DNA of 64,000 nt, taken from an uncultured bacterium. Its GTDB lineage: Bacteria; Hydrothermota; UBA3072. The DNA lies in assembly GCA_964556365.1 (NCBI GenBank), contig CAZKVT010000004.1, positions 13,842 to 77,841 of the forward strand, in the 5' to 3' direction. The notes beneath the pieces were generated by a model. The model worked only from the letters and a program-made list of their open reading frames with translations. It ran no database searches and was not told the DNA's origin. Below, one piece after another: positions 1-64,000 of the stretch. The translations under genes and the position numbers were made by a program. Positions within the stretch are counted from its first letter, which is position 1; every line of letters starts with the position of its first letter.

Positions 1-162
1 TGTTTGGATTTAGGACCTTTTCTTCGCGATGAGATAATTTTATCGATTGCTTTGAAACCTCTTTGCAGCGAAGAATGTAAGGGACTTTGTTCCGTTTGCG
101 GTGCGAATTTAAATGAATCCGCCTGTGAACATGTTAAATTAAAGGAAGAAAGTCTTACTTAA
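1..162 (+). CDS. C-terminal part of a YceD/DUF177-family protein (the 23S rRNA accumulation protein usually found upstream of rpmF). The N-terminus lies outside the window.
   Basis: Frame 1 is open from the window edge to a TAA at 160-162. The translation ends CSEECKGLCSVCGANLNESACEH, the CxxC...CxxC tail typical of DUF177. It sits immediately upstream of rpmF, the usual position. Confidence 0.6.
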   Translation, partial: CLDLGPFLRDEIILSIALKPLCSEECKGLCSVCGANLNESACEHVKLKEESLT

Positions 163-194
163 TTAAACTCGAAGAAAAAAAATCGGAGGATTTT

Positions 195-380
195 ATGCCA
201 GTTCCAAAAAGAAGATCTTCAAGTACTCGCGGAAAAAAAAGAAGGACTCATTGGAAAGTTAAAGAAAATGATTTGATTGAGTGTTCTCACTGTCATTCTT
301 TAACCGGACCTCACAGAGTCTGCCCACACTGCGGATATTATAAAGGTCGTTTGGTCGTTAAGGGTCTTGAAGAAGATTGA
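195..380 (+). CDS. rpmF: 50S ribosomal protein L32
   Basis: 61 aa; MPVPKRRSSSTRGKKRRTHWK start and a CSHCHS...CPHCG zinc-ribbon; GGAGG RBS upstream. Confidence 0.9.
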   Translation: MPVPKRRSSSTRGKKRRTHWKVKENDLIECSHCHSLTGPHRVCPHCGYYKGRLVVKGLEED

Positions 381-1354
381 TGAGAGTTGCGATTGATGTT
401 ATGGGGGGTGATTATGCTCCCCGTAAGATTATTGATGGCACAAAACTTGCCTATAATGAGTTAAAAAATTTAATTGAAATTAATCTTGTAGGAAATAAAG
501 AGATAATTGAAAAATTCAATATTCCGGATGAATTTTCGGTCATTGATGCCTCTCAGGTGATAAATGCGGGTGATCCCCCAATGGAAGCATATAGAAAAAA
601 GAAAGACTCTTCTCTCGCGAGAGCGGTAAATCTACAGAAAAACAAAGAAGTTGATGTAACTGTTTCAGCTGGAAATACAGGAGCTGCTGTTGCTTTTTCG
701 ATACTTTCTTTAGGACGATTAAAGGGTGTAGATAGGCCCGCTCTGGCTACTTTTTTCCCCACAAAGAAAGGAAAAGTTCTCGTGCTTGATGTTGGAGCAA
801 ATTCCGGAGTTAAACCTATAAATCTAAGGGATTTCGGAGTTATGGGGTCTCTTTATCTTGAAAAAGTTTTTAATTTAAATAACCCATCAGTAGGTTTACT
901 CTCGATGGGAAAAGAAGATACAAAAGGCGGAAAAAGTGTCCAGGAAGCTCATAACATGCTTTCAGAAGCAAATATAAATTTTGTGGGTAACGTGGAAGGG
1001 TATGATATCTTAGACGGGAACGCAGACGTTGTAGTTTGTGACGGGTTTGTAGGAAATGCAGTTTTGAAATTCGGGGAATCGCTTGTTGATTTTTTGCTCT
1101 CAGAGATAAAAACAGGAACTTCGAAGAATTTAATTGCTGCTATCGGAGGAACTTTAATGAAACCTGTATTTAAGGATTTGATGAAAAAGGTCGATTATGA
1201 GGAATATGGAGGAGCCATTTTGTTGGGAATTGATGGCATAACAGTAATTTGTCACGGCAAATCCAATGAGATAGCCATTAAAAACGCGATCCTTAAAGGG
1301 TATAAATTTTACGATTTAAAAATTAATTCTTTAATACAAGAGAGTTTAACTTAA
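380..1354 (+). CDS. plsX: Phosphate acyltransferase PlsX
   Basis: MRVAIDVMGGDYAP N-terminus and full-length PlsX similarity. The ATG at 380 overlaps the rpmF stop (TGATG); the ORF track starts 3 nt earlier at a TTG. Confidence 0.88.
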   Translation: MRVAIDVMGGDYAPRKIIDGTKLAYNELKNLIEINLVGNKEIIEKFNIPDEFSVIDASQVINAGDPPMEAYRKKKDSSLARAVNLQKNKEVDVTVSAGNTGAAVAFSILSLGRLKGVDRPALATFFPTKKGKVLVLDVGANSGVKPINLRDFGVMGSLYLEKVFNLNNPSVGLLSMGKEDTKGGKSVQEAHNMLSEANINFVGNVEGYDILDGNADVVVCDGFVGNAVLKFGESLVDFLLSEIKTGTSKNLIAAIGGTLMKPVFKDLMKKVDYEEYGGAILLGIDGITVICHGKSNEIAIKNAILKGYKFYDLKINSLIQESLT

Positions 1355-2257
1355 ATGAAGACGGCGCTTCTTTTTCCCGGTCAGGGGATACAGAGAGTAG
1401 GTATGGGAAAGGATTTGTACGAAGAATTTCCGCTCGCGAAAAAGTATTATGACGAAGCGGATAGACTGCTTGGTTTTCCTATCAAAGAAATTTTCTTTAA
1501 TGGTCCCGAGGAAGTGTTGGCGGCGTCGGAAAATGCTCAAGTCGCAATATTATTAAGCTCTTACGTTATTTTCAATATAATAAAAGACAAACTTGAATTT
1601 TCCTGTGTTGCCGGACATAGTCTTGGGGAGTATACTGCACATCTTGTAGCTGGGACGTTCGACTTTGCTGATGCCTTGCATCTGGTTCGTTTTAGAGGGG
1701 AACTTATGAGTACGGCAAGGAAAGGTACGATGAGTGCGATTATAGGACTCTCTGCTGAAAAAGTTTTAGAAGTAGTGGACTCTACACCGGGTGTAGTTAA
1801 TGCCGCTAATTTTAATACCCCGGAACAGACAGTTATTACGGGAGAAGTTGAAGCAGTTAAAGAAGCGGGTAAAAGGTTAAAAAAGGAGGGGGCAAGGGTT
1901 ATTCCTCTTGCAGTTTCTGGAGCTTTTCATTCTCCGCTTATGCGGGAAGTTACGCTTCCTTTGAAGAAAGTCCTTTCTAAGACTGAAATAAAAAAGCCTC
2001 GAGTACCTGTTTATTCTAATGTTACCGGTGAGCGAGTTACCGAAGTTGATGAAATATTAGAGACTCTGGGCTTACAGGTAGAAAAACCCGTTTGTTGGGT
2101 TAAGTCTCTTCGAAACATTAAAAGAGATGGTGTACAGCGGTTTATTGAGATTGGATATAGGAGTGTTCTAATAAAAATGGTGAAAAAGACACTTGACAAA
2201 GTCGAAACAATGAGTATTTCTTATCCAAAAGATTTAAAGGGGATTCTTGATGAGTGA
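1355..2257 (+). CDS. fabD: Malonyl CoA-ACP transacylase
   Basis: GHSLGEYTA active-site motif; 300 aa; directly abuts the plsX stop. Confidence 0.9.
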   Translation: MKTALLFPGQGIQRVGMGKDLYEEFPLAKKYYDEADRLLGFPIKEIFFNGPEEVLAASENAQVAILLSSYVIFNIIKDKLEFSCVAGHSLGEYTAHLVAGTFDFADALHLVRFRGELMSTARKGTMSAIIGLSAEKVLEVVDSTPGVVNAANFNTPEQTVITGEVEAVKEAGKRLKKEGARVIPLAVSGAFHSPLMREVTLPLKKVLSKTEIKKPRVPVYSNVTGERVTEVDEILETLGLQVEKPVCWVKSLRNIKRDGVQRFIEIGYRSVLIKMVKKTLDKVETMSISYPKDLKGILDE

Positions 2258-2978
2258 CAAATTGGCTTTAATTACCGGAGGGGGAGCGGGTATCGGAAAG
2301 GGAATAACTTTAAAACTCGCCTCGAGCGGTATTGATTGTGTAATTTTTGATGTTCAGGATGCATCGGCCGTCGCGGGGGAAGCTGAAGGTTTAGGTGTTA
2401 AGGCTTCTTTCGTAAATGTTGATGTGACAGATTACCAGGCTGTGAAGTCCGCAGTTTCGGAGGTGAATGATTCTCTGGGGGATATTAACATTCTTATCAA
2501 TAACGCGGGTATAACTCGGGATAATTTACTTATGAAGATGACAGAAGATGATTGGGATAAAGTTATACAGATAAATTTAAAGGGTGTTTTTAATTGTACT
2601 AAGGCGGTTATTCGTAAAATGATGAGTTGTCGTTGGGGAAGAATCGTTTCTATTTCTTCGGTTGTGGGAATTATGGGCAATGCCGGACAGTCAAATTATG
2701 CTGCTTCGAAGGCAGGAATAATTGGTTTTACAAAATCGATGGCAAGAGAAGTCGGCTCGAGAAACATTACCGCCAATGCTATTGCCCCTGGTTTTATAAG
2801 GACTGAAATGACGGATAAGCTCCCAGAAATGGTTAAAAAGGATTATTTATCAAGAATACCTCTCGGTAAATTCGGAGAGGTTGAAGATGTATGTAACCTG
2901 GTTAAGTTTCTTATTTCTGATGAAGCTTCTTATATCAGCGGACAGGTGATCCAGGTTGACGGAGGACTTCTAACTTAA
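2250..2978 (+). CDS. fabG: 3-oxoacyl-ACP reductase (SDR family)
   Basis: TGGGAGIGK Rossmann motif and the NAG...YAASKAG SDR catalytic pattern; overlaps the fabD stop. Confidence 0.85.
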   Translation: MSDKLALITGGGAGIGKGITLKLASSGIDCVIFDVQDASAVAGEAEGLGVKASFVNVDVTDYQAVKSAVSEVNDSLGDINILINNAGITRDNLLMKMTEDDWDKVIQINLKGVFNCTKAVIRKMMSCRWGRIVSISSVVGIMGNAGQSNYAASKAGIIGFTKSMAREVGSRNITANAIAPGFIRTEMTDKLPEMVKKDYLSRIPLGKFGEVEDVCNLVKFLISDEASYISGQVIQVDGGLLT

Positions 2979-3008
2979 AACTTAGAAAAATTAGGAGGAG
3001 GTTTTTGT

Positions 3009-3245
3009 ATGGCTTTAATGGATATGGTAAAAAAAATAATTGTTGAGCAGCTTGGTGTTGACGAGGCTGAAGTAACAGAAAGTGCGCATTTTATAGATGA
3101 CCTTGGCGCTGATTCACTCGATACTGTAGAATTGATTCTTTCTTTCGAAGAAGAATTTGATATAAGTATTCCGGACGAAGACGCTGAAAAGTTGGAGACG
3201 GTCGGTAAGGTAGTTGAATACTTAAAGGCTAATGTAAAAGAATAA
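3009..3245 (+). CDS. acpP: Acyl carrier protein
   Basis: 78 aa with the [13 protein letters not shown] phosphopantetheine-attachment motif; AGGAGG RBS. Confidence 0.92.
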
Positions 3246-4490
3246 ATGCATCGAGTAGTTATAACGGGGGTAGGAGTCCTTACCCCAGTAGGGATAGGAG
3301 TCCGGGAATTCTGGAAAGCCCTTAAAGATGGAAAGAATGGGATCTCTAAAATTACGAGATTCGACCCCTCCGAATTTAAAAGTCAGATTGCGGGAGAGGT
3401 TAAGGATTTTGATCCTTCCAAAAGATTAGATGCTAAAGATACCAAAAGATATGATTTATTTACTCTATACGCTCTTTATACCACTGTCGAGGCGATCGAG
3501 GATAGTGGCCTGGATCTCGAGGATTTGGATAAAAACAGGGTAGGAGTAATTTACGCGTCGGGTATTGGCGGGGAAAACACCTGGGAAAATGAGATGAATA
3601 AGATGATAGAGAAAGGCCCGCGTAGAGTAAGTCCTTTCTTTATTCCTGCTTTGATAATAAATATGGCGGCGGGTAAAATCGCGATGAAATTTGGCTTTAA
3701 AGGAGTTAATTACGGAGTTGTTTCCGCCTGTGCTTCTTCCGGGCATGCGATAGGAGAGGCTTTCCGTAAGGTTCGTTCGGGAGAAATGGATATAATGGTT
3801 GCAGGAGGGAGTGAGGCTCCTTTGGGACCGCTTGCTCTGGCGGGTTTCTGCGCGGCTAGGAGTTTGTCGACGAGGAATGATGAACCTGAGAAAGCTTCGA
3901 GACCGTTCGAAAAGAATAGAGACGGTTTTGTTATGTCTGAAGGTTCGGGTACTCTTATTCTTGAGAATTTAGAAAGTGCTAAAAAGAGAGGGGCTACTAT
4001 ATACGGTGAAATAGTAGGATATGGAGCTTCAAATGACGCTTTTCATATTACCGCACCGAATGAAACAGGAGAGCCTCAGTCGATGGCGATGAAAAAGGCC
4101 ATGGAAGACGGAAATATAAAAGAAGAAGAAGTCGACTATATAAACGCCCACGGTACCGCTACGATATTGAATGATAAGGTAGAGACCAAGGTCATAAAGA
4201 AGGTTTTTGGAGAACGTGCTTATGAAATAAGTATTTCTTCAAGTAAATCTATGACAGGTCATCTTCTGGGCGCGACTTCGGCGGTAGAAGCTATTGCTTC
4301 TATTTTAAGTCTTCGAGAAGGAATTGTTACTCCAACTATTAATTACGAAATGCCTGACGAAGAGTGCGACCTTAATTATACCCCGAATAAGGCTGTTGAA
4401 AAAAGTATAAATGTTGCGCTTTCCAATTCATTCGGTTTTGGCGGGCATAATGTTACTCTTGCTTTTAAAAAATATGAGGAGTCTAAGTGA
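3246..4490 (+). CDS. fabF: 3-oxoacyl-ACP synthase II
   Basis: 414 aa; an active-site Cys in VSACASSGHAIG; the HGTAT and GHLLGATS His motifs; ends NSFGFGGHNVTL. Confidence 0.9.
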   Translation: MHRVVITGVGVLTPVGIGVREFWKALKDGKNGISKITRFDPSEFKSQIAGEVKDFDPSKRLDAKDTKRYDLFTLYALYTTVEAIEDSGLDLEDLDKNRVGVIYASGIGGENTWENEMNKMIEKGPRRVSPFFIPALIINMAAGKIAMKFGFKGVNYGVVSACASSGHAIGEAFRKVRSGEMDIMVAGGSEAPLGPLALAGFCAARSLSTRNDEPEKASRPFEKNRDGFVMSEGSGTLILENLESAKKRGATIYGEIVGYGASNDAFHITAPNETGEPQSMAMKKAMEDGNIKEEEVDYINAHGTATILNDKVETKVIKKVFGERAYEISISSSKSMTGHLLGATSAVEAIASILSLREGIVTPTINYEMPDEECDLNYTPNKAVEKSINVALSNSFGFGGHNVTLAFKKYEESK

Positions 4491-5275
4491 AGGTAATAGT
4501 TTGCATAAAACAAGTTCCTGATCCCGAACACGCTAAGATGGATGAAAAGTCCGGGACAGTCGTTCGGGAAGGTGTGGAACTTATGATTAACCCTTTTGAC
4601 CTTTATGCTGTGGAAGAGGGATTGCGATTAAAAGAGAAAATGGATGGGGAAGTTGTTGTTGTTTCTATGGGCCCTCCGCAGGCTGAAAAAGCTTTAAGAG
4701 AAGTTATCGGTATGGGTGTAGATCAGGGTATCTTGTTGACTTCCCGGGAATTTGCCGGAGCTGATACGTGGGCAACCTCCTATACTCTTGCTAAAGCATG
4801 TGAGAAAATAGGAAATTATGGGCTGATTATTTGTGGAAAACAGGCCATAGATGGTGATACAGCTCAGGTTGGTCCGGGTATAGCAGCTCAGCTTTCTATA
4901 CCTCAGATTACTTTTGTTAGAAAAATAGATGAAATTTCAGAAAAAAATATTAAAGCAGAGAGGATGGTTGAAGGTGGCTATGAAGTTATTTCTTCTCCTT
5001 TACCTCTTTTGATTACGGTAGTAAAAGAGATAAATGAGCCCAGACTTCCAACTTTAAAAGGCAGGCTGAACGCAAAGAAAGCCGAGATAGCACACTGGGG
5101 TCCCGAGGATATAGGCGCGGATAAAGATAAGATCGGGATGAATGGATCCCCTACAATGGTTGATGAGATTTATACGCCGGATCTATCGAAAGACGGTAAA
5201 ATTTATACAATCGATCAATTAGGCGAAGCGGCGGAAGAGATTGTAAAGAAACAAAAAGAAATGGGGCTTATTTAA
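4487..5275 (+). CDS. etfB: Electron transfer flavoprotein beta subunit
   Basis: MKVIVCIKQVPD N-terminus typical of EtfB; GTG start with a GAGGAG RBS; overlaps the fabF stop. Confidence 0.8.
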   Translation: MKVIVCIKQVPDPEHAKMDEKSGTVVREGVELMINPFDLYAVEEGLRLKEKMDGEVVVVSMGPPQAEKALREVIGMGVDQGILLTSREFAGADTWATSYTLAKACEKIGNYGLIICGKQAIDGDTAQVGPGIAAQLSIPQITFVRKIDEISEKNIKAERMVEGGYEVISSPLPLLITVVKEINEPRLPTLKGRLNAKKAEIAHWGPEDIGADKDKIGMNGSPTMVDEIYTPDLSKDGKIYTIDQLGEAAEEIVKKQKEMGLI

Positions 5276-6504
5276 TGGGTATTCGAGTAATTAAAGACAA
5301 ATGTACCGGATGCGGCATCTGTTTTAAAATATGTCAGTATAGTGCAATTGATATAACGAAAGAGGTGCATACACTTGCTAATGGTAAAAAAGCTAAAAAA
5401 CTTGCGATTATCGATCTCGAAAAATGCACTCTTTGCGGAGAATGTGTTAAACCATGTCCCACAGATGCTATAGAGTTAAAAACTAAAACTCACGAATTTG
5501 AAGGTAAAGAAAATTATAAAAATGTGATGGTGTTTGCCGAACAGCGTAGAGATGAGCTTGAAGGAGCCGCGTTCGAACTTATCGGAAAAGGTAGAGAATT
5601 GGCTGATAAACTCGGGGTAGACCTCTATGCTCTTCTTTTAGGTAAAGACCTGAAAGGTAAGCCGGAAAAACTGATTGCATCAGGCGCAGATAAGGTAATT
5701 GTTATAAGTGATGATTCTTTAGTTAATTTTTTACCGGAGCCATATACAAATATTTTAATAGATATAATTAAAAAATATAAACCTTCTATTTTCCTGGCGC
5801 CTTCTACAACACAGGGAAGAGCGCTCCTTTCAAGAGCAGCAGGTAAAATTTACACCGGGCTTACAGCCGATTGTACCGGTTTGGATGTCGATTCTGAGGG
5901 TAATTTACTGCAAACCAGACCCGCTTTCGGAGGTTCTATTAAGGCAAGAATTCTTACCCCTAATATGCGACCTCAGATGGCAACGGTGCGTCCCAAAGTA
6001 TTTAAACCTCTGGAGGAAGATACTAGTAGAAAGGGAGAGATTATAGAAGAAAAAGTGTCGGGAGAGTTATTGAAAAGCACTACTAAATTCGAGGAATGGA
6101 TTGAAGATACGACTTCGGCAATTTCAATAGAAGATGCTGATATAATCATTTCCGGGGGAAGAGGATTGGGATGCAGTGATAATTTTAAAATTTTATTTGA
6201 ATTGGCTGAGGTTTTGGGGGGTGCTGTAGGGGCCTCGCGACCTACGGTCGATGAAGGATGGATTCCGTATTCTCATCAGGTTGGGCAGACAGGTAAAACG
6301 GTGGGTCCTAAATTATATATAGCTGTTGGAATAAGTGGTGCTATTCAGCACCTGGAGGGTATGAGGAGTTCCGATTTTATTGTTGCTATAAATAAGGATC
6401 CTGATGCTCCTATATTCAAAGTCGCGGATGTTGGGATCATAGGAGATCTTTTTGAGGTAATTCCCGAATTAAAAGAAAAACTAAAAAGAGCTATAAATGG
6501 CTGA
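5275..6504 (+). CDS. etfA: Electron transfer flavoprotein alpha subunit with an N-terminal 2x[4Fe-4S] ferredoxin domain
   Basis: Two CxxCxxCxxxC(P) motifs in the first 65 aa, then an EtfA/FixB-like FAD-binding domain ([26 protein letters not shown]). Confidence 0.8.
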
Positions 6505-8917
6505 GAAAATAAGAAGCAGTTCTATCGTTGAAGAGTTGGAGAAGGCTTATTTAGATTACTCTATGAGTGTAATCGTTGGAAGGGCTCTTCCTGATGTTCG
6601 TGATGGACTGAAACCCGTTCATCAAAGAGTTCTTTATGCTATGAGCAAAATCGGTTTAACTTCGAGTTCTTCATTTAAAAAATCCGCTACCGTTGTAGGT
6701 GAAGTTCTCGGCAAATATCATCCTCATGGCGATATGGCTGTTTATGATACGATTGTCCGCATGGCACAGGATTTCTCCCTGCGTTATCCTCTGGTCGATG
6801 GGCAGGGCAATTTCGGTTCCATAGATGGTGATAACGCGGCTGCGTATCGATATACGGAAGTCCGGATGTCAAAAATCGCGGAGTTGATGCTCCGGGATAT
6901 CGATAAAAATACCGTCGATTTTATTCCAAATTTTGATGCTTCACTTATGGAGCCAACGGTTTTGCCTTCGGCGTTTCCCAATCTTCTTGTAAATGGTTCC
7001 AGCGGAATAGCCGTTGGAATGGCTACCAATATACCTCCTCATCAATTAGGAGAGGTGTGTGATGGGGTTATCGCCCTTATTGAAAATCCCGAGTTGGAAG
7101 TTAAAGATTTAATGGGATGGATTAAGGGTCCGGATTTTCCGACACGCGGTTTAATAGTAGGGGATAAAGGATTAAGAGAAGCTTATAATACTGGTTCGGG
7201 TAAAATCGAAGTGCGCGCTAAACTTCATTTCGAACCCGAAAGCCACGGCAGGGAAAAGATAATAATAACGGAAATACCTTATCAGATTAATAAAACTACT
7301 TTGCTTGAACAGATTGCTGATAGAGTTAATCAGGGCAAAATACCGGGTATTTCCGATATGCGTGACGAATCGGATCAGAGCGGGATAAGAGTGGTCCTTA
7401 CGTTAAAGAAAACTGCGGATTCAAACACTGTCTCTAGAAGGCTTTTGAAATATACCAGTTTAAGAAGGACTTTCGGAATAATGCTTCTTGCTATCGTGGA
7501 TGGAGTTCCCAAGATGCTGAATTTAAAAGAACTTCTTCAATTTTACATTAATCACAGAAGAGAAGTGGTTCGCAGGAAATGTGAGTATGAACTCGATAAA
7601 GCCGAAAAAAGAGCGCATATTCTCGAAGGGCTTCTAAAAGCGCTTGACCAGATTGATAAAATAATCGAAACTATTAAAAAATCAAAAAATAGAGAAGAAG
7701 CACAGGCAAACCTTATTAAAGTTTTCGAATTTAGCACAGAGCAGGCTGACGCGATACTTAATATGAGATTATCCAGGTTGACTTCTCTTGAAAGAAATAA
7801 GCTTGTTGATGAATACGAAGAAAAGATAAAAATTATTGAGAAGTTACAAAATATACTTTCTTCCGCGAAAAGATTGGACGCGGAGATTATTAAAGAACTT
7901 AAAGAAATAAAAGAAAAGTTTAATGATAAGAGAAGGACCGAAATATTCGGGGGACCGGCAGATGACCTTTTCGATTCCGATATTGATCTTGTTAAAGAAG
8001 AAGATGTCGTAATTACCATTACAAAAAAAGGTTATGTTAAGAGAATTCCTTTATATACATACAAACAGCAGGGACGGGGAGGCGTAGGTATAATAGGGGC
8101 TTCAATAGGCGATGCTGATTATGTTAGTTCTCTTCTTGTGGAATCAACTCATGATAAGATGCTGCTTTTTACCAATGTGGGGAAATGCTATCCGCTTAAC
8201 ATATATCAGATTCCTGAATCGAGCAGAACTTCCAGGGGTGTGTCTCTCGCGAGGATGTTAAATTTGGATAGACAAGAAATTCCTCAGGCTGTCATCACTT
8301 TGAGAGAGATGGAAGAGAACGATAATGTTGTTCTGGTTACAAAGAAGGGAATAATTAAGAAAGTGAAACTATTAGATTTCGCCAACGCTCATTCGGGCGG
8401 AATAATTGCTCAGAGGATGAAAGAGGGAGATGAATTATTCGCTGCCGAGAAGGTAGAAAAGGGTAATAGAATATTTCTCGCGGCGAGCCATGGACAGGTT
8501 ATTAAATTCGATGAGAGTATTTTAAGGCAGATAGGTAGAACTGCTCAGGGCGTAATTGGTATGAACATTCCAAACGGCGAGAGTATTATCTCATGTGTAA
8601 TGGGTGATGATAAAATAAAAGACCTTGTATTTGTATCGGATGATGGATACGGCAAAAGAGTCGATGCTTCGGAGTTCAGAGAAACCAATCGAGGTGGTAA
8701 AGGTGTTAGGGGAATGAAAATTACCAAGGGCAGAAGACTTCAGAGAATGGTTGGAGTAAGCGGAGAAGAAGAATTAATGGCGATTTCGGAAGCCGGTAAG
8801 ATTATAAGGCTTAATCCCGATGGTATCAGCAAGCAGCACCGTAATACCCGTGGAGTTAAAGTCGTATCGATAAAGGGAGAGGATAAGGTAACGGATATTG
8901 CGATAGTAACGGATTGA
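6497..8917 (+). CDS. gyrA: DNA gyrase subunit A
   Basis: 806 aa; the [22 protein letters not shown] region with active-site Tyr in AAMRYTE, and C-terminal beta-pinwheel repeats. Its start overlaps the etfA stop by 8 nt. Confidence 0.92.
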
Positions 8918-9159
8918 TGGAACCCCTGAAGGTGGATTTCTATTCGGGAAGTAAGAGTGATGAGTATCCTAAAAAAATATACACTACTTCAGGAACGATA
9001 TCGGTTGATAAAATCATAGAAACTAAGTTGGAAGAAGATTTCGATTCTAAAAATAGGACGAAAATCTTTATTTTTCAAAGTCAAGGAAAAATTTTTTATC
9101 AACTTAATATAAAAGAGGACTTTTTTAAGTTAAAACAAATAGAAATAGAGGAGGAGTAA
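8917..9159 (+). CDS. Small hypothetical protein, 80 aa
   Basis: ORF wedged between gyrA and sat/cysC; overlaps the gyrA stop; no convincing RBS; unrecognised sequence. Confidence 0.3.
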   Translation: MEPLKVDFYSGSKSDEYPKKIYTTSGTISVDKIIETKLEEDFDSKNRTKIFIFQSQGKIFYQLNIKEDFFKLKQIEIEEE

Positions 9160-10890
<1,731 letters not shown>

Positions 10891-11183
10891 TAGAAACCAC
10901 AGATTATCACAAGATTTTTTGTTTGTTTTACACCCCCATCCAAAAAATTCACACGTAGAACATGTAGTGTTTATAGTTTTTTGTTCTAACCGACATCCTG
11001 GACCTGGTGTCTAAATTAGGCCACGGATTGACATGGATTTTTTATTTGTCTTTTACTACTTGTTGTTCTCTAATTCTTACTCACTATCCATCTTGACATT
11101 TATAATGTGATTTAGTAAAATAGATAAGATAAAATGAAGTAAAGGACGGAGTGATTTACACAGAAAAAAACAAGGAGGTAAGT

Positions 11184-11405
11184 ATGGTAAGATGTAGCAA
11201 GTGCGGAACAGATTATGAAGAAAGTCTGGCTCTTTATGCAAGCAATGAAGTAAGGGTTGCAAGTTGTCGCGCATGTCCGGTCGACAATATATACGCGGTT
11301 TGTGAGAAATGTGAAGACATTGATAAAATTGAATCGGATTCTTGTCCGGGATGTGGAGTCTGGAATATGTGGGAAATCCGTAAAATGGTTCCTGTGGAAC
11401 AATAA
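11184..11405 (+). CDS. Small Cys-rich zinc-ribbon protein, 73 aa
   Basis: Four CxxC pairs (CSKCG, CRAC, CEKC, CPGC). ATG at 11184 sits 7 nt after an AAGGAGG RBS; the ORF track starts earlier at a GTG at 11151. Confidence 0.5.
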   Translation: MVRCSKCGTDYEESLALYASNEVRVASCRACPVDNIYAVCEKCEDIDKIESDSCPGCGVWNMWEIRKMVPVEQ

Positions 11406-11519
11406 TTGCCGAGAAGATACTAAGATAATTAGCTGCGAATTTACTGATCCGAAGAATCCAATTGAATAATTGACAAATAAAAGAGTTCAAATTACTTTTC
11501 TTGTAAAAAGGGGTAAATA

Positions 11520-13412
11520 ATGTCAAAAAATAAGACCCGATTCCAGAACAAAACAATAAAATGGTATAAATCCCTTATTACCTGTTGTGTCCTTTTATCT
11601 ATAATTTTTATTTCATTTTCATTAAAAGCGCGACCTTCCGGTGGTCCCTATGGCCCTATACGACAGACCTATAATTTGCCTGAAGTAACGGGTGCGATTT
11701 ATCATGTGGCACCCGACGGAAAAGCGTATAATAAAGGTGAAACTCTGGATGAGCCCACAACAATTGAGAAAGCAATAGAGAAGGTTGTAACAGGAGACGC
11801 GATTGTGATGCTTGGAGGTACTTATCGTACAGGGAATCTGGTGTTAAACCAGGGGATAACTATACAGGCTTATGCGGATGAAAAACCTGTTTTAAAAGGA
11901 ACCCATGTGGCAAAAGAGTGGCAGGATCTCAGGAATGGATTATGGAAAACTTCCTGGTCCCGTTTGTTTCCTGCCGAGCCTCTCGATTGGTGGTGGATTG
12001 ACTGGCATGGAAAAGAAACTCCCCTGCATCGCTTTAATAACGATATGGTGTTTATCGATGGAAAGTTTTTACAGTCGGTTGGTTGGAGAGGTGAGGTCGA
12101 CGAGAATTCCTATTTTATAGATTATGATAAAAGCGAAGTTTACATCGGAACAGACCCGAAAGACCGATTGGTAGAAATTACCGCTTTTAATACTGCTATT
12201 TTAAGAACGACCGGAAAATGTCATGGTAAAATTTCGGATAAGAAAGGCCCAATAATCCGAGGAATAACTTTTACCCAGTATGCCAGGAGAGCTATTTTTG
12301 TTGAAGGAACATTTCCTCGGGGTTTGTCCGATGAGTCCGAGCATGGGAAGGAAGTGATAGGTACGACTTTAGAACACTGCGAAATTTCTAACTGTTCACG
12401 GGTAGCAGCCAGGTTCAGAGGGGACAGTTTAACTCTCCGGCATTGCAAAATTAGCAACACCAGTACAGAAGGAATATACGTCGAGGCCTCGAATGATGTT
12501 CTTTTAGAAAAGAATATATTTACTAAGAACAATATCGAAAGACTTACAGGATATTTCCCCGCGGCGGTGAAAATTTTCAATCAGTCTTATCGTGTTACGT
12601 GTAGGGATAATCTAGTTATCGATCTTCCGTATTCAAACGGTATCTGGTACGATGTAGGTAATGTAGACGGAGTTTTTGTCGACAACTGGGTTCAGGATGT
12701 TGGCATTATGGAAGGGGGGGAGGCGGAAAAACCTTTCTGGATGGGTGAAAATGGATTTTTCTTCGAAATATCAAAAGGAGCTATCTGTGCGGGAAATGTT
12801 TTCGTCAATTGCGAACATGGCATTTACGTTCTAAATAGTTCAGGCGTTCAAATATACAATAATACGATTGTAAATAGTACTGTCATGATTGGAAGAACTC
12901 CAAGAAGCGCGGAAGGAGATCATTTTGGCTGGCATCCGAGTACAGGTCCGGACGTCGAAGAAAGGTACGGACATTTATTTGTAAACAATCTGATTGCGGT
13001 TGATGAAAATTACTACAAATCACTTTTTGTTACTTTCCAAACGCCGGATCTCTGTAAAAAGCTTAACAAACCGCAATTGGATAAACTCGATTATAACGTA
13101 TATGTGCGAACTCCGGGTAATAAATCTCATCCGTTGATCCTCTGGAGTCCGGCGAAAAATAAAGATTGTTATAAAGAAATAGAGGTGTTATCGGATTTAC
13201 ACAAACTGCATCCAGAATTTTCAGGCAATAGTAAAAATTTAGTAAATTATGATGGTCCATTATTTAAGAGCTGGAAACTTGGTAGTTTTGAGTTATTGAA
13301 TGAGTTTCCGAGTTCTAAAGTTGGGGCTAAATTGCCGGATGAAATAAGGGAGCTTCTTGGAATCTCTGAAGGAGATGTCCCATTTGTTGGAGCTTTCCCG
13401 CCGAATCCTTAA
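11520..13412 (+). CDS. Secreted or membrane-anchored right-handed parallel beta-helix repeat protein (polysaccharide lyase / glycosidase-like)
   Basis: N-terminal signal-anchor (LITCCVLLSIIFISF); repeated NxxxxN/CxISN beta-helix coils (HCEISNCS, RHCKISNTS, IYNNTIVNS); 630 aa. Confidence 0.55.
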   Translation: MSKNKTRFQNKTIKWYKSLITCCVLLSIIFISFSLKARPSGGPYGPIRQTYNLPEVTGAIYHVAPDGKAYNKGETLDEPTTIEKAIEKVVTGDAIVMLGGTYRTGNLVLNQGITIQAYADEKPVLKGTHVAKEWQDLRNGLWKTSWSRLFPAEPLDWWWIDWHGKETPLHRFNNDMVFIDGKFLQSVGWRGEVDENSYFIDYDKSEVYIGTDPKDRLVEITAFNTAILRTTGKCHGKISDKKGPIIRGITFTQYARRAIFVEGTFPRGLSDESEHGKEVIGTTLEHCEISNCSRVAARFRGDSLTLRHCKISNTSTEGIYVEASNDVLLEKNIFTKNNIERLTGYFPAAVKIFNQSYRVTCRDNLVIDLPYSNGIWYDVGNVDGVFVDNWVQDVGIMEGGEAEKPFWMGENGFFFEISKGAICAGNVFVNCEHGIYVLNSSGVQIYNNTIVNSTVMIGRTPRSAEGDHFGWHPSTGPDVEERYGHLFVNNLIAVDENYYKSLFVTFQTPDLCKKLNKPQLDKLDYNVYVRTPGNKSHPLILWSPAKNKDCYKEIEVLSDLHKLHPEFSGNSKNLVNYDGPLFKSWKLGSFELLNEFPSSKVGAKLPDEIRELLGISEGDVPFVGAFPPNP

Positions 13413-13427
13413 AATTCCAAGTACTGC

Positions 13428-13901
13428 TTATCGACATAAAAAATAAAATAGAGTGGAGCTTATAAGTATTAAAGGAATTTTCATTAGCCATCCTGTTGTA
13501 AACTGTTTTTTGACATGAAATTTCATTGAATCCGGTGTTAACTTCTTATTTAGTTTCAAAAAGCCGGGTCTCCATTTTGTTAAAACTAAGATATCGATTA
13601 TGAAAGCGTCATAAAAATCTAAAAGTAGTAATAATAGCAGATTAATTAATAGAACCCAAATATATTTTATCTGTTCTGTATTCCTGAATACAAAATAATC
13701 AAAGACCAGAAAAAATAACAGTACAAGTATCAGCATAATTAAAAAAGATAAAAAACCCTTAAAAGACATTTTCTTTTTTAATGTCCCGTCTTTCTTTCTG
13801 CTTTTATACACTAAACCTGATCGAAAAACACCTATAGTAATTATATTTAATAAGCAGGCTCCGATTAAAAACCAGATTATTATATTTAGAGTAATATTCA
13901 C
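13428..13901 (-). CDS. Hypothetical integral membrane protein, 157 aa
   Basis: Several hydrophobic helices; GTG start with a weak SD; convergent with the upstream gene. Confidence 0.4.
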   Translation of the reverse strand: MNITLNIIIWFLIGACLLNIITIGVFRSGLVYKSRKKDGTLKKKMSFKGFLSFLIMLILVLLFFLVFDYFVFRNTEQIKYIWVLLINLLLLLLLDFYDAFIIDILVLTKWRPGFLKLNKKLTPDSMKFHVKKQFTTGWLMKIPLILISSTLFYFLCR

Positions 13902-13923
13902 TTTGCTTTACCTGTATTTAAAT

Positions 13924-14607
13924 TTATCTTCTTAATTTTTTTAGTTTTTCCTTATCCTTCTTTTTTAGCTTCTCGGTTGCGGGAGAAAATGCTATAGATG
14001 ATATTTTCTTAATATTTTTTCCAAGATATTTTAATGTTTCTTTTGGATATACCTGGTATAATTCCTTTAAAGACCATCCAACGCCTTTTTGAACGTAGTA
14101 TTCCTTATCATTTAATAATATATCTATAAACTTTATTATTGTATCATAAGGGAGCACTACCTTTTTAGTTCTGCTGAAATATAGAAGGCTTACGACTGAT
14201 TGTCTCCTGTCCCAGAGATTAGTCGATTTATTCCATTTTTCAAGCTGTGGTAATACCTCATCCGGAATCGATTCCAGTGTTTTTGTGTAGATTTTTGCCA
14301 ACGCGTCGCAGGAGCCCCAGTTACCCACTGCCTTTTGCCAGTGTTTTATCGTTTTCCAGGAATCAAGCAAAAATTCTTTATTTTTCATTTTTGATTCCAA
14401 ATAAAAGAATGGTTGTATGCCGGTCCATGCGTCAGGTGAATTTTTCCAGATATAATCCCAGATTTTCAGTTGTTCGCTTGAAGGCAGTTTCGAAAAAGAA
14501 TATCCCTGTTTGAAAAGCATCCTATGCGCAGGAGCAGTTTTCGGCGTTTTCTTTACTCTTTTTTCAACCTCTGTTAAACATCTTTTCAAATAACTTTCTT
14601 TTATCAT
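13924..14607 (-). CDS. DNA alkylation repair protein (AlkD/AlkC HEAT-repeat family)
   Basis: 227 aa. Motifs WDRRQSVVSLL and KGVGWSLKE resemble the DNA_alkylation (AlkD) family. Lys-rich C-terminal tail. Confidence 0.5.
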   Translation of the reverse strand: MIKESYLKRCLTEVEKRVKKTPKTAPAHRMLFKQGYSFSKLPSSEQLKIWDYIWKNSPDAWTGIQPFFYLESKMKNKEFLLDSWKTIKHWQKAVGNWGSCDALAKIYTKTLESIPDEVLPQLEKWNKSTNLWDRRQSVVSLLYFSRTKKVVLPYDTIIKFIDILLNDKEYYVQKGVGWSLKELYQVYPKETLKYLGKNIKKISSIAFSPATEKLKKKDKEKLKKLRR

Positions 14608-14613
14608 AAAAAA

Positions 14614-15309
14614 CTACCAGATACCGGGGATAAGGCGGTAGCGGGTTTTGTGCATGTATTCCTTATATCCATCCAGGTCTCTCACAAGTACTTTTTCCTC
14701 ATTTAAGATTCTTGCCACGATAGTGGGTATTATCAATATCATAGGGATTATTGCCCAATAGGATCCCAGTGCCAGTGGTGATAAGATATACATTATTAAG
14801 ACCACCGTATACATGGGATGGCGAACCTTTGCGTATGGTCCGCTTGTTATGACTGTCTGCCCCGGTTCGACTTCCACAATGCGGGAAGCATAGGAGTTTT
14901 CTTTGAGTACCAGAAAAAATGTGCCATAGCTGAGTAATACTAAAATGTCTGAAATTAGCACCACTACCGCTGGCACGCTCGACCACTCAAAGCGTTTGTC
15001 TAGACCCGGGAGTAGGAAGGCGATAAAGAATGGGATATACGAGAGTGTGATAATAAGTTTTTGCTCCGTTTCTTTTTCTTTCATCTTCATCCTGCGGGCA
15101 AGTAGACCCGGATCATTTTTGATTAAATAGATAAAAACAAAAAACATGGGAATAAAGAGAGTGGACATATACGCCCAGGCTTCAGGGTACGCAAAAGTCC
15201 CAGCCGGAAGAAAAAACATGGATGCTAACACAGTAATGCCTATAAGCAGGCGTACAGATACAACTTTTATTAATTCGCCTTTTGAATATTGTTCATTCGC
15301 GTTTTCCAT
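14614..15309 (-). CDS. Isoprenylcysteine carboxyl methyltransferase (ICMT/PEMT) family membrane protein
   Basis: Multi-TM protein with the C-terminal SGPYAKVRHPMYTVVL ... EEKVLVRDLDGYKEYMHKTRYRLIPGIW signature of the ICMT family. Confidence 0.7.
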   Translation of the reverse strand: MENANEQYSKGELIKVVSVRLLIGITVLASMFFLPAGTFAYPEAWAYMSTLFIPMFFVFIYLIKNDPGLLARRMKMKEKETEQKLIITLSYIPFFIAFLLPGLDKRFEWSSVPAVVVLISDILVLLSYGTFFLVLKENSYASRIVEVEPGQTVITSGPYAKVRHPMYTVVLIMYILSPLALGSYWAIIPMILIIPTIVARILNEEKVLVRDLDGYKEYMHKTRYRLIPGIW

Positions 15310-15520
15310 AATTTAGATTTTAGATGCTTTCGGGGTTTTTGTCAAGGAAGATATTCTCGCACTGAGATATAAAAAACTCCGTGCTTATTTGTGGTTAAGA
15401 TTTTAGAAAATTAGGAAGGAAAAGTAACAAAAAATCTTGTGAAAATCTGTGGTTTCTAATGCAAAAATTTGTTTTTCTTATAAATTTCCATCAGTTCATT
15501 CAAATTTTCATCCGGATTGT

Positions 15521-16345
15521 TCATGAGGAGCGCATTTCATCCAACACTTTTAAACGCTGTGGGTCTAACGAATCGATGTTTTCAGTGAGATATTGAGTTT
15601 TCGGGTATTCCCAGTAAAGTACTTCATATCCCATTACGGATAACAAATCCTCATAGATTGTTCCGAGAATCATGATTTCACCCCAGGTATCGGGTACGCC
15701 GTATTTATTCGGGTCTTTTACTTTTCCATCTCTGAGTTTAATCCAGGCTTCGTTTCCTGTTTCGAATTCTTCTTTATGGAAATCTACCATTTTCCTGTCA
15801 GGATCCACATACATCCACCGTTTTTCTTTTTCATTCCACACTTCGCAAATTACATGCCCGATATGTAAATCTGTTCCCGGCGCAAGATAGGAAGCAAAAC
15901 CATAGCGGAGTCTTACGGGAATATCTCTGCTTTTTAGTATGGAGGCAAGGAGAATGGAGTGGTAACGGCAGGTAACCACTAAACGATTTTCCGGTTTTCT
16001 TTCAAAGTTGAGTCCTGTGGAGTCTAATGATAGTAAACCCGCAAGTAATTTTTCGGCTGACGGAAATTTCCGATCTTCGTAATGCCTGTTTTCAGGTATA
16101 AGTTTTTTATAAGGTTCTAAATCGATAGGGTGGATGAATTGATATTTGATAAGTTCGCATAAAGCTTGCAGGGAATCGGGAAGATTTTCGAAAAGGCAGT
16201 CATATTTTCCGGGGTTGGTGTATTTACTGTAATTTTTGTAAAAATCGAGTGTATTTTCCACTTTTTCGAGTTTGATATTTTTTGGATTATCCGGAACACA
16301 GGAAATTAAAATTAATGCCAATATAAATAAGAATCCTTTAAACAT
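15521..16345 (-). CDS. Transglutaminase-like superfamily lipoprotein
   Basis: Lipoprotein signal MFKGFLFILALILISC; a Cys...His...Asp core (CRYHSILLASIL ... HIGHVICEVW ... YVDPD). The ATG at 16345 has an AAGGAG RBS; the track start at 16390 lacks one. Confidence 0.5.
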   Translation of the reverse strand: MFKGFLFILALILISCVPDNPKNIKLEKVENTLDFYKNYSKYTNPGKYDCLFENLPDSLQALCELIKYQFIHPIDLEPYKKLIPENRHYEDRKFPSAEKLLAGLLSLDSTGLNFERKPENRLVVTCRYHSILLASILKSRDIPVRLRYGFASYLAPGTDLHIGHVICEVWNEKEKRWMYVDPDRKMVDFHKEEFETGNEAWIKLRDGKVKDPNKYGVPDTWGEIMILGTIYEDLLSVMGYEVLYWEYPKTQYLTENIDSLDPQRLKVLDEMRSS

Positions 16346-16358
16346 TTTAAAACTCCTT

Positions 16359-16595
16359 TTAATTTGAAAAAGTTTCGGATGGTTTTTCATTTAAGATTTC
16401 CAGAGCTTCAAACATATTTTCTTTTTTTACCTGAAGTCTTACCTGAGATGTTCCTATTAAGTGATGATACCCCGATTTTGCGAGCATTTCGTCGGGAAGA
16501 AAACATTCTATACCTTCCGACTCAATTCTTGACGCGACTAAATACGCGTCCATGAGCCGGTTAAATCTTGCGATCGTTATAAATTCATTTTCCAT
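16359..16595 (-). CDS. DUF2007-like small protein (putative signal-transducing protein)
   Basis: 78 aa; the pattern ITIARFNRLMDAYLVASRIESEGIECFLPDE matches the DUF2007 fold. Confidence 0.45.
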   Translation of the reverse strand: MENEFITIARFNRLMDAYLVASRIESEGIECFLPDEMLAKSGYHHLIGTSQVRLQVKKENMFEALEILNEKPSETFSN

Positions 16596-16774
16596 AATTA
16601 ATTCCTTTGAAGTTAATATACGAAAACGCCGATTTTATTCAAGATTCGTGTTATTTGTGCAATTTGTTGTTAAACATACTTTGTGTCTTTGTGCCTTTGT
16701 GTGAGATTAATCTGGGGTTATGGGTTGGATTTTAAACAACATTATCCCTTTCCCTTTGTGGGCTCCGTGTGAGA

Positions 16775-17668
16775 TTATTCTTCCGTCCCCAATATCCCTT
16801 CAACTGGTTCCCCGGTATCGTGCCAGACGTTTCCGTAAGCCGTGATTTCGGTTGTATCGACGTCATTAGACCAGATGCCATAGTGATAATTTCTCCCGAA
16901 ATGGTTATTGATAATAGTCAACCCTTCGAAAGTGCGACCCGCGTTTATTCTTGTATACAGAGTATAACCGCCGCCGAGTAGGAGATTATCTTCGATTGTA
17001 ATATTTCTTAGGTTTCCCCAATTAGATTGAAAAAGAATACATGATGTTTGATCACTTGGGACATAGATACTATTGTGTTGTATTAGAGCTTCACGTATTT
17101 GTCCCAGAAATTCCATTCCGTCGCCTTTATGGTCATCGATGGTTTCGACATTATCGTCTCCGTCTGTTTCTCTTATATTCGAAATATAGCAATCTTGGAC
17201 TGTGAGTTTACAATTTAGAGCAGTATCATCTCCGCCGCCTCCGAAAATCCCGTCTCCGACATGATGTATATGACATCTCCTTATTGTTATTTCGGTATTT
17301 TCTTCTGTATTTATTAGGATACCTTTCGAACTGTTTGTATAATTTTTACCTATGTCGCAATCTTCAATAACATTCCCCGAATAACCGGACATAACTACGA
17401 CACCGTAATACCTTCCACCCCATATTCTACAATTCTTGATAGTTACGTTATTAGCCTGAATAGTTAATTGTCCTATGACATTGAGGTTTTCAACTGTGGC
17501 TCCGGATGCCGTAATAATTGTATCGCTGACAGTAGTTAGATTGTAGGGATCAGTTAGACCTGTATTATCAGTGTGAGGCCAATCGCCGTAATCGATATAT
17601 ATGGAATCATTTTCACACGAAAGTATAAACAATAAGGTAATTAAAGAGATAACATAATATTTTTTCAT
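16775..17668 (-). CDS. Beta-helix repeat lipoprotein
   Basis: Signal peptide with a lipobox (LFILSC); repeated NxTIxNCxI coils (VTIKNCRIWGG, IEDCDIGKN, IRRCHIHHV, VQDCYISN). Confidence 0.5.
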   Translation of the reverse strand: MKKYYVISLITLLFILSCENDSIYIDYGDWPHTDNTGLTDPYNLTTVSDTIITASGATVENLNVIGQLTIQANNVTIKNCRIWGGRYYGVVVMSGYSGNVIEDCDIGKNYTNSSKGILINTEENTEITIRRCHIHHVGDGIFGGGGDDTALNCKLTVQDCYISNIRETDGDDNVETIDDHKGDGMEFLGQIREALIQHNSIYVPSDQTSCILFQSNWGNLRNITIEDNLLLGGGYTLYTRINAGRTFEGLTIINNHFGRNYHYGIWSNDVDTTEITAYGNVWHDTGEPVEGILGTEE

Positions 17669-17833
17669 GTTATTATATTAACAAAATACTTCAACTTGTA
17701 AAGACGGAAATCTTTAGCGACTCATAAAACTATATATTAAAGTTAACGTTTACGGACACCGCCTTTTTTTCTACTGTTTACCTCATAGCGCTAAAAGTGA
17801 GGCAGAACTATTTGGAGAGAGTAATCTATTATC

Positions 17834-18715
17834 TTATTGAACTGAAACCTTTATTGTGTAGCTTCCGGGTTCGCGGGATTCTCCCACGCTATTAACAGAA
17901 AATCTATAGGATTCAGTGGCATCTCTTTCCGATTTACTGCTTATTGTTTCTTCTTCGCCTTTTACTCCATTGTTATATTCCGAATCATTTTCCCATTCCC
18001 AGAGTCTAACGTCAAAATTACTGTTCGGTATAACATTTACAGTTGCTGTTTGCCCGGGTTCCAGATTTAAAGTATAATTATCATTTTGATCGCCATAACC
18101 AAGATGACAATCAGAATATGTTCCCGGCTCTAACTTTACAACATTCTCATCCCCGGCTCCTGCATCGCCCCCGGAGTTGCCGTCATTTTGAGGAGTCATC
18201 ATAACTTCAAAAGTATATTTCCCTGCTCCGCTTATACTACCAATCATTATATTTATACGGGTTATATCGCTTCTGTCGATATCTGCTCCAACGCAAAGAT
18301 TTTCTTCTTCTCCTTTTATGCCATCATTTGCGGTGAACTCTGCGCACATCACTGCAATATCAACTTCTTTGCTTGGTGTTACGTTTATAGACGCTACATC
18401 CCCTGAGTTGTAGCTAACAGTATATGCATCGCCATCGTCATTTCCATCTACTTCACCATTATATTTGGTTCCCGGTGAGATTCTGTATGGACTTGCCAAA
18501 TCTGCCGGAACATCATTTCCGCTTCCCGCGTCATTTTGCGTTCCTTCTTTCGATTCTGTTGGTGTTGTTGGTGGGGTAGTATCCGAGATTTGTTCTTCTT
18601 TGCTTGTTTCTTGTTGAGAATTTCCGTCGCCGCCACATCCGTTTAAAAACGCAAAAACGGTTATGATACAGAGAAGTATCATCGTGACACAATTTTTGGT
18701 GTTGATTTTTAACAT
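17834..18715 (-). CDS. Secreted lipoprotein with two pre-peptidase C-terminal (PPC)-like beta-sandwich domains
   Basis: Lipobox (FLNGC); a low-complexity T/P/S/E linker; two repeats of the DxYTxxLxPGQTATVNV type. Confidence 0.45.
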   Translation of the reverse strand: MLKINTKNCVTMILLCIITVFAFLNGCGGDGNSQQETSKEEQISDTTPPTTPTESKEGTQNDAGSGNDVPADLASPYRISPGTKYNGEVDGNDDGDAYTVSYNSGDVASINVTPSKEVDIAVMCAEFTANDGIKGEEENLCVGADIDRSDITRINIMIGSISGAGKYTFEVMMTPQNDGNSGGDAGAGDENVVKLEPGTYSDCHLGYGDQNDNYTLNLEPGQTATVNVIPNSNFDVRLWEWENDSEYNNGVKGEEETISSKSERDATESYRFSVNSVGESREPGSYTIKVSVQ

Positions 18716-18984
18716 GATATAACACCTCCTTTTTTTGTTAACTTTTAAATATTATACTGGTTTTTTTTGATTTTTCAAGGGTTTTTTTTAAAATAACCTT
18801 AACGTTCTAGTCGCCTAACTTCTTGACGATTTATATTCTACATGTAAAACATTAGTTAGAGGGTTGTTAGGGGGTTAGGAAGAAAAAACAATAAAAAGTT
18901 TTTTTCTTTGTGTTGCTGTCCTTCAATTATTTTTTTATTCTAGACTTTAGACGTTGAACTAAAATTATCTGTATTAATTCGTGG

Positions 18985-21249
18985 CTAATTCTCTTTTCTT
19001 AGTTCTTTCGCCGCTTGCACCATATTTTGAAGTGATGAGATAGCCTCTTCCCAGTTTCTGGTTTTTAGACCGCAGTCGGGGTTTACCCAGAGATTTTCGA
19101 GAGGAATTACCTCAATAGCTTTTTCAATTAGGTTTTTTATTTCTTCCTTGGACGGTATACGGGGACTGTGGATGTCGTATACGCCGGGGCCTATTTCGTT
19201 AGGATAATGGAACTCCTTAAAGGCTTTTAGTAATTCCATCTTCGAACGGCTTGCTTCGATGCTTATAACATCGGCATCCATTTTGGCTATCCATTCGATA
19301 ATATCATTGAATTCACTGTAACACATGTGAGTGTGTATTTGTGTTTCGTCCTTAACCCCGGAGACCGAAAGACGAAAACAATCGATCGCCCACTGCAAGT
19401 AGTTCTCCCAGTCTTTTTTTCGTAAAGGCAATCCTTCTCTTATCGCTGGTTCGTCTACCTGTATTACTCCTATGCCGGCTTCCTCGAGGTCTTTTACTTC
19501 TTCTCTTAGAGCGAGTGCTATCTGTTTACAGGTTGTACTTCTGGGCTGGTCATCACGGACGAAACTCCAGCAGAGAATTGTAACGGGACCGGTTAACATG
19601 CCTTTCATCGGTTTATCGGTGAGGGATTGAGCGTAAGTGATCCAATCGACTGTCATGGGTTCCGGACGAATAACATCTCCGTAAAGGATTGGAGGTTTTA
19701 CGCACCTGGTTCCGTAACTCTGCACCCATCCGTTCTTTGAAAAACAGTAACCTTTAAGCTGTTCTCCGAAATATTCTACCATGTCGTTTCTTTCCGGTTC
19801 GCCGTGGACAAAAACGTCCAATTCGAGTTCTTCCTGTTTGTCTACTACTTCTTTTATAAAGCCTTTCATGCTGTTCTTGTAATTTTCTTCGGATATTTCA
19901 CTTTTTTTGAATTTAGAGCGTACTTGTCGAATTTCTTTCGTTTGAGGGAAAGAACCGATAGTTGTTGTGGGGAGTAACGGTAAATTTAAATTTTCATTCT
20001 GCTTTTTTATACGAGAAGCAAATGGTGTTTTTCGGTTAAGCATTTCTTTTGAAATATTTTTTAATTTTTCCTGAACAGTTTTATTTGTAGCTAAAGGACT
20101 TTCTTTTCTCGACTGTAGAGCTTCTTTATTTCGTTTTAATTCATTAGAGACATCCTTACCGATAGCAGCGTCGCGGATTATTTCTAATTCCCTGCATTTT
20201 TGTTTTGCGAAAGCCATCCAATTTTTTATTTCATCAGGCAGAGCGGTTTCTTCATCTAAGTCGACAGGTACATGCAGAAGAGAACATGAAGGAGCAACCA
20301 TTATCCTTTCTTCTCCTATGGCTTTAGAGGCTTTTCTTACCATGCTTACTGCTTTATCGAAATTTGTTTTCCAGATATTTCTTCCGTTTACAACTCCGAG
20401 TGAAAGTGTTTTATCAGGACCGATATTTTCTAATACCGAGTCTAACTGTTCCGGGGCTCTGACTAAATCGAGATGTAAACCTGATACAGGTAGGGTTAGA
20501 GTAAGGTCTTCGTTCGAACCAAGTGAACCGAAATAAGTCGCGAGTAATATTTTCATTTGCCCCGCCGCTTTTGTTAGTCTTTCATAAGTTTCTTTGAAAT
20601 ATTCTTTAACTTCTGCATCCAGGTCAAGAACGAGAATTGGTTCGTCCAGCTGTATCCATTCGCAAGGGCTGGAAAGGCGGGATAAGATTTCTTCGTAAAC
20701 TTTTAAGATCGAATCTAAATGTTCGAAACGGTTAAATCCTTCTTCGGTTTCTTTCCCGAGAAAAATGTAAGTGAGAGGTCCGGGTAAAACGGGTTTTGCC
20801 TGGTAGTCCTCGTCGATTGCTTCTTTTACTTCTTCAAAAATCTTTTCGCTTGAAAGTTTAAAAGTTTGATTGGGTTCAAATTCGGGAACTATATAGTGGT
20901 AGTTTGTATCGAACCATTTTGTCATTTCCATTGCGGCAGCATCGCCTTTTCCTCTTGCCATATCGAAATAGGTTTTAACATTTATTTTTCCGCCTTTAAA
21001 ACCAAAACGTCCCGGCACGGCTCCCAGGGCTTTTGTCATATCCAGCATCTGGTCGTAAAGCGAAAAATCGCCTACCGGAACAAGATCGATTCCGTTTTCT
21101 TTTTGCAGTTCCCAGTGCCGTTTTCTTAAATCTTTTGCCGCAAGAAAAAGTTTTTCTTTTGAAAGTTCGCCTTTCCAGTAACTTTCGATTGTCTTTTTTA
21201 ATTCTCTTTTAACCCCTATTCGCGGGAATCCTAAACTGTGAGTAATCAT
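18985..21249 (-). CDS. metE: 5-methyltetrahydropteroyltriglutamate-homocysteine S-methyltransferase (cobalamin-independent methionine synthase)
   Basis: 754 aa; THSLGFPRIG N-terminus; two UroD-like halves; C-terminal zinc ligands (IQIDEPA, HMCYS). ATG at 21249 follows an AAAAGGAG RBS; the track start at 21303 would overlap the predicted promoter. Confidence 0.9.
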   Translation of the reverse strand: MITHSLGFPRIGVKRELKKTIESYWKGELSKEKLFLAAKDLRKRHWELQKENGIDLVPVGDFSLYDQMLDMTKALGAVPGRFGFKGGKINVKTYFDMARGKGDAAAMEMTKWFDTNYHYIVPEFEPNQTFKLSSEKIFEEVKEAIDEDYQAKPVLPGPLTYIFLGKETEEGFNRFEHLDSILKVYEEILSRLSSPCEWIQLDEPILVLDLDAEVKEYFKETYERLTKAAGQMKILLATYFGSLGSNEDLTLTLPVSGLHLDLVRAPEQLDSVLENIGPDKTLSLGVVNGRNIWKTNFDKAVSMVRKASKAIGEERIMVAPSCSLLHVPVDLDEETALPDEIKNWMAFAKQKCRELEIIRDAAIGKDVSNELKRNKEALQSRKESPLATNKTVQEKLKNISKEMLNRKTPFASRIKKQNENLNLPLLPTTTIGSFPQTKEIRQVRSKFKKSEISEENYKNSMKGFIKEVVDKQEELELDVFVHGEPERNDMVEYFGEQLKGYCFSKNGWVQSYGTRCVKPPILYGDVIRPEPMTVDWITYAQSLTDKPMKGMLTGPVTILCWSFVRDDQPRSTTCKQIALALREEVKDLEEAGIGVIQVDEPAIREGLPLRKKDWENYLQWAIDCFRLSVSGVKDETQIHTHMCYSEFNDIIEWIAKMDADVISIEASRSKMELLKAFKEFHYPNEIGPGVYDIHSPRIPSKEEIKNLIEKAIEVIPLENLWVNPDCGLKTRNWEEAISSLQNMVQAAKELRKEN

Positions 21250-21275
21250 TTGTTTTGAGCTCCTTTTTACTCGGG

Positions 21276-21303
21276 ATAATAAAGGGTATAAGATAAAAGT
21301 CAA
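21276..21303 (-). promoter_or_regulatory. Putative sigma70 promoter of metE (TTGACT-16-TATTAT on the minus strand)
   Basis: Read by eye on the reverse complement: -35 at 21298-21303, -10 at 21276-21281. This leaves a ~20-nt leader, too short for a riboswitch. Confidence 0.35.
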
Positions 21304-21423
21304 GGCTATGTTTGCCCTGAGTATTAATTCGGGGGTAACCCTTACTAAATAAATATATATTTATTGTTTTGTGCAAAGCCAGATAGTACGAACGGGCGGA
21401 TAGAATAAAAGTCTAAGAAATTT

Positions 21424-22185
21424 TTATTCTGAGTTTTTAATTATGTTTTCTTCCCATTCGATTGGGGGGAGGTTTTCAGGTATAAATTCACTTCTTAGTT
21501 CAATATCTACTATTGAAGCAGAATCAGGCGCAACCCTTACATTCTTTGCAATTCTTGATCTATAGTGCCCAGACATGCCAAATACTTTAAGAGTATATTT
21601 TCCGGGAAGTATATTTATTAACTGGTATTCTCCTAGAGTATCTGTATAAGCTACCCAGAATGTATTTTCTATAGCAATCATCGACTGTAACAGGGAAGAA
21701 GTTTCACTTTTTTCAACATGGCCTTTGATTTTACCCTTTAAATTGATATCGACTTTACCGGTTTTTATGCCTTTCCATATCTCTTTTACGGAAATTGTGG
21801 AGCCTCTCGACTCATTTAACCATATAAAGACAATTGAAATAGAATCCCTTGCAACAAAAACGCCTTCCAACACACCATCAGTGAATTCCGGGGCTGTAGC
21901 AATTAATGTGTATTCTCCCGGGGGTACTTCCGCAATATAAAAAATCCCTGAAGAATCTACTTTGGTTGATAATCCTGTTCCTTCCACTCTAACTTTTACA
22001 TTGTCTAAAGGTTTTTTTCTACTGTTCAGTGTTACTTTCCCATATATTCCTCCTGTATTATGAGAAGATGAAGAAAAGATATGTGCGCATGAACATATCA
22101 AGACAATTGTCAGTAGAGTAAGGCGATGAAATCCGCTTTTTGATCTTTTATATAATGATTTAAAGTAATTATTAAATATATACAT
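21424..22185 (-). CDS. Secreted protein with two carboxypeptidase-regulatory-like (CarbopepD_reg) beta-sandwich domains
   Basis: Signal-anchor; two repeats of the GxVxxxxxxPLxxVKVxV...GxYxL type (GKVTLNSRKKPLDNVKVRVEG ... PGEYTL, and PGKYTLKVF). Confidence 0.45.
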   Translation of the reverse strand: MYIFNNYFKSLYKRSKSGFHRLTLLTIVLICSCAHIFSSSSHNTGGIYGKVTLNSRKKPLDNVKVRVEGTGLSTKVDSSGIFYIAEVPPGEYTLIATAPEFTDGVLEGVFVARDSISIVFIWLNESRGSTISVKEIWKGIKTGKVDINLKGKIKGHVEKSETSSLLQSMIAIENTFWVAYTDTLGEYQLINILPGKYTLKVFGMSGHYRSRIAKNVRVAPDSASIVDIELRSEFIPENLPPIEWEENIIKNSE

Positions 22186-22288
22186 TATGTCTTAAATTAT
22201 ATTAAAAATTTTTTATATTGTCAAGGAGGATTTTAACAATACATATTTTTTCTTTGTGCCCTCTGTGGCTCTGTGTGAGAATAAATCC

Positions 22289-22316
22289 TTGACAAAGACT
22301 GAAAGCCAACTATAAT
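22289..22316 (+). promoter_or_regulatory. Sigma70-type promoter of asd (TTGACA-16-TATAAT)
   Basis: Consensus -35 at 22289-22294 and consensus -10 at 22311-22316; an AAAGGAGG RBS 10 nt before the ATG. Confidence 0.55.
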
Positions 22317-22343
22317 ACTTCATGCTGAAAGGAGGCAAATTAA

Positions 22344-23459
22344 ATGTTTAGAGTTGGTTTTATCGGGTGGAGAGGAATGGTTGGGTCTGTATTAATGAAA
22401 AGAATGAAAGAGGAAGATGCTTTTAAAGGATTCGAGCCTTTAATGTTTTCTACTTCTCAAGTAGGGCAAGATGGTCCTGATATAGGTGTTGAAATACCAA
22501 AACTTCAGGATGCTTATGATTTAAGTATTCTTGCAGAACTTGATATTATTGTAAGTTGCCAGGGGAGTGATTATACCGGTAAAGTTTATCCTGAACTACG
22601 AAAGAACGGTTGGCAGGGATACTGGATAGACGCGTCCTCGAAACTCCGAATGGAGGAGGATTCAATTATTGTGCTCGATCCCGTAAACAGAAAAGTTATC
22701 GATAAAGCTCTTGCTTCGGAAGTGCGTTCTTATATCGGTGGTAATTGTACGGTGAGTCTTATGCTGATGGCTCTTTCCGGGCTTTTTGAAAATGATTGTA
22801 TAGAGTGGGTTTCTTCTATGACCTATCAGGCTGCTTCGGGCGCCGGAGCTAAAAATATGATAGAGCTTGTGAAGCAGATGTCTGCTCTCAGCGATTCAGT
22901 GAAAGATTTGCTAAGCGACCCTTCAACCGCCGCTCTCGAGTTAGATTCGGTTATAACCGAAGAATTGCGTAAAAGTTCATTCCCAGTTGAAGTTTTTAAA
23001 GTTCCTCTTGCCGCGAGTCTCATACCGTGGATCGATTCTGCTGTGAATAACGGGCAGACCAGGGAGGAATGGAAAGGGATGGCAGAAATCAATAAAATCC
23101 TGCAGGCCAAAGAACAAATCCCTGTTGATGGCATTTGTGTTCGTATAGGAGCTATGAGGTGTCATAGTCAGGGCTTTACCATTAAGTTGAAAAAGGATAT
23201 TCCTCTCGGTGAAATAGAAAATATGATTGCGGAAGCTCACGAGTGGGTAAAGGTAGTACCCAATACTTATGAGGATACTGTTGCAGAACTTACTCCGGCT
23301 GTGGTTTCCGGCAATTTAACCGTTCCTGTCGGGCGTATCAGAAAAATGAACATCGGACCCGAATATCTTACCTGTTTTAGTGTGGGTGACCAACTCCTGT
23401 GGGGAGCCGCTGAACCTATATGGCGAATGCTCAGGATAGTTCTCGAGTATCTGGAATAA
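22344..23459 (+). CDS. asd: Aspartate-semialdehyde dehydrogenase
   Basis: Near-colinear match to the long form of Asd: [34 protein letters not shown], and the active-site Cys region [14 protein letters not shown]. Confidence 0.95.
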
Positions 23460-23559
23460 ATACTGATCCTGCGGATGTTATTCTACGGATCCGTTGAATG
23501 GTCAAATAGGAAAAAAGAAAAAAGTGTGGTGGGTCCGATTTAACTATTCAACAATTTTA

Positions 23560-24270
23560 CTATTTTTTCTCTCTGGACTTTAATCCTTCCATATATGTTT
23601 CTATAGCTTCTTTAGCTTTTTTCGCTGCCTGCAGGGGTCCACAACCCAGGTAAACTACTCCGAGGAGATAAGACGAATAAAAGCATCCTGAACCATGGAA
23701 TGAAAAATTTATTTTTTTGCCTTTTATTAATTCGAATTTTTCCCCGTCGTAAAAAAGGTCACTTGCATCCTCTATTCCAGTGATTACAATATATTTCGGT
23801 CCCATTGAATACAGAATTTCTGCTATTTTCTCAGGGTCATCTTCTCCGGTTAACAGTTTAGCTTCTGAAAGGTTCGGAGTTATCAAATCGGATAAAGGAA
23901 ACAGGTCTTTTTTCATTTCTTCGATGCCTTTCGGTGAAATTAAAGGATATCCGGAAGAAGAATTGATTATCGGGTCAAGAACCACGAATTCCGGTTTTCT
24001 TTTTTTTAAGAAATTAGATATTATCTTGACCACCTTTTCATCATAAAGCATTCCGATTTTGACTGCACGGAAATCTCCTAATGCTTTAAGTGCTTCTTTT
24101 ATAGACTTAATAGGGATTTCTGATGTGCTTAATACTCTTTCGGAAGTCTGTACTGTTAACGCTGTAGGGATTGCCGTTGAGGGTATACCTAAAGATTTGA
24201 AGACAGAGATATCGCGGGAAACCCCGGCTTCGCCTGTTGGATCGAATCCGGCGATTGTAAGCGCACTCAT
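23560..24270 (-). CDS. thiD: Hydroxymethylpyrimidine/phosphomethylpyrimidine kinase
   Basis: GFDPTGEAGVSRD N-terminal motif and the ribokinase-like PfkB fold; 236 aa. Confidence 0.7.
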   Translation of the reverse strand: MSALTIAGFDPTGEAGVSRDISVFKSLGIPSTAIPTALTVQTSERVLSTSEIPIKSIKEALKALGDFRAVKIGMLYDEKVVKIISNFLKKRKPEFVVLDPIINSSSGYPLISPKGIEEMKKDLFPLSDLITPNLSEAKLLTGEDDPEKIAEILYSMGPKYIVITGIEDASDLFYDGEKFELIKGKKINFSFHGSGCFYSSYLLGVVYLGCGPLQAAKKAKEAIETYMEGLKSREKK

Positions 24271-25205
24271 CTTCTTTCCGGTTTTTTTAAGAATACAAAT
24301 ACAATTCCGCCCGCGCAGCTTGCTATAACTGAAGCGGCAAAGTAAACCAGAGATATTGAAAGGGCTTCGCTTTTTGCTATACCAATTAAAGAAAAGAAGA
24401 AAACGTAAGAGTATTCTCTTAACCCAAGGCCGTTAAGAGTTAAGGGGATAAGAGATATTATAGTAATGATGGGTATGTATGCCAGGAGAGCGGAGAAGGG
24501 AATGGGTATAGATAATCCTTTAGCTATAAAATAATTTATCAGGGTTATAACAATCTGAACCAGAACCGAATACGCTATTCCGATGATTATTGTTTTTCTT
24601 TTGCTTTTATATATTTTAATAGCCTTATAAAATTCTCTAATAGATTTTCCTAAATCAAAAAGTTTAATGGAAAGCAGTTTTTCTTTCAGCCATTCGATTT
24701 GTAATGAAGTAAATAAATAATATAATATAAAAGTGAGTAAAATCAGACCAATATAAAGTACGGAGAATTTTATGAATTCAACTTTTCGCGAAAATACAGC
24801 AAAAACACCTATTAACATCATTCCAATCATTCCGAGAATCCTTTCCATTATAGATGCTCCGAAGGCTTTTTCGAAGTTTTCTTTTCCTCCGGCATATGCC
24901 GAGCGTATCATATCCATTCCCAGGCCGCTCGGTAGGATATTGTTGAAGAAGAAGGAAACAAGCAGGTATAAATAGCTTTTAAATTTAGTAATATGAATTT
25001 CTTGAGCCTTAAGGAGAAAATTCCAGCGCAACGAAAAAGTCAAATAAAATATGAAGAAAAGGATTATAATTATTATGAAATAAAGTATATTTAAGTTTTT
25101 TATGTTTTGTATAACTTCGCTTAGGGAGACCTTGGTTTTAAACAGATAGTAAAAGAGCGCTGCTGTAATTATGATTTTTAGTATTTCTTTACCGATTTTT
25201 TTCAT
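24267..25205 (-). CDS. Flippase-like / lysylphosphatidylglycerol-synthase TM-region family membrane protein (UPF0104)
   Basis: 312 aa polytopic membrane protein; the FNNILPSGLGMDMIRS motif is typical of the LPG_synthase_TM family; overlaps the thiD start by 4 nt. Confidence 0.6.
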   Translation of the reverse strand: MKKIGKEILKIIITAALFYYLFKTKVSLSEVIQNIKNLNILYFIIIIILFFIFYLTFSLRWNFLLKAQEIHITKFKSYLYLLVSFFFNNILPSGLGMDMIRSAYAGGKENFEKAFGASIMERILGMIGMMLIGVFAVFSRKVEFIKFSVLYIGLILLTFILYYLFTSLQIEWLKEKLLSIKLFDLGKSIREFYKAIKIYKSKRKTIIIGIAYSVLVQIVITLINYFIAKGLSIPIPFSALLAYIPIITIISLIPLTLNGLGLREYSYVFFFSLIGIAKSEALSISLVYFAASVIASCAGGIVFVFLKKPERR

Positions 25206-25579
25206 TTGTTTAAAATATCCTCCTGAAAAGAAAAGTCAAGAAGGGTATGGGTGGAGGTTCCATGATTTTTTTAAACAAGGGAAGATTAACCATTCATTAG
25301 GAACGCGGTCAATTTTCCCACCGATAAAATTGCCGCTCGGCTCTCAGCCGAACTCCTTTTAAAATGCAAGCATTTCAAAAGACCATGGCCGTTAGGCTTC
25401 CGAGACGTCCTTCTGAAAGGTCAATCCTCCCTTTTAATTCATGCTTGAATATATATTTAAGAAGAAATCATGAAACTCTAAGGGGCGGATGTTGAAGAGG
25501 ATACTGTGGCTAATTAGTTTTTTTCGTGGTATTAAACTTATAAACTTGACAGGCGTATGTAGAGACATATTATTCAAGT

Positions 25580-27919
25580 ATGAAAATATTAAATTATCTG
25601 ATAATAGTAGCTTTAGGAGGGCTGATAATCAGGTCCCTTATAGTTACCATAAAAGATATGGATGTTAGGAAGAAGATGGTAATGAACGGGATAATTATTT
25701 TGTTTTTATCCGTTCTTATCTTAGCTTCGCTTTTATCTTATTCTCTCGATGAAGAATTGGCCGAAAATTTCGGAGGTATCGTAGGTGCTGTAACCGCGCA
25801 AAGCATGATTGAAACTTTTGGAATACTTTCATATTTTTTACCTCTGATTTTTGTTATTGCTGCCATGTCTCTTTTTCTGGATAAAGTTAAATATGTGTTT
25901 TATCGTATCGGCGGATTATTTCTCTGTCTTTTTTTTCTGGCGCTTTCGATTGTATCTATAAATCCAGGCCTTCCTAATGAAAAGAAAGGTGAAATCGGAA
26001 CCATGATGGGTTCTTTTCTTCTTTCAAAATTGAGTTTTGGTGGAAGTGTAACACTGGTTTCTTTTCTCGGTTTATTAATCCTTTATGTCTATTTGCAGCC
26101 AACCCCCCGAAAAATAAATATTAAGCTTTTTATATCTAAAATTATTGAACTTAAAAATCTATTGCCGAGACTCTTACCGGAGAGAAAGAAACGAACTGTA
26201 TCTAAGGTTACTGAAGAAAAGAATACAAGACAGGTTGAAAGCAAAGAGATCCAGGAACCTAAAAGGGCAATAAGGGTAAAGATAGGAAGAAGAGAAAAAA
26301 GAAAGGGTTCAGATGTTTCTGAAAAAATTTCGGACGATTTTAGGAATGATTTCTTAAATGCTTTAAAAGATCCGGTTCCTGTGGAGTGGATGTCCGCAGA
26401 AACAGTAAACAATTATAAGAATATAATTGAGGGAAAGCTCGAAAGTTTCGGGATAACAGGGAGTATAACCGGAGTTTTGAGAGGTCCGGTCGTAAGCAGA
26501 TTTGAATTTAAACCCGATCTTGGAATAAAATTATCTAAAATATCAAATCTTGCCAATGATTTAGCCCTGGCGCTTCACGCGGAAAAAATTAGAATTATTG
26601 CTCCCATACCGGGGAAAGGTGTGGTTGGGATAGAAGTTCCTAATAAAAATAGAGAAACCGTATATTTAAAAGACCTTATAAGCAACGAGGAATTTTTGAA
26701 TCACGGGTCCAAAACTTACGTTCCTATCGGTAAAAATATAACCGGTAATCCTTTTTACTCTTCTATAGCTTTGATGCCACACCTTCTCATTGCCGGAGCT
26801 ACAGGTTCAGGAAAGTCGGTTTTTATTAACTCTATTCTTAATTCTCTTTTGTTTAGAGCTACACCTGAAGAACTTCGTTTTATTCTTATAGATCCAAAGA
26901 GAATAGAACTTTCTGTTTACAATGGTATTCCTCATTTGATTAGAGGAGTTATTACGGATCAATCCGCTGCCATACAGTATTTATTAAAGAGTATCGAGTG
27001 TATGGAACAAAGATATAAAGAATTTGCTCGAGTTGGCGTAAGAAATATACAGGGATATAATAGTAAAATAAAAGATAAAAAACCTTACATTTTTATAGTT
27101 ATCGATGAACTTGCCGATTTGATGATGCGAAGCGGAAAGGATGTTGAGAAAGCCATAATAAGACTTGCCCAGATGAGTAGAGCGGTAGGAATACATTTAA
27201 TACTTGCGACTCAGAGGCCTTCGGTCGATGTAATAACGGGTTTAATAAAGGCTAATTTTCCCGCGAGAGTAGCTTTCCAGGTTGCTTCCGTACACGATTC
27301 TAAAACTATTCTGGATGCTAAAGGGGCAGAAAAACTTCTCGGGAATGGTGATATGCTTTTTGTGCCTCCGGATGAAGGTGTGGCTAAAAGACTTCATGGT
27401 CCTTATATAACAATTGAAGAAACAAAAAGAATAGTTACACTTATAGGGCTTAAACATCTTAAACGTTTATTGGTAGGTCATTTTGACAAAGTGGATGAGA
27501 TATGTGTCCTGGTAGAGGAAGAAGACATGCTCGATGTTTTCGGGGATAGAACCCTTCCCGGAGCAGCCGAAAGAATCGAACAGTTCAGCAAATTACTCGA
27601 CATCCGTTTAGATATAGATGAAAGTGAATTTACAGAGTTTGTCGATGAACTGGATTATTATCCTCCTACCGAGGAAATAGAAGAGTTTCTTATAGTGGAT
27701 GAAGGGGCTGAAGAGGTAGGCGAACTCGACGAGTTTTATAATGAGGCTAAAGAAATAATAATAAGCCAGCAGACAGCCTCTGTCTCGCTTCTGCAAAGAA
27801 AATTGAAGATAGGATACGCCCGGGCGGGAAGGTTGATAGACCAGCTGGAAAAGACGGGTGTTGTAGGGAAATTTAGAGGTTCGAAACCGAGAGAGGTTTT
27901 GGTGAAAAGGGAGAGATAA
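25580..27919 (+). CDS. ftsK: DNA translocase FtsK
   Basis: N-terminal four TM helices, a Lys/Arg/Glu-rich linker, a motor domain with Walker A (LLIAGATGSGKSV) and Walker B (IFIVIDELADLMM), and a C-terminal winged-helix gamma domain (LLQRKLKIGYARAGRLIDQLE). Confidence 0.92.
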   Translation: MKILNYLIIVALGGLIIRSLIVTIKDMDVRKKMVMNGIIILFLSVLILASLLSYSLDEELAENFGGIVGAVTAQSMIETFGILSYFLPLIFVIAAMSLFLDKVKYVFYRIGGLFLCLFFLALSIVSINPGLPNEKKGEIGTMMGSFLLSKLSFGGSVTLVSFLGLLILYVYLQPTPRKINIKLFISKIIELKNLLPRLLPERKKRTVSKVTEEKNTRQVESKEIQEPKRAIRVKIGRREKRKGSDVSEKISDDFRNDFLNALKDPVPVEWMSAETVNNYKNIIEGKLESFGITGSITGVLRGPVVSRFEFKPDLGIKLSKISNLANDLALALHAEKIRIIAPIPGKGVVGIEVPNKNRETVYLKDLISNEEFLNHGSKTYVPIGKNITGNPFYSSIALMPHLLIAGATGSGKSVFINSILNSLLFRATPEELRFILIDPKRIELSVYNGIPHLIRGVITDQSAAIQYLLKSIECMEQRYKEFARVGVRNIQGYNSKIKDKKPYIFIVIDELADLMMRSGKDVEKAIIRLAQMSRAVGIHLILATQRPSVDVITGLIKANFPARVAFQVASVHDSKTILDAKGAEKLLGNGDMLFVPPDEGVAKRLHGPYITIEETKRIVTLIGLKHLKRLLVGHFDKVDEICVLVEEEDMLDVFGDRTLPGAAERIEQFSKLLDIRLDIDESEFTEFVDELDYYPPTEEIEEFLIVDEGAEEVGELDEFYNEAKEIIISQQTASVSLLQRKLKIGYARAGRLIDQLEKTGVVGKFRGSKPREVLVKRER

Positions 27920-27920
27920 A

Positions 27921-28466
27921 GTGATAATTTTATATTTTTTGATTTCTTCGGTGTTAAATCAGGTTTCAAATAATTTGAGTTCGGTTGCGTCTCTTGAATG
28001 TAATTTCTCTGAAGCTCTTATGTTCCAGGGAGACACCTTAAATTTTACAGGTAATGTTTACGCTTTAAAAGATAAGGCAAGGATAGATGTTTTTGAACCT
28101 GAAAGAGAGATTATGGTTTTTCGGGGAGACTCTGTTTTTGTATGGAGAGAAAAAACCGCTCAGTTTTTTCGCAGAGAGGCTCCGATGATTTTTTATGAAA
28201 TTTTGTTTTCTCCCGCGAACAGTTATAAGGTAGATTCGTCGAGATCTGGTTGGGTGCATATTTCTCCAATAAAAAGTAAACTCAGTTATCCTCTTTCTGT
28301 TCAATTTAACAAAGACTTGCTGCCGGTAAAAATGAAATTTTTTCAGGAATCAGGTTCGGGAGAATTTACTTTTACCTCGTATAAACTTAATAAAACATAT
28401 GCTGAAGCTTTTTTCTCTTTAGATTCTTTTGTGGTGGACAAACTGCAGAAAGCTGATGGCGATTAA
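27921..28466 (+). CDS. lolA: LolA-like outer-membrane lipoprotein carrier protein
   Basis: 181 aa secreted protein directly after ftsK (the conserved ftsK-lolA synteny); an unclosed beta-barrel-like pattern; GTG start with an AAGGGAGAG RBS. Confidence 0.5.
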   Translation: MIILYFLISSVLNQVSNNLSSVASLECNFSEALMFQGDTLNFTGNVYALKDKARIDVFEPEREIMVFRGDSVFVWREKTAQFFRREAPMIFYEILFSPANSYKVDSSRSGWVHISPIKSKLSYPLSVQFNKDLLPVKMKFFQESGSGEFTFTSYKLNKTYAEAFFSLDSFVVDKLQKADGD

Positions 28467-28486
28467 AGGATAGCTTAATTGTTGCG

Positions 28487-29272
28487 ATGAGGTCCAATTT
28501 TAATGATAGACTTGTATTCTTGAAAAATATTGCCCTGAACGCGGGTGGTATACTAATTGATTTGTTTCGAGGGGATTTTGAGATTGAAAGCAAAACCGGA
28601 GCCGAATTGTTAACTACGGCAGATACAAAGTCCGAAGAGTTTTTAATAAATTCTATCAGAAAAGAATATCCCGGGGTTGAGATTGTTGCGGAAGAGACTA
28701 ATCCAAAAAAGGGTGAAGAGAAAGAGGCTTTTATAATCGACCCTTTAGACGGAACAAATAATTTTTCTTTCGGAATTCCGATTTTTTGTGTCTCGATTGC
28801 GTATCAGCTGGATAACGATTTAAAAATCGGGGTTATTTATGATCCTTTACATGAAGAATTGTTTTACGCGGAAAAAGGGAAGAAGGCTTATTTAAACGAT
28901 TCTCCTATTTCCGTTTCAAAAAGGGAAAGCCTGAGAGATTCGATTATAGCGACCGGATTTCCATATATAAAAATAAAAGAAGAAAATTCTAATATTCCTG
29001 AATTTTCGGCAATGCTTATGAAATCAAGGGGTCTACGGCGTTTGGGTTCTGCCGCGCTCGATCTTTGTTATGTTGCCTGCGGAAGGTTTGACGGTTACTG
29101 GGAGAAACATCTTAAGGTATGGGATATTTCAGCCGGTGGGTTAATAGTAACCGAAGCGGGAGGTAAAATTACAAATTTTTATGAGGATAATTGGAATTAT
29201 AAACTTGATAACGTTATTGCTTCAAACGGAATAATACATTCTGAAATACAGGAGGTAATAAAAGAATTATGA
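28487..29272 (+). CDS. suhB: Inositol monophosphatase family protein (SuhB-like)
   Basis: The VAEE ... [10 protein letters not shown] ... WDISAG metal-binding motifs of IMPases. Confidence 0.8.
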
Positions 29273-29748
29273 GCAGACCTTCCTGGCATGAATATTTCAT
29301 GCAGATAACAGAACTTGTAAGTACCAGGGCAACCTGTCTCAGGAGAAAAGTCGGTGCAGTTATTGTAAGGGATAGACGTATATTGACTACGGGGTACAAC
29401 GGGCCGCCAGAAAATATAGTACACTGTGAAGAAAGAGGGGGTTGTCTCAGAGATGAGTTAAATATTCCATCAGGACAGAGAATGGAACTCTCGAGAGCGA
29501 TACATGCTGAGCAGAATGCCATAATTCAGGCGTCAAAAGTTGGCATTTCAATACAGAACTCTACTCTATACGTGACAACACATCCGTGTTTTACCTGTGC
29601 TAAGATGTTAATAAACGCGGGAATAAAAGAAATTATTTACAAAGATGGTTATCCGGATGAGTTTGCGCGTGAAATTCTTGAGGAAGCGGGGGTTAAAGTT
29701 GTTCAGTTTGATGAGCTGATGAAAGGAAGTAAGGACAACAAAGAATAA
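29269..29748 (+). CDS. dCMP deaminase (ComEB-type zinc deaminase)
   Basis: HAEQNAI ... [19 protein letters not shown] zinc-binding motifs. Confidence 0.8.
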
Positions 29749-30024
29749 GAAAACTAAGGAACAACGAATAGCGCTAATGACATGAATAAAATCCCAAATT
29801 CTTTATAATATTAGAAATTATTTTTTCTAATCATTCGTGAATTTTTTGCAATTTGTTGTTTAAAAGAGGTTGTTAAGGGAGGAGTGATAAAAAATTCTGT
29901 GTTCTCTGTGGCAATATCTGGTTGCCAGATACCGGGTCCTAGGTCCTGGTATCTTCAAATCCGTAAATTGGTAAATTGGTTAATTAGTAAATTAACAGTT
30001 AGGAATTGGAATTTAGAAGTTGGA

Positions 30025-31533
30025 ATGAAGCAACAAAAAAGACTCAGTGGGTTCTGTCTGTTTTTATTTTTTGCTATGGGATTGTATTCTCAAGATTTTG
30101 AAAAACTTTCGTATGGTAAATTCATCGATGTAGAAGTAAAGATAAGGACTTTTCTCGGAAATTTCGGGAGGAATTATTACGGTAATAAGGCTCCGGCTAA
30201 GCTCGATATTTTATGGAAAAAGTATCTGGGCAGCGGAAAAACTTTTGTTCCTCATAAGGGAGGAGAGACCGTATGGTCCGGGTGCGGCTGGACAGGTCAG
30301 CCTCTTTTGGTAGAAGAAGACGGTGAATACTATTTAATACAGGGCGCGTACGATCATAATTTAAAGAAAATCGAAGCGAATACCGGAAAAACCATTTGGG
30401 AATACGAATATGATGATGTGCTTAAGGGTACAGGCACAATCTGGTCGAATAAATATGCTAAGAATTTCGGTAAAAGTCTTATAATACTTCAGGGAAGCAG
30501 GAAAGGTTCTAAAAATTCCTTTAGCGGTCATATAGTTCCGAGTTTTAGAGCAGTATCATATTTTTATGGTATAGAATATTGGCGTTTAAACGTAAAAAGA
30601 ACAGCAAGTTATAGCAGAGATGTAGATGCTTCGGCGGTTATTCTTAATGATACCGTTTATATTGGGTTGGAAAACGCTCTTTTTACTGTTTTGAATCCGA
30701 ATCCGGATAGCATTGTCAAAAAAGAAGGTATAGTTCAGCCTAAGGTATATCAGGAGTTAAATCTTTATGAAAATAAGGATATCGCGAAACACAGAGGAAA
30801 TCTGGTTGTAGAATCTTCACCATGTCTTTTGAACGGTCGTATTTACATAACCGCGGGGTCCGGTCATGTTTACGGATATAATCTTGACACTAAGAAAATA
30901 GATTGGGATTTTTACATAGGTTCGGATATGGATGGTTCTCCGGTTGCTACCGAAGATAGCTGTATACTTGTTACTGTCGAGAAGCAGTATATATCGGGAA
31001 AAGGGGGAGTATTTAAACTCGATCCTTCAAAGAGTGAGTCTGAAGCAGTCCGGTGGTATTTTCCGACCAATAATGCGACATTGGCGGAGTGGAAAGGGGG
31101 AGTTGTCGGTTCTGTCGGTGTCAATGACAGAACAAGACCCGAAAATCATCCTTATTTCGCGGCTTTTATAGGTATCGACGGAAATTTGTATGTTGTCAAC
31201 CATAAAGAAATAGACGAAAATAAAGGGAAGGTAAACGGACCGAATAATAAAAAAACTTACCCGATGCCGAAACTTGTATTTAAAAAGAGAGTCGGGGGTT
31301 CGATTTCCACTCCCATTATTGTCGGGAATAGACTTGTCGCTACCGGATACGGAGGAATACACCTTTTTGAATTCGACGAAAAAGGAAATTTTGAACTTTT
31401 GGATAAAAAATATATGGGGTCATTCGAGGCAACCGCTATCACGTGGGATGGAAGAATTTACGTTGGTTCGAGAAATGGTTATTTATACTGTTTTGGTGAA
31501 AAAGAAGATACTGTGAAGACGAGCAATGAATAA
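30025..31533 (+). CDS. Secreted PQQ-like beta-propeller repeat protein
   Basis: Signal peptide MKQQKRLSGFCLFLFFAMGLYSQ from the ATG at 30025; repeated propeller blades (GRIYITAGSGHVYGYNLDTKKIDW, GRIYVGSRNGYLYCF). The track ORF starts at a GTG at 29884, but the extra 47 aa span repeat elements. Confidence 0.55.
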   Translation: MKQQKRLSGFCLFLFFAMGLYSQDFEKLSYGKFIDVEVKIRTFLGNFGRNYYGNKAPAKLDILWKKYLGSGKTFVPHKGGETVWSGCGWTGQPLLVEEDGEYYLIQGAYDHNLKKIEANTGKTIWEYEYDDVLKGTGTIWSNKYAKNFGKSLIILQGSRKGSKNSFSGHIVPSFRAVSYFYGIEYWRLNVKRTASYSRDVDASAVILNDTVYIGLENALFTVLNPNPDSIVKKEGIVQPKVYQELNLYENKDIAKHRGNLVVESSPCLLNGRIYITAGSGHVYGYNLDTKKIDWDFYIGSDMDGSPVATEDSCILVTVEKQYISGKGGVFKLDPSKSESEAVRWYFPTNNATLAEWKGGVVGSVGVNDRTRPENHPYFAAFIGIDGNLYVVNHKEIDENKGKVNGPNNKKTYPMPKLVFKKRVGGSISTPIIVGNRLVATGYGGIHLFEFDEKGNFELLDKKYMGSFEATAITWDGRIYVGSRNGYLYCFGEKEDTVKTSNE

Positions 31534-31549
31534 AGCACAAAGAAAAGCC

Positions 31550-31620
31550 AGTCCAAAGTCCAACGTCCAATGTTCAAAGTCAAAGCTAAATCCCGACCCC
31601 CAAATCCGAAATCCTAAATC
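31550..31620. repeat. Degenerate heptamer array (AGTCCAA-type followed by AAATCC-type units)
   Basis: agtccaaagtccaacgtccaatgttcaaagtcaaag then ctaaatcccgacccccaaatccgaaatcctaaatc. Confidence 0.8.
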
Positions 31621-31700
31621 AGCCGTTCAACTATTCAACAATTTAACTATGACCCTCTACCGGTAAAAGTCATTATTGAACATTTAACAGGAGGTATATT

Positions 31701-32303
31701 ATGTTTATTGAAAAATTAATGAATGATCTCGGGGTGCCGGGGTTTGTGGTGCTTGTGATAATTGGAGTTTCATTATTGGTATATATAGTAGTAAAGATTT
31801 CCACAAAAATGGTAGAAAAGAAGCTTAAACCACTTGCTGAAATGCTTAATGCCGAAATAAAATCTTCTTTTGTGCTTGGTAGTTATATTAATATATTGAA
31901 TTACGGGACTGAAATCCATTTTAGATTAACCCTTGGAGGAAAAAATTCTCCTCAATACTTATATTTAGAATTGTTGAATCCTGTGGGATTTGGCTTTAAG
32001 ATTACCAGAAGACAAGTTTTAAACGAAATATTTTTCCGCTGGGGGAAAGAAGTTGAGCTGGATGACGTTTCTTTTGATGAGGAGTTCTTAATTCGTGCGG
32101 ATAAACCTTTGGAAGCAGGTTCTTATTTAATGGATTCAAAAAGAAAAGATGCTATAAAATATTTTTTCGAGAACGGGTTTACGGAAATAAAAGCAAATGC
32201 GAAAGGTGTTTATGCAAGTAAAGCAAACTACACTGATGATGATCTTGTTTCGGAAAGAGTTCGGACTTATCTGGATAATCTAAACACTTTTTCAAGGATG
32301 TAA
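31701..32303 (+). CDS. Hypothetical membrane-anchored protein, 200 aa
   Basis: N-terminal TM helix (GFVVLVIIGVSLLVYIVV); AGGAGG RBS; no recognisable domain. Confidence 0.45.
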   Translation: MFIEKLMNDLGVPGFVVLVIIGVSLLVYIVVKISTKMVEKKLKPLAEMLNAEIKSSFVLGSYINILNYGTEIHFRLTLGGKNSPQYLYLELLNPVGFGFKITRRQVLNEIFFRWGKEVELDDVSFDEEFLIRADKPLEAGSYLMDSKRKDAIKYFFENGFTEIKANAKGVYASKANYTDDDLVSERVRTYLDNLNTFSRM

Positions 32304-32332
32304 TATTCCAAATTAATCTTATCCAAAGATAC

Positions 32333-32377
32333 CTAACTTTACACTTTTGTCCCGGACAAAAGTGTAAAGTTAGGGGA
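32333..32377. repeat. 45-bp palindromic element, copy 1
   Basis: Identical to 33280-33324; an inverted repeat with arms ctaactttacacttttgt / acaaaagtgtaaagttag. Confidence 0.9.
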
Positions 32378-33236
32378 GAGATTTGATGTTTTGGTGGATT
32401 GTTTGACGGGATAAATGAAGTAAATCTGCTATTTCGGTTATTGAGTTGCCGTTTGATATTAATTGTTCTATTAGATATTTTCTTGCTTTCTTTTCTTCCG
32501 GGTTTTTGATTCTCGAATTTTTTCTGAACTTTTCAATCATCTGATCGAACTCTGACATTTTTCTATTAATTCTAACCGCCCTAATCTTTACTTTTTCAAT
32601 GAATCGTTTTACTTTTTGAGCATCTATGAATCTTCCGCCTTTAATTTCCAATGATTGTCTTAGAAGTTCAGAATATCTCTTTCGCGCAATATTTGGGTTA
32701 TCGTCCAGCATCTTAAGTATTTTTTCATAGTTTACAAAGGTTTTTTTTGGGCTTTCTGTGTAAAGAGAAAGAGAGCTCCACCTGTATCTATCAAAATATT
32801 CTGTTAAACCGGCATTGTAAGGATTTAAATGTATATAGCAGGAAGCTGCAAGCAAATAATTGTCGTGATTGACAAGACTTGACCGGAATCTTCCGCAGAA
32901 AACGTGCCCCTTTCGCTTATACTTATAGTTGTAATACATTGCATATTTTCCGAAAAGTTCCTTCATTGCTTCGGATAGATTTCTTTCTTTTATCTGAAGG
33001 AGAAGATGGAGGTGATTTTCTAGAAGGGAAAAACAGAAAAGATTTAAATGAAATTTTTCAACCGTTTTTTTTAATTCTGAAAGGAATTTAAGATAGTCGC
33101 CGTTTTCCACAAAAACAATTTCTCTACCGGGTGCCCTCTGAGTTATATGGTATACTGCTCCTGGATACACGATCCTTTTTTTGACAGTTAAATAGCCGCT
33201 GATTTCCTGGGTTCTAATTTTCTCCAGTATTCTCAT
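32370..33236 (-). CDS. IS200/IS605-like (RAYT-type) HUH tyrosine transposase with a C-terminal helix-turn-helix
   Basis: The HUH motif HLHLLL, a catalytic Tyr in YIHLNPY, and VYHITQR near the N-terminus resemble the Y1 transposase (Transposase_17) family. C-terminal HTH (NSITEIADLLHLSRQTIHQNIK). Flanked by identical palindromes. Confidence 0.65.
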   Translation of the reverse strand: MRILEKIRTQEISGYLTVKKRIVYPGAVYHITQRAPGREIVFVENGDYLKFLSELKKTVEKFHLNLFCFSLLENHLHLLLQIKERNLSEAMKELFGKYAMYYNYKYKRKGHVFCGRFRSSLVNHDNYLLAASCYIHLNPYNAGLTEYFDRYRWSSLSLYTESPKKTFVNYEKILKMLDDNPNIARKRYSELLRQSLEIKGGRFIDAQKVKRFIEKVKIRAVRINRKMSEFDQMIEKFRKNSRIKNPEEKKARKYLIEQLISNGNSITEIADLLHLSRQTIHQNIKSLP

Positions 33237-33279
33237 AATTAATTGTACTTAATTATCGCCTTTTGTCAAATAATGCATT

Positions 33280-33324
33280 CTAACTTTACACTTTTGTCCC
33301 GGACAAAAGTGTAAAGTTAGGGGT
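33280..33324. repeat. 45-bp palindromic element, copy 2
   Basis: Identical to 32333-32377. Confidence 0.9.
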
Positions 33325-33338
33325 GGGGTGTTAAATTT

Positions 33339-33632
33339 TTATGCTGGTTTTACTTCCGGAGCGATAAATCCTTGTGGGGGTTGAGCTTCTTTTATGTCTC
33401 CGTATTTTTCTTCATACTTTTTAACGTTATCGGAAAGTGCGTTAATAATACGTTTCATATGCCCGGGACTGGTAATGACTCTCGCTGTAACGCTTCCCGC
33501 GGGAGGTGATGCCATTATAAAATCCATAATAAATTCTTCTTTTGTGTGTAATACTATCATATGGTTGGCGTATGAGCCACCCATTATTTTTTCAGGGAAT
33601 CTAACTTTAATTTCTTTTTGTTCTTTTCCCAA
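33339..33632 (-). CDS. DUF3467 family protein
   Basis: 97 aa; the core GGSYANHMIVLHTKEEFIMDFI resembles DUF3467. TTG start with an AAAGGAGG RBS 5 nt upstream. Confidence 0.45.
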   Translation of the reverse strand: MGKEQKEIKVRFPEKIMGGSYANHMIVLHTKEEFIMDFIMASPPAGSVTARVITSPGHMKRIINALSDNVKKYEEKYGDIKEAQPPQGFIAPEVKPA

Positions 33633-33727
33633 AGTTTCCTCCTTTTTGTTTATTTAATTATAATTATAGAGGAAAATTAGTCAAGCCACCCCCTTGACTA
33701 CTGGGGGTTTCCCTGTTAGTATTGACT

Positions 33728-34456
33728 ATGTCACTTACAAAGAAATTGATATTATCCAGTTTAAGAAAAACAGGAGTGAGCTATTTTACTATTTCGGATA
33801 TATGTTCTTTATTCGATATATCCCATAATTATGCTTCTCAAATGGTATTTCAGCTCAAGATGGACGAGAAAATAGAAGAAATAGAAAAAGGTAAGTACAC
33901 GCTGCCCGAAGGAGCGGAATATCCGTTTCTGATTGCTTCTAAAACTGTACAACCTTCATATATATCTTTTGATACAGCTTTATCTGTATATATGAAGAGA
34001 AAAACCACAAAGGATGAAATTTATTATGTTGCCACACCTAAGAGGAAAAGACCTATAGCATTTAAGAACTATAATTTCAAGTACATTACACTAAAACCGT
34101 ATAAATTTTTCGGTTTCTGTCAGTTTAATATTAATGGGAATAGAGTAGCGATGGCTGAAATAGAAAAAGCGCTCTTGGATTGCCTGGAAGAAACAGCCTA
34201 TGGTCCCGGACTTATAAAATTTAAGATCATTTTGGAAGAACTCATCGATTATATATCGATAAAAAAGTTAATACAATACGCGGTCAGATGTCATAATAAA
34301 AGTTTACTGGCACGATTAGGTTATGTGCTTGAAGATATAGGTGTCGATGTTCAGATACAGAAAAAATATCTTCCTAAAGATTACGTAAAGTTTGATCCTT
34401 CCGGCGATAGACAGGGTAAATGGATCGCCAAGTGGAACATTATCGATAATCTATAA
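33728..34456 (+). CDS. Orphan AbiEi-like (type IV TA antitoxin family) transcriptional regulator
   Basis: The PSYISFDTALSVY motif, characteristic of the AbiEi_4 domain, and an N-terminal winged-helix-like region. No adjacent AbiEii partner. The start may be TTG at 33722 or ATG at 33728. Confidence 0.45.
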   Translation: MSLTKKLILSSLRKTGVSYFTISDICSLFDISHNYASQMVFQLKMDEKIEEIEKGKYTLPEGAEYPFLIASKTVQPSYISFDTALSVYMKRKTTKDEIYYVATPKRKRPIAFKNYNFKYITLKPYKFFGFCQFNINGNRVAMAEIEKALLDCLEETAYGPGLIKFKIILEELIDYISIKKLIQYAVRCHNKSLLARLGYVLEDIGVDVQIQKKYLPKDYVKFDPSGDRQGKWIAKWNIIDNL

Positions 34457-34482
34457 TTATTCTAACACAAAGAACACAGATC

Positions 34483-34519
34483 AGTCCAACGTCCAAAGTC
34501 TATAGTCCAAAGTCAGAAC
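34483..34519. repeat. Degenerate heptamer array (AGTCCAA-type)
   Basis: agtccaacgtccaaagtctatagtccaaagtcagaac. Confidence 0.8.
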
Positions 34520-34706
34520 TAAAACTTATTTCTCACACAAAGGCACAAAGAACGCTAAGTTTTTTTCCTATTTGACTATTTTTTAATTTGACCATTTAAC
34601 TGATTCGAAGAAGCACAACCTGGTACCAAATATCTAATAGTGCAACAAATCTACACTGACAAACACGGTTTTTTTATTTATTTTCCATTAATTCTTAAAT
34701 TTCCGC

Positions 34707-34735
34707 TTGACAAAAGGTGTAAAAATCCGTAGAAT
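34707..34735 (+). promoter_or_regulatory. Strong sigma70-type promoter (TTGACA-17-TAGAAT) for the giant surface-protein operon
   Basis: -35 at 34707-34712 and -10 at 34730-34735; an AGGAGG RBS at 34786-34791 before the ATG at 34799. Confidence 0.5.
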
Positions 34736-34798
34736 GATTTAAGAACGAGTTATAAATATTTTTCATAAAATTGTAATTTAAAATTGTAAGGAGGAATT

Positions 34799-37700
34799 AT
34801 GAAGGGTAGGATAGTTTTCTTAGTTGGCATTCTGATGCTAGCTTTAAGTCTCCCGGTTTTAGCTCAGTTTTCACTACGTCTGCATCCACCGCCACCAAAT
34901 CAATTAGGTATTGAAGACTTATGGTCTCTGGAAATTATAAACAATTCTGGTGAACCGCGTATGGTTTTTCTGCGGGGAGAGATTCGAGAATCTGGAAATG
35001 ATGTATTTAGAGCTAGCACCAATGAGTTCGAGTCCCCAACGGGTAGATTGAAGGTGAAATCGAGAGATGTAAGAGATTTGAGAGATGAATGGTATAGAGA
35101 AGAAGATAAATCTTTTATACTTAGAACTGGAAGTGTCCCCGCGGGGAATTATACCGCCTGTATTTATCTTATAGATGCTTCTTCAGGACGAGAATTAGCA
35201 GAGCAGTGTATAAATATCGTGGTTCGACCAGCCAACCCACCAAGACTGATATCTCCTAAAGCCGGTAGAGGCTTAAAAGTTAATCGTCCCAATTTTACCT
35301 GGACTAAACCCGCGCCCGTACCTGCGGATGAAAGGGTCTTCTATAAATTTAAAATTGTCGAGATATATAAAGGACAAACCAAAGAAGAAGCGATGAGGTC
35401 GAATCCTGCCTGGTATCAGGAAGAGAGAATGAACAAAACAAATTTCATGTACCCTTTGAGAGCAAGAGCGCTTGATCCTGATAAACGCTATGCCTGGCAG
35501 GTTCAATCTGCTTATGAAGATGGTCTTCCTCTGGGAAGGAATCAGGGTATGAGTGAGATATGGGAAGTTAATCCCGATATAATAAAGGAAATAAAACCCT
35601 TATTAAGACCTGATTGTTTAAAAATAGGTGATTTTGTTATAAAAAATATAACTTACACATCATATTCAATGGATTCTCTTTCCGGTAGCGGAGAATCTTT
35701 CTTTGTGCAGAAGTCTGGCGGTCCGATTTTTATTTATTTGGAAATAAAATTTGATGTCGATTTTGAAAATTTGCAGGCGGATTGGACGAGCGGTGAAGAT
35801 ACCGCTTATGTTACTTCTGGTGAAATCGAAAAGAGTTTCTCTTCCCCCATCGAGTTTGGAGTCGAGGGTTATTATGTTTCAGTCTATGATATTCATATGT
35901 GGCCCGATTCGGCGCGTGGTAAAGTCGGAGTTAAGGTTAGCTGCCTTTATGATACGACCGGTTGCGAGCCGGTTGAACTCGGACCTTTTGTATCGAGACT
36001 TTCACCTATCCCGGATATTTACAAAAAACTTGAGGTCAAAGACAGAGGTCCTTTCCGTTTAGGGGAGACCGGAATAATAATTCAATCTAAGAAAGAAATA
36101 TTGGTTGATTTAAGCAAAACAATAACACCCAGCAAAGTAGGAATAGAAATGAAAAGAGGGGAAACAATCGAGCAGCCCGATATGGATACCTGTAATACAG
36201 GTTATCTTTACGGCAAATATACGTTTGATGATGGGGTGTTTGCACCGGGTGGTTTTAACGCTACTCTCGAGCTTGCCCAGCCCTGGAAATTCTATTCTTT
36301 AATTCCGATGGGGTTCGAAGTAAACTTGACGGCAGGAGGACTCGAAATCGAAAATTGTAAAGTAAAAAAAGGAAAGTTCATAAACGGAAATATAGTTCTT
36401 CCCTCGGATAGCAATGGGGTTGTTAACCCGGTGGGCAATGAAATTACATCAGGATATGATTCGCTCCTTGTAGATTCCCTTTTGGATTTACGAGCTGCGG
36501 TTAAAGTGCCCAGTGAAATGAAATGGGGTGGTTTTGGATTACGTGCAAGCAATACATATTTTAAACTTCCTGCCAAACCCTACGCTTATCATACGGTTGT
36601 ACAGAGTGATACTTTTAATCTTGTAAGACCGGATACTTTGATAGGTTTAATTGTGCCTTGCCTAAAAAGAGATACTGATGTATTGACAGCTTATTCGGGC
36701 GACGCAAGCAATCCTTTGAGATTTAAGGAAATGAGTTCGTGTGAAAATGCTAACTTGCAGGTTAAAGCGCCTAGTAAAGTAAAAAAGAATCAAGGTTGGT
36801 TTAATCTGGAAATGCAGGGGATGAGAGGGTTTTTATCGTCGGATGTCGAAACTCCGGATATGAATGTTGATCTCGGGATACCAAGTAAAACAGGATATTT
36901 GGCGAGTACTTCTTTTAATACGACTTTTACTCATGTTGACGGCCTGGAACCCTTCATGAGATTCTGGTTTGTGGGTAATTCTTCATTTAATACCGATCTC
37001 AGAGGAAACTTTCAGATTCCTTATCCATCGGATATAAAACCTCCGTTTAAGGAACTTGGCGTTACTTCTACCGCTAGTTTCGCGGGAGGTAACGCATTCT
37101 TCCCGGATGATACACTTAATCTCAATTATTGGGGTGTTGGTTTGACTTCGGAGAGAGGTGTCGTTAGTGTAAGGATAGGAGAAATTATTTATACAAATGC
37201 CGAGATTCATGAGCCCGTACATTTCAGCCAAGGGTTTAATATAATCTGGGGTGAAATGCTCGCCGACGGAAATTTGGGAGAGTTTTATTTCAACCACAAC
37301 GCGGCGCATCAGAAGTTTGACGGTTTCCCGATTACTTTGGATTCGGCTGCTCTTTCTAAATTTACTTCTGGTAAGCCGGGAGAACTTGTAGTTAGAGCCG
37401 GTATTCACTTTAATTTCTTCGGAGAGCCCGATACATTGATTACTGTGCATGACGCGAAACATACTGTATCCGGAGCGCCTTTCTACTCGCGCCTCATTTC
37501 CATAGACCCAAAGGATTTTGCACTATTTAGAAACTGGGGTTCGGGTATCGCGGAAATGGATTTTGATAAGATTGGTTACGATGACGCGGATCAAAATGGG
37601 TTTATAGGCTCGGGGGAAGTCGATTTTGATTTCTTTGCGAATTCTCCGGTCGATGCCGAGATTGAACTTGATAGTTTGTATATAAAAATTTGTGTTTTAG

Positions 37701-38638
37701 AAAACAGTGTGCATGATTTAATGCTTCTGGATGTCGAGTTGACCAGTTTGGGTGAAATCTGGGGATGTGCTGTCATCAAAGGAGATGAGCTGGAACGTAT
37801 CGTGATTGGCGGTCGAATCGAATCGACCGTGGGGGGTGGTTTCGATTTACTTGTTCCTAAAGCTGGAGTAGGAGTCGAAGTCAAGATGGCGGTTACCCCG
37901 AATATAACAACTTTTGCCGCTGATGGTATGATGTATCTCTATGTCCTTGGAACCGATTTGGAAATGACAGGCAGCGTATTTCTTAAGTCTGACCGTGTTG
38001 CGGGAAGCGTAGAAGGCGAAATAAAAGGAGCTTTCGATTTGAGTTCTGTAGGTGTAGATCTTGAGGCGGATGGGCAGGCTAACTGGTTCTTTAGCGGCGA
38101 TGCAAATTACATACAGGGAAGATTGGCAGTGAATATATGCAGTATAACATTGGGAGGCGGTCTTTCGGGTGGTCTGTTCATAGGGTACAATGCTCCTAAG
38201 GATCAGGTATGGGTCATTACAGAGGGGAGCAGCGGAAGCCGGCGGTTTGGTATTAATATGGCTAATATAAATGACCCTGTAAGTGGTATTTATATCTTTG
38301 GCGATGCCGAAATATCTATAGGGGTGGCTGGAATACTCGAAGGCGGAGTTGAAATATATGCAGGTGTTGGAGCCTTCATAGGTGGCAATTATACCGGCAG
38401 TGACGGAACTACTCAGGGACTTTTCACTATTGTAGGGGTAGTTGGAGTTTACATATACGGCGAAATACTCTGGGGTCTTGTTTCCGCGTCAGCCTGGGGA
38501 GAATTAGAGATTTATTTTGGAACCCCGACAGGATTCGAGGGCACTTTTGGTCTTAGAGGATGTGTGCTCTGGGTTGTTTGCGGCGAAATAGATATTACTG
38601 CAGGAATGAACTCAAACCGTGGCTTCTACGTAGAGTAA
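34799..38638 (+). CDS. Giant secreted protein (1279 aa) of unknown function: N-terminal Ig/FN3-like domains and a Gly-rich beta-rich C-terminal region
   Basis: Signal peptide MKGRIVFLVGILMLALSLPVLA; FN3-like segments (NFTWTKPAP ... YKFKIVEI ... YAWQVQSAY); no catalytic motif recognised; the C-terminal 250 aa is rich in G/V/I/Y beta-strand-like repeats. Confidence 0.6.
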   Translation: MKGRIVFLVGILMLALSLPVLAQFSLRLHPPPPNQLGIEDLWSLEIINNSGEPRMVFLRGEIRESGNDVFRASTNEFESPTGRLKVKSRDVRDLRDEWYREEDKSFILRTGSVPAGNYTACIYLIDASSGRELAEQCINIVVRPANPPRLISPKAGRGLKVNRPNFTWTKPAPVPADERVFYKFKIVEIYKGQTKEEAMRSNPAWYQEERMNKTNFMYPLRARALDPDKRYAWQVQSAYEDGLPLGRNQGMSEIWEVNPDIIKEIKPLLRPDCLKIGDFVIKNITYTSYSMDSLSGSGESFFVQKSGGPIFIYLEIKFDVDFENLQADWTSGEDTAYVTSGEIEKSFSSPIEFGVEGYYVSVYDIHMWPDSARGKVGVKVSCLYDTTGCEPVELGPFVSRLSPIPDIYKKLEVKDRGPFRLGETGIIIQSKKEILVDLSKTITPSKVGIEMKRGETIEQPDMDTCNTGYLYGKYTFDDGVFAPGGFNATLELAQPWKFYSLIPMGFEVNLTAGGLEIENCKVKKGKFINGNIVLPSDSNGVVNPVGNEITSGYDSLLVDSLLDLRAAVKVPSEMKWGGFGLRASNTYFKLPAKPYAYHTVVQSDTFNLVRPDTLIGLIVPCLKRDTDVLTAYSGDASNPLRFKEMSSCENANLQVKAPSKVKKNQGWFNLEMQGMRGFLSSDVETPDMNVDLGIPSKTGYLASTSFNTTFTHVDGLEPFMRFWFVGNSSFNTDLRGNFQIPYPSDIKPPFKELGVTSTASFAGGNAFFPDDTLNLNYWGVGLTSERGVVSVRIGEIIYTNAEIHEPVHFSQGFNIIWGEMLADGNLGEFYFNHNAAHQKFDGFPITLDSAALSKFTSGKPGELVVRAGIHFNFFGEPDTLITVHDAKHTVSGAPFYSRLISIDPKDFALFRNWGSGIAEMDFDKIGYDDADQNGFIGSGEVDFDFFANSPVDAEIELDSLYIKICVLENSVHDLMLLDVELTSLGEIWGCAVIKGDELERIVIGGRIESTVGGGFDLLVPKAGVGVEVKMAVTPNITTFAADGMMYLYVLGTDLEMTGSVFLKSDRVAGSVEGEIKGAFDLSSVGVDLEADGQANWFFSGDANYIQGRLAVNICSITLGGGLSGGLFIGYNAPKDQVWVITEGSSGSRRFGINMANINDPVSGIYIFGDAEISIGVAGILEGGVEIYAGVGAFIGGNYTGSDGTTQGLFTIVGVVGVYIYGEILWGLVSASAWGELEIYFGTPTGFEGTFGLRGCVLWVVCGEIDITAGMNSNRGFYVE

Positions 38639-38648
38639 GGAGGTATCG

Positions 38649-41600
38649 ATGTTTTTAATAATATTATTGGGAACTGTATTGAATGTTTACACAAACGATG
38701 TGGTGGTTAAAAGAGCTGATACCACTATTACTCCTACCATAGGTATGGAATTAAAGGATATCGATACAGTCATAGTTGGAGATAGTTCTAAAGCAGAGAT
38801 TCTTTATTCCGACAGCACAACGCTTTACCTGGATGCGAATACCAGTATTAATACAAGAGGAGAGAAGAAAAGGTCTGTATTTCTTTCCTTTGGAAGAATC
38901 TGGGCAAAGGTCAAAAAGCTTGTGAAAGGCGAATCTCTGGAAGTTGTAACTCCTGTTTCTATTTCCGGTATTACAGGTACGGAGTTCGAACAATCTTTTA
39001 TCGCGAAAAAAGTAGAGTGTAAGATGATAGGAGGAAGTTTAAACTTCAAAGAAAAGGGGACCGGAAAAGAGACAAAGCTGGGAGAGGGTCAGATGGCCTC
39101 TATGGAAAAAGGAAAATCAGCAAAATTTGGAAAATTCAAAAGGGACCAGGTGAAACACTGGTATAAATGGACAAAAAACGACGCTGATTTTATCCTCAGT
39201 AAAATAAAACAAGCCTCTGACGATGGTGAGCATGGAGATGGCTTGATCTCTGACGATGGTGCGCATGGAGATGGCTTGATCTCTGACGATGGTGAGCATG
39301 GAAAGGTAGCACTTCTTGTCTCTCAGGTAAAGGCAGTTGCCGGCAAATTGGGTTTAGTTGGAGAGTATAATAGCAAATTAGATAAATTTATGAAAGTTAA
39401 AGATCCTTCTATGCTCAAAGGCCTTTTTGCCCCTACCGAGACAGGTTTTCTTTATGCTATAAGCAGTGAAAATAAAGGTAAAAATACATTCATATTGTTG
39501 AAATGGCCTAAAATGGAAGGGGTTAAATCCTTTAACCTTTATAGGAAAGAGATACCGTCTATTTCTGTTTCTACGAAACCGATAAATTCAAAACCTATTC
39601 AACTTATGACTGACTGTGATGATATTAAGAAAATTATACCTGAAGGTTCCGAAGAATGGCAGGCCATTGTCAATATCCTTAACGGACCTCCAAAACTTAA
39701 ATTTAAAGCCGGCGTAAAAGGAAATATGATTAAGGGTTCTCCTATTGTAGCTCTTAAGAGCACGGGTAAAGATATGCTTGCCGCCGTTCCGACCGTTCCG
39801 CAGGTTGGGTTCGCTAATCTTGGTGCCTGTAATATTTCCTCTGTTTCGGATACCAGCAAGACTTATAGAGAATTACAGGCTCTTACAGGTAAATACTGGA
39901 AGGTTGGTGTTGTCATGGGACAGGCTTATGTTGATAATAATGTTGTTGTTGGTAAAAAATATATGTATGCAATAACACCCGCTAAAACACCCGCTAAGCG
40001 TAAGGGGGCAAGCATGGAAATTAAACCCATAGATACAGCCACGGTTATTGCCGGAACGGTTCTTCCTTTACCTCCTCCCTCGGGTGTTACTACTATTGCG
40101 GGTGATAACAAGGTTATGGTAAGATGGAATGAGATGGGAACCGCTTCGGGTTATGATGTTTATAGAAATGCTCTTACCTCGCTTTATATTAAGGTAAACG
40201 GAGCCGATATAGTAGAGAAATGTACTCTCGATTTAGAAGGAAATAAGATTTCTGAGAAAAACTGTTTTATAGATTTTATGCGCTGGGATGGATCGGGCTA
40301 TCCTGCAGAGCATGAAGTTGTGGCTCCTGACTCGATATATGGGCCATATAACGGAATAACTTACAGATATAAAGTTAGAGCTTATGATGCTCTTGGTAGA
40401 CCGGGTATGTTCAGTTCGAATGTTCCCACACTTCCCGAGGATAAAACACCGCCGGCTGTGCCTTATGGAATTACCGTCGAAGCTTATCCTGACGGCTTAC
40501 AGCCGAAATGGTATCAGGTTACTCATGATGAATTAGGACACGTGGAATTGTCGGGTATACAGGGCTATAAGGTTTATCGTTTTAACTCCGCGGATTCTTT
40601 GGCTGATAGTATTATGATTAATCCTATGATTCCTGATACGTTTGGAGCTTTCCCTTTCTTTAAGGATACGGACCCGGCGATTTTCTCCGCGTATGGAGAA
40701 AAAACATACTGGTACAGGGTTAGAAGTATCGATAACGAAGGTAATATAAGCGGTCTTTCTCCTTCAGCAGGAAACAATTTACCGGATACAACACCTCCGA
40801 CCCCTCCGCGCGATTTAGTGGCAAAGAGTCATGCAGACCATATTGCATTAACCTGGGAAAAACCGAATCCTGTTCCGTCCGATCTTGCGGGTTATAATAT
40901 ATATAGAGGGGTTTGCGGAGGAGATTCTGTATGTGTTGAGTATGAACAACAAAAGGCAACAACCCATATGCCGACGGGTGATCCAAGATGTACAAAATGG
41001 GAATGGCAACCTTATCCCACGCACCTTGTGGGAAATAGAGATCATCCCGATAGTCTTAAATATAATGATTTCACTGTTCCGCCCGGTTCTCCTATCTGTT
41101 ACAGATATACTATAAAAGCTTATGATAGGAGTCAGAATCTAAGCGATACCTCAAAGAGTGTTTGTCAGAAACTAAGAGAAGAAACACCTCCCGCTCCACC
41201 CGTTATAGCAGGGCTTAAAGCGAGAGACAGATCGATAAAAGTCGAGTGGGTTTCTTCCCCTGTTCAGGATTTATTTGGATTTATGGTTTATAGAGCGGAG
41301 AAAGAAAGTGGTCATTACAAGAGAGTAAGTGATACGCTTATATTCCCTGAAAAGATAGATTGCAAAGATATCCCGGCTACGAATGTATGGGCGGCTGATT
41401 CTGTATTTTCATTTGTCGATACAACCGTACAGGAAAAGAAGGTGTATTGGTATAAAATAAAAGCCGCGGATTACGGTGGAAATATAGGAGAAGCTTCTGT
41501 TCCGATAGAAACGTATACATATAATATCGGGCCTCCGCCTACACCAAAGAATCTTCAGGTTACTCAGCCTTCAGGTAAATGCGCTTTACTTATAGAATGG

Positions 41601-41819
41601 AAGCCGGAGTACGATAAAGATTACAAAGGTTTTGTAGTGTTCAGAAGTTCTGAGCTTAGCAAGGGTTATCGGCAGATCAGTCCTATCGTAAAAGATAGTA
41701 GGTATCTCGATAATACGGTAATCGGGAATAAAGACTACTACTACAAGGTTCAGTATTTTGCTAAAAATGGAAACCGATCGCTCGTTTCAACTGCTAAAAA
41801 CGGTAAGGCAACGCCTTAA
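38649..41819 (+). CDS. Large secreted protein (1056 aa) with a FecR-like N-terminal domain, an 11-aa tandem repeat linker and at least six fibronectin type III domains
   Basis: A FecR-like beta-rich domain (aa ~40-130; GDSSKAEILYSDSTTLYLDANTSI ... GITGTEFEQSF); the repeat SDDGEHGDGLI x2.6; FN3 units each opening with PPxP linkers and closing with YxYRVxAxDxxGNxS-type strands (YRYKVRAYDALGRPG, YWYRVRSIDNEGNIS, YRYTIKAYDRSQNLS, YWYKIKAADYGGNIG, YYYKVQYFAKNGNRS). AAGGAGG RBS. Confidence 0.65.
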   Translation: MFLIILLGTVLNVYTNDVVVKRADTTITPTIGMELKDIDTVIVGDSSKAEILYSDSTTLYLDANTSINTRGEKKRSVFLSFGRIWAKVKKLVKGESLEVVTPVSISGITGTEFEQSFIAKKVECKMIGGSLNFKEKGTGKETKLGEGQMASMEKGKSAKFGKFKRDQVKHWYKWTKNDADFILSKIKQASDDGEHGDGLISDDGAHGDGLISDDGEHGKVALLVSQVKAVAGKLGLVGEYNSKLDKFMKVKDPSMLKGLFAPTETGFLYAISSENKGKNTFILLKWPKMEGVKSFNLYRKEIPSISVSTKPINSKPIQLMTDCDDIKKIIPEGSEEWQAIVNILNGPPKLKFKAGVKGNMIKGSPIVALKSTGKDMLAAVPTVPQVGFANLGACNISSVSDTSKTYRELQALTGKYWKVGVVMGQAYVDNNVVVGKKYMYAITPAKTPAKRKGASMEIKPIDTATVIAGTVLPLPPPSGVTTIAGDNKVMVRWNEMGTASGYDVYRNALTSLYIKVNGADIVEKCTLDLEGNKISEKNCFIDFMRWDGSGYPAEHEVVAPDSIYGPYNGITYRYKVRAYDALGRPGMFSSNVPTLPEDKTPPAVPYGITVEAYPDGLQPKWYQVTHDELGHVELSGIQGYKVYRFNSADSLADSIMINPMIPDTFGAFPFFKDTDPAIFSAYGEKTYWYRVRSIDNEGNISGLSPSAGNNLPDTTPPTPPRDLVAKSHADHIALTWEKPNPVPSDLAGYNIYRGVCGGDSVCVEYEQQKATTHMPTGDPRCTKWEWQPYPTHLVGNRDHPDSLKYNDFTVPPGSPICYRYTIKAYDRSQNLSDTSKSVCQKLREETPPAPPVIAGLKARDRSIKVEWVSSPVQDLFGFMVYRAEKESGHYKRVSDTLIFPEKIDCKDIPATNVWAADSVFSFVDTTVQEKKVYWYKIKAADYGGNIGEASVPIETYTYNIGPPPTPKNLQVTQPSGKCALLIEWKPEYDKDYKGFVVFRSSELSKGYRQISPIVKDSRYLDNTVIGNKDYYYKVQYFAKNGNRSLVSTAKNGKATP
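39217..39302 (+). repeat. 33-bp tandem direct repeat (2.6 copies) inside the FecR/FN3 gene, encoding SDDGEHGDGLI repeats
   Basis: The unit ctgacgatggtgagcatggagatggcttgatct repeats at 39217, 39250 and 39283 (third copy partial). In-frame, period 33 nt. Confidence 0.85.
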
Positions 41820-41832
41820 AGAGGGGGATGAG

Positions 41833-43446
41833 ATGAGAAAAATAACATTAATCTTAACTTTGATAGTTGTCGTTTTCCTGGCAATTCCTTTGTTTGCTGC
41901 CGATGAGTTTATTGAAAAGCACACCTGGGGTTTTAGAAACACTACTTATTTCACCGATGGAGGTAGTACGGTACTGCCATGGGAAGTATATGTAAGAAGT
42001 TTTATCGGCATTTGTCCTGATTCGTCTACAGCCAAGGTTTTATGTCCTCTGGATTATGCTTTTTATCACGCTTACAATGCCGCGTTTGCTGTTGCTGCCG
42101 GCAATTGTTTTGGTATGAGCCTGCTTACCAACATAATTTACAAAGAAGAAGGGCATATGGGTTTTTGTAAACCTATCTATACTTATTCGGGAGGTACGGA
42201 CGGACCTACTTCGGCAAAATTATGTACTACGATAACAGTTATGCAGTGTCATGAATGGAGTCATTCAGGTATTATGTGGATGGCTGAGAATATCACCGGT
42301 CCCACCAGTAAAATAAAGAATGGTAATTATGCTTATGAGCAGGTGGAATATTATCTTTCTATGGGAGATCTGCCTGTACTTACCATAGTTCAGGATATGA
42401 GTTTTGTCGGGCATACATTGGTTCCTTACCGAGTGGAAGATAATGGTTCAAAGAGATATATTTATATACACGATTCAAACAAATGGATTCCTAATCGTCA
42501 GGATTATTACGATAGCGACAGCAATTATATCGAAATTACCAAAAGCAATGGTAACTGGTCTTACGTGTGGGATGCTGCGGAAACCTGGGGCTCTCCGGAT
42601 GGTTTTATTTTTGCTACGCCTATGTCAGTAGTAAAAGCGTCTTCGCGTAATCCCCTGCAGCTCGGTGGAATTACTGATGCAATGAATGATATTTTTCTTA
42701 CAGGCGCGAATATTTCTCAGATTACGGATGACGAAGGGCATAAATTTTACAAGACCAGCGCGGGTTCGCATAATAGGTTGTCAGATATAGAAGATAATCC
42801 GTCGCTTAAAATGAAAAATGTGTTCAGGATGCCTATGATTTCTGCCGCTACGAGAGGAAGAGTCAGAAGTTCCACCCGGATGAAGAATGCTCCGGAGATT
42901 TACTTCGCGTTAGGTTCCGAAGGTAAGAATCTCAATTTTGAGATTGTCTCTACCGGAAAAAAATACAAATTCGAAATGGCGGGTAAAGACAATATAATAA
43001 GGCTTTCCGCGCCCGGCGGGTCGAGCGGAAAAGATAATTTCGAGGTAAAGAAACTTTCAACGAATAATCAAGAATTAAAATTGAGCAGCAGAAGGGGAAC
43101 GGCAAAGTTTGAGGTGGAATTACATCGGAGTGTCCCTGGTTCGGATATATCCAGAGTATTCAAAGTTACAAATCTTACGGCTCCCAGTTCTTCGCCTGTG
43201 AAACTACGTTTGTCTGAGGGGCGGGATGCTCTTCTTGTAAAGGGAGAAAAAAATGCCGTTAGTTGTAATCTTGCAATCACACAGGTTGTAGACGGAAAGA
43301 TAACAAAGATGCCGCCCAGGACATTAAACGTTTCCGGTAAAGAGTGGCAGCAGGTAGCTCCCAGCAACTGGAATAAGTTAAACGGCGCGACTATAAAAAC
43401 GAATAGAATACAGATGCCTCCGGATCCTCCTCTGAAAAAGAGATAA
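41833..43446 (+). CDS. Secreted papain-like / peptidase C39-like putative cysteine peptidase
   Basis: Signal peptide MRKITLILTLIVVVFLAIPLFA. Candidate catalytic triad: Cys in AAGNCFGMSLL, His in SFVGHTLVPYRV, Asp in YIYIHDSN, in the order and spacing of C39-like domains. A GAGGGGGA RBS precedes the ATG at 41833. The track start at 41758 overlaps the upstream gene. Confidence 0.4.
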   Translation: MRKITLILTLIVVVFLAIPLFAADEFIEKHTWGFRNTTYFTDGGSTVLPWEVYVRSFIGICPDSSTAKVLCPLDYAFYHAYNAAFAVAAGNCFGMSLLTNIIYKEEGHMGFCKPIYTYSGGTDGPTSAKLCTTITVMQCHEWSHSGIMWMAENITGPTSKIKNGNYAYEQVEYYLSMGDLPVLTIVQDMSFVGHTLVPYRVEDNGSKRYIYIHDSNKWIPNRQDYYDSDSNYIEITKSNGNWSYVWDAAETWGSPDGFIFATPMSVVKASSRNPLQLGGITDAMNDIFLTGANISQITDDEGHKFYKTSAGSHNRLSDIEDNPSLKMKNVFRMPMISAATRGRVRSSTRMKNAPEIYFALGSEGKNLNFEIVSTGKKYKFEMAGKDNIIRLSAPGGSSGKDNFEVKKLSTNNQELKLSSRRGTAKFEVELHRSVPGSDISRVFKVTNLTAPSSSPVKLRLSEGRDALLVKGEKNAVSCNLAITQVVDGKITKMPPRTLNVSGKEWQQVAPSNWNKLNGATIKTNRIQMPPDPPLKKR

Positions 43447-43461
43447 ATTGGCGGGAAACTT

Positions 43462-45111
43462 ATGATAAAAAAGATAACATTAATCCTTTTCTTTGTATCG
43501 CTTGTTTTTTATGCGTCTGACATCGTCGAATTTTCCGGGTCGGCGGGTTTGTACGGAGAATATGATTATATAGACGGAGATACTACAATGGAACCGACTT
43601 CGCAAGTCCGGTTTAACGTAAGCCCTACAATATCTTTTTATAAAATGCCTATTAGTTTTGATTTCCAGCTAAGTTCTCTGGAATCGCAATACCGTCAGGC
43701 GCTCAATAAATATCGTATCAGCATACAACCGGAAAAAATGTTGAGGGATAAGGTCAATCTTCCGAGTTTTGTTTTTACTATTTCAAATGTGGAATTCGGG
43801 ACCTGTTATCCTTCTTTTTCCCCCTACACTCTTTCGGGTGTACCTGTTTCCGGAGGGGTAGTCGAACTTAACCCCGGGATTTTTCACATGGAAGGGACAA
43901 AGGGAAAACTTCAGAGAAGTGTCGACTGGTCAGATACGACTTATACCGACTACGCGTATGAGAGGAATTTAACTGCTTTTAGTGTAGGGTTCGGAAAAAA
44001 AGAAGCGCCGCACCTTCATTTTATTTACATGCATTCGGGGGACGATACATCTTCCGTGGATCCTTTATTTTTGCCCGCTTACAGTGATTCCGATAGTGTA
44101 GAAATTGTGAAACCAAAGGAAAATTATGTTGTAGGTATCGATTTTAGATTGGATTTTCTTGAAGAGGGGTTTTATATAGAATCTGAGATTGTTGGTACGG
44201 AAGTGACGAGAGATGTTCGTATGCCCGCGCTTAGTTATGAGGACGTCCCGTCCTTTCTTACAGATTTATTTAAGCCCAGATTAAGCAGCGCTTTTGATGT
44301 AGCGTTTAACGTTAACTCGGGGCTAAATATTTACGATACCGAAATTTACGGTTCTGTAAATATGGCGGGCCCAGGATTCGAGTCTTTCGGAAATCCTTAC
44401 CTGCGTAATGACTTTTTAGGATATGAAGCGGGAATAAAACAAAACTTTTTTAGTAAAAGTATGTTTCTTTACGGTTCATTGGCAAACGACAGGGATAATC
44501 TTTTGGGTATGAAAGGTTCTACAACTGCGTTTAATTCGTTTGAATTAGGTGTAGGATTTAATTTTACAAATTTACCGTACCTGGATTTTTCTTACACACC
44601 TTATAGCGAAATAAATGATTCCCTGGGCCTGGATAGAAGCAGTGATATGTACTCTGTTAATACCGGTTACGATATTAATGTTTCCGATATAACTAATTAT
44701 ATAAGTTTTTTCTTTTCTTTCCAGGATTACGAAGATACTTATGACGTAAACAATTATACTGCCAAAGCATATTCTATTAGCGATGAGGTAAGTTTTGCTA
44801 TGCCTCTTAGCTTATCTTTCTCTATGGATTACTCCGAGTCCAGTTTTCCGGATTTGAAAGAGAGCATTACAACTTATGATTTAGGAGCTAATTATACGTT
44901 TTTTGATAACTGGACGAACGGTATCGGGTTCAGTGTTTCATCCGGTTCGGATAATGTTTCAGGAAACAGTATATATTTAAATTCTTCCCTATATGCGGGA
45001 CGATTCATGAATTTAGGATTGGATATAGAGCGCAATGTTTATAACGGAGAATTCGAATATGAGGATTATAATGAATGGCGTATAATGGGAAGCATTTCGA
45101 GTAGCTGGTAG
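43462..45111 (+). CDS. Predicted outer-membrane beta-barrel protein, 549 aa
   Basis: Signal peptide; alternating hydrophobic / aromatic-rich strands throughout; C-terminal aromatic residue (…RIMGSISSSW); abundant Y/F/N/S/D loops. Confidence 0.45.
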   Translation: MIKKITLILFFVSLVFYASDIVEFSGSAGLYGEYDYIDGDTTMEPTSQVRFNVSPTISFYKMPISFDFQLSSLESQYRQALNKYRISIQPEKMLRDKVNLPSFVFTISNVEFGTCYPSFSPYTLSGVPVSGGVVELNPGIFHMEGTKGKLQRSVDWSDTTYTDYAYERNLTAFSVGFGKKEAPHLHFIYMHSGDDTSSVDPLFLPAYSDSDSVEIVKPKENYVVGIDFRLDFLEEGFYIESEIVGTEVTRDVRMPALSYEDVPSFLTDLFKPRLSSAFDVAFNVNSGLNIYDTEIYGSVNMAGPGFESFGNPYLRNDFLGYEAGIKQNFFSKSMFLYGSLANDRDNLLGMKGSTTAFNSFELGVGFNFTNLPYLDFSYTPYSEINDSLGLDRSSDMYSVNTGYDINVSDITNYISFFFSFQDYEDTYDVNNYTAKAYSISDEVSFAMPLSLSFSMDYSESSFPDLKESITTYDLGANYTFFDNWTNGIGFSVSSGSDNVSGNSIYLNSSLYAGRFMNLGLDIERNVYNGEFEYEDYNEWRIMGSISSSW

Positions 45112-45123
45112 TATTTAAAAAAC

Positions 45124-45882
45124 ATGAAGAAAAAGAAAATATTAATAATCGAAGATGATTATGACCTTTCGGCTTTGATGATAAGACATCTTCAGTCGGC
45201 AGGGTATGATGTCTTGAATGTTGGAGATGCCATACAGGGAGTGCAGTTCGCGAGAAAGGAAATCCCCGATTTGATTATTCTCGATTTGAATATACCTGGG
45301 GGAGGTGGGCTGAAAGTTCTGGAAAATGTTAACAGTTTACCGGAAACGCAAGGTATTCCCGTTATAGTTCTTACCGGCGTGCATGATATCGATACAAAAG
45401 AGAAGGCTCTTGCCGCGGGAGCTACAGAGTATTTAGAAAAGCCTTACAATCCGCAGGAGTTATTGGGAAGAATTGAGGAATATCTAATAGAACCCGAGAA
45501 AGGAGAGGAAGAAGGAGGGAGCGCTGGAAATATATTGATTGTCGATGACGATGTGGATTTCGTGAAAAAGCTATCGCTGGATCTGCATAGAGCGAATTTT
45601 TCGACCTCTGTCGCTTATGATGTAGATCAGGGAATGAGACTCGCGCGGGAAAAAGAACCGGATTTAATTATTATCGACTTATTACTCCCGGGTGGGGGAG
45701 GTTTTACCTTTTATAAACATCTTAAAGGTTTAGCTTACACGCAAAACATACCTGTTATAGTTTTGACCGCCTTGAAAGATGAAAAATACAAAAAGGAAAT
45801 GTTCGAAGCGGGGGTTAAATATTATATCGAAAAACCTTACGATTTGAGTTTGTTATTGAATGCGATCGAGGTTGCTCTCTAA
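45124..45882 (+). CDS. Tandem-receiver (REC-REC) response regulator with no output domain
   Basis: Two complete CheY-like domains. REC1: IIEDDYD, phospho-acceptor in LIILDLNIPGGGG, VIVLTG, EKPY. REC2: IVDDDVD, LIIIDLLLPGGGG, VIVLTAL, EKPY. Joined by an acidic/Gly linker. Confidence 0.8.
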   Translation: MKKKKILIIEDDYDLSALMIRHLQSAGYDVLNVGDAIQGVQFARKEIPDLIILDLNIPGGGGLKVLENVNSLPETQGIPVIVLTGVHDIDTKEKALAAGATEYLEKPYNPQELLGRIEEYLIEPEKGEEEGGSAGNILIVDDDVDFVKKLSLDLHRANFSTSVAYDVDQGMRLAREKEPDLIIIDLLLPGGGGFTFYKHLKGLAYTQNIPVIVLTALKDEKYKKEMFEAGVKYYIEKPYDLSLLLNAIEVAL

Positions 45883-45908
45883 GAGGTCAGTAACACAGGC
45901 ATAGCAAA

Positions 45909-45947
45909 GTTAAATAGTTGAATAGTTGAATTGTCCACCCAACCCAT
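45909..45947. repeat. Degenerate 8-mer array (TAGTTGAA-type)
   Basis: gttaaatagttgaatagttgaattgtccacccaacccat. Confidence 0.6.
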
Positions 45948-46128
45948 AAAAGATAAAATTACTACAAAGGAAACATTTTTTGTTATTTTTTTCTAATTAA
46001 CTATTTTTCAATTTTACTTGGATTATAAGAATATATTATATAGCCACTGATTGACACGGATATGCACTGATTTTTTTTAAGTTGTTTTTTTTCGCCGTCA
46101 GCAGTCAGCTGTTAGCCGTAAGCTTGTT

Positions 46129-46899
46129 TTATCGCAGAGGCATCAGGTTATATGATAAGTTCAGTCCTATTCTTATGTTATTGGGGGAGTCTTCTTCGGT
46201 AAAGAGATGTTCAAGCTTGGTAAAGTAGAGGATTCCTTTGAGTAACACGGTTTCGTATTCAAACGCTAAATTGCCGTCTCTTCCATCTGCTTCGAGAATA
46301 ATATTTAAAGGACCGTTTAAGTTTATTTTTAGACCGCCGAAAAGACCCATTACCCAGTTTTCATGTTCTTCGTCGAAAATAACATCCGTATTAGGGAAAA
46401 AGCTTCTTGGACCGTAACCAACGAATTTTCCTCTGCCGATTCCTAAAGATATTTCAAAGTTTTTACCGAGGTCTTTCGTGGCAACTCCATAAAGAGAGGC
46501 AATTTCGGGCGGTCTGTTTTCGTAACTTTCATCGGCGTAAGTTTCTTCCGAGCCCGCCGGCGAGATAAATTTATTGAATGCCAGTTCCTGAATACCTATC
46601 GCAATAGAAGGTCTCGTTTCGTTCTGTTCTATAATTTGATATGACACGTCGAAGGCAAAATCGATTTCGTTGTACCATTTTAGAGCCATATTGAATTGGT
46701 CTTTAGTATATTCTATTCCTATATTAGGGTCGAATCCCACTTCGCTTTCACTCTTTGTCGCGAGATTCATATCCGTGTTTATAAAAAAACCATCCGTATA
46801 ATTGGCGGTTGGGATATCTATATAAGAATCATAATGTAACGTCTGGGAATTAAGAGAGATACAGCACAGGAGAAATAAGAACATAAAAAATTTTTTCAC
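46129..46899 (-). CDS. Secreted protein homologous to the N-terminal domain of the adjacent OmpA-family paralogs (no OmpA domain)
   Basis: Signal peptide. Shares YIDxPTANxT ... ISPAGSEET ... RPPEIAS ... GRGKFVGYGP ... NTDxxFDEEHENW motifs with the N-terminal halves of the 47779 and 49658 genes. GTG start at 46899 with an AAGGAGG RBS. Confidence 0.55.
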   Translation of the reverse strand: MKKFFMFLFLLCCISLNSQTLHYDSYIDIPTANYTDGFFINTDMNLATKSESEVGFDPNIGIEYTKDQFNMALKWYNEIDFAFDVSYQIIEQNETRPSIAIGIQELAFNKFISPAGSEETYADESYENRPPEIASLYGVATKDLGKNFEISLGIGRGKFVGYGPRSFFPNTDVIFDEEHENWVMGLFGGLKINLNGPLNIILEADGRDGNLAFEYETVLLKGILYFTKLEHLFTEEDSPNNIRIGLNLSYNLMPLR

Positions 46900-46987
46900 T
46901 TACAGCCTCCTTATTTGGTTTTCTTTAAAATTTACCCCCGGATTTTATGCTAGTACCCAGGACCCGGTACCTGGTGCCCAAGGCTTG

Positions 46988-47590
46988 TTATTCCCATTTG
47001 CCGAATAGAGTTACATAAAAAGAAAGAAGAACAAGTTTCGCGTCAAGCATGAAACATTGTTTTTTTATATAAAGAAGGTCATATTTAACCTTGTGCTCGG
47101 TTTTTGCTTCTTTGCTCGCGAATATCTGAGCTATTCCCGTAAGACCTGGTCTTACGGAAGTTCTCTTCGAAAAATCGGGAACTTTTTCGAGGCTTTCATA
47201 TTTACTTCCTATAATTTCAACATCCGGATGGAAAGGACGCGGACCCACAAAGCTCATATCGCCTTTAAAAATAGAAAGCAATTGAGGCAGTTCGTCCATG
47301 GCTGTAGCTCTCATTATTTTTCCGACTTTAGTTACGTGTGAATGATATTCGTCTTTATTTTTCATGGGAGCGCCGTTGTGAGTATCTTTCCCCATCGAAC
47401 GAAATTTCAAGACATAAAAGATTTTTCCGCTTTTACCCATTCGCTTTTGTTTTATAAAAATAGGTCCTCCGCTTTCCATTACAATTACGACAGCGGAAAG
47501 AGCCCAGACGGGAAGTGATAATACTAAACCGGTTCCCGAAAGTATAACGTCGCATATTCTTTTAGATATTCGCATAATATTTGAGTCCAT
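46988..47590 (-). CDS. Polyprenyl-phosphate sugar phosphotransferase (bacterial sugar transferase, WbaP/PglC C-terminal type)
   Basis: Single N-terminal TM helix, then DELPQL ... FVGPRP ... PGLTG motifs of initiating sugar transferases. The first ATG is at 47590; the track start is a TTG at 47629. Confidence 0.75.
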   Translation of the reverse strand: MDSNIMRISKRICDVILSGTGLVLSLPVWALSAVVIVMESGGPIFIKQKRMGKSGKIFYVLKFRSMGKDTHNGAPMKNKDEYHSHVTKVGKIMRATAMDELPQLLSIFKGDMSFVGPRPFHPDVEIIGSKYESLEKVPDFSKRTSVRPGLTGIAQIFASKEAKTEHKVKYDLLYIKKQCFMLDAKLVLLSFYVTLFGKWE

Positions 47591-47778
47591 TTTTCTTCTT
47601 TGTTTCCGTAACCTATTAATTATAAACAAGATATAAGAAAAAGCAAGCTTTTGAGGTTCTTTTCACAAAAAATTAATCACGTGTTAAGGTTTTTTATGGA
47701 TATTCCCTTAACATAATTTTTCTTTAAAGAATGTAAATTCCTGAAGTTTAAACTCTTATATAAAAAATTTAAATAAAT

Positions 47779-49233
47779 TTATTCTTTTATCCTGTACAAT
47801 ATAAACTCGGCCCGTCTGTTTTTGATTCTGCCTGCTTCTGTGTTGTTGGTCGCTATAGGATTTGTTTCTCCGTAACCTTCTATGCTGATTTTTTCCGGAA
47901 GTATGCCTCGTCCTATCAGATATTTTTTTACGCTTTCTGCCCTTTTCTCCGATAGCTTCTGGTTGGCTTCGTAGGTTCCCAGGGAGCAGGTATGTCCGAT
48001 AATCAGCAGACGAACATCTTTGTTGTCTCTTATAAGTTCGATAATTCTATTTAATATGCTGAGCGCTCTCGGGGTAAGGTCGGCTCTATTTAAAGGAAAT
48101 CTTATGCTTATTCCTTCTACCTGGTCTTTAATTTCTTCGAAATTATCTATTATCCTTACAGAATCTGCAGCTGTCACAGGCTTTTTTTGTTCTTCTATTT
48201 TACTTAGTTCTATAGTGTAAAGATTTTTACTTGTTCCTCCTTTTACCGCCATCGCGATTTCTTTGTCTTTATATCCCGCAGCGGAAATAAATGAAGTGTA
48301 AATTCCGGGTTCCAGTTCTAAGGAATGAATGTTTTTTTCAAAAGAAGATGCTTGAATGGTATCTCCTTTCATGCTGGTTATTGTTGTGTATCCTTTTACA
48401 GGTTCTCTGTTTTCTTTATCTATAAGTTCGATTGATACAGGGAATTTTTTTACTAATTTTTCAACTGTCTCCTTCATATCCATTAATTTATAGGATAGAT
48501 TAAGACTGACACGCGGAGAGAGTTCATCTTCCGAACCGAATAGTTCTAATTTATTCAAAGCCATTGTGCCTTTTACAAGTTCATTCTGATATTCTATGCC
48601 AACGTTCGCGTCTCTGCCGTCCGTTTCCACAATAAAAGCTAAATTATTGGGGAAGGTTACTTTTGTCCCTCCGAAAAGACCGACAGCCCAGTTTTCATGA
48701 TTCTCGTCGAAGAAAATGTCGGTATTGGGAACGTAACTTTTCGGTCCGTACCCTACAAATCTTCCCCTGCCTATCCCTCCGGTCAATTCAAAACTTTTAC
48801 CAAATTTTTTTGTTCCGACGATATATGCTGAGGCAATTTCCGGAGGTCTATCCTCATAATCTTCATCATTAAAGGTTTCTTCCGAACCCGCGGGAGAAAT
48901 GTACTGGTTGATAGCGATCTCCGCGAGTCCTATGGCAAGACCGGGAGCACTTTCGTTCTCGGCGAGAATCTGGTAAGACAAGTCCATGGCAAAATCGACG
49001 CCGTCGTACCACTTTACGGCAATGCCGAATTTATTATACGAGAAATCTATTCCTATATTAGGATCGAATTTAACGTCCGTTACATCCATGACCGGATAGC
49101 TCGAACTCACATTGACGTAAAGCCCCTGAGTAAAATTGGCTGTAGGCATATCTATATAAGCTTCTCTTTTCATTTGGAAAGCATTAACCGCAATTGATAC
49201 TACAAATAATAAAGCAAAAAATAAATTTTTCAT
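47779..49233 (-). CDS. OmpA-family protein: unknown N-terminal domain plus a C-terminal peptidoglycan-binding OmpA-like domain (paralog A)
   Basis: Signal peptide; OmpA_C motifs (LLIIGHTCSLGTYEANQKLSEKRAESVKKYL ... NRRAEF); AAGGGGGTGA RBS. Confidence 0.75.
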   Translation of the reverse strand: MKNLFFALLFVVSIAVNAFQMKREAYIDMPTANFTQGLYVNVSSSYPVMDVTDVKFDPNIGIDFSYNKFGIAVKWYDGVDFAMDLSYQILAENESAPGLAIGLAEIAINQYISPAGSEETFNDEDYEDRPPEIASAYIVGTKKFGKSFELTGGIGRGRFVGYGPKSYVPNTDIFFDENHENWAVGLFGGTKVTFPNNLAFIVETDGRDANVGIEYQNELVKGTMALNKLELFGSEDELSPRVSLNLSYKLMDMKETVEKLVKKFPVSIELIDKENREPVKGYTTITSMKGDTIQASSFEKNIHSLELEPGIYTSFISAAGYKDKEIAMAVKGGTSKNLYTIELSKIEEQKKPVTAADSVRIIDNFEEIKDQVEGISIRFPLNRADLTPRALSILNRIIELIRDNKDVRLLIIGHTCSLGTYEANQKLSEKRAESVKKYLIGRGILPEKISIEGYGETNPIATNNTEAGRIKNRRAEFILYRIKE

Positions 49234-49260
49234 AGTTTATCACCCCCTTATACAAACAAT

Positions 49261-49288
49261 TTTATAGAGGATATGTCTTTTTGTCAAC
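49261..49288 (-). promoter_or_regulatory. Sigma70-type promoter (TTGACA-16-TATAAA on the minus strand) for OmpA paralog A
   Basis: -35 complement tgtcaa at 49283-49288; -10 complement tttata at 49261-49266. Confidence 0.4.
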
Positions 49289-49657
49289 CTAGATTAGAAT
49301 TTTTTTTGAAAAAAACCCATTTTACCGCAGAGACAAAAAGAACGCAGAAAAAAATTTTTAAGCCACGAAACACACTAAATCCCGCTACTCCTTTTGAATG
49401 TGTGTTTTAAAAAAAACACTAAAATAATGCTAATTCGATAATCGCGGCTGGGAAACCGCTCCCACATTTTTCTTTTTATTGTAGGAAGGATTTCTCTACC
49501 CTGTGGAATAAGAACTCAACATACAATGACTTCTATTATATTTGGAAAGTGCTGAATAAAAACGTAGGGTTGGGGTTTATTCCCAACAATCTATGTGCGA
49601 GGGATGAACCCCCGCGTTACTAATTTACGAATTTCCTGACTTGAAGAATCTATAAAG

Positions 49658-51115
49658 CTATTCTCTCGACCTTTTTACTATGAGTTCAGCTCTTCTGTTT
49701 CTTATTCTGCCTGCTTCCGTGCTGTTGTCCGCGAGAGGTTTTGTTTCTCCGTAAGCTTCCGTGCTGATTTTTTCAGCGGGTATGCCTCGTCCTATAAGAT
49801 ATTCTTTGACGTTTCCTGCTCTTTTCTCGGATAGCTTTTGGTTGAATTCATAGCTTCCGATATCGCAGGTATGTCCTATAATTAGTAGATTAATGCCTTT
49901 ATCGTTTCCTATTAGTTCGACTATTCTATCTGAGATGCCGTATGCTCTGGGGGTAAGTTTGAACTCTCCTAAGGGGAATTTTATGCTTATTCCTTCTACC
50001 TGGTCTTTAATTTCCTCGAAATTATCTATTATCCTTATGGAATCTTCAGCTTTTACAGGCTTTTTGGGTTCTTCTATCTTGTTTAGCTCTATAGTGTAAA
50101 AGTTTTTACTCGTTCCTCCTTTAACCGTCATCTCTATTTCTTTATTTCTATATCCTGCGGCTGTAATGAATGAAGTGTAAAGCCCCGGTTCCAGTTCGAA
50201 GGAATGAATGTTTTTTTCGAAAGAAGATGCTTGAATGGTATCTCCTTTTATGCTGGTTGTTGTTGTGTATCCTTTTACAGGTTCTCTGCTTTTTTTGTCT
50301 ATCAATTCAATCGCGACGGGAAATTCTTTCTTTTCTATCTCTTTAACCCTTTCCTGAAGGTTCGTCATCTTGTAGGATAGATTAAGACTAACACGAGGAG
50401 AGAGTTCATTTTCCGAACTGAAAAGTTCGAGTTTATTTAAAGCCAATGTGCCTTTTACAAGTTCATTCTGATATTCTATTCCAACATTCGCGTCTCTGCC
50501 GTCCGTTTCCACAATAAAAGCTAAATTATTCGGGAAGGTTACTTTTGTTCCTCCGAAAAGACCGACAGCCCAGTTTTCATGGTTTTCGTCGAAGAAAATG
50601 TCGGTATTGGGAATATAACTTCTTGGTCCGTAACCGACGAATCTGCCTCTGCCTATCCCTCCGGTCAATTCAAAACTTTTCCCCATCTTTTTTGTTCCTA
50701 CGATGTATGCCGATGCAATCTCCGGGGGTCTATCCGTATAGTTTTCATCGTTGAAAACATCCTCGGAGCCCGCGGGAGAAACATATTTACTGTTGGATAG
50801 TTCTGCGATTCCTATGGCAAGACCGGGAACGCTTTCGCTTTCCGCGAGAATCTGGTAAGATAGGTCCATTGCAAAGTCTATCCCGTCGTACCACTTTACC
50901 GCCATCCCAAATTTGTTATAAGAAAAATCTATTCCTATGTTAGGATCGAATTTCACGTCATCCACATCTTTAATCGGATAACTCGAACTCACGTTAACAT
51001 AAAGCCCCTGGGTAAAATTAGCTGTAGGCATATCTATATAAGCTTCTCTTTTCATTTGGAAAGCATTAACCGCAATTGATACTACAAATAATAAAGCAAA
51101 AAATAAATTTTTCAT
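49658..51115 (-). CDS. OmpA-family protein, paralog B (tandem duplicate of 47779-49233)
   Basis: Identical first 47 aa and high identity throughout to paralog A at protein and DNA level; OmpA_C motifs (LLIIGHTCDIGSYEFNQKLSEKRAGNVKEYL ... NRRAEL). Confidence 0.75.
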   Translation of the reverse strand: MKNLFFALLFVVSIAVNAFQMKREAYIDMPTANFTQGLYVNVSSSYPIKDVDDVKFDPNIGIDFSYNKFGMAVKWYDGIDFAMDLSYQILAESESVPGLAIGIAELSNSKYVSPAGSEDVFNDENYTDRPPEIASAYIVGTKKMGKSFELTGGIGRGRFVGYGPRSYIPNTDIFFDENHENWAVGLFGGTKVTFPNNLAFIVETDGRDANVGIEYQNELVKGTLALNKLELFSSENELSPRVSLNLSYKMTNLQERVKEIEKKEFPVAIELIDKKSREPVKGYTTTTSIKGDTIQASSFEKNIHSFELEPGLYTSFITAAGYRNKEIEMTVKGGTSKNFYTIELNKIEEPKKPVKAEDSIRIIDNFEEIKDQVEGISIKFPLGEFKLTPRAYGISDRIVELIGNDKGINLLIIGHTCDIGSYEFNQKLSEKRAGNVKEYLIGRGIPAEKISTEAYGETKPLADNSTEAGRIRNRRAELIVKRSRE

Positions 51116-51142
51116 AGTTTATCACCCCCTTATACAAACAAT

Positions 51143-51169
51143 TTTATAGAGGATATGTCTTTTTGTCAA
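51143..51169 (-). promoter_or_regulatory. Duplicated copy of the OmpA-paralog promoter (TTGACA-16-TATAAA on the minus strand)
   Basis: The same 60-bp upstream sequence as 49234-49290 (atcacccccttatacaaacaattttatagaggatatgtctttttgtcaacct). Confidence 0.4.
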
Positions 51170-51252
51170 CCTAAATTAGCGTTTTTTTAAAAAAACCTAA
51201 TTTCACCGAGGAGATACAGGGAAACAGGTAGATGTGTAAATGGGTAAAAAAA

Positions 51253-51330
51253 CAGTCAACCCATCTACCCATACACCCATCAACTCATTCACTACTTTAC
51301 CGATTCACTGCTTCCTGATTCGGAGAACCC
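51253..51330. repeat. Degenerate heptamer array (ACCCATC / CATTCAC / CTGATTC units)
   Basis: cccatctacccatacacccatcaactcattcactactttaccgattcactgcttcctgattcgg. Confidence 0.55.
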
Positions 51331-51336
51331 GATATC

Positions 51337-51365
51337 CGATATCTAAAAAAATCCCCTTGACAAAT
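51337..51365 (+). promoter_or_regulatory. Conserved promoter module (A-tract + CCCCTTGACAAA -35 element), copy 1
   Basis: ccgatatctaaaaaaatccccttgacaaa is near-identical to 52856-52886. A TATATT -10-like hexamer follows ~16 nt after TTGACA. Confidence 0.4.
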
Positions 51366-51428
51366 TTGGAAAAATGATTATATTACTTTATATAACAAAG
51401 TTCTTTGGAAAAACAAAAGGAGGGAACA

Positions 51429-52697
51429 ATGAAAAAATTAGTTATTTTAATGTTATTTGCAATAGTAGTTTTCGCGCAGGAAGCAGTGACAAAGGTCAAT
51501 CTCGATCGTAGAGCCGAAAGTAATCTTGTTACTCTTTTCGAAAAATTGCCTCAGAATATCGAAGTATTTGTTACTTCTGACAGTATCTATATTATCGAGG
51601 CTGCTTATCCGGGAAGCAAGATAATAAAAAAGTTGACCGCTTCCGAATACCGAAGTCTGATTGTGAGAATCCCGTCCGAGAGGGTAATCCTCGAAGACGC
51701 GCAATTGCCTTATGTGATAGGGCAGACTATTCATGGAATCTCTCTTTATTCCTGGAGTATGCCTTTAGCTTTGGGGATGGATGGGGAAAGCGCTGTGTCT
51801 ATGGGGCTCTTAATGCCGCTTTTGTATTCCACCGGAAGCTATTTAGTTACTAAAAATATACGTGTTAGCGGCGGGGCTGCCTATGGCTCATTTTTGGGCG
51901 GTATCGAAGGAGCGTGCCATGGAGGTATGTTCTTTGAATCTGAGGAAGCCATTTTCCCGGTGAGCCTTGGGGAAAATGTTCTGGATTTTGCTTTAGCTCA
52001 GAAGATGGGGTTGACTTCAGGAATGTATCAGAGGAAGTTTAATCATTGTGCGTATGGTTATTACCATTACGCGGCTTTAAAAGCCTTAGTTCTTTCAGAT
52101 GATTGGGATGATTGGGGTAACACGGATGAGTTTTTGCAGGTTTCCACTTTGCTTTCTTTAGGTGAGGGATATACATCTCTTTTTCTTTCGAGGAATTCAG
52201 AAGACCTGACTTTAGGGGACGCTCTTTTTGAGCTTCGGGCCAGTTTGTTGGGCGCTGAAGCCCTACCTTTAATTCTCATGACTTATGATCTACATCGTGA
52301 GGAAGCTTCAGACGCGCGTATTTACGCGGCTCTTTCTTTGGTCGGGCACGGCGTAGGTTATTTGTTGGGAAACAAACTCAGCAGAGATTATGATCTCTCC
52401 GGTTCCGGAGGTGTGATGATCTGGCTGCTTCCGTATCTCGCGCATGGTGCAACGGCGGCTATTATGGCGAAGACTGATAGCGAAGGGCTTTGGAATTCTT
52501 ATCCTGCTATATTCTTGTCGATGGATGTTATTATGACTTACGCGTACTATAAGGCTTTATCCAAAAAGCCCTTAAAGATGGGAAAGGCGGATGCGCCCCA
52601 TTTTAATATGGCATTAAATCCTATGAGTTTAATATGTAAAGATAAGAATAAAACCTTTGAAAACATGCCTTTCTTGATGTTTTCATATGAATTTTAA
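51429..52697 (+). CDS. Hypothetical secreted/membrane protein rich in Gly/Ala/Leu, 422 aa
   Basis: Signal peptide MKKLVILMLFAIVVFAQEA. The ATG at 51429 has an AAGGAGGG RBS; the track uses a TTG at 51405. Several hydrophobic segments; no known domain recognised. Confidence 0.45.
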   Translation: MKKLVILMLFAIVVFAQEAVTKVNLDRRAESNLVTLFEKLPQNIEVFVTSDSIYIIEAAYPGSKIIKKLTASEYRSLIVRIPSERVILEDAQLPYVIGQTIHGISLYSWSMPLALGMDGESAVSMGLLMPLLYSTGSYLVTKNIRVSGGAAYGSFLGGIEGACHGGMFFESEEAIFPVSLGENVLDFALAQKMGLTSGMYQRKFNHCAYGYYHYAALKALVLSDDWDDWGNTDEFLQVSTLLSLGEGYTSLFLSRNSEDLTLGDALFELRASLLGAEALPLILMTYDLHREEASDARIYAALSLVGHGVGYLLGNKLSRDYDLSGSGGVMIWLLPYLAHGATAAIMAKTDSEGLWNSYPAIFLSMDVIMTYAYYKALSKKPLKMGKADAPHFNMALNPMSLICKDKNKTFENMPFLMFSYEF

Positions 52698-52747
52698 TTC
52701 TCAGACAGAAAAAGAAACTAATTATCAAGAAAGACACAGAGGATTTT

Positions 52748-52851
52748 AGTCCAGTGTCCAAAGTCCAATGTCTTTTCCATTTTTTTATATCTGGTCCCGT
52801 TGATATGTTCTAATTCATAATTCATAATTCAAACTTCAAAATTCTTAATCC
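52748..52851. repeat. Degenerate heptamer arrays (AGTCCAA-type, then TAATTCA-type) left of the AbiE cassette
   Basis: tagtccagtgtccaaagtccaatgtc then ctaattcataattcataattcaaacttcaaaattcttaatcc. Confidence 0.8.
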
Positions 52852-52855
52852 TAAA

Positions 52856-52886
52856 CCCGGTATCTAAAAAATTCCCCTTGACAAAG
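52856..52886 (+). promoter_or_regulatory. Conserved promoter module (A-tract + CCCCTTGACAAA), copy 2, upstream of the AbiE cassette
   Basis: cccggtatctaaaaaattccccttgacaaag; compare 51337-51365. Confidence 0.4.
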
Positions 52887-52948
52887 CCCAATTAATTCAT
52901 AAACTAATAGTAATAATAATTATTACTTCTGGTTTATGGTAGGTGGAT

Positions 52949-53512
52949 ATGAAAAAAAATAGGGATTTTATTTTGAATTTATATAGTTCTAAAAGTACCG
53001 TTTTTACGATAGATGAAATAGCTTTGCTTTTGGGAGATTTAAATCGTGATAATCTGAAAGCGAGAATAAATTATTACGTTAAAAGAGGAAAATTGTTAAA
53101 TCTGAGAAAAGGGGTTTACGCGAAAAGAGGGTATAGCCCTTTAGAGCTCGCGGTTAAAATTTTTACTCCTTCTTATATCAGTTTAGAGACTATTCTGGAG
53201 AAGGGGGGAGTGATTTTCCAAAAATACGAAACTATCTTTGTTGTTTCTTATCTAAGCAGGAAAATCGAAGTTGACAGCCATAAATTACAATATCGTAGAA
53301 TAAAAGAGGAAATATTGATAAATAAAGAAGGGGTAGAATTAAAAAAAGGATATGCTATAGCAACAAAAGAGAGGGCATTTCTCGATGCTTTGTATTTATA
53401 TAAAGACTATTATTTTGACAATCTCGATATTTTAGATAAAGATGTTGTATTGAATATGGCTAACATTTATCAGTCGAAAACTCTTAAAGAAAAAGTCGAA
53501 GGGCTTATATAA
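52949..53512 (+). CDS. AbiEi-family antitoxin / transcriptional regulator (type IV TA)
   Basis: The PSYISLETILEKGG motif (AbiEi_4 family) and an N-terminal winged-helix-like region; separated by 1 nt from the downstream nucleotidyltransferase. The start may be the GTG two codons upstream. Confidence 0.6.
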   Translation: MKKNRDFILNLYSSKSTVFTIDEIALLLGDLNRDNLKARINYYVKRGKLLNLRKGVYAKRGYSPLELAVKIFTPSYISLETILEKGGVIFQKYETIFVVSYLSRKIEVDSHKLQYRRIKEEILINKEGVELKKGYAIATKERAFLDALYLYKDYYFDNLDILDKDVVLNMANIYQSKTLKEKVEGLI

Positions 53513-53513
53513 T

Positions 53514-54209
53514 ATGCTTAATATTCAGAAACATAAATATATACTGGTTCAAATTTTAAAAAGTGTCTATTCCGATAAAGGTGTTTCTTCAGTTATTGGT
53601 TTTAAAGGAGGAACCGCGGCGTATCTTTTTTACAATTTGCCAAGGTTTTCCGTCGATCTTGATTTTAATCTTTTGGAATCCGCAAGGAATGATTTAGTCT
53701 TTGAACGGATGAAAGATATTCTTAAAAGTTATGGTAATGTTAAAATCGCGAGAGAAAAGAGGTATACGATATTCTTTTTGCTTTCCTATGGGGAAGAGGC
53801 GACTAATATAAAAATAGAGATTTCAAAAAGAAAATTCCCCGATAATTATGAGGTAAAAAATTATCTCGGAATTCCAATGTTAGTAATGAAAAAGAGAGAT
53901 ATCTTTGCCCATAAGTTTGTTGCTTTCCTGGATAGAAAAAGTATAGCGAACAGAGATGCTTTTGATTTATGGTTTTTCTTTAATGGGAACTGGCAAATCA
54001 ATAAAGAAATAGTGAAATTAAGAACCGGTAGAAAGTTCGAAGATTATTTAAAAAATTGTATCGAAGCGGTAAAGGGGATAAATGATACATATATATTACA
54101 GGGTCTTGGTGAGGTGTTAGAAGAGGAGCAAAAAAACTGGGTAAAAAACAATCTCAAAAAAGACTTGATCTTTTTAATGAGGAATTATCTTGAATCTAAT
54201 GTTCAATAA
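53514..54209 (+). CDS. AbiEii/AbiGii-family nucleotidyltransferase toxin
   Basis: The FKGGTAAYLFYNLPRFSVDLDFN motif matches the GGTAL ... RFSEDLD nucleotidyltransferase signature of AbiEii. Confidence 0.7.
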   Translation: MLNIQKHKYILVQILKSVYSDKGVSSVIGFKGGTAAYLFYNLPRFSVDLDFNLLESARNDLVFERMKDILKSYGNVKIAREKRYTIFFLLSYGEEATNIKIEISKRKFPDNYEVKNYLGIPMLVMKKRDIFAHKFVAFLDRKSIANRDAFDLWFFFNGNWQINKEIVKLRTGRKFEDYLKNCIEAVKGINDTYILQGLGEVLEEEQKNWVKNNLKKDLIFLMRNYLESNVQ

Positions 54210-54288
54210 CGTCCAAGTCCGATGTCTTTTCCGACCCAACGACCCCACGATCTAACGAACCAACGAATCAGTCCAATGTCTTTAACCC
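54209..54288. repeat. Degenerate heptamer array (GTCCAA / CCAACGA units) right of the AbiE cassette
   Basis: acgtccaagtccgatgtcttttccgacccaacgaccccacgatctaacgaaccaacgaatcagtccaatgtctttaaccc. Confidence 0.8.
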
Positions 54289-54458
54289 AAAAAAGACAAA
54301 GTCTTAATCCGCATCCCGGAAATTTAAGGGTCTGAATATCGATTGTTTTAAACATCCGATAATATCTGAACTCTTAAGAATCAAAAATGACTATTAAGAC
54401 TTTGTTAGTTTAAAGGTCTTTAGTTATTCTATAAACCTTGTATTTCAGAAAATACTTG

Positions 54459-54668
54459 CTACTGACTTAAACCGTCTTTTTTTACGTTTTCAGCTTTAGG
54501 TCCTTTTTCACCCTGAACGATTTCAAATTCGACTTCATCTCCCTCGTTGAGTGTTACAAGACCGCCTGTAAGCGATGAAGAGTGTACAAAAACGTCGTCT
54601 TTGCCTTCTACTTCTATAAATCCGAAGCTTTTCATGTCATTGAACCATTTTACTTTACCTTTTTCCAT
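54459..54668 (-). CDS. cspA: Cold-shock protein (CspA family)
   Basis: 69 aa; [15 protein letters not shown] ... DVFVH RNP motifs. Confidence 0.9.
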
Positions 54669-54703
54669 TGCTAAAACCTCCTGTGGTTTTAAAAAAATTA
54701 AAT

Positions 54704-55132
54704 TTAAAGAATCTCGAGTAGTTCTATTTCAAAGTTAAGATTTTTTCCGGCGAGAGGATGATTCGCATCCATGATTACTTCAGATTCTGAAGAGCCGGTT
54801 ACTGTAACTATGAAAGGTTGATGTTTATCTGATTCTAATCTAAACTGCTGTCCTACTTGCGGGTCTGAATCTTCTGGTAAATCTTTTCTGGCTACATTCA
54901 TAACCAGTTCCTCATGATGTTCTCCGTAAGCTTCTTTCGAGGGGATTTTAACAGCCTTGGATTCTCCGGGACTCATACCGATTACTGCCTGTTCAAAACC
55001 GGGGATTATTTTTTCGGTATTAAGTGTAAATTCGAATGGGTTAGTCTCGTCTGTTTTTTCTATAACAGTGTTGTTATCAAGAGTTAAAGTATAATTAACT
55101 TTAACTTTATCTCCTTCTTTTACTTTTGCCAT
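54704..55132 (-). CDS. slyD: FKBP-type peptidyl-prolyl cis-trans isomerase (SlyD-like)
   Basis: [19 protein letters not shown] ... [21 protein letters not shown] ... [15 protein letters not shown]; GGGAGG RBS. Confidence 0.8.
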
Positions 55133-55392
55133 TATTTTCCTCCCATTTTATTATTAGGATTTCCAAAAGATTTTTCCAAAGGGATTTCTTCTAAACATTA
55201 CAAATTTATATTTTACCGAAATACACTAAATCCCTATAAAGCGATTCCAGAAAAAATTAGGGACATTTTTAGTAGATACTATTTTAGTAGATACTACATT
55301 AATAACAACCCTACACCATTAATATAAGTGTTTTTAGCTATTTGTCAACCCACCCCGCCTTAAAACACTCATATGGAGAACACAGAGAACTT

Positions 55393-55429
55393 TAGTCCAA
55401 TGTCCAAAGTCCAGAGTCCAAAGTCAAAA
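55393..55429. repeat. Degenerate heptamer array (AGTCCAA-type)
   Basis: tagtccaatgtccaaagtccagagtccaaagtcaaaa. Confidence 0.8.
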
Positions 55430-55680
55430 TTTAAAACTCAAACTTGCTTTTATACTAATCCTTGAGTCCCAAACTTTAACAAACCACAGATTCCACAAGA
55501 TTAGCTCAATATTTTTCTTAACCGCTAAATACACGGGGAAACCAACTTAGTGAAGGTACTAAATCAGGAAAAAAGAATTAATCGTACGGTAAAGTACTTT
55601 ATTCCCAGTGATACATTGACAAATTTAGCGTTTTGTTTATGTTAAACGATGAGTAAAACGAATAGGGTTGATCTGTTTAT

Positions 55681-56901
55681 ATGGAAAAATCTATAAAAAT
55701 ATTATCGGAATATTTCTATCCTGAACCGGCAGCTACAGCAAAATTAATGTCTCAGCTTGCAAGCGAGCTGAGTAAAAAAGGATTTAACGTGGAAGTTTAT
55801 ACCCGCAGGCCTCATCGTAGATCAAAAAGCGCACAGAAACTTCCCGCTAAAGAGATTCGTAATGGTGTTACAGTTAACCGATTGTCATGCGTTCAATTAA
55901 ATAAAGAAAATTTATTATTTAGAACAATCAACTGGTTCTCGTTTTCTTTTAGTCTGCTTATTAGTATGTCTTTAAAAAGCAGTAAGGATATCTTGCTTAT
56001 CGTAACCAATCCCCCGATTTTACCTTTTGTAGGACTTTTTTTTAATATTATAAGAAGTCAACGATTTATTCCTATAATATATGATGTTTATCCTGATATT
56101 GCGGTCGCGCTTGAATTGGTGGAAAAAAACGGATTTTTTGTAGAATTATGGAAAAGATTAAATAATGTACTATATCGAAGAGCTTCCGGGATTGTTGTTA
56201 TTGGTAATCAAATGAAGCGAACGATAGTAAAGAGTGCCGGAGTGAACTCTTTTGAATCAAAAATCGAAGTGATATATAACTGGGAAGACCCGGATTTTAT
56301 AAAACCTCTTAAGAAAGAAGAAAATGCTTTTGCGAAGGAAAACGGATATAATGAGGTTTTGACCGTTCTATATTCCGGAAATTTCGGATTATACAATGAT
56401 TTATGTACTATAATTTACGCCGCGGAAAAGATTCGGAAATTACCTGTAAAATTCGTTTTTATAGGTGACGGAGCCCAGAAGGAAAAATTAAAGAAAATTG
56501 TTCGAGATAAAGATTTAAAAAATGTCGATTTTCATTCTTACCAGCCACATAGCAGGCTTCCTGAGACCTTAACATGCGCGGATATCTCTGTGGTATCGGA
56601 GGATAAAAGAGTAAGTGGGCTTTGTTCTTCAAGTAAGTTCTATAGTTCTCTCGCGAGCGGGCAGGCGGTTCTCGCTCGGGTGAACAAAGAGTCAGACATA
56701 GCCGATACAATACGGAGTAGCAATTGTGGCTTTATAGTTAATCAAGGTGATGTTAATCAGGTGGTAAATCATTTGAAATTCTGGCTCGACAACAGGGATG
56801 AATTAAAGAAAATGGGGAAGAGAGCCCGGAAGTATTTTGAGGAACATTATACTATGAATCATTCCATAGAACGATATGTTAAGATGTTGAAAGAGTTGTG
56901 A
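55681..56901 (+). CDS. Family 4 glycosyltransferase (WcaI/WbuB-like)
   Basis: GT-B fold; the C-terminal EX7E-like region and overall similarity to WcaI-type colanic-acid/LPS glycosyltransferases. Confidence 0.7.
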   Translation: MEKSIKILSEYFYPEPAATAKLMSQLASELSKKGFNVEVYTRRPHRRSKSAQKLPAKEIRNGVTVNRLSCVQLNKENLLFRTINWFSFSFSLLISMSLKSSKDILLIVTNPPILPFVGLFFNIIRSQRFIPIIYDVYPDIAVALELVEKNGFFVELWKRLNNVLYRRASGIVVIGNQMKRTIVKSAGVNSFESKIEVIYNWEDPDFIKPLKKEENAFAKENGYNEVLTVLYSGNFGLYNDLCTIIYAAEKIRKLPVKFVFIGDGAQKEKLKKIVRDKDLKNVDFHSYQPHSRLPETLTCADISVVSEDKRVSGLCSSSKFYSSLASGQAVLARVNKESDIADTIRSSNCGFIVNQGDVNQVVNHLKFWLDNRDELKKMGKRARKYFEEHYTMNHSIERYVKMLKEL

Positions 56902-56918
56902 GAGGGCGCAAACTGCTT

Positions 56919-56990
56919 TAGTCCAATGTCAATAATCGTTAGATCGTTAGGTCGTTGGATTGTTAGATCGTTAAAAAATCCGAATCAACT
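56919..56990. repeat. Degenerate arrays (AGTCCAA, then GATCGTTAG 9-mers)
   Basis: tagtccaatgtcaataatcgttagatcgttaggtcgttggattgttagatcgttaaaaaatccgaatcaac. Confidence 0.8.
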
Positions 56991-57040
56991 AAAAATTGCC
57001 ACAGATTAACACGTATATGCGCGGAGGTTTTTTGTTGTTT

Positions 57041-57076
57041 TGACTGATGACTCGTGACTGTTGACTAACGACTCGG
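57041..57076. repeat. TGACT-type degenerate array
   Basis: tgactgatgactcgtgactgttgactaacgactcgg. Confidence 0.6.
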
Positions 57077-57168
57077 TTATATATTTGACCATTCAACTTA
57101 GGTTCAAAGAATCACAACCTGGGACCCATAGCTTAGCAGTCCGTGTTTTTGACGCATGTAGGTGTAAA

Positions 57169-58407
57169 TTAAAGAAGGCTCCAGGGTACCGCGAGTATTT
57201 TATCTCCGAACTTTTTAGCTTCCTTGCCGGCATGAATAAGAATAGCGCTTTTAGTATCCGGGTATTCGCCCATAAAATATCTGAGACCTTTTGTATCTCC
57301 ATAATTGGGAGAATCGGTTAACTTTACTTCAATCGCGATTTTCTCCTTGCCGTATTCAATTACAAAATCGACTTCTTTTTGGTTTATTTCTCTGTAGTAA
57401 TGGATTTTACCTTTTGGGACCATCAGTTCACAAAGCACGTTTAAGTGCAAAAAAATCAAATTTTCAAAAAATCCCCCCAATTCTCTTGCTTTTTTAAGGC
57501 TATCTGAATTGTAGTAACCGGAAAGAAAAACCGCTAAAGCGGGATCTACCCAGTAAACTTTAGGAGATTTTATTATTCTTTTTGTTCTATTAGGAAAGAA
57601 AGGCGTGATTTTTGTAATTATATGTCCGATTTCCATTAAGTTAATATACCTGTATACAGATGGTTGGCTTACTCCGGAATCTCTGGCAATCTCGGTTTGG
57701 TTTATTAGATTTCCTGTTCTCAAAGCGAGCATTTCCATGACTTTTCTAAAATCGGTTAGCGACGATATATTGGAAATATTTCTCAAGTCTCTTTCCATAT
57801 AAGTGGCGACATAGCCTTCCCACCATCTTAGAATATTTTCTGAGTTTTTCATATACATAACCCGCGGCATAAACCCTTTAAGCATAAAGGAGATAGGGTC
57901 TATTGGTTTATAATTCTTTTCTTTAGGAAATTTACCCTTAAAGAGATCTACGAACCACTGAGGTCGTGATTCTTCCGCCATTTCTCTTCGAACCATAGGA
58001 TTAAGAATTAAATAAGCGGCTCTTCCGGCGAGAGTTTCAGAGATTTTATTCATTAATAACATATTGGCCGAACCGGATAATATGTACTTGCCTTTACCTT
58101 TATCTACATTTAACTTTATAGCTTCTATCAAACCTTTTTCTTTCTGGACTTCATCGATTATGAGTTTATTGTAATTCGATATTAAGCCTACAGGGTCTTC
58201 TTCGGCTTGTTCCAGGACATCGAAATTGTCGAGAGTTAGATATTTCCAATCGTCGGACGAAAACTCATTTTGTAAAATAGTACTTTTCCCAACCTGTCTT
58301 GCCCCCGTTAGAATAACAACAGGAATTTCTTCGATAACGGTTTTTAGAATATTACCAAGATATCTATCCTTGTATTTCCATTTAGACTGTGAATAATATT
58401 TATTCAT
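57169..58407 (-). CDS. AAA+ ATPase (AAA_14 + DUF4143 family)
   Basis: Walker A VVILTGARQVGKST; the DUF4143 C-terminal region (YWVDPAL ... GGFFENL). The M at 58407 gives the typical ~37-aa lead before the P-loop. Confidence 0.65.
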   Translation of the reverse strand: MNKYYSQSKWKYKDRYLGNILKTVIEEIPVVILTGARQVGKSTILQNEFSSDDWKYLTLDNFDVLEQAEEDPVGLISNYNKLIIDEVQKEKGLIEAIKLNVDKGKGKYILSGSANMLLMNKISETLAGRAAYLILNPMVRREMAEESRPQWFVDLFKGKFPKEKNYKPIDPISFMLKGFMPRVMYMKNSENILRWWEGYVATYMERDLRNISNISSLTDFRKVMEMLALRTGNLINQTEIARDSGVSQPSVYRYINLMEIGHIITKITPFFPNRTKRIIKSPKVYWVDPALAVFLSGYYNSDSLKKARELGGFFENLIFLHLNVLCELMVPKGKIHYYREINQKEVDFVIEYGKEKIAIEVKLTDSPNYGDTKGLRYFMGEYPDTKSAILIHAGKEAKKFGDKILAVPWSLL

Positions 58408-58719
58408 TACCTGAATAATAATACAAATATTTAATTTGTCAAGTATTTGAATCATCAGGCGGATGATTAGTTATTAGTTAATTTGCAAATTAGTTTATTA
58501 GTAAAAGTCTCGACCCAACTGAAGAATTGAATCGCAGATTATCACAAGATTTTTTTATTCTTTACCGTTAGCAGTCAGCTGAAAGTTATTTTGTCAGATT
58601 ATAGAAAATATAATTTTTGTTTTGATTTTTTTGAACACATATACGCTTTTACGCTTATACGCATTTACTTTGCGTAGAAATTACCTCCTAACTCTCTAAC
58701 CCTCTAATTTTCGATTTAT

Positions 58720-59559
58720 TTATCTTTTATATTCTTTGATATCAAACTTATCTAAAAATGCATTCACTCTTTCGTAAGCGTCTCGTATAATACGTTCCCG
58801 CTCTTCGGAATCATCTATTTCCAAAAATTCCGCAACCCAAACGGGACCTGGGGATTCAAAACTCTTAAATTTTTTTCTTATTTTACCGAGTCCTTCTTTA
58901 ACCAGTTTATTATTTATTATTGGTTTAAATTCTTCAGCCAGTTTTTCAATACCTCCCGGATAATTCTTTATAACAAAATATATGTCATAGGCATCCTTTT
59001 CTTTATATCTACTTTCAATTGCCATTCCTTTCATTGATAAAAAAGGTATTATACTGGAAATATTGATTTCAATTTGATTTTTCGCGCCATCTGGCATTTT
59101 TGCGGATATTTTAGTACTGATTTTATATAAAAATGCTAAATCGCATCCTCTGGCTTTTCTTGCTCTAATATCCTGAACTCGCTGAGTTCGATGAGAAGAA
59201 CCGGTTCCACCATATTCCGCGGCGAGTAAATCGATTTCAATATCCATTTCTTTTCCCGAGGTGTTTTTATATTTACGGTAAAAAATAAAAGGTTCTCTAC
59301 CTTGGGCATAGCCATGGGTTTTTAGAAGTTTGAGAATTGTACTGTAAGTGTTGTCTGTGATATTTTCAAAATTAAGAGCAATATCAATATCCAGACTACC
59401 CACATGCTCTTTACCTTTATTCCCGAGAAGAAAATAAGGTATCCAGCCGCCAACCAGCACAATGTTTTCCTTGAATTCTCCGAGTATCGTGAGAAGTTCA
59501 ATTAAAACAGATAAACAGGCATTTACTTCTTCTTTTTGATAGTCCGATTTTTTTACCAT
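58720..59559 (-). CDS. Nucleotidyltransferase of the AbiEii/DUF1814-like family (putative toxin)
   Basis: The LVGGWIPYFLL ... GSLDIDIAL motif fits the GG ... DLDL nucleotidyltransferase signature. Its ATG overlaps the upstream gene stop (ATGGTAA), suggesting translational coupling. Confidence 0.55.
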   Translation of the reverse strand: MVKKSDYQKEEVNACLSVLIELLTILGEFKENIVLVGGWIPYFLLGNKGKEHVGSLDIDIALNFENITDNTYSTILKLLKTHGYAQGREPFIFYRKYKNTSGKEMDIEIDLLAAEYGGTGSSHRTQRVQDIRARKARGCDLAFLYKISTKISAKMPDGAKNQIEINISSIIPFLSMKGMAIESRYKEKDAYDIYFVIKNYPGGIEKLAEEFKPIINNKLVKEGLGKIRKKFKSFESPGPVWVAEFLEIDDSEERERIIRDAYERVNAFLDKFDIKEYKR

Positions 59560-60623
59560 TTTGTCTCCAGGCGCTTTTCTTTTAGAAATTCTGCCGCTTC
59601 TTCACCGCGTTGTTTGTAATCTTTTAGATCTAAATAAAGTTGGATGTTAGAGACGACTTTTAAGCCATTAAAATCCTGTAATCCATAAAATATTCCGGAA
59701 TCATAGGGAGACAGTATTGAAATATTCGCTCCTGTCGAGACTTTTTTCCATCTTAAATTGTTAGCAATAGATTCTATAGAATCTTCAGCATACGCAAAGA
59801 CCTTATTATATCTCAAAAAAGGTGCTATTCGAGAAGCCCCTGATGTAAGTGTTAAAGCATATCGTATATCATTGGAATCGCAAAAGTTCGCGAGATTGTT
59901 CTCGATAGTGTCAATATCATCCAAGGAGTAATAGTCAACAGAATTATTTTTCTTATATGAATAATTTTTGACCCAGCGGTCCAATAAGGATTCCGGATTG
60001 CTCAGGTAGAATTTTTGAATATCAGATTTCTCAATATAATTATATTCCTCGAGTCTCTTTTTTACTTTTGAGACTAAACCTATACTGACTTCAGCTTCCC
60101 TGGAAAGATCTTTTACATACCATTTTCTACCTGGATTGTCCAGGAGAATACGTACTATTCTTGACGATTTTTTAGAAAATATAGACTTAATTGAGCGGTT
60201 TTCCGGATATGGGTTTGGGTTACCTTTGATATTTATATAGACCCCGTTAAAAGATAGGAGACAGTTTCCCGCCAGGTCGATATACCCAATGTTGTTTAAT
60301 TCGCATATTTTTTCCGATTCTTCTGAAATATATGGAGATCCAAAAATACCATAGATTTTGTCTCTCCCTCCAATTATTTCCTGAAGTTGGTTGGCTGCCA
60401 TCCTGACATATTTCGGCAGTCCGATAGTTTTTATTTCAAAAATCAAAGTATATTTATCTTCGCCTTGTGTCTTAATGACATATACGAGATCGGACTCCTT
60501 ACTACCCGAGAAAAGTGGTTCCCGTATTCGTTCGCTTATGGCGCCGGGTGATATCAGACCGGTTTTCGTCACAATATCTCTAAATGCCTCTTCGATCTTC
60601 ACAATTATTTCTTTTTCTTCCAT
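59553..60623 (-). CDS. Putative cognate regulator/antitoxin (356 aa) with a central winged helix-turn-helix
   Basis: The HTH-like segment WYVKDLSREAEVSIGLVSKVKKRLEEYNYIEK. The upstream region carries two palindromic operators GTTTCACC-N4-GGTGAAAC. Operon with the nucleotidyltransferase. Confidence 0.4.
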   Translation of the reverse strand: MEEKEIIVKIEEAFRDIVTKTGLISPGAISERIREPLFSGSKESDLVYVIKTQGEDKYTLIFEIKTIGLPKYVRMAANQLQEIIGGRDKIYGIFGSPYISEESEKICELNNIGYIDLAGNCLLSFNGVYINIKGNPNPYPENRSIKSIFSKKSSRIVRILLDNPGRKWYVKDLSREAEVSIGLVSKVKKRLEEYNYIEKSDIQKFYLSNPESLLDRWVKNYSYKKNNSVDYYSLDDIDTIENNLANFCDSNDIRYALTLTSGASRIAPFLRYNKVFAYAEDSIESIANNLRWKKVSTGANISILSPYDSGIFYGLQDFNGLKVVSNIQLYLDLKDYKQRGEEAAEFLKEKRLETKW

Positions 60624-60644
60624 TTTTGTTTCACCTATTTTTAA

Positions 60645-60728
60645 GTTTCACCATTTGGTGAAATATATTAAATATTGATAATATGTCAAGTGTTTCATTT
60701 TAAAAAACGTTTCAACGATTGGTGAAAC
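60645..60728. promoter_or_regulatory. Two palindromic operator-like sites (GTTTCACC-N4-GGTGAAAC) upstream of the regulator-nucleotidyltransferase operon
   Basis: gtttcaccatttggtgaaa at 60645-60663 and gtttcaacgattggtgaaac at 60709-60728, plus half-sites at 60627-60636, 60690-60699 and 60739-60748. Confidence 0.5.
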
Positions 60729-60857
60729 GCAATTTTTTGGTGAAACTTTCCTTAAACTATAAATCTCCGGTTTTTAAAATACCCCCCATAAAGCAAGCTT
60801 CTTTTTATAATCGATTGCTATTTAACGCGGGATTTTTTGCTGTTTTTTTAATTTAAG

Positions 60858-60911
60858 CCCAATAAACCCAACGAACTCAACGAAACCAATAAATCCAATC
60901 AACCAATTAAC
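60858..60911. repeat. Degenerate heptamer array (CCAAYGA / CCAATMA units)
   Basis: cccaataaacccaacgaactcaacgaaaccaataaatccaatcaaccaattaac. Confidence 0.7.
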
Positions 60912-60953
60912 TTTCTCCGTTCTTGGACTCGGAACTCGGCACCCAGAACCAAA

Positions 60954-62340
<1,387 letters not shown>

Positions 62341-62361
62341 TTTGTCTCTCTAAATTTATAA

Positions 62362-62390
62362 CTAAATCCTAAATCCAAAATCCTAAATCC
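62362..62390. repeat. Heptamer array (TAAATCC-type), inverted relative to 61933-61963
   Basis: ctaaatcctaaatccaaaatcctaaatcc is the reverse complement of ggatttaggattttggatttaggatttag. Confidence 0.85.
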
Positions 62391-62400
62391 TGCTAATACG

Positions 62401-63438
62401 CTATTTGCTCAAAGCTTCCGCTTTTACATCCGCTTCAGTCATTATCTTCACCAGTTCCTTGAACTTAACTTTCGGTTGCCAGCCTAATTCCTTTTTTGCC
62501 TTTGAGGCATCACCTACTAATGATTCTACTTCGGTGGGTCGGAAATATTCCGGGTCGATTTCTACGAGTATTTTCCCTGTTTTCTTATCTATGCCTTTTT
62601 CCTGCGCTCCTTTTCCTTTCCACTGGAGTTCGATATCTATATTTTTAAAAGCTTCCTCAGCAAATTCTCTGACGGTATGTGCTTCACCTGTAGCAATTAC
62701 AAAATCATCGGGCTTTTCTTGCTGAAGCATCAACCACATCGCCTCTACGTATTCCGGCGCATAACCCCAATCTCTTTTAGCGTTTAGATTGCCAAGAAAT
62801 AATTTATCCTGTGAACCATGGTAAATCCGGGCTACTGCCTGTGTTGCTTTTCTTGTAACAAATCTTTTTCCTCTTCGCGGAGATTCATGGTTAAAAAGAA
62901 TTCCACTGCAGGCGAATAAGTTATACGCTTCCCTATAGTTTACTGTAATCCAGTGAGAATAAACTTTAGCGGCTCCGTAAGGGCTTCTCGGATAAAAGGG
63001 AGTTGATTCTTTTTGCGGTGTTTCTTTTGTGGCTCCGAACATCTCACTCGATGAAGCCTGGTAAAAACGGGTTCGCACCCCCGTTTCTCTTATAGCATCC
63101 AGAAGCCTAAGAGTTCCCACAGCATCTACTTCTGCTGTATATTCCGGAACTTCGAATGAGACTTTTACATGGCTCTGAGCTCCGAGGTTATATATTTCAT
63201 CCGGTTCTACTTTTTCTACAAGCCGGTTTAGATTACTCGAATCTGTTAAATCTCCGTAATGAAGAAAGAGCCTGATATTTTTTTCATGCGGGTCCTGATA
63301 CAGATGGTCTATTCTTTCGGTAGTAAATACACTCGCTCTTCTGATTATTCCGTGAACTTCATATTCTTTTTTAAGTAAGAATTCAGTCAGGTAAGACCCA
63401 TCCTGACCATTTATTCCCGTTATCAAAGCTTTTTTCAT
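62401..63438 (-). CDS. gmd: GDP-mannose 4,6-dehydratase
   Basis: [22 protein letters not shown] ... YNLGAQSHV ... near-colinear with Gmd. The ATG at 63438 has an AGAGGA RBS; the track start at 63486 adds 16 aa. Confidence 0.9.
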
Positions 63439-63470
63439 TTTTCCTCTTTTTTGAATAGTAATTCCATTTT

Positions 63471-64000
63471 TCAATTTAACAACCACTTGGTTATGGGTAT
63501 AACCTTAATTTTACCGTTATCGGTATCAATATTTTTTTCATCGTCTTCAGTAATTATTGTACTCTCTTTAAGTTTTAACTCTTTCATTCCTTCAATTAGT
63601 GCGGAAATCTCCCTTTTCTCGACTTTTTTATCCTGAAGAGAAGTTGAAACCTGAATTAACAAAGTATTACCTTTTTTTCTTCGCACATAAAAATCAATCT
63701 CTTTCTCATTCCCGGTTTTATAATAGAAAATTTCTTCTTCTCTTCTTTTAAGTTCGAGGAAAACGAGGTTCTCAAAGTACTGTCCTCTATTCGCGGAGAA
63801 ACTAAATCCTATGCTATTACGCAAACCGTTATCGATAACATAAACCTTCTTGGGGTTCAGGTTTTGATTTTTTAATGAGTAATTATATCCTTTAATGACA
63901 AAAATAAGAAAACTCTCTTCCAAATAAGATAAATATTCCTTAACTGAATTAATATTTCCAATATTGGTTGCTCTTTTAAGACTGGAAAAGGTAAATAACG
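63471..64000 (-). CDS. AAA+ ATPase (DUF4143 family). This is the C-terminal portion; the N-terminus lies beyond the window end.
   Basis: The reading frame stays open past the TTG at 63923 to the window edge (…[35 protein letters not shown]…), matching the DUF4143 region of the 57169-58407 paralog class. Confidence 0.55.

Follow-up and report, generated by a model that had tools for sequence, protein, structure and literature searches.

Gene layout and promoter of the operon

The window analysed here, a stretch of 64,000 nucleotides from an uncultivated WOR-3 bacterium, contains five open reading frames (g1 to g5) on the + strand between 34799 and 45882, with intergenic gaps of 10, 13, 15 and 12 nt in order (Table 1). 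It was observed that AGGAGG-type ribosome-binding sites precede g1, g2 and g3. In the mechanical list of open reading frames, g3 begins earlier, at TTG 41758. The sigma-70-type site TTGACA-17-TAGAAT was the top-scoring + strand promoter site of the region. In 10/10 orthologous five-gene loci, the -35/-10 elements were located 60-82 nt before the g1 ATG, and the promoter and the ribosome-binding site were the sole invariant upstream blocks, the rest of the sequence having diverged. Rfam and tRNA scans of the operon region returned zero matches, and the empty Rfam scan indicated that the 63-nt 5' UTR carries no known riboswitch or leader.

These results bore out an earlier note on this DNA, which had described five co-directional genes 10-15 bp apart behind a near-consensus sigma70 promoter. 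The gene order was found to be conserved in related genomes, and in all orthologous loci of sufficient length the five genes sat close together as one unit behind a conserved promoter. Because the synteny recurs, the arrangement is not a product of chance. In summary, the five genes constitute a real, tightly packed operon.

Table 1. Features of the operon in window coordinates.
Feature	Position (nt)	Residues (aa)	Strand	Detail
Promoter TTGACA-17-TAGAAT	34707..34735		+	sigma-70-type, score 11/12
g1 ORF	34799-38638	1279	+	
g1 signal peptide		1-22	+	hydrophobic N-terminal segment
g1 variable head, two Ig-like domains	34865..35569	23-257	+	weak Ig_Rha78A_N match
g1 beta-rich core	35606..37438	270-880	+	AF2 model all-beta
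g1 predicted outer-membrane beta-barrel	37439..38635	~881-1279 (~400 aa)	+	
g2 ORF	38649-41819	1056	+	
g2 FecR-like domain	38763..39020	39-124	+	Pfam PF04773, E=3e-10, 40.8 bits vs cut-off 24
g2 linker tandem repeat	39215..39302		+	33 nt x 2.7 copies, encodes SDDGEHGDGLI; Tandem Repeats Finder score 169
g2 array, six FN3-like units	39450..41816	~268-1056	+	six-fold motif periodicity
g3 ORF	41833-43446	537	+	counted from ATG
g3 catalytic domain		~24-330	+	C92 42106-42108, H194 42412-42414, D214 42472-42474
g3 C-terminal beta-sandwich domain		355-526	+	
g4 ORF	43462-45111	549	+	
g5 ORF	45124-45882	252	+	
g5 REC1	45139-45474		+	Pfam Response_reg, E=1e-48 in two stretches (with REC2)
g5 REC2	45532-45867		+	see REC1

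Domain make-up of the encoded proteins

Each of the proteins g1 to g4 has a signal-like N-terminus and no further hydrophobic helix. The family of g1 comprises 35 full-length homologues at 47-90% identity and one more, 28% identical, without the N-terminal module. Across 36 family members, the core gave zero Pfam or NCBIfam matches, and the N-terminal Ig-like module alone was matched, weakly, by Ig_Rha78A_N in 34/36 members of a Pfam scan. The head is 39% identical to the N-terminus of otherwise unrelated GEVED/DUF928 proteins; it is swapped for FG-GAP repeats in the loci L027 and L031 and is missing altogether in L004. Such exchange between lineages is as expected for a distal, exposed part. 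The core is kept at 28-32% identity in distant loci. In the AF2 model (pTM 0.45, some segments of low confidence), the pLDDT was 80-94 over residues 270-600 and low over about residues 730-880. In the C-terminal region, ~24 strands were predicted, and the best structural matches were barrels of 16-26 strands; Foldseek gave local similarity to LptD and ushers, with TM-scores of only about 0.1. The protein ends in GFYVE, which is not a canonical aromatic-terminal beta-signal. On the basis of the model, a large outer-membrane beta-barrel is predicted at the C-terminus of g1. The signal peptide of a secreted protein without a catalytic domain, as which g1 had first been read, was recovered, and the view that it is simply secreted gave way to a predicted barrel in the C-terminal ~400 residues.

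The FecR-like domain and the 11-residue tandem repeat claimed for g2 were both confirmed. The FecR domain begins at residue 39, right after the sole hydrophobic segment (residues 1-20), and also weakly matches NCBIfam LipL45 (E=3e-9); neither a cytoplasmic anti-sigma segment nor a membrane helix of the FecR anti-sigma type was detected in g2, and no sigma or TonB-dependent receptor genes were matched among the neighbours scanned. The DDGxHG motif encoded by the repeat occurs in 0-3 copies among g2 orthologues. The earlier note had counted six or more fibronectin-III domains. We found six regularly spaced motif pairs (W..GY.VYR and Y.Y.V.A.D), the first unit holding an insertion of ~150 residues, so the count of six stands by motif; profile support was faint or indirect, in that Pfam fn3 gave nothing above threshold on g2 of the window and faint matches in orthologues, and the NCBIfam CbhB FN3 region matched the array with E=2.6e-17. 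The array is 28-35% identical over ~800 residues in distant loci. Short forms of g2 found elsewhere (777-852 aa) begin with a classical signal peptide immediately ahead of the FN3 array, and the FecR head is confined to the five-gene clade.

For g3, a C39/papain-like Cys-His-Asp arrangement had been proposed. In the structural model, C92 stands before a helix (residues 92-104), H194 lies within a strand (193-204) and D214 follows a strand (207-213). These positions are conserved in the family (Cys 132/132, His 134/135, Asp/Asn 134/136). As in clan CA, the Cys at a helix N-terminus is followed by His and Asp/Asn by strands. No Peptidase_C39 or C39_2 Pfam match was obtained for g3 (E<=0.1), for 17 relatives (E<=1) or for 54 distant relatives (E<=0.01), and by these scans of g3 and 71 relatives no profile makes it a C39 peptidase; nor did Pfam scans of the 17 close and 54 distant relatives yield a bridge to a known peptidase family. 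The C39 label was therefore dropped, and only a general, predicted papain-like fold and the triad were retained. Clustering at 50% identity divides the family into at least 557 clusters. The Cys-His-Asp/Asn set is essentially invariant, and g3 carries the motifs GNCFGMSLL, GHTxxPY and YDPN. g3 founds a putative papain-fold family not yet covered by profile models, and the number of clusters and the near-invariant triad suggest a sizeable family of extracytoplasmic cysteine hydrolases that are probably active. The fusion partners of g3 relatives are extracellular or wall-binding modules only (LGFP, Cu_amine_oxidN1, lectin, PKD, FG-GAP, FIMAH, Big_9 and TIG), which argues for an extracytoplasmic location of g3.

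The outer-membrane barrel of 549 residues claimed for g4 agrees with its sequence features: the N-terminus is signal-like, hydrophobic helices are absent, the last residue is a Trp (W549) that is nearly invariant in the family, and the protein has a composition rich in Y/F/S/N/D with 0.2% Cys, and an excess of alternating amphipathic-beta pattern (z=3.8). Support by profile was limited to one of its 57 homologues, none of them named, with a weak sub-threshold OMP_b-brl match (E=1.6e-4), and no match was found among PDB sequences. These features suggested that g4 is probably an accessory outer-membrane beta-barrel protein. A relationship between the g4 and g1 families was considered and rejected, as hhalign showed no relation. 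The description of g5 as a REC-REC protein without an output domain proved correct, since its 252 residues leave no room for such a domain. Its halves are 42% identical to each other, and the acidic/Asp/Thr/Lys set is complete in both (D11, D12, D54, T84 and K106 in REC1; D141-143, D185, T215 and K237 in REC2).

Conserved core, proposed role and alternatives

The order g1-g2-g3, with short or overlapping junctions, recurs in 17 WOR-3 loci. It was also found, between unrelated flanking genes and at 24-35% identity, in five further loci: L004, L025, L027, L030, in which the g3 protein (from a MAG) is labelled Aminicenantes by NCBI, and L031, a planctomycete-like contig with PSCyt1/PSD1/DUF1501 neighbours. 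Some MAGs contain two paralogous loci. Among the loci compared, co-inheritance of g1, g2 and g3 was strict. g4 is missing from these five loci and from L006, L022 and L023, and g5 was found solely where g2 bears the FecR head. Sequence comparison thus identifies the three-gene core g1-g2-g3 as the unit under selection, and g4, the FecR head of g2 and g5 as add-ons restricted to sub-clades of WOR-3. The proposed five-gene module accordingly holds as a tight conserved unit in the orthologous loci, and the unit conserved at depth is g1-g2-g3 only. The co-occurrence of the FecR head and REC-REC was dropped as independent evidence of coupling, because all such loci belong to one clade, so that one evolutionary event, and not functional coupling, may explain it. 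Genes with Por_Secre_tail (T9SS cargo) are frequent beside the loci and are not conserved; a functional link to them was also dropped, as they lie on either side, are mutually non-homologous and are absent from the window.

The reading that we prefer, to which we give a probability of about 35%, is that the operon encodes a complex, anchored in the outer membrane, that holds an active cysteine hydrolase in place in the envelope. g1 would leave the cytoplasm through Sec and be fixed in the outer membrane by its C-terminal barrel, presenting a beta-rich body and a lineage-variable head. g2 would be a Sec-exported rod of six FN3-like units that is made in step with g1 (the 10-nt gap is conserved) and docks on it as a stalk or scaffold, and g3 would be a Sec-exported, active papain-fold hydrolase kept on this scaffold by its C-terminal beta-sandwich. 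The complex would thereby bring a cysteine endopeptidase to the periplasm/outer-membrane/surface compartment, where the enzyme would cut a protein or peptide, be it one of its own partners, so as to mature or release it, or a target in the envelope or outside the cell. The WOR-3 sub-clade of the window would have gained three parts: g4 as a second outer-membrane protein, the FecR/LipL45-type beta-sandwich at the head of g2, and the cytoplasmic g5, which presumably makes expression or activity depend on a phosphorelay that an unlinked kinase feeds. The data show the order and spacing of the genes, the conserved promoter, the domains, the invariant triad and the distribution of the loci; the physical complex, its topology, its substrate and any connection of the FecR head with g5 are points that we infer. 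The earlier note had read the locus as a combined processing, export and signalling module. Export found no direct support, as none of the loci has an ABC transporter, a membrane-fusion protein, an ATPase or a component of the inner membrane. Signalling would rest on a FecR-like domain that lacks an anti-sigma part and on a REC-REC protein that has no nearby kinase. As a route of g2 or g3 across the outer membrane, neither a T9SS C-terminal domain nor secretion genes were found in the operon.

Several other readings were weighed. A Lap-like control, in which g1 (with g2) is an adhesin held at the outer membrane, periplasmic g3 serves only to cut g1/g2 for maturation or release, and the FecR head and REC-REC regulate the cut in the five-gene clade, would account for a giant repeat-rich protein, a papain-fold Cys-His-Asp enzyme, barrels and a regulator in one operon, for the strict co-inheritance of g1, g2 and g3, and for a head that varies in the manner of adhesins. 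However, Peptidase_C93/DUF920, T1SS genes and a c-di-GMP receptor were all unmatched, and LGFP-fused g3 relatives occur alone, without g1 or g2, indicating that a g3-type enzyme needs neither as substrate; we regard this reading as unlikely. Nutrient foraging would make g3 a surface protease on g1-g2 that digests external proteins, with the g1 and/or g4 barrels importing peptides in the PUL or RagAB manner and the FecR-like and REC domains sensing substrate. The barrel matches are generic, no TonB box, plug or STN profile match and no SusD-like partner were found, and g3 is 70-84% identical among most type-A species-level MAGs, which is high for a foraging enzyme; foraging is thus quite unlikely.

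The earlier idea of processing plus export could be recast as a new translocon, with the g1 barrel as secretion pore, g2 as cargo or periplasmic conduit and g3 as processing peptidase. A large predicted barrel does adjoin a beta-rich extension with the local Foldseek similarity to LptD and ushers noted above, and the peptidase is co-encoded in every case. This proposal appeared improbable, given the low TM-scores and the failure to find an energy source, an inner-membrane part, a recognisable cargo signal or a match to any Pfam secretion family. Similarly hard to favour is a role in wall remodelling or tethering, in which g3 would be an NlpC/P60- or CHAP-type endopeptidase acting on peptidoglycan peptide stems and g1-g2 would hold it at the interface of outer membrane and wall. 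C39-type leader processing with export of a small peptide or amyloid subunit, like bacteriocin/ABC or Fap systems, is already largely refuted and very improbable: Peptidase_C39/C39_2 was unmatched in 71 family members, no ABC or membrane-fusion gene lies in the operon or is conserved in syntenic loci, Fap subunits are absent, and gaps of 10-15 nt are too short for small-peptide genes.

No Pfam, NCBIfam or PDB relative exists for the g1 core, g3 or g4, and hence for three of the five proteins. That g3 is strictly tied to a giant barrel protein and a rod of six FN3-like units, even between distant uncultivated lineages, identifies a conserved envelope module, and to our knowledge the diderm envelope biology of these lineages is essentially unexplored. 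Defining the module would bring in a new family of enzymes and another of outer-membrane proteins, and perhaps also a novel mode of surface-protein display or processing. We also considered, as a doubtful extension, that g1-g2-g3 might form a self-contained translocation or sortase-like attachment apparatus of several uncultivated lineages; if so, the triad would be a new class of envelope system and not a version of the Lap, type V or type IX systems. We present the operon as a lead rather than a result, its function being one that we infer.

Comparison with known systems

The profile libraries and the PDB sequence search placed neither the g1 core, g3 nor g4, in agreement with the earlier statement that the architecture matches no described system. 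PDB sequence searches with g1, g2, g3, g4 and three family profiles found nothing; PADLOC defence models gave no match to g1-g4 and only generic REC-domain matches to g5; and a literature search on WOR-3 surface or secretion systems, or on this domain combination, returned no relevant paper. C39/ABC, Fap, Lap, the iron-citrate signalling system FecIRA, autotransporters and T9SS cargo all fail their defining tests, as the following comparisons show.

In the Lap system of Pseudomonas fluorescens, the adhesin LapA is accompanied by the periplasmic Cys-His-Asp protease LapG, the outer-membrane pore LapE and the signal receptor LapD. The operon is similar in that it too encodes a giant envelope protein rich in repeats together with a barrel, a regulator and a signal-peptide-bearing Cys-His-Asp enzyme of predicted papain/transglutaminase fold. 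In contrast to Lap, the operon and the neighbours scanned contain no Peptidase_C93 (DUF920), T1SS ABC/membrane-fusion genes or c-di-GMP receptor; g1 bears its own predicted barrel, and the regulator is REC-REC. The T9SS attachment complex, which consists of the sortase-like cysteine peptidase PorU, the barrels PorV/PorQ, and PorZ, likewise brings together, at the outer membrane, a cysteine peptidase, beta-barrel proteins and a large protein rich in beta structure. However, PorU is of the gingipain type (clan CD) and not papain-fold, and g1-g4 gave no Por_Secre_tail or Por-family match in Pfam or NCBIfam. Like type Va autotransporters, g1 combines a signal peptide, a beta-rich part with a variable head and a predicted C-terminal barrel in a single polypeptide, but no Autotransporter beta-domain profile of Pfam or NCBIfam matched g1 or its 35 relatives, its predicted barrel resembles barrels of 16-26 strands rather than the 12 strands of autotransporters, and obligatory FN3 and peptidase partners are foreign to type V.

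Among secreted clan-CA peptidases, g3 showed no sequence or profile relationship to C39-like enzymes, C10 (streptopain, interpain A), C47 (staphopain C) or C66 (IdeS), and it differs from them in adding a conserved beta-sandwich domain and motifs of its own. The closest comparison for g5, at the level of the REC fold, is FrzZ of Myxococcus xanthus, which has tandem CheY-like receivers and no output domain; g5 too consists of two complete receiver domains and nothing else, although no chemosensory (Che/Frz) genes lie near it. As for the FecR/FecA/FecI system, residues 39-124 of g2 match the periplasmic domain of FecR above the Pfam threshold, whereas the operon has no anti-sigma segment, membrane helix, ECF sigma gene or TonB-dependent transducer. 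Collectively, the FecR domain of g2 is nearer to the free-standing domain of the Leptospira LipL45 group than to an anti-sigma factor.

Organization of the operon and its surroundings

The five operon genes, g1 to g5, all lie on the + strand with intergenic gaps of 10, 13, 15 and 12 nt, in agreement with the earlier note, which had described five co-directional genes separated by 10-15 bp. The g3 start was taken as the ATG; the mechanical ORF list begins at a TTG further 5', overlapping g2. An AGGAGG-type ribosome-binding site was observed in front of each of g1, g2 and g3. The near-consensus sigma70 promoter proposed earlier, TTGACA-17-TAGAAT, was the top-scoring + strand candidate within the 13-kb region. 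TTGACA-16/17-TA(G/A)(A/T)AT was found 60-82 nt 5' of the g1 ATG in 10 of 10 orthologous five-gene loci with upstream sequence, and the only invariant blocks in their aligned upstream regions were the two promoter hexamers (-35 and -10) plus the ribosome-binding site. Because the same element precedes g1 in all ten loci, it is unlikely to be a chance occurrence. Rfam and tRNA scans of the operon region returned no Rfam family or tRNA. The operon was confirmed to be real and conserved.

Coordinates of the operon, its features and its surroundings in the window
Feature	Position	Strand	Description
Transglutaminase-core and right-handed beta-helix protein genes	15521-17668	-	side by side
IS200-like Y1 transposase	32370-33236	-	C-terminal helix-turn-helix domain; between housekeeping genes and operon
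AbiEi-type antitoxin gene	33722-34456	+	directly 5' of operon promoter (PADLOC AbiEi, E=7e-50)
Promoter-like element	34707-34735	+	11/12
Operon	34799-45882	+	five ORFs
g1	34799-38638	+	1279 aa
g1 Ig-like module	34865-35569		~235 aa, two domains
g2	38649-41819	+	1056 aa
g2 N-terminus	38649-38708		MFLIILLGTVLNVYT
g3	41833-43446	+	537 aa
g3 C-terminal tail	43390-43446		basic, proline-rich
g4	43462-45111	+	549 aa
g5	45124-45882	+	252 aa
YjbH-like paralogues	46129-51115	-	three; 256, 484, 485 aa
AbiE-type pieces	52943-54209	+	including AbiEii, 53514-54209
AbiE-type pieces	58720-60623	-	including AbiEi_2, 59553-60623

The G+C content of the window is ~38%, and the flanking genes are unrelated to the operon. 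The 5' flank carries the IS200-like transposase, which may account for an upstream context unlike that of the orthologous loci, and the AbiEi gene. No AbiEii toxin ORF adjoins this AbiEi gene, which looks like an orphan or remnant; with the two further AbiE-type stretches, the window has three AbiE-related loci. The 3' flank holds OmpA/YjbH-like and polysaccharide-synthesis genes. Here the N-terminal parts of the three paralogues are weakly YjbH-like, two of the three have OmpA C-terminal domains, and a Bac_transf sugar transferase gene is interleaved; they look like a tandem exopolysaccharide-related outer-membrane gene family.

Distribution and gene content of the loci

The nearest relatives are unnamed proteins of metagenome-assembled genomes (MAGs), those with an organism label almost all being 'candidate division WOR-3 bacterium'; one partial homologue carries a Phycisphaerales label. 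Conservation of the gene neighbourhood, a check proposed earlier, was assessed by tblastn of the five window proteins against 24 fetched loci and six more distant loci, and g1-g2-g3 recurred across WOR-3 and distant loci. Type A loci contain all five genes, with g2 aligning from residue 1 (the window, L002/L003, L005=L014, L008-L013, L016, L017 and L019). This type takes in every sufficiently long close locus, where g1 shares 62-79% identity with that of the window, and its g1-g2 gap is nearly constant at 10 nt. Type B loci (L001, L007 and L020) contain g1, a short g2 without FecR, g3 and g4 and lack g5, and type C loci (L006, L022 and L023) contain only g1, a short g2 and g3. The more distant L004, L025, L027, L030 and L031 carry a triad made up of the g1 core, a short form of g2, and g3, with identities of 24-35%. 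The L004 g1 has no head, and its g3 has an FG-GAP insertion with the three motifs kept; L027 and L031 have an FG-GAP head on g1 and PKD or lectin tails on g3. L031 adjoins PSCyt1/PSD1/DUF1501 genes, which we take to be planctomycete-style, and the NCBI name of the L030 g3 protein is 'Candidatus Aminicenantes'. A 1785-aa transglutaminase protein is encoded upstream in L004; the presence of transglutaminase genes both there and in the window is probably a coincidence.

The genes flanking the operon vary between loci, and g1, g2 and g3 are tightly spaced and co-inherited across a large evolutionary distance. The gene content across types A, B and C and the distant loci therefore indicated that the unit under selection is g1-g2-g3; on the same comparison, g4 is an addition in WOR-3. 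The FecR head and the REC-REC protein co-occur perfectly and are confined to one clade, which may reflect one evolutionary event. In three MAGs (L012+L022, L010+L023 and L024+L021) a type A locus occurs together with one of type C, the type C g3 being only ~35% identical to the window's; these are two diverged paralogous systems within a single genome.

Predicted properties of the encoded proteins

Export signals are present on g1-g4. The cleavable-looking signal peptide of g1 is followed by the Ig-like module, which shares 30-39% identity with the N-terminal parts of large proteins (P0078-P0086) that are otherwise unrelated to g1, several of them with GEVED and DUF928 domains. The g1 head is lineage-variable, and these matches suggest a shuffled surface-protein module. 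The remaining ~1000-aa core gave no profile match in 36 members scanned. A structure model of residues 270-1279 was all-beta (pLDDT 71, pTM 0.45), with about 24 long antiparallel strands at the C-terminal end. Foldseek placed LptD on top (E=4e-7), ahead of apolipoprotein B-100, SlpA, a porin and ushers; as the TM-scores were close to 0.1, the similarity claimed is no more than local. When strands with an alternating amphipathic pattern were looked for by a crude test, z was 2.8 for the g1 C-terminus, 2.7 for its middle and 3.8 for g4, and the result was negative for g2, g3 and g5. Collectively, the model, the local similarity and the amphipathic strands suggested that g1, earlier described as secreted, is probably an integral outer-membrane protein. 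A putative outer-membrane beta-barrel, g4 has a matching composition, a signal-like N-terminus, a nearly invariant C-terminal Trp and, in one homologue, a sub-threshold OMP_b-brl match.

For g2, the FecR-type domain previously proposed was recovered at residues 39-124 (Pfam E=3e-10, above threshold), and it also matches Leptospira LipL45. The acidic linker contains the expected repeat (33 nt x 2.7), whose DDGxHG motif occurs in 0-3 copies per orthologue. Six FN3-like units were recognized as regularly spaced motifs, with indirect profile support. No anti-sigma segment or membrane helix was found in g2, and no sigma-factor gene or sigma/anti-sigma module near the operon; g2 is thus no anti-sigma factor of the FecR type. 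The short N-terminus of type A g2 is hydrophobic without Lys or Arg, a form kept across the clade, whereas the short forms of g2 carry classical signal peptides whose n-regions are rich in Lys, making the type A export signal atypical.

A signal peptide is carried by g3, which had no match in Pfam, NCBIfam, PADLOC or PDB sequences. The AlphaFold model (42 homologues, pLDDT 74) comprised an alpha/beta domain at the N-terminus and a beta-sandwich, modelled with confidence, at the C-terminus, with Cys92 (GNCFGMSLL) at a helix start and His194 (GHTxxPY) and Asp214 (YDxN) on or after consecutive strands. An exhaustive profile search of 1.84 billion representatives yielded 557 clusters at E<=1e-3. 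Among the best 149 representatives, counting aligned ones only, the catalytic triad was conserved (Cys 132/132, His 134/135, Asp/Asn 134/136). None of 71 members scanned matched a Pfam peptidase model, so that of the suggested C39/papain-like assignment a general papain-like fold class and the Cys-His-Asp/Asn arrangement were supported and C39 was not. Every extra domain seen in g3 relatives is of an extracellular or wall-binding kind (LGFP, Cu_amine_oxidN1, lectin, PKD, FG-GAP, FIMAH, Big_9 and TIG); LGFP-fused relatives are solitary, with no g1 or g2 alongside. Given the model, the triad, the lack of peptidase-model matches and these partner domains, the description that best fits g3 is founding member of a papain-fold family, so far unmodelled, of cysteine hydrolases that are extracytoplasmic and probably active. 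Type A g3 ends in one or two copies of MPPDPLxKK, a tail found in no type B or C g3.

The REC-REC reading of g5 held: two complete receivers (Pfam E=1e-48, two stretches), 42% identical to each other and each with the acidic pair, phospho-acceptor Asp, Thr and Lys, and no output domain. The operon neighbours scanned included no histidine kinase.

Proposed working and comparison with known systems

Our general reading is an anchored hydrolase complex, held tentatively (probability about 0.35). The C-terminal barrel would insert g1 into the outer membrane, g2 would dock on it as a rigid six-domain rod, and the g3 beta-sandwich would hold g3 on this scaffold. There, in the periplasm, outer-membrane or surface compartment, g3 could work as a cysteine endopeptidase or a transpeptidase. 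Its substrate might be g1 and g2 themselves, in a Lap-like maturation or release, external proteins taken in foraging, or wall peptides, each quite improbable taken singly. Regulation by way of an unlinked kinase is probably what the FecR-type head and the tandem receiver contribute in type A loci. The processing, export and signalling module envisaged earlier was only partly borne out: the operon is conserved, but it has no ABC/T1SS genes and no visible mechanism joining the periplasmic domain to the cytoplasmic receiver.

New here are the g1-g2-g3 core and how widely it is distributed, the barrel predicted for g1, and how large and invariant the g3 family is. The folds are all of known classes, and we consider a distinct new envelope machine rather unlikely; the operon is a solid lead within unexplored lineages, with only a putative function. 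Functionally it resembles the Lap adhesin/protease system, the T9SS attachment complex, autotransporters, and Fap or C39 systems, but all four fail on the defining features tested. It lacks the C93 profile, T1SS genes and c-di-GMP receptor of Lap, the Por_Secre_tail profile of T9SS, and the C39 profile match and ABC genes of C39 systems; no autotransporter profile was matched, and the predicted g1 barrel exceeds 12 strands. The FecR and REC domains, on their profile matches, are genuine family members in non-canonical contexts.

Follow-up and report, generated by a model that had tools for sequence, protein, structure and literature searches.

Modular 7- to 9-base tandem repeats in the gene-to-gene spacers of an uncultured WOR-3-like bacterium as candidate sites of gene exchange between strains

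Tandem repeats of 7 to 9 bases fill most gene-to-gene spacers of an uncultured WOR-3-like bacterium. The arrays are nearly genome-wide, and the region at 51-57 kb of the window (the whole stretch of 64 kb analyzed here) is not special in this respect. As to their role, we give about even odds to the view that recombination makes use of the dispersed repeat modules, either as homology common to many sites or as points of slippage.

With TRF, 20 arrays with periods of 6 to 10 (615 nt in total) were detected in the 6.5 kb of intergenic DNA of the window, compared to a mean of 0.59 and a maximum of 4 in 200 dinucleotide-preserving shuffles. Self-match peaks at lags of 7, 8, and 14 were seen in intergenic DNA only, and array density was ~15-fold higher there (2.7 per kb) than in coding DNA (0.17 per kb). 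The initial annotation had described degenerate 7-9-nt arrays at cassette boundaries at 51.2-57.1 kb and similar arrays at 31550, 34483, 45909, 60858, 61933, and 62362; every one of them was recovered by TRF, the one at 60858 as 60865-60911. Arrays are indeed present at the boundaries but not confined to them, since, under a relaxed threshold, 19 of 28 spacers contained one or more arrays, including those adjoining metE, asd/thiD, and tadA. The suspected association with accessory genes was seen as a ~2-fold enrichment based on small numbers, but core-gene spacers also carry arrays, at about half the density. The arrays had also been placed upstream of start codons; instead, most are located directly 3' of stop codons or 5' of promoters rather than immediately before start codons. 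The features are as follows.

10891-10929 (+): CACAGATT element immediately 3' of the sat/cysC stop codon (core gene)
16679-16774 (-): CACAAAG-family elements (TCTCACACAAAGGCACAAAG...) directly downstream of a minus-strand gene
31536-31650 (+): composite of CACAAAG lead-in, AGTCCAA x5, AAATCC x3, and TTCAACTA x3, filling an intercistronic spacer (AGTCCAA array by TRF, 31550-31585)
34466-34553 (+): CACAAAG lead-in, AGTCCAA x4.6 (TRF, 34483-34514), then TCTCACACAAAGGCACAAAGAAC
45908-45931: AGTTGAAT array (TRF)
51227-51292 (no strand): adjacent inverted arrays GGTAAATG x2.8 and ACCCATC(C) x4.2 (TRF) in the spacer between OmpA2 and the 422-aa gene, with divergent promoters at 51169-51141 (-) and 51357-51384 (+)
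51429-52697 (+): hypothetical 422-aa gene, a variable unit with alleles 88-97% identical and no Pfam match
52735-52775 (+): lead-in CACAGAGGA, then an AGTCCAA-type array ending in AGTCCAATGTCTTT (52762-52775), which forms the left-hand copy of the direct repeat around the AbiE segment
52811-52849 (+): TAATTCA x5.6 array (TRF) just 5' of the AbiE promoter (-35 at 52878)
52949-54209 (+): AbiEi-like and AbiEii toxin-antitoxin pair (Pfam AbiEii, 6.8e-19)
54210-54283 (+): composite of GTCCAAGTCCGATGTCTTTTCC, CGACCCAA x4.4 (54232-54266, TRF) running into CGATCTAACGAACCAACGA, and AGTCCAATGTCTTT (54270-54283), the right-hand copy of that repeat
54459-55132 (-): cspA and slyD (FKBP-type), conserved anchor genes between variable units
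55381-55429 (+): lead-in CACAGAGAA, then AGTCCAA x5.1 (TRF, 55394-55429), between the slyD and GT4 promoters, which diverge
55484-55505 (+): two CACAGATT-type units
55681-56901 (+): GT4-family glycosyltransferase gene
56916-56973 (+): CTTTAGTCCAATGTC, then ATCGTTAG x4.9 (56935-56973, TRF)
57000-57033 (+): CACAGATT-type element, then a T-run
57038-57113 (+): TGACTNN array (AGTC-type on the minus strand; TTGACTG x3.9 at 57040-57066, TRF) and TTGACCATTCAACTTAGGTTCAAAG module
58466-58566 (+): ATTAGTTA array (TRF) and CACAGATT element
58642-58707 (+): TACGCTTT x3.4 and CTAACCCT x2.5 arrays (TRF) downstream of a second AbiE-like pair
60865-60950 (+): AACCCAAC-type 8-9-mer array (TRF, 60865-60911), then TTGGACT-type units
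61931-61959 (no strand): (GGGATTT)n array, 3' arm (RNA sense) of the predicted IVP stem (GGATTTG x4.4 at 61933-61963, TRF)
61972-62340 (-): 23S_rRNA_IVP/bAvd-like four-helix-bundle protein ORF (Pfam PF05635, 2.4e-40) inserted between gmd and an epimerase gene
62364-62392 (no strand): CTAAATC array, 5' arm (RNA sense) of the predicted stem (CTAAATC x4.3 at 62362-62391, TRF)

The units belong to the families CACRRAG, AGTCCAA, AAATCC, TTCAACTA, CGTTAG/AACCCAAC, and CACAGATT followed by a T-run. Strung together in recurring orders, they make up linkers of 100-250 nt that fill the stretch from a stop codon to the following promoter or the gap separating two divergent promoters, and many unlinked gene boundaries carry copies of the same linker modules. 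The recurring order is CACAGAG lead-in, AGTCCAA, AAATCC, and TTCAACTA; one module order is common to 31534, 34457, 52728, 55375, and 56905 and to the unlinked locus L066. The lead-in that had been called conserved was found as CACAGAG(G/A)A plus TTTAGTCCA(G/A)TGTCC at 52735-52759 and 55381-55405 and in degenerate versions (CACAAAGAA) at 31536 and 34466, and a further CACAAAG-family copy adjoins asd at 22250-22278 (-). Likewise, the 15-mer reported to bound the GT4 gene is present as the exact 14-mer TTTAGTCCAATGTC at 55391-55404 and 56917-56930, with the preceding C completing it; copies of the 14-mer are meaningful only at ≤2 mismatches, as 15 matches at 3 mismatches (8.3 expected) were not above chance. 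Three copies of the 39-nt CACAGATT element share 85-92% identity, and further members of its dispersed family lie at 10891-10929 (+), 15420-15458 (-), and 58530-58566 (+), the first being 92% complementary to the second. The composite of AGTCCAA and CGTTAG at 56916-56973 recurs at positions 9704-9739 of L066, and the module at 57038-57113 has a 76-nt copy, 96% identical, at a different locus in L003. The module set of 58466-58566 was also found upstream of GT4 in L004, and arrays of the AACCCAAC-type unit reach 223 nt in L060. Judged by this recurrence, the arrays form a dispersed modular family rather than products of independent local slippage, and modules have been copied between loci.

Related genera carry arrays too. 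The MAGs L011 and L012 have SlyD and AbiE proteins with only 71-78% identity to those of the window, yet they share 19-46-nt stretches of its modules at 90-100% identity. At the other-genus locus L011, a recognizably similar array lies at the matching position upstream of the AbiE pair, the CGTTAG-array composite recurs downstream of that pair, the module at 57038-57113 is partly conserved, and the copy of the TCTCACACAAAGGCACAAAGAAC element is 96% identical. The promoter and leader of cspA/slyD (55228-55353) are conserved across genera. No arrays were found in the more distant relatives L061 and L062, whose spacer DNA amounts to less than 1.4 kb. That unit families are conserved across genera may point to a factor or function specific to their sequence, beyond a foothold for homology.

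Strain comparison, for which all sequences were metagenome contigs, revealed that the AbiE pair, the 422-aa gene, an OmpA paralogue, and small IVP genes vary in presence or are replaced, as expected for intervening cassettes. The AbiE segment (1,508 bp) is bounded by the 14-nt direct repeat AGTCCAATGTCTTT, and in three independent assemblies (L004, L007, and L068) the pair is missing exactly between both copies, so that the empty site has one copy. In L001 and L003, the 422-aa gene is absent, with or without loss of the OmpA paralogue, and both junctions, which come from only one or two assemblies, lie directly after GTCCAATGTC, behind which four different sequences continue. The junctions of L001, L003, L004, and L068 all fall inside 52735-52775. 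In L002 and L006, a different gene adjoins cspA, with the junction at 54247 (CGATCTAACGA); in L004 and L007, the array at 55381-55429 is exchanged for a different module set with its right breakpoint in 55484-55505; and at 58466-58566, a 109-nt indel that sets the window apart from L001 and L002 is bounded by CAGATTA direct repeats. At a second locus, IVP genes are swapped or absent, with IVP cassettes and array composites exchanged between L066 and L070. These only about 6-8 independent events have junctions with direct repeats of 7-16 nt inside array modules, but the junctions vary in position and unit family and define no single crossover site. The AbiE pair is 99.7-100% identical in all carrier strains (neighboring genes, 84-95%), and cassettes overall reach 99.5-100% identity against backgrounds with only 84-95%; the cassettes seem to have spread between diverged backgrounds. 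Units were gained or lost in steps of 7-8 nt, with one extra TAATTCA unit in L008 and L065, and the indel rate was 1.5% for arrays, compared to 0.46% for the remaining spacer DNA and 0.02% for CDS. The GT4 gene has at least three allele groups differing by 6-9% (pS 0.16-0.20), two of which have flanking spacers 99-100% identical.

Because the arrays are common to unrelated gene boundaries, they would provide a foothold for ordinary recombination, and entire transcription units (those of toxin-antitoxin pairs, IVP genes, and surface-polysaccharide genes) could therefore behave like cassettes, which strains would lose, gain, or trade with no need for a dedicated integrase. One possible route is RecA-dependent recombination on the longer identical linkers; alternatively, short-homology or slipped events may occur on the units. 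Slippage and unequal exchange would account for the origin and turnover of the arrays. The identity blocks of allelic replacement (GT4, slyD, gmd, and epimerase) end near gene ends, not at arrays, and could equally mean crossovers inside genes. Breakpoints are tolerated only in spacer DNA, so array junctions could be coincidence; in that case the arrays would be by-products of replication slippage in unconstrained spacers without a role, and genes would be gained and lost by unrelated mechanisms. We regard this as possible but rather unlikely. It would fit the degeneracy of the arrays, their varying unit number, their presence in most long spacers irrespective of the neighboring genes, a local fold that is not special (at 51227-51292 no better than shuffles, z = -0.97), the inconsistent strand or C>G polarity, the lack of sequence conservation of arrays beyond the slyD promoter at syntenic positions of L011 and L012, and the slippage model for 7-nt units as outlined by Mrazek. 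However, units, module order, and near-identical stretches of 19-76 nt are shared by unlinked loci and other genera, a pattern that independent slippage would not yield. Moreover, arrays are less substituted in their aligned parts (1.5%) than CDS (3.6%) and far less than adjacent synonymous sites (pS 0.16-0.36), and the direct repeats at the junctions are the array units themselves. A role at the RNA level, with the cassette junctions being secondary, is doubtful: the arrays would be transcribed parts of 3' UTRs or intercistronic regions, acting as protein-binding tracts (S1, Csp, and CsrA-type), Rho-loading or processing sites, or RNase III stem arms. Lead-in units and AGTCCAA units lie in sense orientation just 3' of the stop codon in 16/17 and 16/18 intergenic copies, respectively, entire intercistronic spacers consist of arrays (31534-31700 and L060 17970-18640), canonical terminators were not above chance (19 versus 14.3 expected), and published heptamer arrays are mostly transcribed. 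On the other hand, the arrays at 51227-51292 and 55391-55429 lie between divergent promoters and should escape transcription from them, C>G polarity 3' of stop codons holds in only 15 of 29 cases, the CGTTAG family is found in either orientation with respect to the gene upstream (54252 [-] and 56937 [+]), and an Rfam search gave no matches.

A dedicated system, in which a putative site-specific recombinase would use AGTCCAATGTC-type units as attachment sites and insert and excise cassettes in an integron-like manner, with tandem rather than palindromic sites, is very improbable. Five co-oriented AGTCCAA(TGTC) elements do separate four units at 52.7-57.0 kb, and the two versus one repeat copies at occupied and empty AbiE sites, the four continuations behind GTCCAATGTC, and the near identity of cassettes in diverged backgrounds would be expected; multicopy AAA_14/DUF4143 genes near the region and a Y1 transposase could, speculatively, supply the enzyme. 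However, neither the 64-kb window nor the genes called on related contigs yielded an integrase, recombinase, resolvase, or DDE enzyme, the sole exception being the Y1_Tnp gene at 32.3-33.3 kb, which has its own REP hairpins unrelated to the arrays. Furthermore, the junctions differ in unit family and position, the gene units, including the housekeeping-type cspA and slyD, have their own strong promoters and mixed orientation, the strict motif of lead-in plus array occurred at only three genomic sites in a metagenome-wide scan, and the AbiE cassette was never found at a second locus. The present results weaken this reading. What stands of the mobile-cassette interpretation are gene-sized polymorphic units with junctions in arrays; a linked integrase, attC-like palindromes, and a fixed crossover site do not.

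The arrays at 61931-61959 and 62364-62392 belong to a distinct subclass: 90% complementary over 29 nt and 404 nt apart, they are predicted to form the arms of a ~30-bp stem enclosing the S23p/IVP ORF. ORF and arms are 99.5-100% identical in a strain whose gmd (92%) and epimerase (88%) genes are diverged. This anatomy matches that of 23S rRNA intervening sequences. In three cases, an IVP ORF lies between complementary arms whose sequences are unrelated from case to case, and this matches RNase III-processed IVS elements, which also contain tandem heptamers; this again favors a role at the RNA level.

In integrons, attC palindromes, an integrase, and promoterless, co-oriented cassettes are found, all of which are lacking here; neither attC-like palindromes nor unusual local structure was detected at the boundaries. 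A lineage-specific cassette system had been suggested as a possibility, but similar heptamer arrays of 4-5 copies occur in loci of unrelated phyla (Nitrospirae, Geobacteraceae, and other MAG loci) and in the literature. The heptamer arrays in the literature comprise some four units and are located no more than 50 bp from a stop codon, in the space separating two co-oriented ORFs; their length differs from strain to strain in steps of 7 nt, and involvement in rearrangement has been proposed. The phenomenon is a variant of these known repeats rather than an integron-like cassette machine, and the arrays represent the form taken in this lineage by the intergenic heptamer/octamer tandem repeats (STRR, LSSR ["long simple sequence repeats"]) of cyanobacteria, Beggiatoaceae, Bacteroidetes, and Xanthomonas.

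The initial annotation had described degenerate tandem units of 7 to 9 nt at gene boundaries between 51.2 and 57.1 kb, with similar arrays elsewhere. When 51.0 to 57.4 kb was read directly and the whole window was searched with Tandem Repeats Finder (TRF), all of the arrays listed there were recovered.

Tandem arrays located by TRF, and genes named with them (window coordinates)
31550-31585, AGTCCAA array
34483-34514, AGTCCAA array
45908-45931, AGTTGAAT array
52811-52849, TAATTCA array
52949-54209, plus strand, AbiE toxin-antitoxin pair (AbiEi-like and AbiEii genes)
54232-54266, CGACCCAA array
55394-55429, AGTCCAA array
55681-56901, plus strand, GT4 glycosyltransferase gene
56935-56973, ATCGTTAG array
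57040-57066, TTGACTG array
60865-60911, arrays
61933-61963, GGATTTG array
61972-62340, minus strand, 23S_rRNA_IVP/S23p-family ORF (IVP)
62362-62391, CTAAATC array

Within the sequence said to bound the GT4 gene, the 14-mer TTTAGTCCAATGTC was exact at 55391-55404 and 56917-56930. The proposed CACAGAG(R)A lead-in was present at 52735 and 55381, in each case ahead of an AGTCCAA array, and CACAAAGAA variants of it lie at 31536 and 34466.

Spacer DNA (6.5 kb) contained 20 arrays of period 6 to 10, amounting to 615 nt, compared to a mean of 0.59 and a maximum of 4 arrays in 200 dinucleotide-preserving shuffles. Self-similarity peaks at lags of 7, 8 and 14 nt were confined to the spacers; coding DNA had the usual 3-nt signal. 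Array density was 2.7/kb in intergenic versus 0.17/kb in coding DNA, and arrays made up 8.2% of intergenic versus 0.44% of coding bases. More than 12 unit families were present. At a relaxed threshold, 19 of the 28 spacers had at least one array, including neighbors of metE, asd/thiD and tadA; the CACAGATT and CACAAAG elements adjoining sat/cysC and asd were below the length limit of TRF. Within the 64 kb, arrays were found in 3/7 spacers adjoining core genes versus 15/20 adjoining accessory genes, and their density was 2.7/kb beside clear core genes versus 5.5/kb beside accessory or hypothetical genes, a 2-fold difference based on small numbers. The 374-nt spacer upstream of ftsK (25206-25579) was free of arrays, had no match in Rfam and looks GC-richer and possibly structured. 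A different kind of repeat, 33 nt long with 2.7 copies and 96% matches, lies inside the ORF of a 1,056-aa FecR-domain protein (39215-39313); it is in frame, since 33 nt equals 11 codons.

The unit families follow each other in a preferred order, in which the CACRRAG lead-in is followed by AGTCCAA, then AAATCC and then TTCAACTA/TTTAACTA. This order was found at 31534-31660, 34457-34620, 52728, 55375 and 56905 and also at an unlinked locus on a related contig, L066. A 39-nt element consisting of CACAGATT and a T run is present in three copies of 85 to 92% identity, and further modules of 26 to 50 nt recur. The 76-nt module at 57038-57113 has a 96%-identical copy at a different locus in the sister strain L003, and in the sister strain L004 the module set of 58465-58546 sits upstream of the GT4 gene. 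Even in two SlyD-anchored MAG loci from other genera (L011 and L012), whose SlyD and AbiE proteins are just 71 to 78% identical to those of the window, stretches of 19 to 46 nt were 90 to 100% identical. Judged from the sequence, the array units are recurring families, not independent local stutters. No positional conservation of the arrays between the genera was seen past the conserved promoter of slyD, which points to a maintenance of the family as a whole, apparently with turnover of its members.

Sister-strain contigs were collected by an exact-protein look-up with CspA, which gave ten contigs, and by a motif scan, which added more; they were compared with the window by BLAST and inspection of the junctions. 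Three independent assemblies, L004, L007 and L068, had no AbiE segment, which measures 1,508 bp from one repeat to the next. Where the segment is present, AGTCCAATGTCTTT stands at 52762-52775 and again at 54270-54283; where it is missing, there is a single copy. A third related copy, GTCCGATGTCTTTTCC, lies immediately 3' of the AbiEii stop codon. L001 did not contain 49309-52748, with one OmpA paralogue and the gene for a 422-aa protein, and L003 did not contain the 422-aa gene; both share the sequence up to ...GGTCCAATGTCCAAAGTCCAATGTC and diverge after it. In L002 and L006 another gene adjoins cspA, joined at CGATCTAACGA (54247). An indel of 109 nt at 58546 has CAGATTA on its flanks. A second locus, around a sugar-nucleotide gene, sets L066 and L069 apart from L070, with a composite of AGTCCAA, CGTTAG and AACCCAAC in place of one IVP cassette and a different IVP gene in a second slot. 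Differences in unit number were common, with one to three additional units in L004, L068, L008 and L065 and between L066 and L067, and indels affected 1.5% of the aligned positions in arrays, 0.46% in other spacer DNA and 0.02% in coding sequences. These comparisons, made with metagenome contigs and comprising few independent events, show the arrays to be a family of modular repeats that is dispersed and varies by whole units, and they show that the junctions of the structural variants carry direct repeats of array units. An exact-protein look-up with AbiEii did not reveal a second genomic context, and one with GT4 gave no match. The strict motif of lead-in plus array was found in the metagenome collection on only seven contigs, representing three genomic sites; thus, the strict composite is low-copy, and the scan is too strict for counting the family. 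The observation in the initial annotation was confirmed, and its interpretation as a cassette organization is partly supported: presence/absence between strains with junctions in the arrays speaks for it, whereas no integrase was found in the window or in the gene calls of related contigs, and boundary palindromes and a single crossover point are lacking.

The same contigs form a mosaic of identity. The AbiE pair was 99.7 to 100% identical across contigs in which neighboring genes were 84 to 95% identical. For the IVP gene and the arrays on either side of it, identity was 99.5 to 100% in a background of 92% for gmd and 88% for the epimerase gene, and a second AbiE-like pair was 99.6 to 100% identical next to an epimerase gene with 87%. 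The GT4 gene (55681-56901) falls into at least three allele groups within one population that are 6 to 9% apart (pS, 0.16 to 0.20; pN, ~0.055), a diversity typical of surface-polysaccharide genes; its spacers, 340 nt upstream and 220 nt downstream, were 99 to 100% identical between two allele groups. What the aligned contigs show is a gene-by-gene exchange between strains. Since the blocks of identity change close to start and stop codons, at most a few tens of nucleotides away, the mosaic is compatible with crossovers in the linkers or in the gene ends. Mobility of GT4 as a unit between the two CTTTAGTCCAATGTC copies was considered and rejected: the 276 nt from the left copy to the start codon were 100% identical between allele groups whose genes differed by 8%.

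According to Pfam, the first 30 kb of the window are housekeeping DNA (plsX, fab genes, acpP, etfBA, gyrA, sat/cysC, metE, asd, thiD, ftsK, suhB and tadA), and 46 to 64 kb is a surface-polysaccharide and defense island with genes for Bac_transf, two OmpA paralogues, the 422-aa orphan, the AbiEi/AbiEii pair, cspA, slyD, GT4, AAA_14/DUF4143 ATPases, the second AbiE-like pair, an epimerase, the 23S_rRNA_IVP protein and gmd. Several genes for ATPases with AAA_14 and DUF4143 domains are spread across the island (57169-58455 and 63471-63923), and another is present on a further contig (L056, 149-1423). The OmpA-family genes (47779-49233 and 49658-51115) are a tandem duplication that includes promoter and leader (region 47779-51190; 76 to 88% identity); only one copy is present in strain L001. 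A palindrome with 20-nt arms (52898-52938), located upstream of the AbiE start codon and downstream of the promoter, is 94% conserved over 32 nt in L011 and is probably the operator of AbiEi. The slyD promoter and leader (55228-55353) were 87 to 88% conserved in L011 and L012, where the SlyD protein was 71 to 75% identical; the segment contains a perfect 15-nt repeat in two copies (55267-55296) and may be a regulatory leader. A conserved small ORF of ~81 aa follows gyrA in the window (8918-9165) and on three related contigs (L060, L061 and L063). In L060 (12418-12840) it is directly followed by the 258-aa, Bac_transf and OmpA genes, and therefore the window's 36.7-kb block spanning sat/cysC through the response regulator (9166-45882) is absent or elsewhere in L060. 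The closest named relative by GyrA (76% identity) is labeled candidate division WOR-3 (NCBI, Caldifarciminota), and the next tier is at ~54%. All close relatives are metagenome contigs of one sediment series.

The IVP ORF belongs to PF05635 (Pfam, 2.4e-40), and five members of the family were found in contigs of this lineage. The ORF in the window lies between two arms of 29 nt (61931-61959 and 62364-62392) that are 90% complementary, 404 nt apart and paired in both the minimum free energy and the centroid fold (duplex z, -4.0). In two further IVP cassettes the arms are 30 and 31 nt long and 406 and 415 nt apart (z, -6.6 and -4.5), and their units differ completely: GTTAGGAA/TTCCTAAC and AGTCCAA/TTGGACT.

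Stem-enclosed IVP cassettes, each arm being an array of four 7- to 8-nt units
61931-62392, window
8119-8584, L066
2428-2904, L070

Complementarity is thus kept while the sequence of the arms differs, which is covariation evidence for pairing. The flank-to-flank duplex z values of the five IVP ORFs were -4.0, -6.6, -4.5, -2.2 and +0.5, and those of fifteen other genes ranged from -2.0 to +1.5, with most near 0. The arms of the fourth IVP ORF (L066, 6583-6942) are weakly paired, and at the fifth (L060, 18054-18419) the arrays are direct. IVP homologues were absent from 40 control loci of other phyla, all of them short. The 23S rRNA intervening sequence (IVS) of Coxiella, 428 nt in length, has a 28-bp terminal stem whose loop carries an S23p ORF; RNase III cleaves the element, and its tandem GACAGAT heptamers differ in number from strain to strain (PMC4990558). 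By analogy, the anatomy of the IVP element in the window matches that of a 23S rRNA intervening sequence, with putative excision by RNase III. The plus strand at 61933-61963, (GGGATTT)4, also fits the G-quadruplex pattern of four G3N4 units; a G-quadruplex has likewise been proposed for the GGGNATC repeats of Xanthomonas and Nostoc.

Arrays whose units are in part common with the window were present in L060 (GyrA, 88%), in which the longest arrays reach 223 nt, in L011 and L012 (SlyD, 75 and 71%), and in L066 and L070; none were seen in the more distant L061 and L062, in less than 1.4 kb of spacer DNA. Unexpectedly, heptamer arrays of four to five copies were also present in control loci of Nitrospirae, Geobacteraceae, a deltaproteobacterium and a cyanobacterium. 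They were frequently adjacent inverted pairs; in MAG loci of Nitrospirae, Geobacteraceae and deltaproteobacteria (L025, L030, L031, L032 and L038) such pairs formed hairpins built from repeats, and array density was about that of the window. One of these loci has the unit AAATCCG, as does the window at 31602. Heptamer tandem repeats of heterocystous cyanobacteria are referred to as STRR; such intergenic heptamer repeats have, to our knowledge, been known since about 1990 and have no accepted function. "Long simple sequence repeats" (LSSR) of 5 to 11 nt, with a modal length of 7 nt, are sporadically distributed, and among them the TAACTGA repeats of Beggiatoaceae, cyanobacteria and Bacteroidetes differ between strains by 7-nt steps and are suspected to have a role in rearrangement (PMC4679880). 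The GGGNATC repeats of Xanthomonas and Nostoc, most of which are transcribed, preferentially comprise four units and are found between co-oriented ORFs, no farther than 50 bp from a stop codon (PMC4692102). The suggestion of a lineage-specific system is contradicted for the arrays by their counterparts in unrelated phyla and in the literature. Because arrays of this kind occur in relatives, in unrelated phyla and in the literature, they are, as such, probably in large part an ordinary genome-wide intergenic repeat.

Several known explanations for the arrays were rejected. An integron with attC sites was discarded in view of the missing integrase, boundary palindromes and local structure: Pfam searches of 49 window proteins, together with the gene calls on related contigs, revealed no integrase, resolvase or DDE transposase, and the boundaries between 51.1 and 57.2 kb had no attC-like inverted repeats, in agreement with the earlier description of the units as tandem rather than palindromic. 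Array-bearing spacers folded no better than shuffles (z, -1.5 to +1.6); if anything, tracts of AGTCCAA were less structured. Strong sigma-70-like promoters (10 to 11 of 12 matches) precede the 422-aa gene, AbiE, slyD, GT4 and OmpA in mixed orientations. Termination signals did not account for the arrays either, as 19 terminator-like sites were found versus 14.3 ± 3.9 expected by chance, none of them at these gene ends, and a Rho/rut-like polarity with C exceeding G was seen in 15/29 regions downstream of stop codons. Rfam and tRNA scans of the window detected no known RNA families or tRNA attachment sites. The window does contain a Y1_Tnp (RAYT-like) gene (32370-33236, minus strand) with an identical 42-nt REP-like hairpin, CCTAACTTTACACTTTTGTCC/GGACAAAAGTGTAAAGTTAGG, on each side (32332-33321). 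This hairpin has no copies in the 64 kb other than those at 32337 and 33284. Since it is confined to the Y1_Tnp flanks and the arrays are non-palindromic, REP/RAYT was rejected as the source of the arrays. A hairpin of the same design directly adjoins an array in L060 (19613-19653).

How could tandem repeats give rise to a cassette-like island? Slippage and unequal exchange would drive the turnover of the arrays. Being common to unrelated gene boundaries, the arrays could provide the homology that ordinary recombination needs; such recombination would delete, insert or swap whole transcription units and thus generate a cassette-like island without an integron; we regard this as having an even chance of being correct. 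The arrays could instead be neutral filler, with breakpoints tolerated in spacers alone, but modules are common to several loci and genera and the junctions carry repeats, and we consider this unlikely. A role primarily at the RNA level would fit the sense-oriented copies after stop codons (lead-in, 16/17; AGTCCAA, 16/18) but not the arrays between divergent promoters or the units present in both orientations, and appears quite unlikely. As for a dedicated site-specific system, a linked integrase or recombinase, for which a search had been proposed, was found neither in the window nor in the gene calls of related contigs, the only mobile-element enzyme being Y1_Tnp; such a system is very improbable.

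The idea of recombination at arrays can be extended, in a form that we hold to be distinctly improbable. The arrays might be address labels of a lineage-wide cassette exchange, either independent of a recombinase or driven by a not yet recognized enzyme. Selfish ORFs (S23p/IVP, toxin-antitoxin pairs, PIN and DUF433) would travel with the arms; inverted arms would be IVS-like stem-loops cut from operon transcripts, direct arms would serve insertion and excision, and the solitary arrays and array hairpins of many phyla would be footprints of such elements. If true, this would give the long-unexplained heptamer repeats of bacteria a mechanistic origin.

The sister-strain contigs provide direct evidence at nucleotide resolution for arrays as joints of whole-gene loss, gain and replacement. 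The turnover involves defense genes, surface-polysaccharide genes and small selfish ORFs, with modules common to loci and genera. What is new here is the population-level evidence that heptamer repeats are joints of gene-cassette turnover; the idea becomes testable by breakpoint statistics and recombination assays and, if true genome-wide, would mean that an uncultured phylum has a cheap route to cassette-like plasticity that needs no integrase. The S23p ORFs in heptamer-built stems between protein-coding genes connect two long-standing puzzles, rRNA intervening sequences and heptamer repeats, and this by-product may be of separate interest to specialists in RNA processing and mobile elements.

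Like integron cassettes with attC sites, including the VCR super-integrons of Vibrio, the region has gene-sized units separated by a repeat that recurs at their 3' ends, presence/absence polymorphism at the repeat, and toxin-antitoxin modules among the cassettes. However, it has no IntI, attI, Pc or single crossover point, its repeats are tandem and unstructured instead of imperfect palindromes, and its units carry promoters of their own and are mixed in orientation; it is not a new kind of integron. With REP/RAYT systems (REPIN) it has in common short repeats dispersed in spacers and a RAYT-like Y1_Tnp gene with REP hairpins, but the arrays are not hairpins and have no sequence in common with REP. 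The NIMEs of Neisseria, with dRS3 repeats and "minimal mobile elements," and the BIMEs of Escherichia coli are mosaic intergenic repeat systems. There, too, spacers are mosaics of short dispersed modules common to many gene boundaries, with short repeats at module junctions, surface-structure genes and gene-sized exchange by homologous recombination; the modules of the window are unrelated in sequence, are internally tandem-periodic instead of palindromic, and have no phage or recombinase known in association with them.

The likeness to the 23S rRNA intervening sequences of Coxiella and Leptospira (PMC4990558) is limited to 61931-62392 and two or three cassettes on related contigs. It comprises a PF05635 ORF in the loop of an element of ~460 nt, a terminal stem of ~28 to 31 bp, arms of or beside variable-number tandem heptamers, and the behavior of a selfish insert. 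In contrast to these sequences, which lie in helix 25 or 45, the element of the window is between protein-coding sugar-nucleotide genes (gmd and epimerase), the window contains no rRNA, and the arms consist entirely of four 7- to 8-nt units.

The arrays are intergenic heptamer/LSSR repeats, a known class in variant form. As in this STRR-like class, head-to-tail units of 7 to 9 nt, typically in three to six copies, are strongly intergenic, often no farther than ~50 nt from a stop codon and with co-oriented genes on both sides, with several unit families per spacer, one-unit steps between strains and a suspected role in rearrangement. Unlike the known repeats, those of the window are hosted by a WOR-3 (Caldifarciminota)-like lineage, a label taken from one protein (GyrA); their copies are degenerate instead of perfect, their families recur in an order that makes composite linkers, some of them are paired stem arms, and population data tie them to gene-sized presence/absence junctions.

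Follow-up and report, generated by a model that had tools for sequence, protein, structure and literature searches.

An AbiE operon in a variable interval of a WOR-3 genome lies among repeats of a dispersed intergenic array family

The locus described here lies in a 64,000-nucleotide stretch of DNA from a WOR-3 bacterium (the window) and raises the question of whether direct repeats on either side of a defence operon record how that operon arrived. A sequence-only reading had described a two-gene AbiE module between direct repeats of about 24 bp, and considered this arrangement consistent with the site-specific insertion of a defence cassette. We examined the operon, its repeats and their counterparts in relatives and strains, all of which are metagenome assemblies.

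The two-gene module is borne out by both PADLOC and Pfam, and we find an intact, self-contained abiEi-abiEii operon at 52949-54209, composed of the following genes:

52949 to 53512, plus strand: abiEi, antitoxin/repressor, 187 aa, with an alternative GTG start at 52943.
53514 to 54209, plus strand: abiEii, DUF1814 nucleotidyltransferase toxin, 231 aa.

The antitoxin gene comes first, with a 1-nt gap between its end (53512) and the start of abiEii (53514), an arrangement common to all relatives. AbiEi matches its PADLOC profile over the full length (E = 7.5e-68), which identifies it as an AbiEi-family antitoxin with an N-terminal winged-helix domain; the Pfam AbiEi_4 match at the N-terminus is weak (E = 0.008, under the cut-off), and orthologues in L007, L183, L179 and L186 are 75 to 81% identical. 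AbiEii matches both PADLOC (E = 3.1e-78) and Pfam PF08843 (E = 6.8e-19). DUF1814 toxins carry motifs I-II (hG[GS]x~15DhD with an Arg), III (a K in a hydrophobic context) and IV (+DxxD), and the AbiEii translation contains GG-x14-DLD with the Arg (KGGTAAYLFYNLPRFSVDLD), KFVAFLDR and RDAFD, corresponding to motifs I to IV as defined in that work (PMC3985639). By these profile and motif matches, the locus is an intact type IV AbiE toxin-antitoxin/abortive-infection operon of a WOR-3 bacterium, in which AbiEii is predicted to act as a DUF1814 nucleotidyltransferase toxin and AbiEi would both neutralise AbiEii and repress the operon.

The operon was also said to bring its own copy of a conserved promoter module, and a promoter scan indeed finds a sigma-70 promoter of its own (TTGACA-16-TAAACT), part of which closely matches the module of the upstream 422-aa gene. 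The elements upstream of abiEi are:

51336 to 51364, plus strand: promoter module of the 422-aa gene, identical at 27 of 29 positions to the abiE module at 52857-52885.
52806 to 52854, plus strand: TAATTCA heptamer array (52811-52849, TRF) with AATTCTTAAT, AbiE-linked and upstream of its promoter.
52855 to 52905, plus strand: abiE promoter from the scan, with an A-tract, CCCC, -35 TTGACA (52878-52883), a 16-nt spacer and -10 TAAACT (52900-52905).
52909 to 52927, plus strand: putative AbiEi operator, the inverted repeat AGTAATAA-TAA-TTATTACT.

In the promoter alignment, CCCCTTGACAAA and TAAACY are kept in five AbiE contexts, and the promoter module of the 422-aa gene in strain L050 differs in the portion upstream of CCCCTTGACA. 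The alignment of the five AbiE promoters also shows that the 8-nt operator half-sites are invariant and the 3-nt spacer variable (AGTAATAA-N3-TTATTACT); a compensatory symmetric change in the operator was considered and rejected on this five-way alignment. Known AbiEi proteins repress their own promoters via inverted repeats (PMC3985639, PMC7319586), and AbiEi here probably binds this palindrome, just downstream of the -10 element, leading to autorepression. The operon adds a WOR-3 member to AbiE with a cleanly defined, conserved putative operator. Across the five WOR-3 AbiE contexts, conservation begins at the -35 element, stops at the stop codon, and is absent on either side.

The repeats and associated elements on either side of this unit are:

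52729 to 52790, plus strand: element after the 422-aa membrane-protein gene, with a predicted hairpin (GAAAGACA...GGATTTT/AAAGTCC...TGTCTTTT) followed by seven T, the AGTCCAA array forming the loop.
52748 to 52779, plus strand: repeat copy 1, AGTCCAG TGTCCAA AGTCCAA TGTCTTTTCC, containing the left 24-mer (52756-52779).
54211 to 54234, plus strand: repeat copy 2, which is the right 24-mer and starts 2 nt past the abiEii stop codon.
54232 to 54266, plus strand: octamer array CGACCCAA/CGATCTAA/CGAACCAA (TRF).
54269 to 54306, plus strand: repeat copy 3, CAGTCCAATGTCTTTAAC (54269-54286) joined to a hairpin, AAGAC-ttt-GTCTT, and a T-run.
55380 to 55432, plus strand: ACACAGAGAACTTTAGTCCAATGTCCAAAGTCCA..., the left array's best partner, lying between the divergent FKBP and GT genes (87% over 39 nt, score 25).

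The 24-mers of copies 1 and 2 match at 22 of 24 positions with one 1-nt gap, around an ungapped core of 17/18 (AAGTCCAATGTCTTTTCC at 52761-52778 versus AAGTCCGATGTCTTTTCC at 54215-54232), so the sequence-only reading had described them correctly while missing the third copy at 54269-54286. The repeat core is GTCCAAAGTCCRATGTCTTTTCC; the 16-mer is over-represented, with 5 matches at no more than 3 mismatches versus 0.77 expected in shuffled sequence, and an exact 14-mer, AGTCCAATGTCTTT, occurs at 52762 and 54270. Both repeats had been placed within AGTCCAA-type arrays, which holds for the left copy and only in part for the right one, which has just about two AGTCCAA-like units and is surrounded by an array consisting mainly of the octamer CGACCCAA/CCAACGAA. 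At copy 2 we observe a composite that runs from an AGTCCAA array through GTCTTTTCC to a CTAACGA array, and the same composite is present at 5171 in L050. The octamer array and the ATCGTTAG array at 56935-56973 are reverse complements of each other; the former is conserved with the downstream flank of the L007 AbiE, the sequence of strain L054 diverges directly after it, and it is probably the right end of the cassette. The hairpin and T-run beside copy 3 read as a CSD terminator on the minus strand.

Comparison with relatives marks copy 1 as a native part of the end of the upstream 422-aa gene that predates AbiE at this position: in L188, where there is no AbiE, the 420-aa gene is followed by an orthologous AGTCCAA array. 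We infer that the element at 52729-52790 is the terminator of the 422-aa gene, with a modelled hairpin that folds no better than shuffled sequence (predicted RNA fold, z = -0.63); its counterpart after the orthologous gene in L183 is compact (AGAAAAGAC-agttcaaa-GTCTTTTCT).

The repeats belong to a family of AGTCCAA heptamer arrays, often ending in GTCTTTTC, that is present in 6 of the 29 intergenic regions of the window. Such arrays also flank the housekeeping CSD-FKBP operon and the glycosyltransferase (GT) gene, with further arrays at 31550 and 34483. Tandem arrays of this kind are concentrated in non-coding DNA (24 of 28 arrays of 7-8-nt period in the non-coding 12.5% of the window, p = 2e-18), the AGTCCAA family turns up in further WOR-3 species as well, and the same array units are present in L007, L008, L166, L179, L183, L188 and L193. 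The copy 1 region matches the unrelated locus L166 of another organism (90% over 40 nt), the only informative match in a metagenome scan with the 14-mer, in which nearly all matches were due to chance. When the 29 intergenic regions are compared all against all, the pair formed by copies 1 and 2 ranks only about 23rd (score 15), below pairs such as 52734/55380 (34 nt) and 34483/55394 (33 nt), and distant family members are often 95-100% identical over 20-33 nt (e.g., 10891/15458 and 10900/58535). Because the repeats are members of an abundant dispersed family and not special to the cassette, site-specific insertion via the 24-mers is not supported; membership in such a family is what the sequence-only reading itself had named as refuting it. 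The repeats beside AbiE are local representatives, three in number, of a non-coding module that is found clade-wide, and not att sites or transposase target duplications.

The other AbiE copies are not bounded by the same 24-mer, their flanks being different or free of repeats: the L179 operon is flanked by a 39-nt, 95% direct repeat of another family, and we found no flanking repeats at the L183 and L186 copies, so that direct repeats surround AbiE in three of five contexts. Insertion by an integrase at an att site, as in integrons or genomic islands, would account for a defence operon that has its own promoter being flanked by direct repeats and for empty sites in relatives, but we regard it as very improbable: the genes between about 45 and 64 kb that were scanned with Pfam include neither an integrase nor a recombinase, the window's only transposase (Y1/IS200-like, 32370-33236) is 20 kb distant, there is no conserved core at the cassette ends across the five contexts, the same arrays flank housekeeping genes, and viral contigs contain neither AbiEii protein relatives nor the repeat core. 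A transposon with target duplication finds no counterpart in the cassette either, which has no terminal inverted repeats and no transposase.

Another explanation is pure coincidence, in which any operon looks repeat-flanked because intergenic regions are built from one shared kit of arrays, the arrays are not involved, and movement reflects ordinary rearrangement or horizontal transfer. The confinement of arrays to non-coding DNA, the low rank of the copy pair, the near-identity of far-apart family members and the L183 and L186 cassettes without flanking repeats all favour it. Strong direct repeats are indeed commoner in adjacent intergenic pairs than in distant ones (5/28 versus 13/378, p = 0.005), but when inverted matches are included and the pairs due to OmpA paralogues and Y1-transposase palindromes are removed, this enrichment is mostly gone (about 3/26 versus 21/378 by hand count, unlikely to be significant). 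Against coincidence, AGTCCAA arrays occur in four consecutive intergenic regions of the variable interval described below (P = 0.015), a strain deletion ends at an array edge, and the 422-aa gene, itself missing in some strains, is bounded by direct arrays in L050. Overall, coincidence seems to us a real possibility, albeit a doubtful one.

Other roles for the arrays were also considered. Rho-utilisation sites, which would make the sense strand C-rich after genes, were not supported, as the C-G skew of the intergenic regions is not consistently oriented with the ending gene (counter-examples at 60624-60953 and 62341-62400), and so was an array orientation following replication direction, as GC skew tracks gene orientation without a switch. 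No link between the palindrome of the Y1 (IS200-like) transposase and the arrays was found, the palindrome being absent from all other loci, and Rfam and tRNA scans of the window gave no matches.

With respect to gene order (arrows give the direction of transcription), the window reads 422aa-AbiE-CSD-FKBP-GT, and we observe 423aa-CSD-FKBP-AbiE-GT in L183, 423aa -> <- CSD <- FKBP without AbiE in L193, 422aa -> GT in L191 and 420aa -> <- MTase in L188, with the AbiE operons of L007, L179 and L186 in other contexts. The backbone is kept in L183 and L193, where AbiE is missing between the 422-aa gene and CSD, and in L191 and L188, where it is missing between the 422-aa gene and GT. Related species with AbiE elsewhere or without AbiE show that empty sites exist. 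L188 has a single AGTCCAA array after its 420-aa gene and L183 a single GTCTTTTC hairpin; these single-copy empty sites fit both insertion at the repeats and generic arrays, because the species are not the one studied here and the array module is generic. The interval from the 422-aa gene to GT holds sets and orders of small promoter-bearing units that vary among species and strains (AbiE, CSD-FKBP, methyltransferase and extra OmpA copies), and is, as judged by gene order, a hypervariable cassette hot spot. L183 has AbiE in the FKBP/GT interval, the same interval that holds the best partner of the left array. Since AGTCCAA arrays cluster at the boundaries of the variable units of this hot spot, they may serve as recombination substrates that are not specific to a defence cassette.

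These comparisons also bear on the idea that AbiE is ancestral at this locus and was lost or moved in other species, its low diversity reflecting a recent local sweep or recombination tract; there would then have been no insertion here. AbiE amino-acid identity (74-81%) is akin to that of the L183 backbone (68-83% for the 422-aa gene, GT and FKBP; CSD 90% and OmpA 54%), so that its divergence tracks the backbone, three species (window, L183, L007) have AbiE and CSD-FKBP linked, and mosaic identity blocks point to frequent homologous recombination. However, judged by the 422-aa gene, the nearest relatives are L188 (84%), L191 (78%) and L193 (75%), none of which has AbiE at the locus, and the GC content of the cassette is about 7 points under the mean (30-31% versus 37.9%), which makes ancestral presence unlikely in our view.

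Among strains, the cassette (52855 to about 54540) shows only 1-3 differences across ten contigs, compared with third-codon-position differences of 4.7-12.8% in the 422-aa gene, 11-13% in GT and 5.8% in PDC-S01. Intergenic regions at first appeared more conserved than coding sequence, an artefact that we attribute to block-wise mosaic ancestry, the whole AbiE-CSD-FKBP block being near-identical among strains. The TAATTCA module is conserved with the upstream region of the L007 AbiE, and strains L053, L057 and L058 carry other modules in its place, with swap junctions at AGTCCAATGTC and ACCCRGTATC, and rejoin at 52855. Strain L003 is without 49309-52748, the junction falling exactly at the edge of the AGTCCA array, and the 422-aa gene, which some strains do not have, lies between direct AGTCCAA arrays of its own in L050. 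Strain indels of 7 and 9 nt occur in tandem-repeat arrays, those of 7 nt being single repeat units. An IS is present at 54250 in L050, L052 and L054, with inverted ends (L050/L054) and a 4-bp ACGA target duplication.

The strain data also address whether the repeats are the scar of an insertion that duplicated a target piece of about 23 bp (GTCCAAAGTCCAATGTCTTTTCC, the end of the hairpin downstream of the 422-aa gene), whether through a long target duplication or through the Campbell-type integration of a single-copy circle. In L050-type strains the right copy retains an extra A, raising the match to 23/24, and begins 1 nt past the abiEii stop, so that copy 2 lies 1-2 nt past the stop and is followed by CCAAC-type arrays, as in the right half of the L183 empty site; the exact 14-mer (52762, 54270) moreover brackets the block common to the window and L007. 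Copy 2 is part of the block in which the strains are identical. On the other hand, a distance of 27-76 nt separates copy 1 from the left edge of the low-diversity cassette, outside which it lies, with ordinary strain diversity at 52780-52854; the core is absent from every other AbiE copy, and equally good matches occur at unrelated loci. We therefore consider an insertion scar distinctly unlikely.

The explanation that we prefer, and to which we give an even chance, is that the AbiE cassette resides in a hypervariable interval, with generic array repeats alongside, and was moved by homology-driven recombination between arrays. The operon plus its promoter would make up the cassette, which spans about 1.4 kb, with its left edge near 52806 or 52855 and its right edge near 54266. 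It could be moved by RecA-type or slipped recombination involving short co-oriented arrays; if it were excised between two of them and re-integrated at a further one, array copies would remain to its left and right. In favour of this array step are the L003 junction at an array edge, the direct arrays around the 422-aa gene in L050, the module swaps of L053, L057 and L058, the indels of 7 and 9 nt in tandem arrays, the run of AGTCCAA arrays in the hot spot and the direct repeat around the L179 AbiE. The case for such a mechanism is circumstantial: given how frequent arrays are in non-coding DNA, breakpoints and flanking repeats would coincide with them in any event. Counting against the preferred explanation, the 23/24 similarity of copies 1 and 2 in L050-type strains and the position of copy 2 at the stop codon would also be expected from a duplication made by insertion; the shrinking adjacency excess, the L183 and L186 copies without flanking repeats, and the z score of the hairpin count against it too. 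What stands of the earlier proposal is the arrival of a defence cassette, a compact, near-invariant unit of low GC content and shifting position with empty sites in relatives; its site-specific marking by the 24-mers does not. A broader version, which we consider unlikely, is that clade-wide mosaic arrays of 7-8 nt (AGTCCAA, CACARAG, CTAACGA/CCAACGA, AAATCC, TGACTCG and others) act as portable junctions that move defence and housekeeping operons without an integrase, entire operons with their promoters being cut out and put back by recombination of arrays in the same orientation; if true, it would account for hot spots such as the 422aa-to-GT interval and for the fact that AbiE has direct repeats beside it in three of five contexts.

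These results call for caution: where non-coding DNA is made of dispersed repeat modules, site-specific integration of a defence operon cannot be read from direct repeats beside it. The AbiE part of the locus is ordinary, and it is the array system that merits separate study, in an uncultured phylum whose intergenic regions are mosaics of tandem arrays with module swaps and single-unit copy-number changes. Of wider interest is also a hot spot that reshuffles small operons and holds a defence cassette near-invariant across otherwise diverged strains. Should arrays mediate this reshuffling, they would offer a recombinase-independent route to cassette mobility and defence-island assembly.

The operon resembles the AbiE systems of Streptococcus agalactiae and Lactococcus (Dy et al. 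2014, PMC3985639; Beck et al. 2020, PMC7319586) in its two-gene structure, 1-nt gap, DUF1814 toxin motifs I-IV, two-domain AbiEi and promoter inverted repeat, the last consistent with autorepression. It differs from them in its putative operator, for which a single palindrome, AGTAATAA-N3-TTATTACT, is present past the -10 element. Like integron cassettes and att-flanked islets, the AbiE cassette is small and variable in position, with repeats at its borders; unlike integron cassettes, it has its own promoter, no attC-like structured site and no integrase, and its border repeats are generic and context-dependent. No account of WOR-3 intergenic arrays emerged from the literature searched. Comparable repeat systems occur in other bacteria. 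Enterobacterial BIMEs and Neisseria NIMEs/dRS3 are intergenic mosaics of short repeat modules, often located after genes, and are rearrangement hot spots. BIME/REP units are palindromic and tied to RAYT transposases, whereas the WOR-3 modules are tandem 7-8-mers, mostly non-palindromic, for which no link to the local Y1 transposase was found. Cyanobacterial STRR sequences are degenerate tandem heptamers of several types, dispersed around the genome in non-coding DNA only. The WOR-3 arrays are like these in being tandem 7-8-nt units of several types, dispersed, non-coding and common to relatives, but they consist of other units in another phylum, with array types strung together in mosaic modules that are swapped at the strain level.

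The sequence-only reading had taken two direct repeats of about 24 bp (52756-52779 and 54211-54234) as consistent with site-specific insertion of the AbiE pair between them. Reading of 52300-54800 places these elements as follows, with abiEi and abiEii being abutting plus-strand ORFs.

52748-52779: AGTCCAA-type repeat copy 1
52949-53512, plus strand: abiEi, 187-aa ORF, full-length PADLOC AbiEi match (E = 7.5e-68)
53514-54209, plus strand: abiEii, 231-aa ORF, full-length PADLOC AbiEii match (E = 3.1e-78)
54211-54234: repeat copy 2
54269-54286: repeat copy 3

The repeats are real, with 52761-52778 and 54215-54232 agreeing at 17/18 positions ungapped (22/24 with one gap) and a 16-mer of the repeat being over-represented (5 matches versus 0.77 expected in shuffled sequence), but they were overstated as a signal. 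The pair scores 15 and ranks about 23rd when 29 intergenic regions are compared all against all. In the same comparison, copy 1 has a far better partner at 55380 (34 nt) than the right-hand copy. Copy 1 belongs to the end of the upstream 422-aa membrane-protein gene, because the same place is occupied in related loci by an AGTCCAA array immediately 3' of the 420-aa gene (L188) or by a compact hairpin, AGAAAAGAC-agttcaaa-GTCTTTTCT (L183); in the window it is predicted to fold into a hairpin with seven U behind it, a fold that does not significantly outperform shuffled sequence. Another organism (L166) carries, at an unrelated locus, an array that ends in TGTCTTTTC and is 90% identical over 40 nt, and strain contig L050 repeats at 5171 the composite of AGTCCAA array, GTCTTTTCC and CTAACGA array.

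Both TRF and inspection of every intergenic region reveal non-coding DNA dense in degenerate 7-8-nt tandem arrays, with units AGTCCAA, CACARAG/CTYTGTG, ATCGTTAG/CTAACGA/CCAACGAA, AAATCC, TGACTCG, TAATTCA, ACCCATC and ACCYGGT, alongside 10-nt CACAGATTAT-type units. The non-coding 12.5% of the window holds 24 of the 28 arrays of 7-8-nt period (p = 2e-18). AGTCCAA arrays (TRF and reading) lie at:

31550, plus strand
34483, plus strand
52748, plus strand
54211/54270, plus strand
55394, plus strand
56921, plus strand

These arrays therefore flank CSD-FKBP, a housekeeping operon, and the gene for the glycosyltransferase (GT) as well. The repeats are thus members of an abundant family, the very finding that the earlier reading had named as counting against it; the cassette is inserted relative to other species, but the 24-mers are not site-specific integration marks.

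Mosaic intergenic arrays occur across the whole window (e.g., 16679-16702, 31550-31650, 34483-34514, 45908-45931, 51227-51343, 56935-57066, 58466-58707, 60865-60911 and 62362-62391), and the same units recur in other WOR-3 species (L007, L008, L166, L179, L183, L188, L193); we found no description of WOR-3 intergenic mosaic arrays in the literature searched. Inverted heptamer arrays (GGATTTG x4.4, 61933-61963; CTAAATC x4.3, 62362-62391) bracket a 122-aa gene (61972-62340, minus strand; region 61933-62391) for a 23S-rRNA-intervening-sequence/bAvd-like four-helix protein, which sits between two sugar epimerase/dehydratase genes.

Orthologous AbiE operons (74-83% amino-acid identity) are found in at least five different contexts. 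Homologues of the 422-aa neighbour occur only in "candidate division WOR-3" records, with L188, L191 and L193 being the closest relatives by this gene.

Gene order at related loci
L007: AbiE across FKBP-CSD, on its other side
L183: same backbone, AbiE between FKBP and GT; 423aa -> <- CSD directly adjacent (empty site)
L179: AbiE between T9SS protein and HEAT-repeat genes
L186: AbiE directly after yceG
L188: 422-aa gene 84%; no AbiE at locus; 420aa -> <- MTase
L191: 422-aa gene 78%; no AbiE at locus; 422aa -> GT
L193: 422-aa gene 75%; no AbiE at locus; 423aa -> <- CSD

These gene orders therefore identify the interval from the 422-aa gene to GT as a hot spot for small operon-sized units. What the AbiE contexts have in common is limited to the sequence running from CCCCTTGACAAA via TAAACY and the putative AbiEi operator (52909-52927) to the stop codon, and their alignment yielded no common flanking core. 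Direct repeats flank AbiE in L179 (39 nt at 95%, from a different family) and L007 (CTYTGTG arrays), and none were found around AbiE in L183 and L186. For the window, a duplication created during insertion is a lesser rival explanation. Integration by an integrase at att sites is unlikely: the genes scanned (~45 to 64 kb) include no integrase or recombinase, and the viral contigs searched contain neither AbiEii protein relatives nor a repeat-core copy.

The window derives from a 106-kb metagenomic contig, and the same AbiE adjoins CSD-FKBP in ten strain-level contigs from sediment metagenomes, with the variation among them located upstream of AbiE. L003 lacks 49309-52748 (OmpA2 and the 422-aa gene), a deletion ending in an AGTCCAA array with its junction exactly at the AGTCCA array's left edge, while L053, L057 and L058 carry other modules in place of the AGTCCAATGTC-to-52855 stretch, one of them 96% identical to window 57038-57113. 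From 52855 to ~54540 only 1-3 positions differ among the ten contigs, and third codon positions diverge by 4.7-12.8% for the 422-aa gene, by 11-13% for GT and by 5.8% for the gene of the PDC-S01 ATPase. The AbiE genes have a GC content of 30-31%, the window averaging 37.9% (sd 3.9), and their identity to L183 (74-81%) is comparable to that of most backbone genes (422-aa gene, GT and FKBP 68-83%; CSD 90%, OmpA 54%). AbiE therefore appears to have resided in the clade for a long time while changing position, its present allele having recently swept this species by recombination.

Small strain indels in the tandem arrays are single 7-nt units (CCGATAT, ACCCGGT) or 9 nt (GTTAATTTG); relative to the window, ACCCGGT is duplicated at 52855 in L050 and L055, a GGACCCA/GGACCCG tandem change occurs there in L057, and CCGATAT is lost at 51329 in L049. 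Arrays are arising and shifting copy number within the species. In three strains the octamer array just downstream of abiEii is interrupted at window 54250 by an IS that has a 4-bp ACGA target duplication and encodes a 520-aa DDE transposase (DUF772/DDE_Tnp_1/DDE_Tnp_1_6) between inverted ends (cagactgtgtgaaaaccc):

L050, 10738-10850
L052, 6961-7070
L054, 892-2540

L054 diverges from the window after ~54266, and its gene past the IS is not CSD. Two tandem OmpA-family paralogues (484 and 485 aa; window 47779-51188) share a promoter and 5' UTR (58 nt identical, 80 nt at ~94%; 49234 versus 51116), with one or two paralogues per strain and recombinant versions in L003, L053 and L057.

AGTCCAA arrays are present in four consecutive hot-spot intergenic regions (P = 0.015) and bound each variable unit (the 422-aa gene in L050, AbiE, CSD-FKBP and GT), and copy 1 has its best partner (55380-55432) in the window interval that corresponds to the AbiE position in L183. 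From this bounding and clustering, the L003 junction and the partner in the L183 interval, we infer that the arrays may matter for cassette dynamics and favour a reading in which AbiE would move by homology-driven recombination between dispersed arrays. The main rival is pure coincidence among abundant repeats. Strong direct repeats are common to adjacent intergenic regions more often than to distant ones (5/28 versus 13/378, p = 0.005), an excess that becomes small, and by hand count unlikely to be significant, when inverted matches are counted and pairs due to the OmpA paralogues or the Y1-transposase palindromes are left out.

Other elements in the window include a 288-aa Y1_Tnp (IS200-like) plus HTH protein (32370-33236, minus strand), with a perfect 37-nt palindromic sequence (CTAACTTTACACTTTTGTCCCGGACAAAAGTGTAAAG) on both sides of its gene (32333-33321) that is absent in all other fetched loci; the unit resembles IS200/IS605-type or RAYT-like elements. 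Adjacent to the AbiE locus, a PDC-S01 AAA_14/DUF4143 ATPase (57169-58455, minus strand; PADLOC 8e-102) and a second, divergent AbiE-like pair on the minus strand (59553-60623, Pfam AbiEi_2, 2e-14; 58720-59559, weak AbiEii match only) form with AbiE a small defence cluster (57169-60623 for the added members) interleaved with housekeeping genes. The 422-aa gene's promoter and 5' UTR (51357-51428), with palindrome AACAAAGTTCTTTGG, are matched at L008 5340-5425 before a non-homologous 259-aa membrane-protein gene, so that this regulatory module appears common to unrelated genes. The FKBP-CSD operon promoter and ~190-nt leader are strongly conserved in sequence in five WOR-3 species:

window, 55133-55350, minus strand
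L007, 3718-3936
L008, 3455-3672
L183, 4902-5112
L193, 2568-2790

The leader contains a 15-nt x2 repeat, TTTTAGTAGATACTA (55267-55296), and may be a cold-shock-type regulatory leader; RNAalifold detected no covariation in it.

What merits further study is the hot spot, together with the system of mosaic arrays. As to AbiE itself, AbiEii matches Pfam PF08843 (E = 6.8e-19) and its translation carries the four DUF1814 motifs as defined by Dy et al. (PMC3985639), namely KGG-x14-DLD with the family-specific Arg, KFVAFLDR and RDAFD, with AbiEi showing a weak AbiEi_4 Pfam match; this AbiE system adds one more member to a known family.
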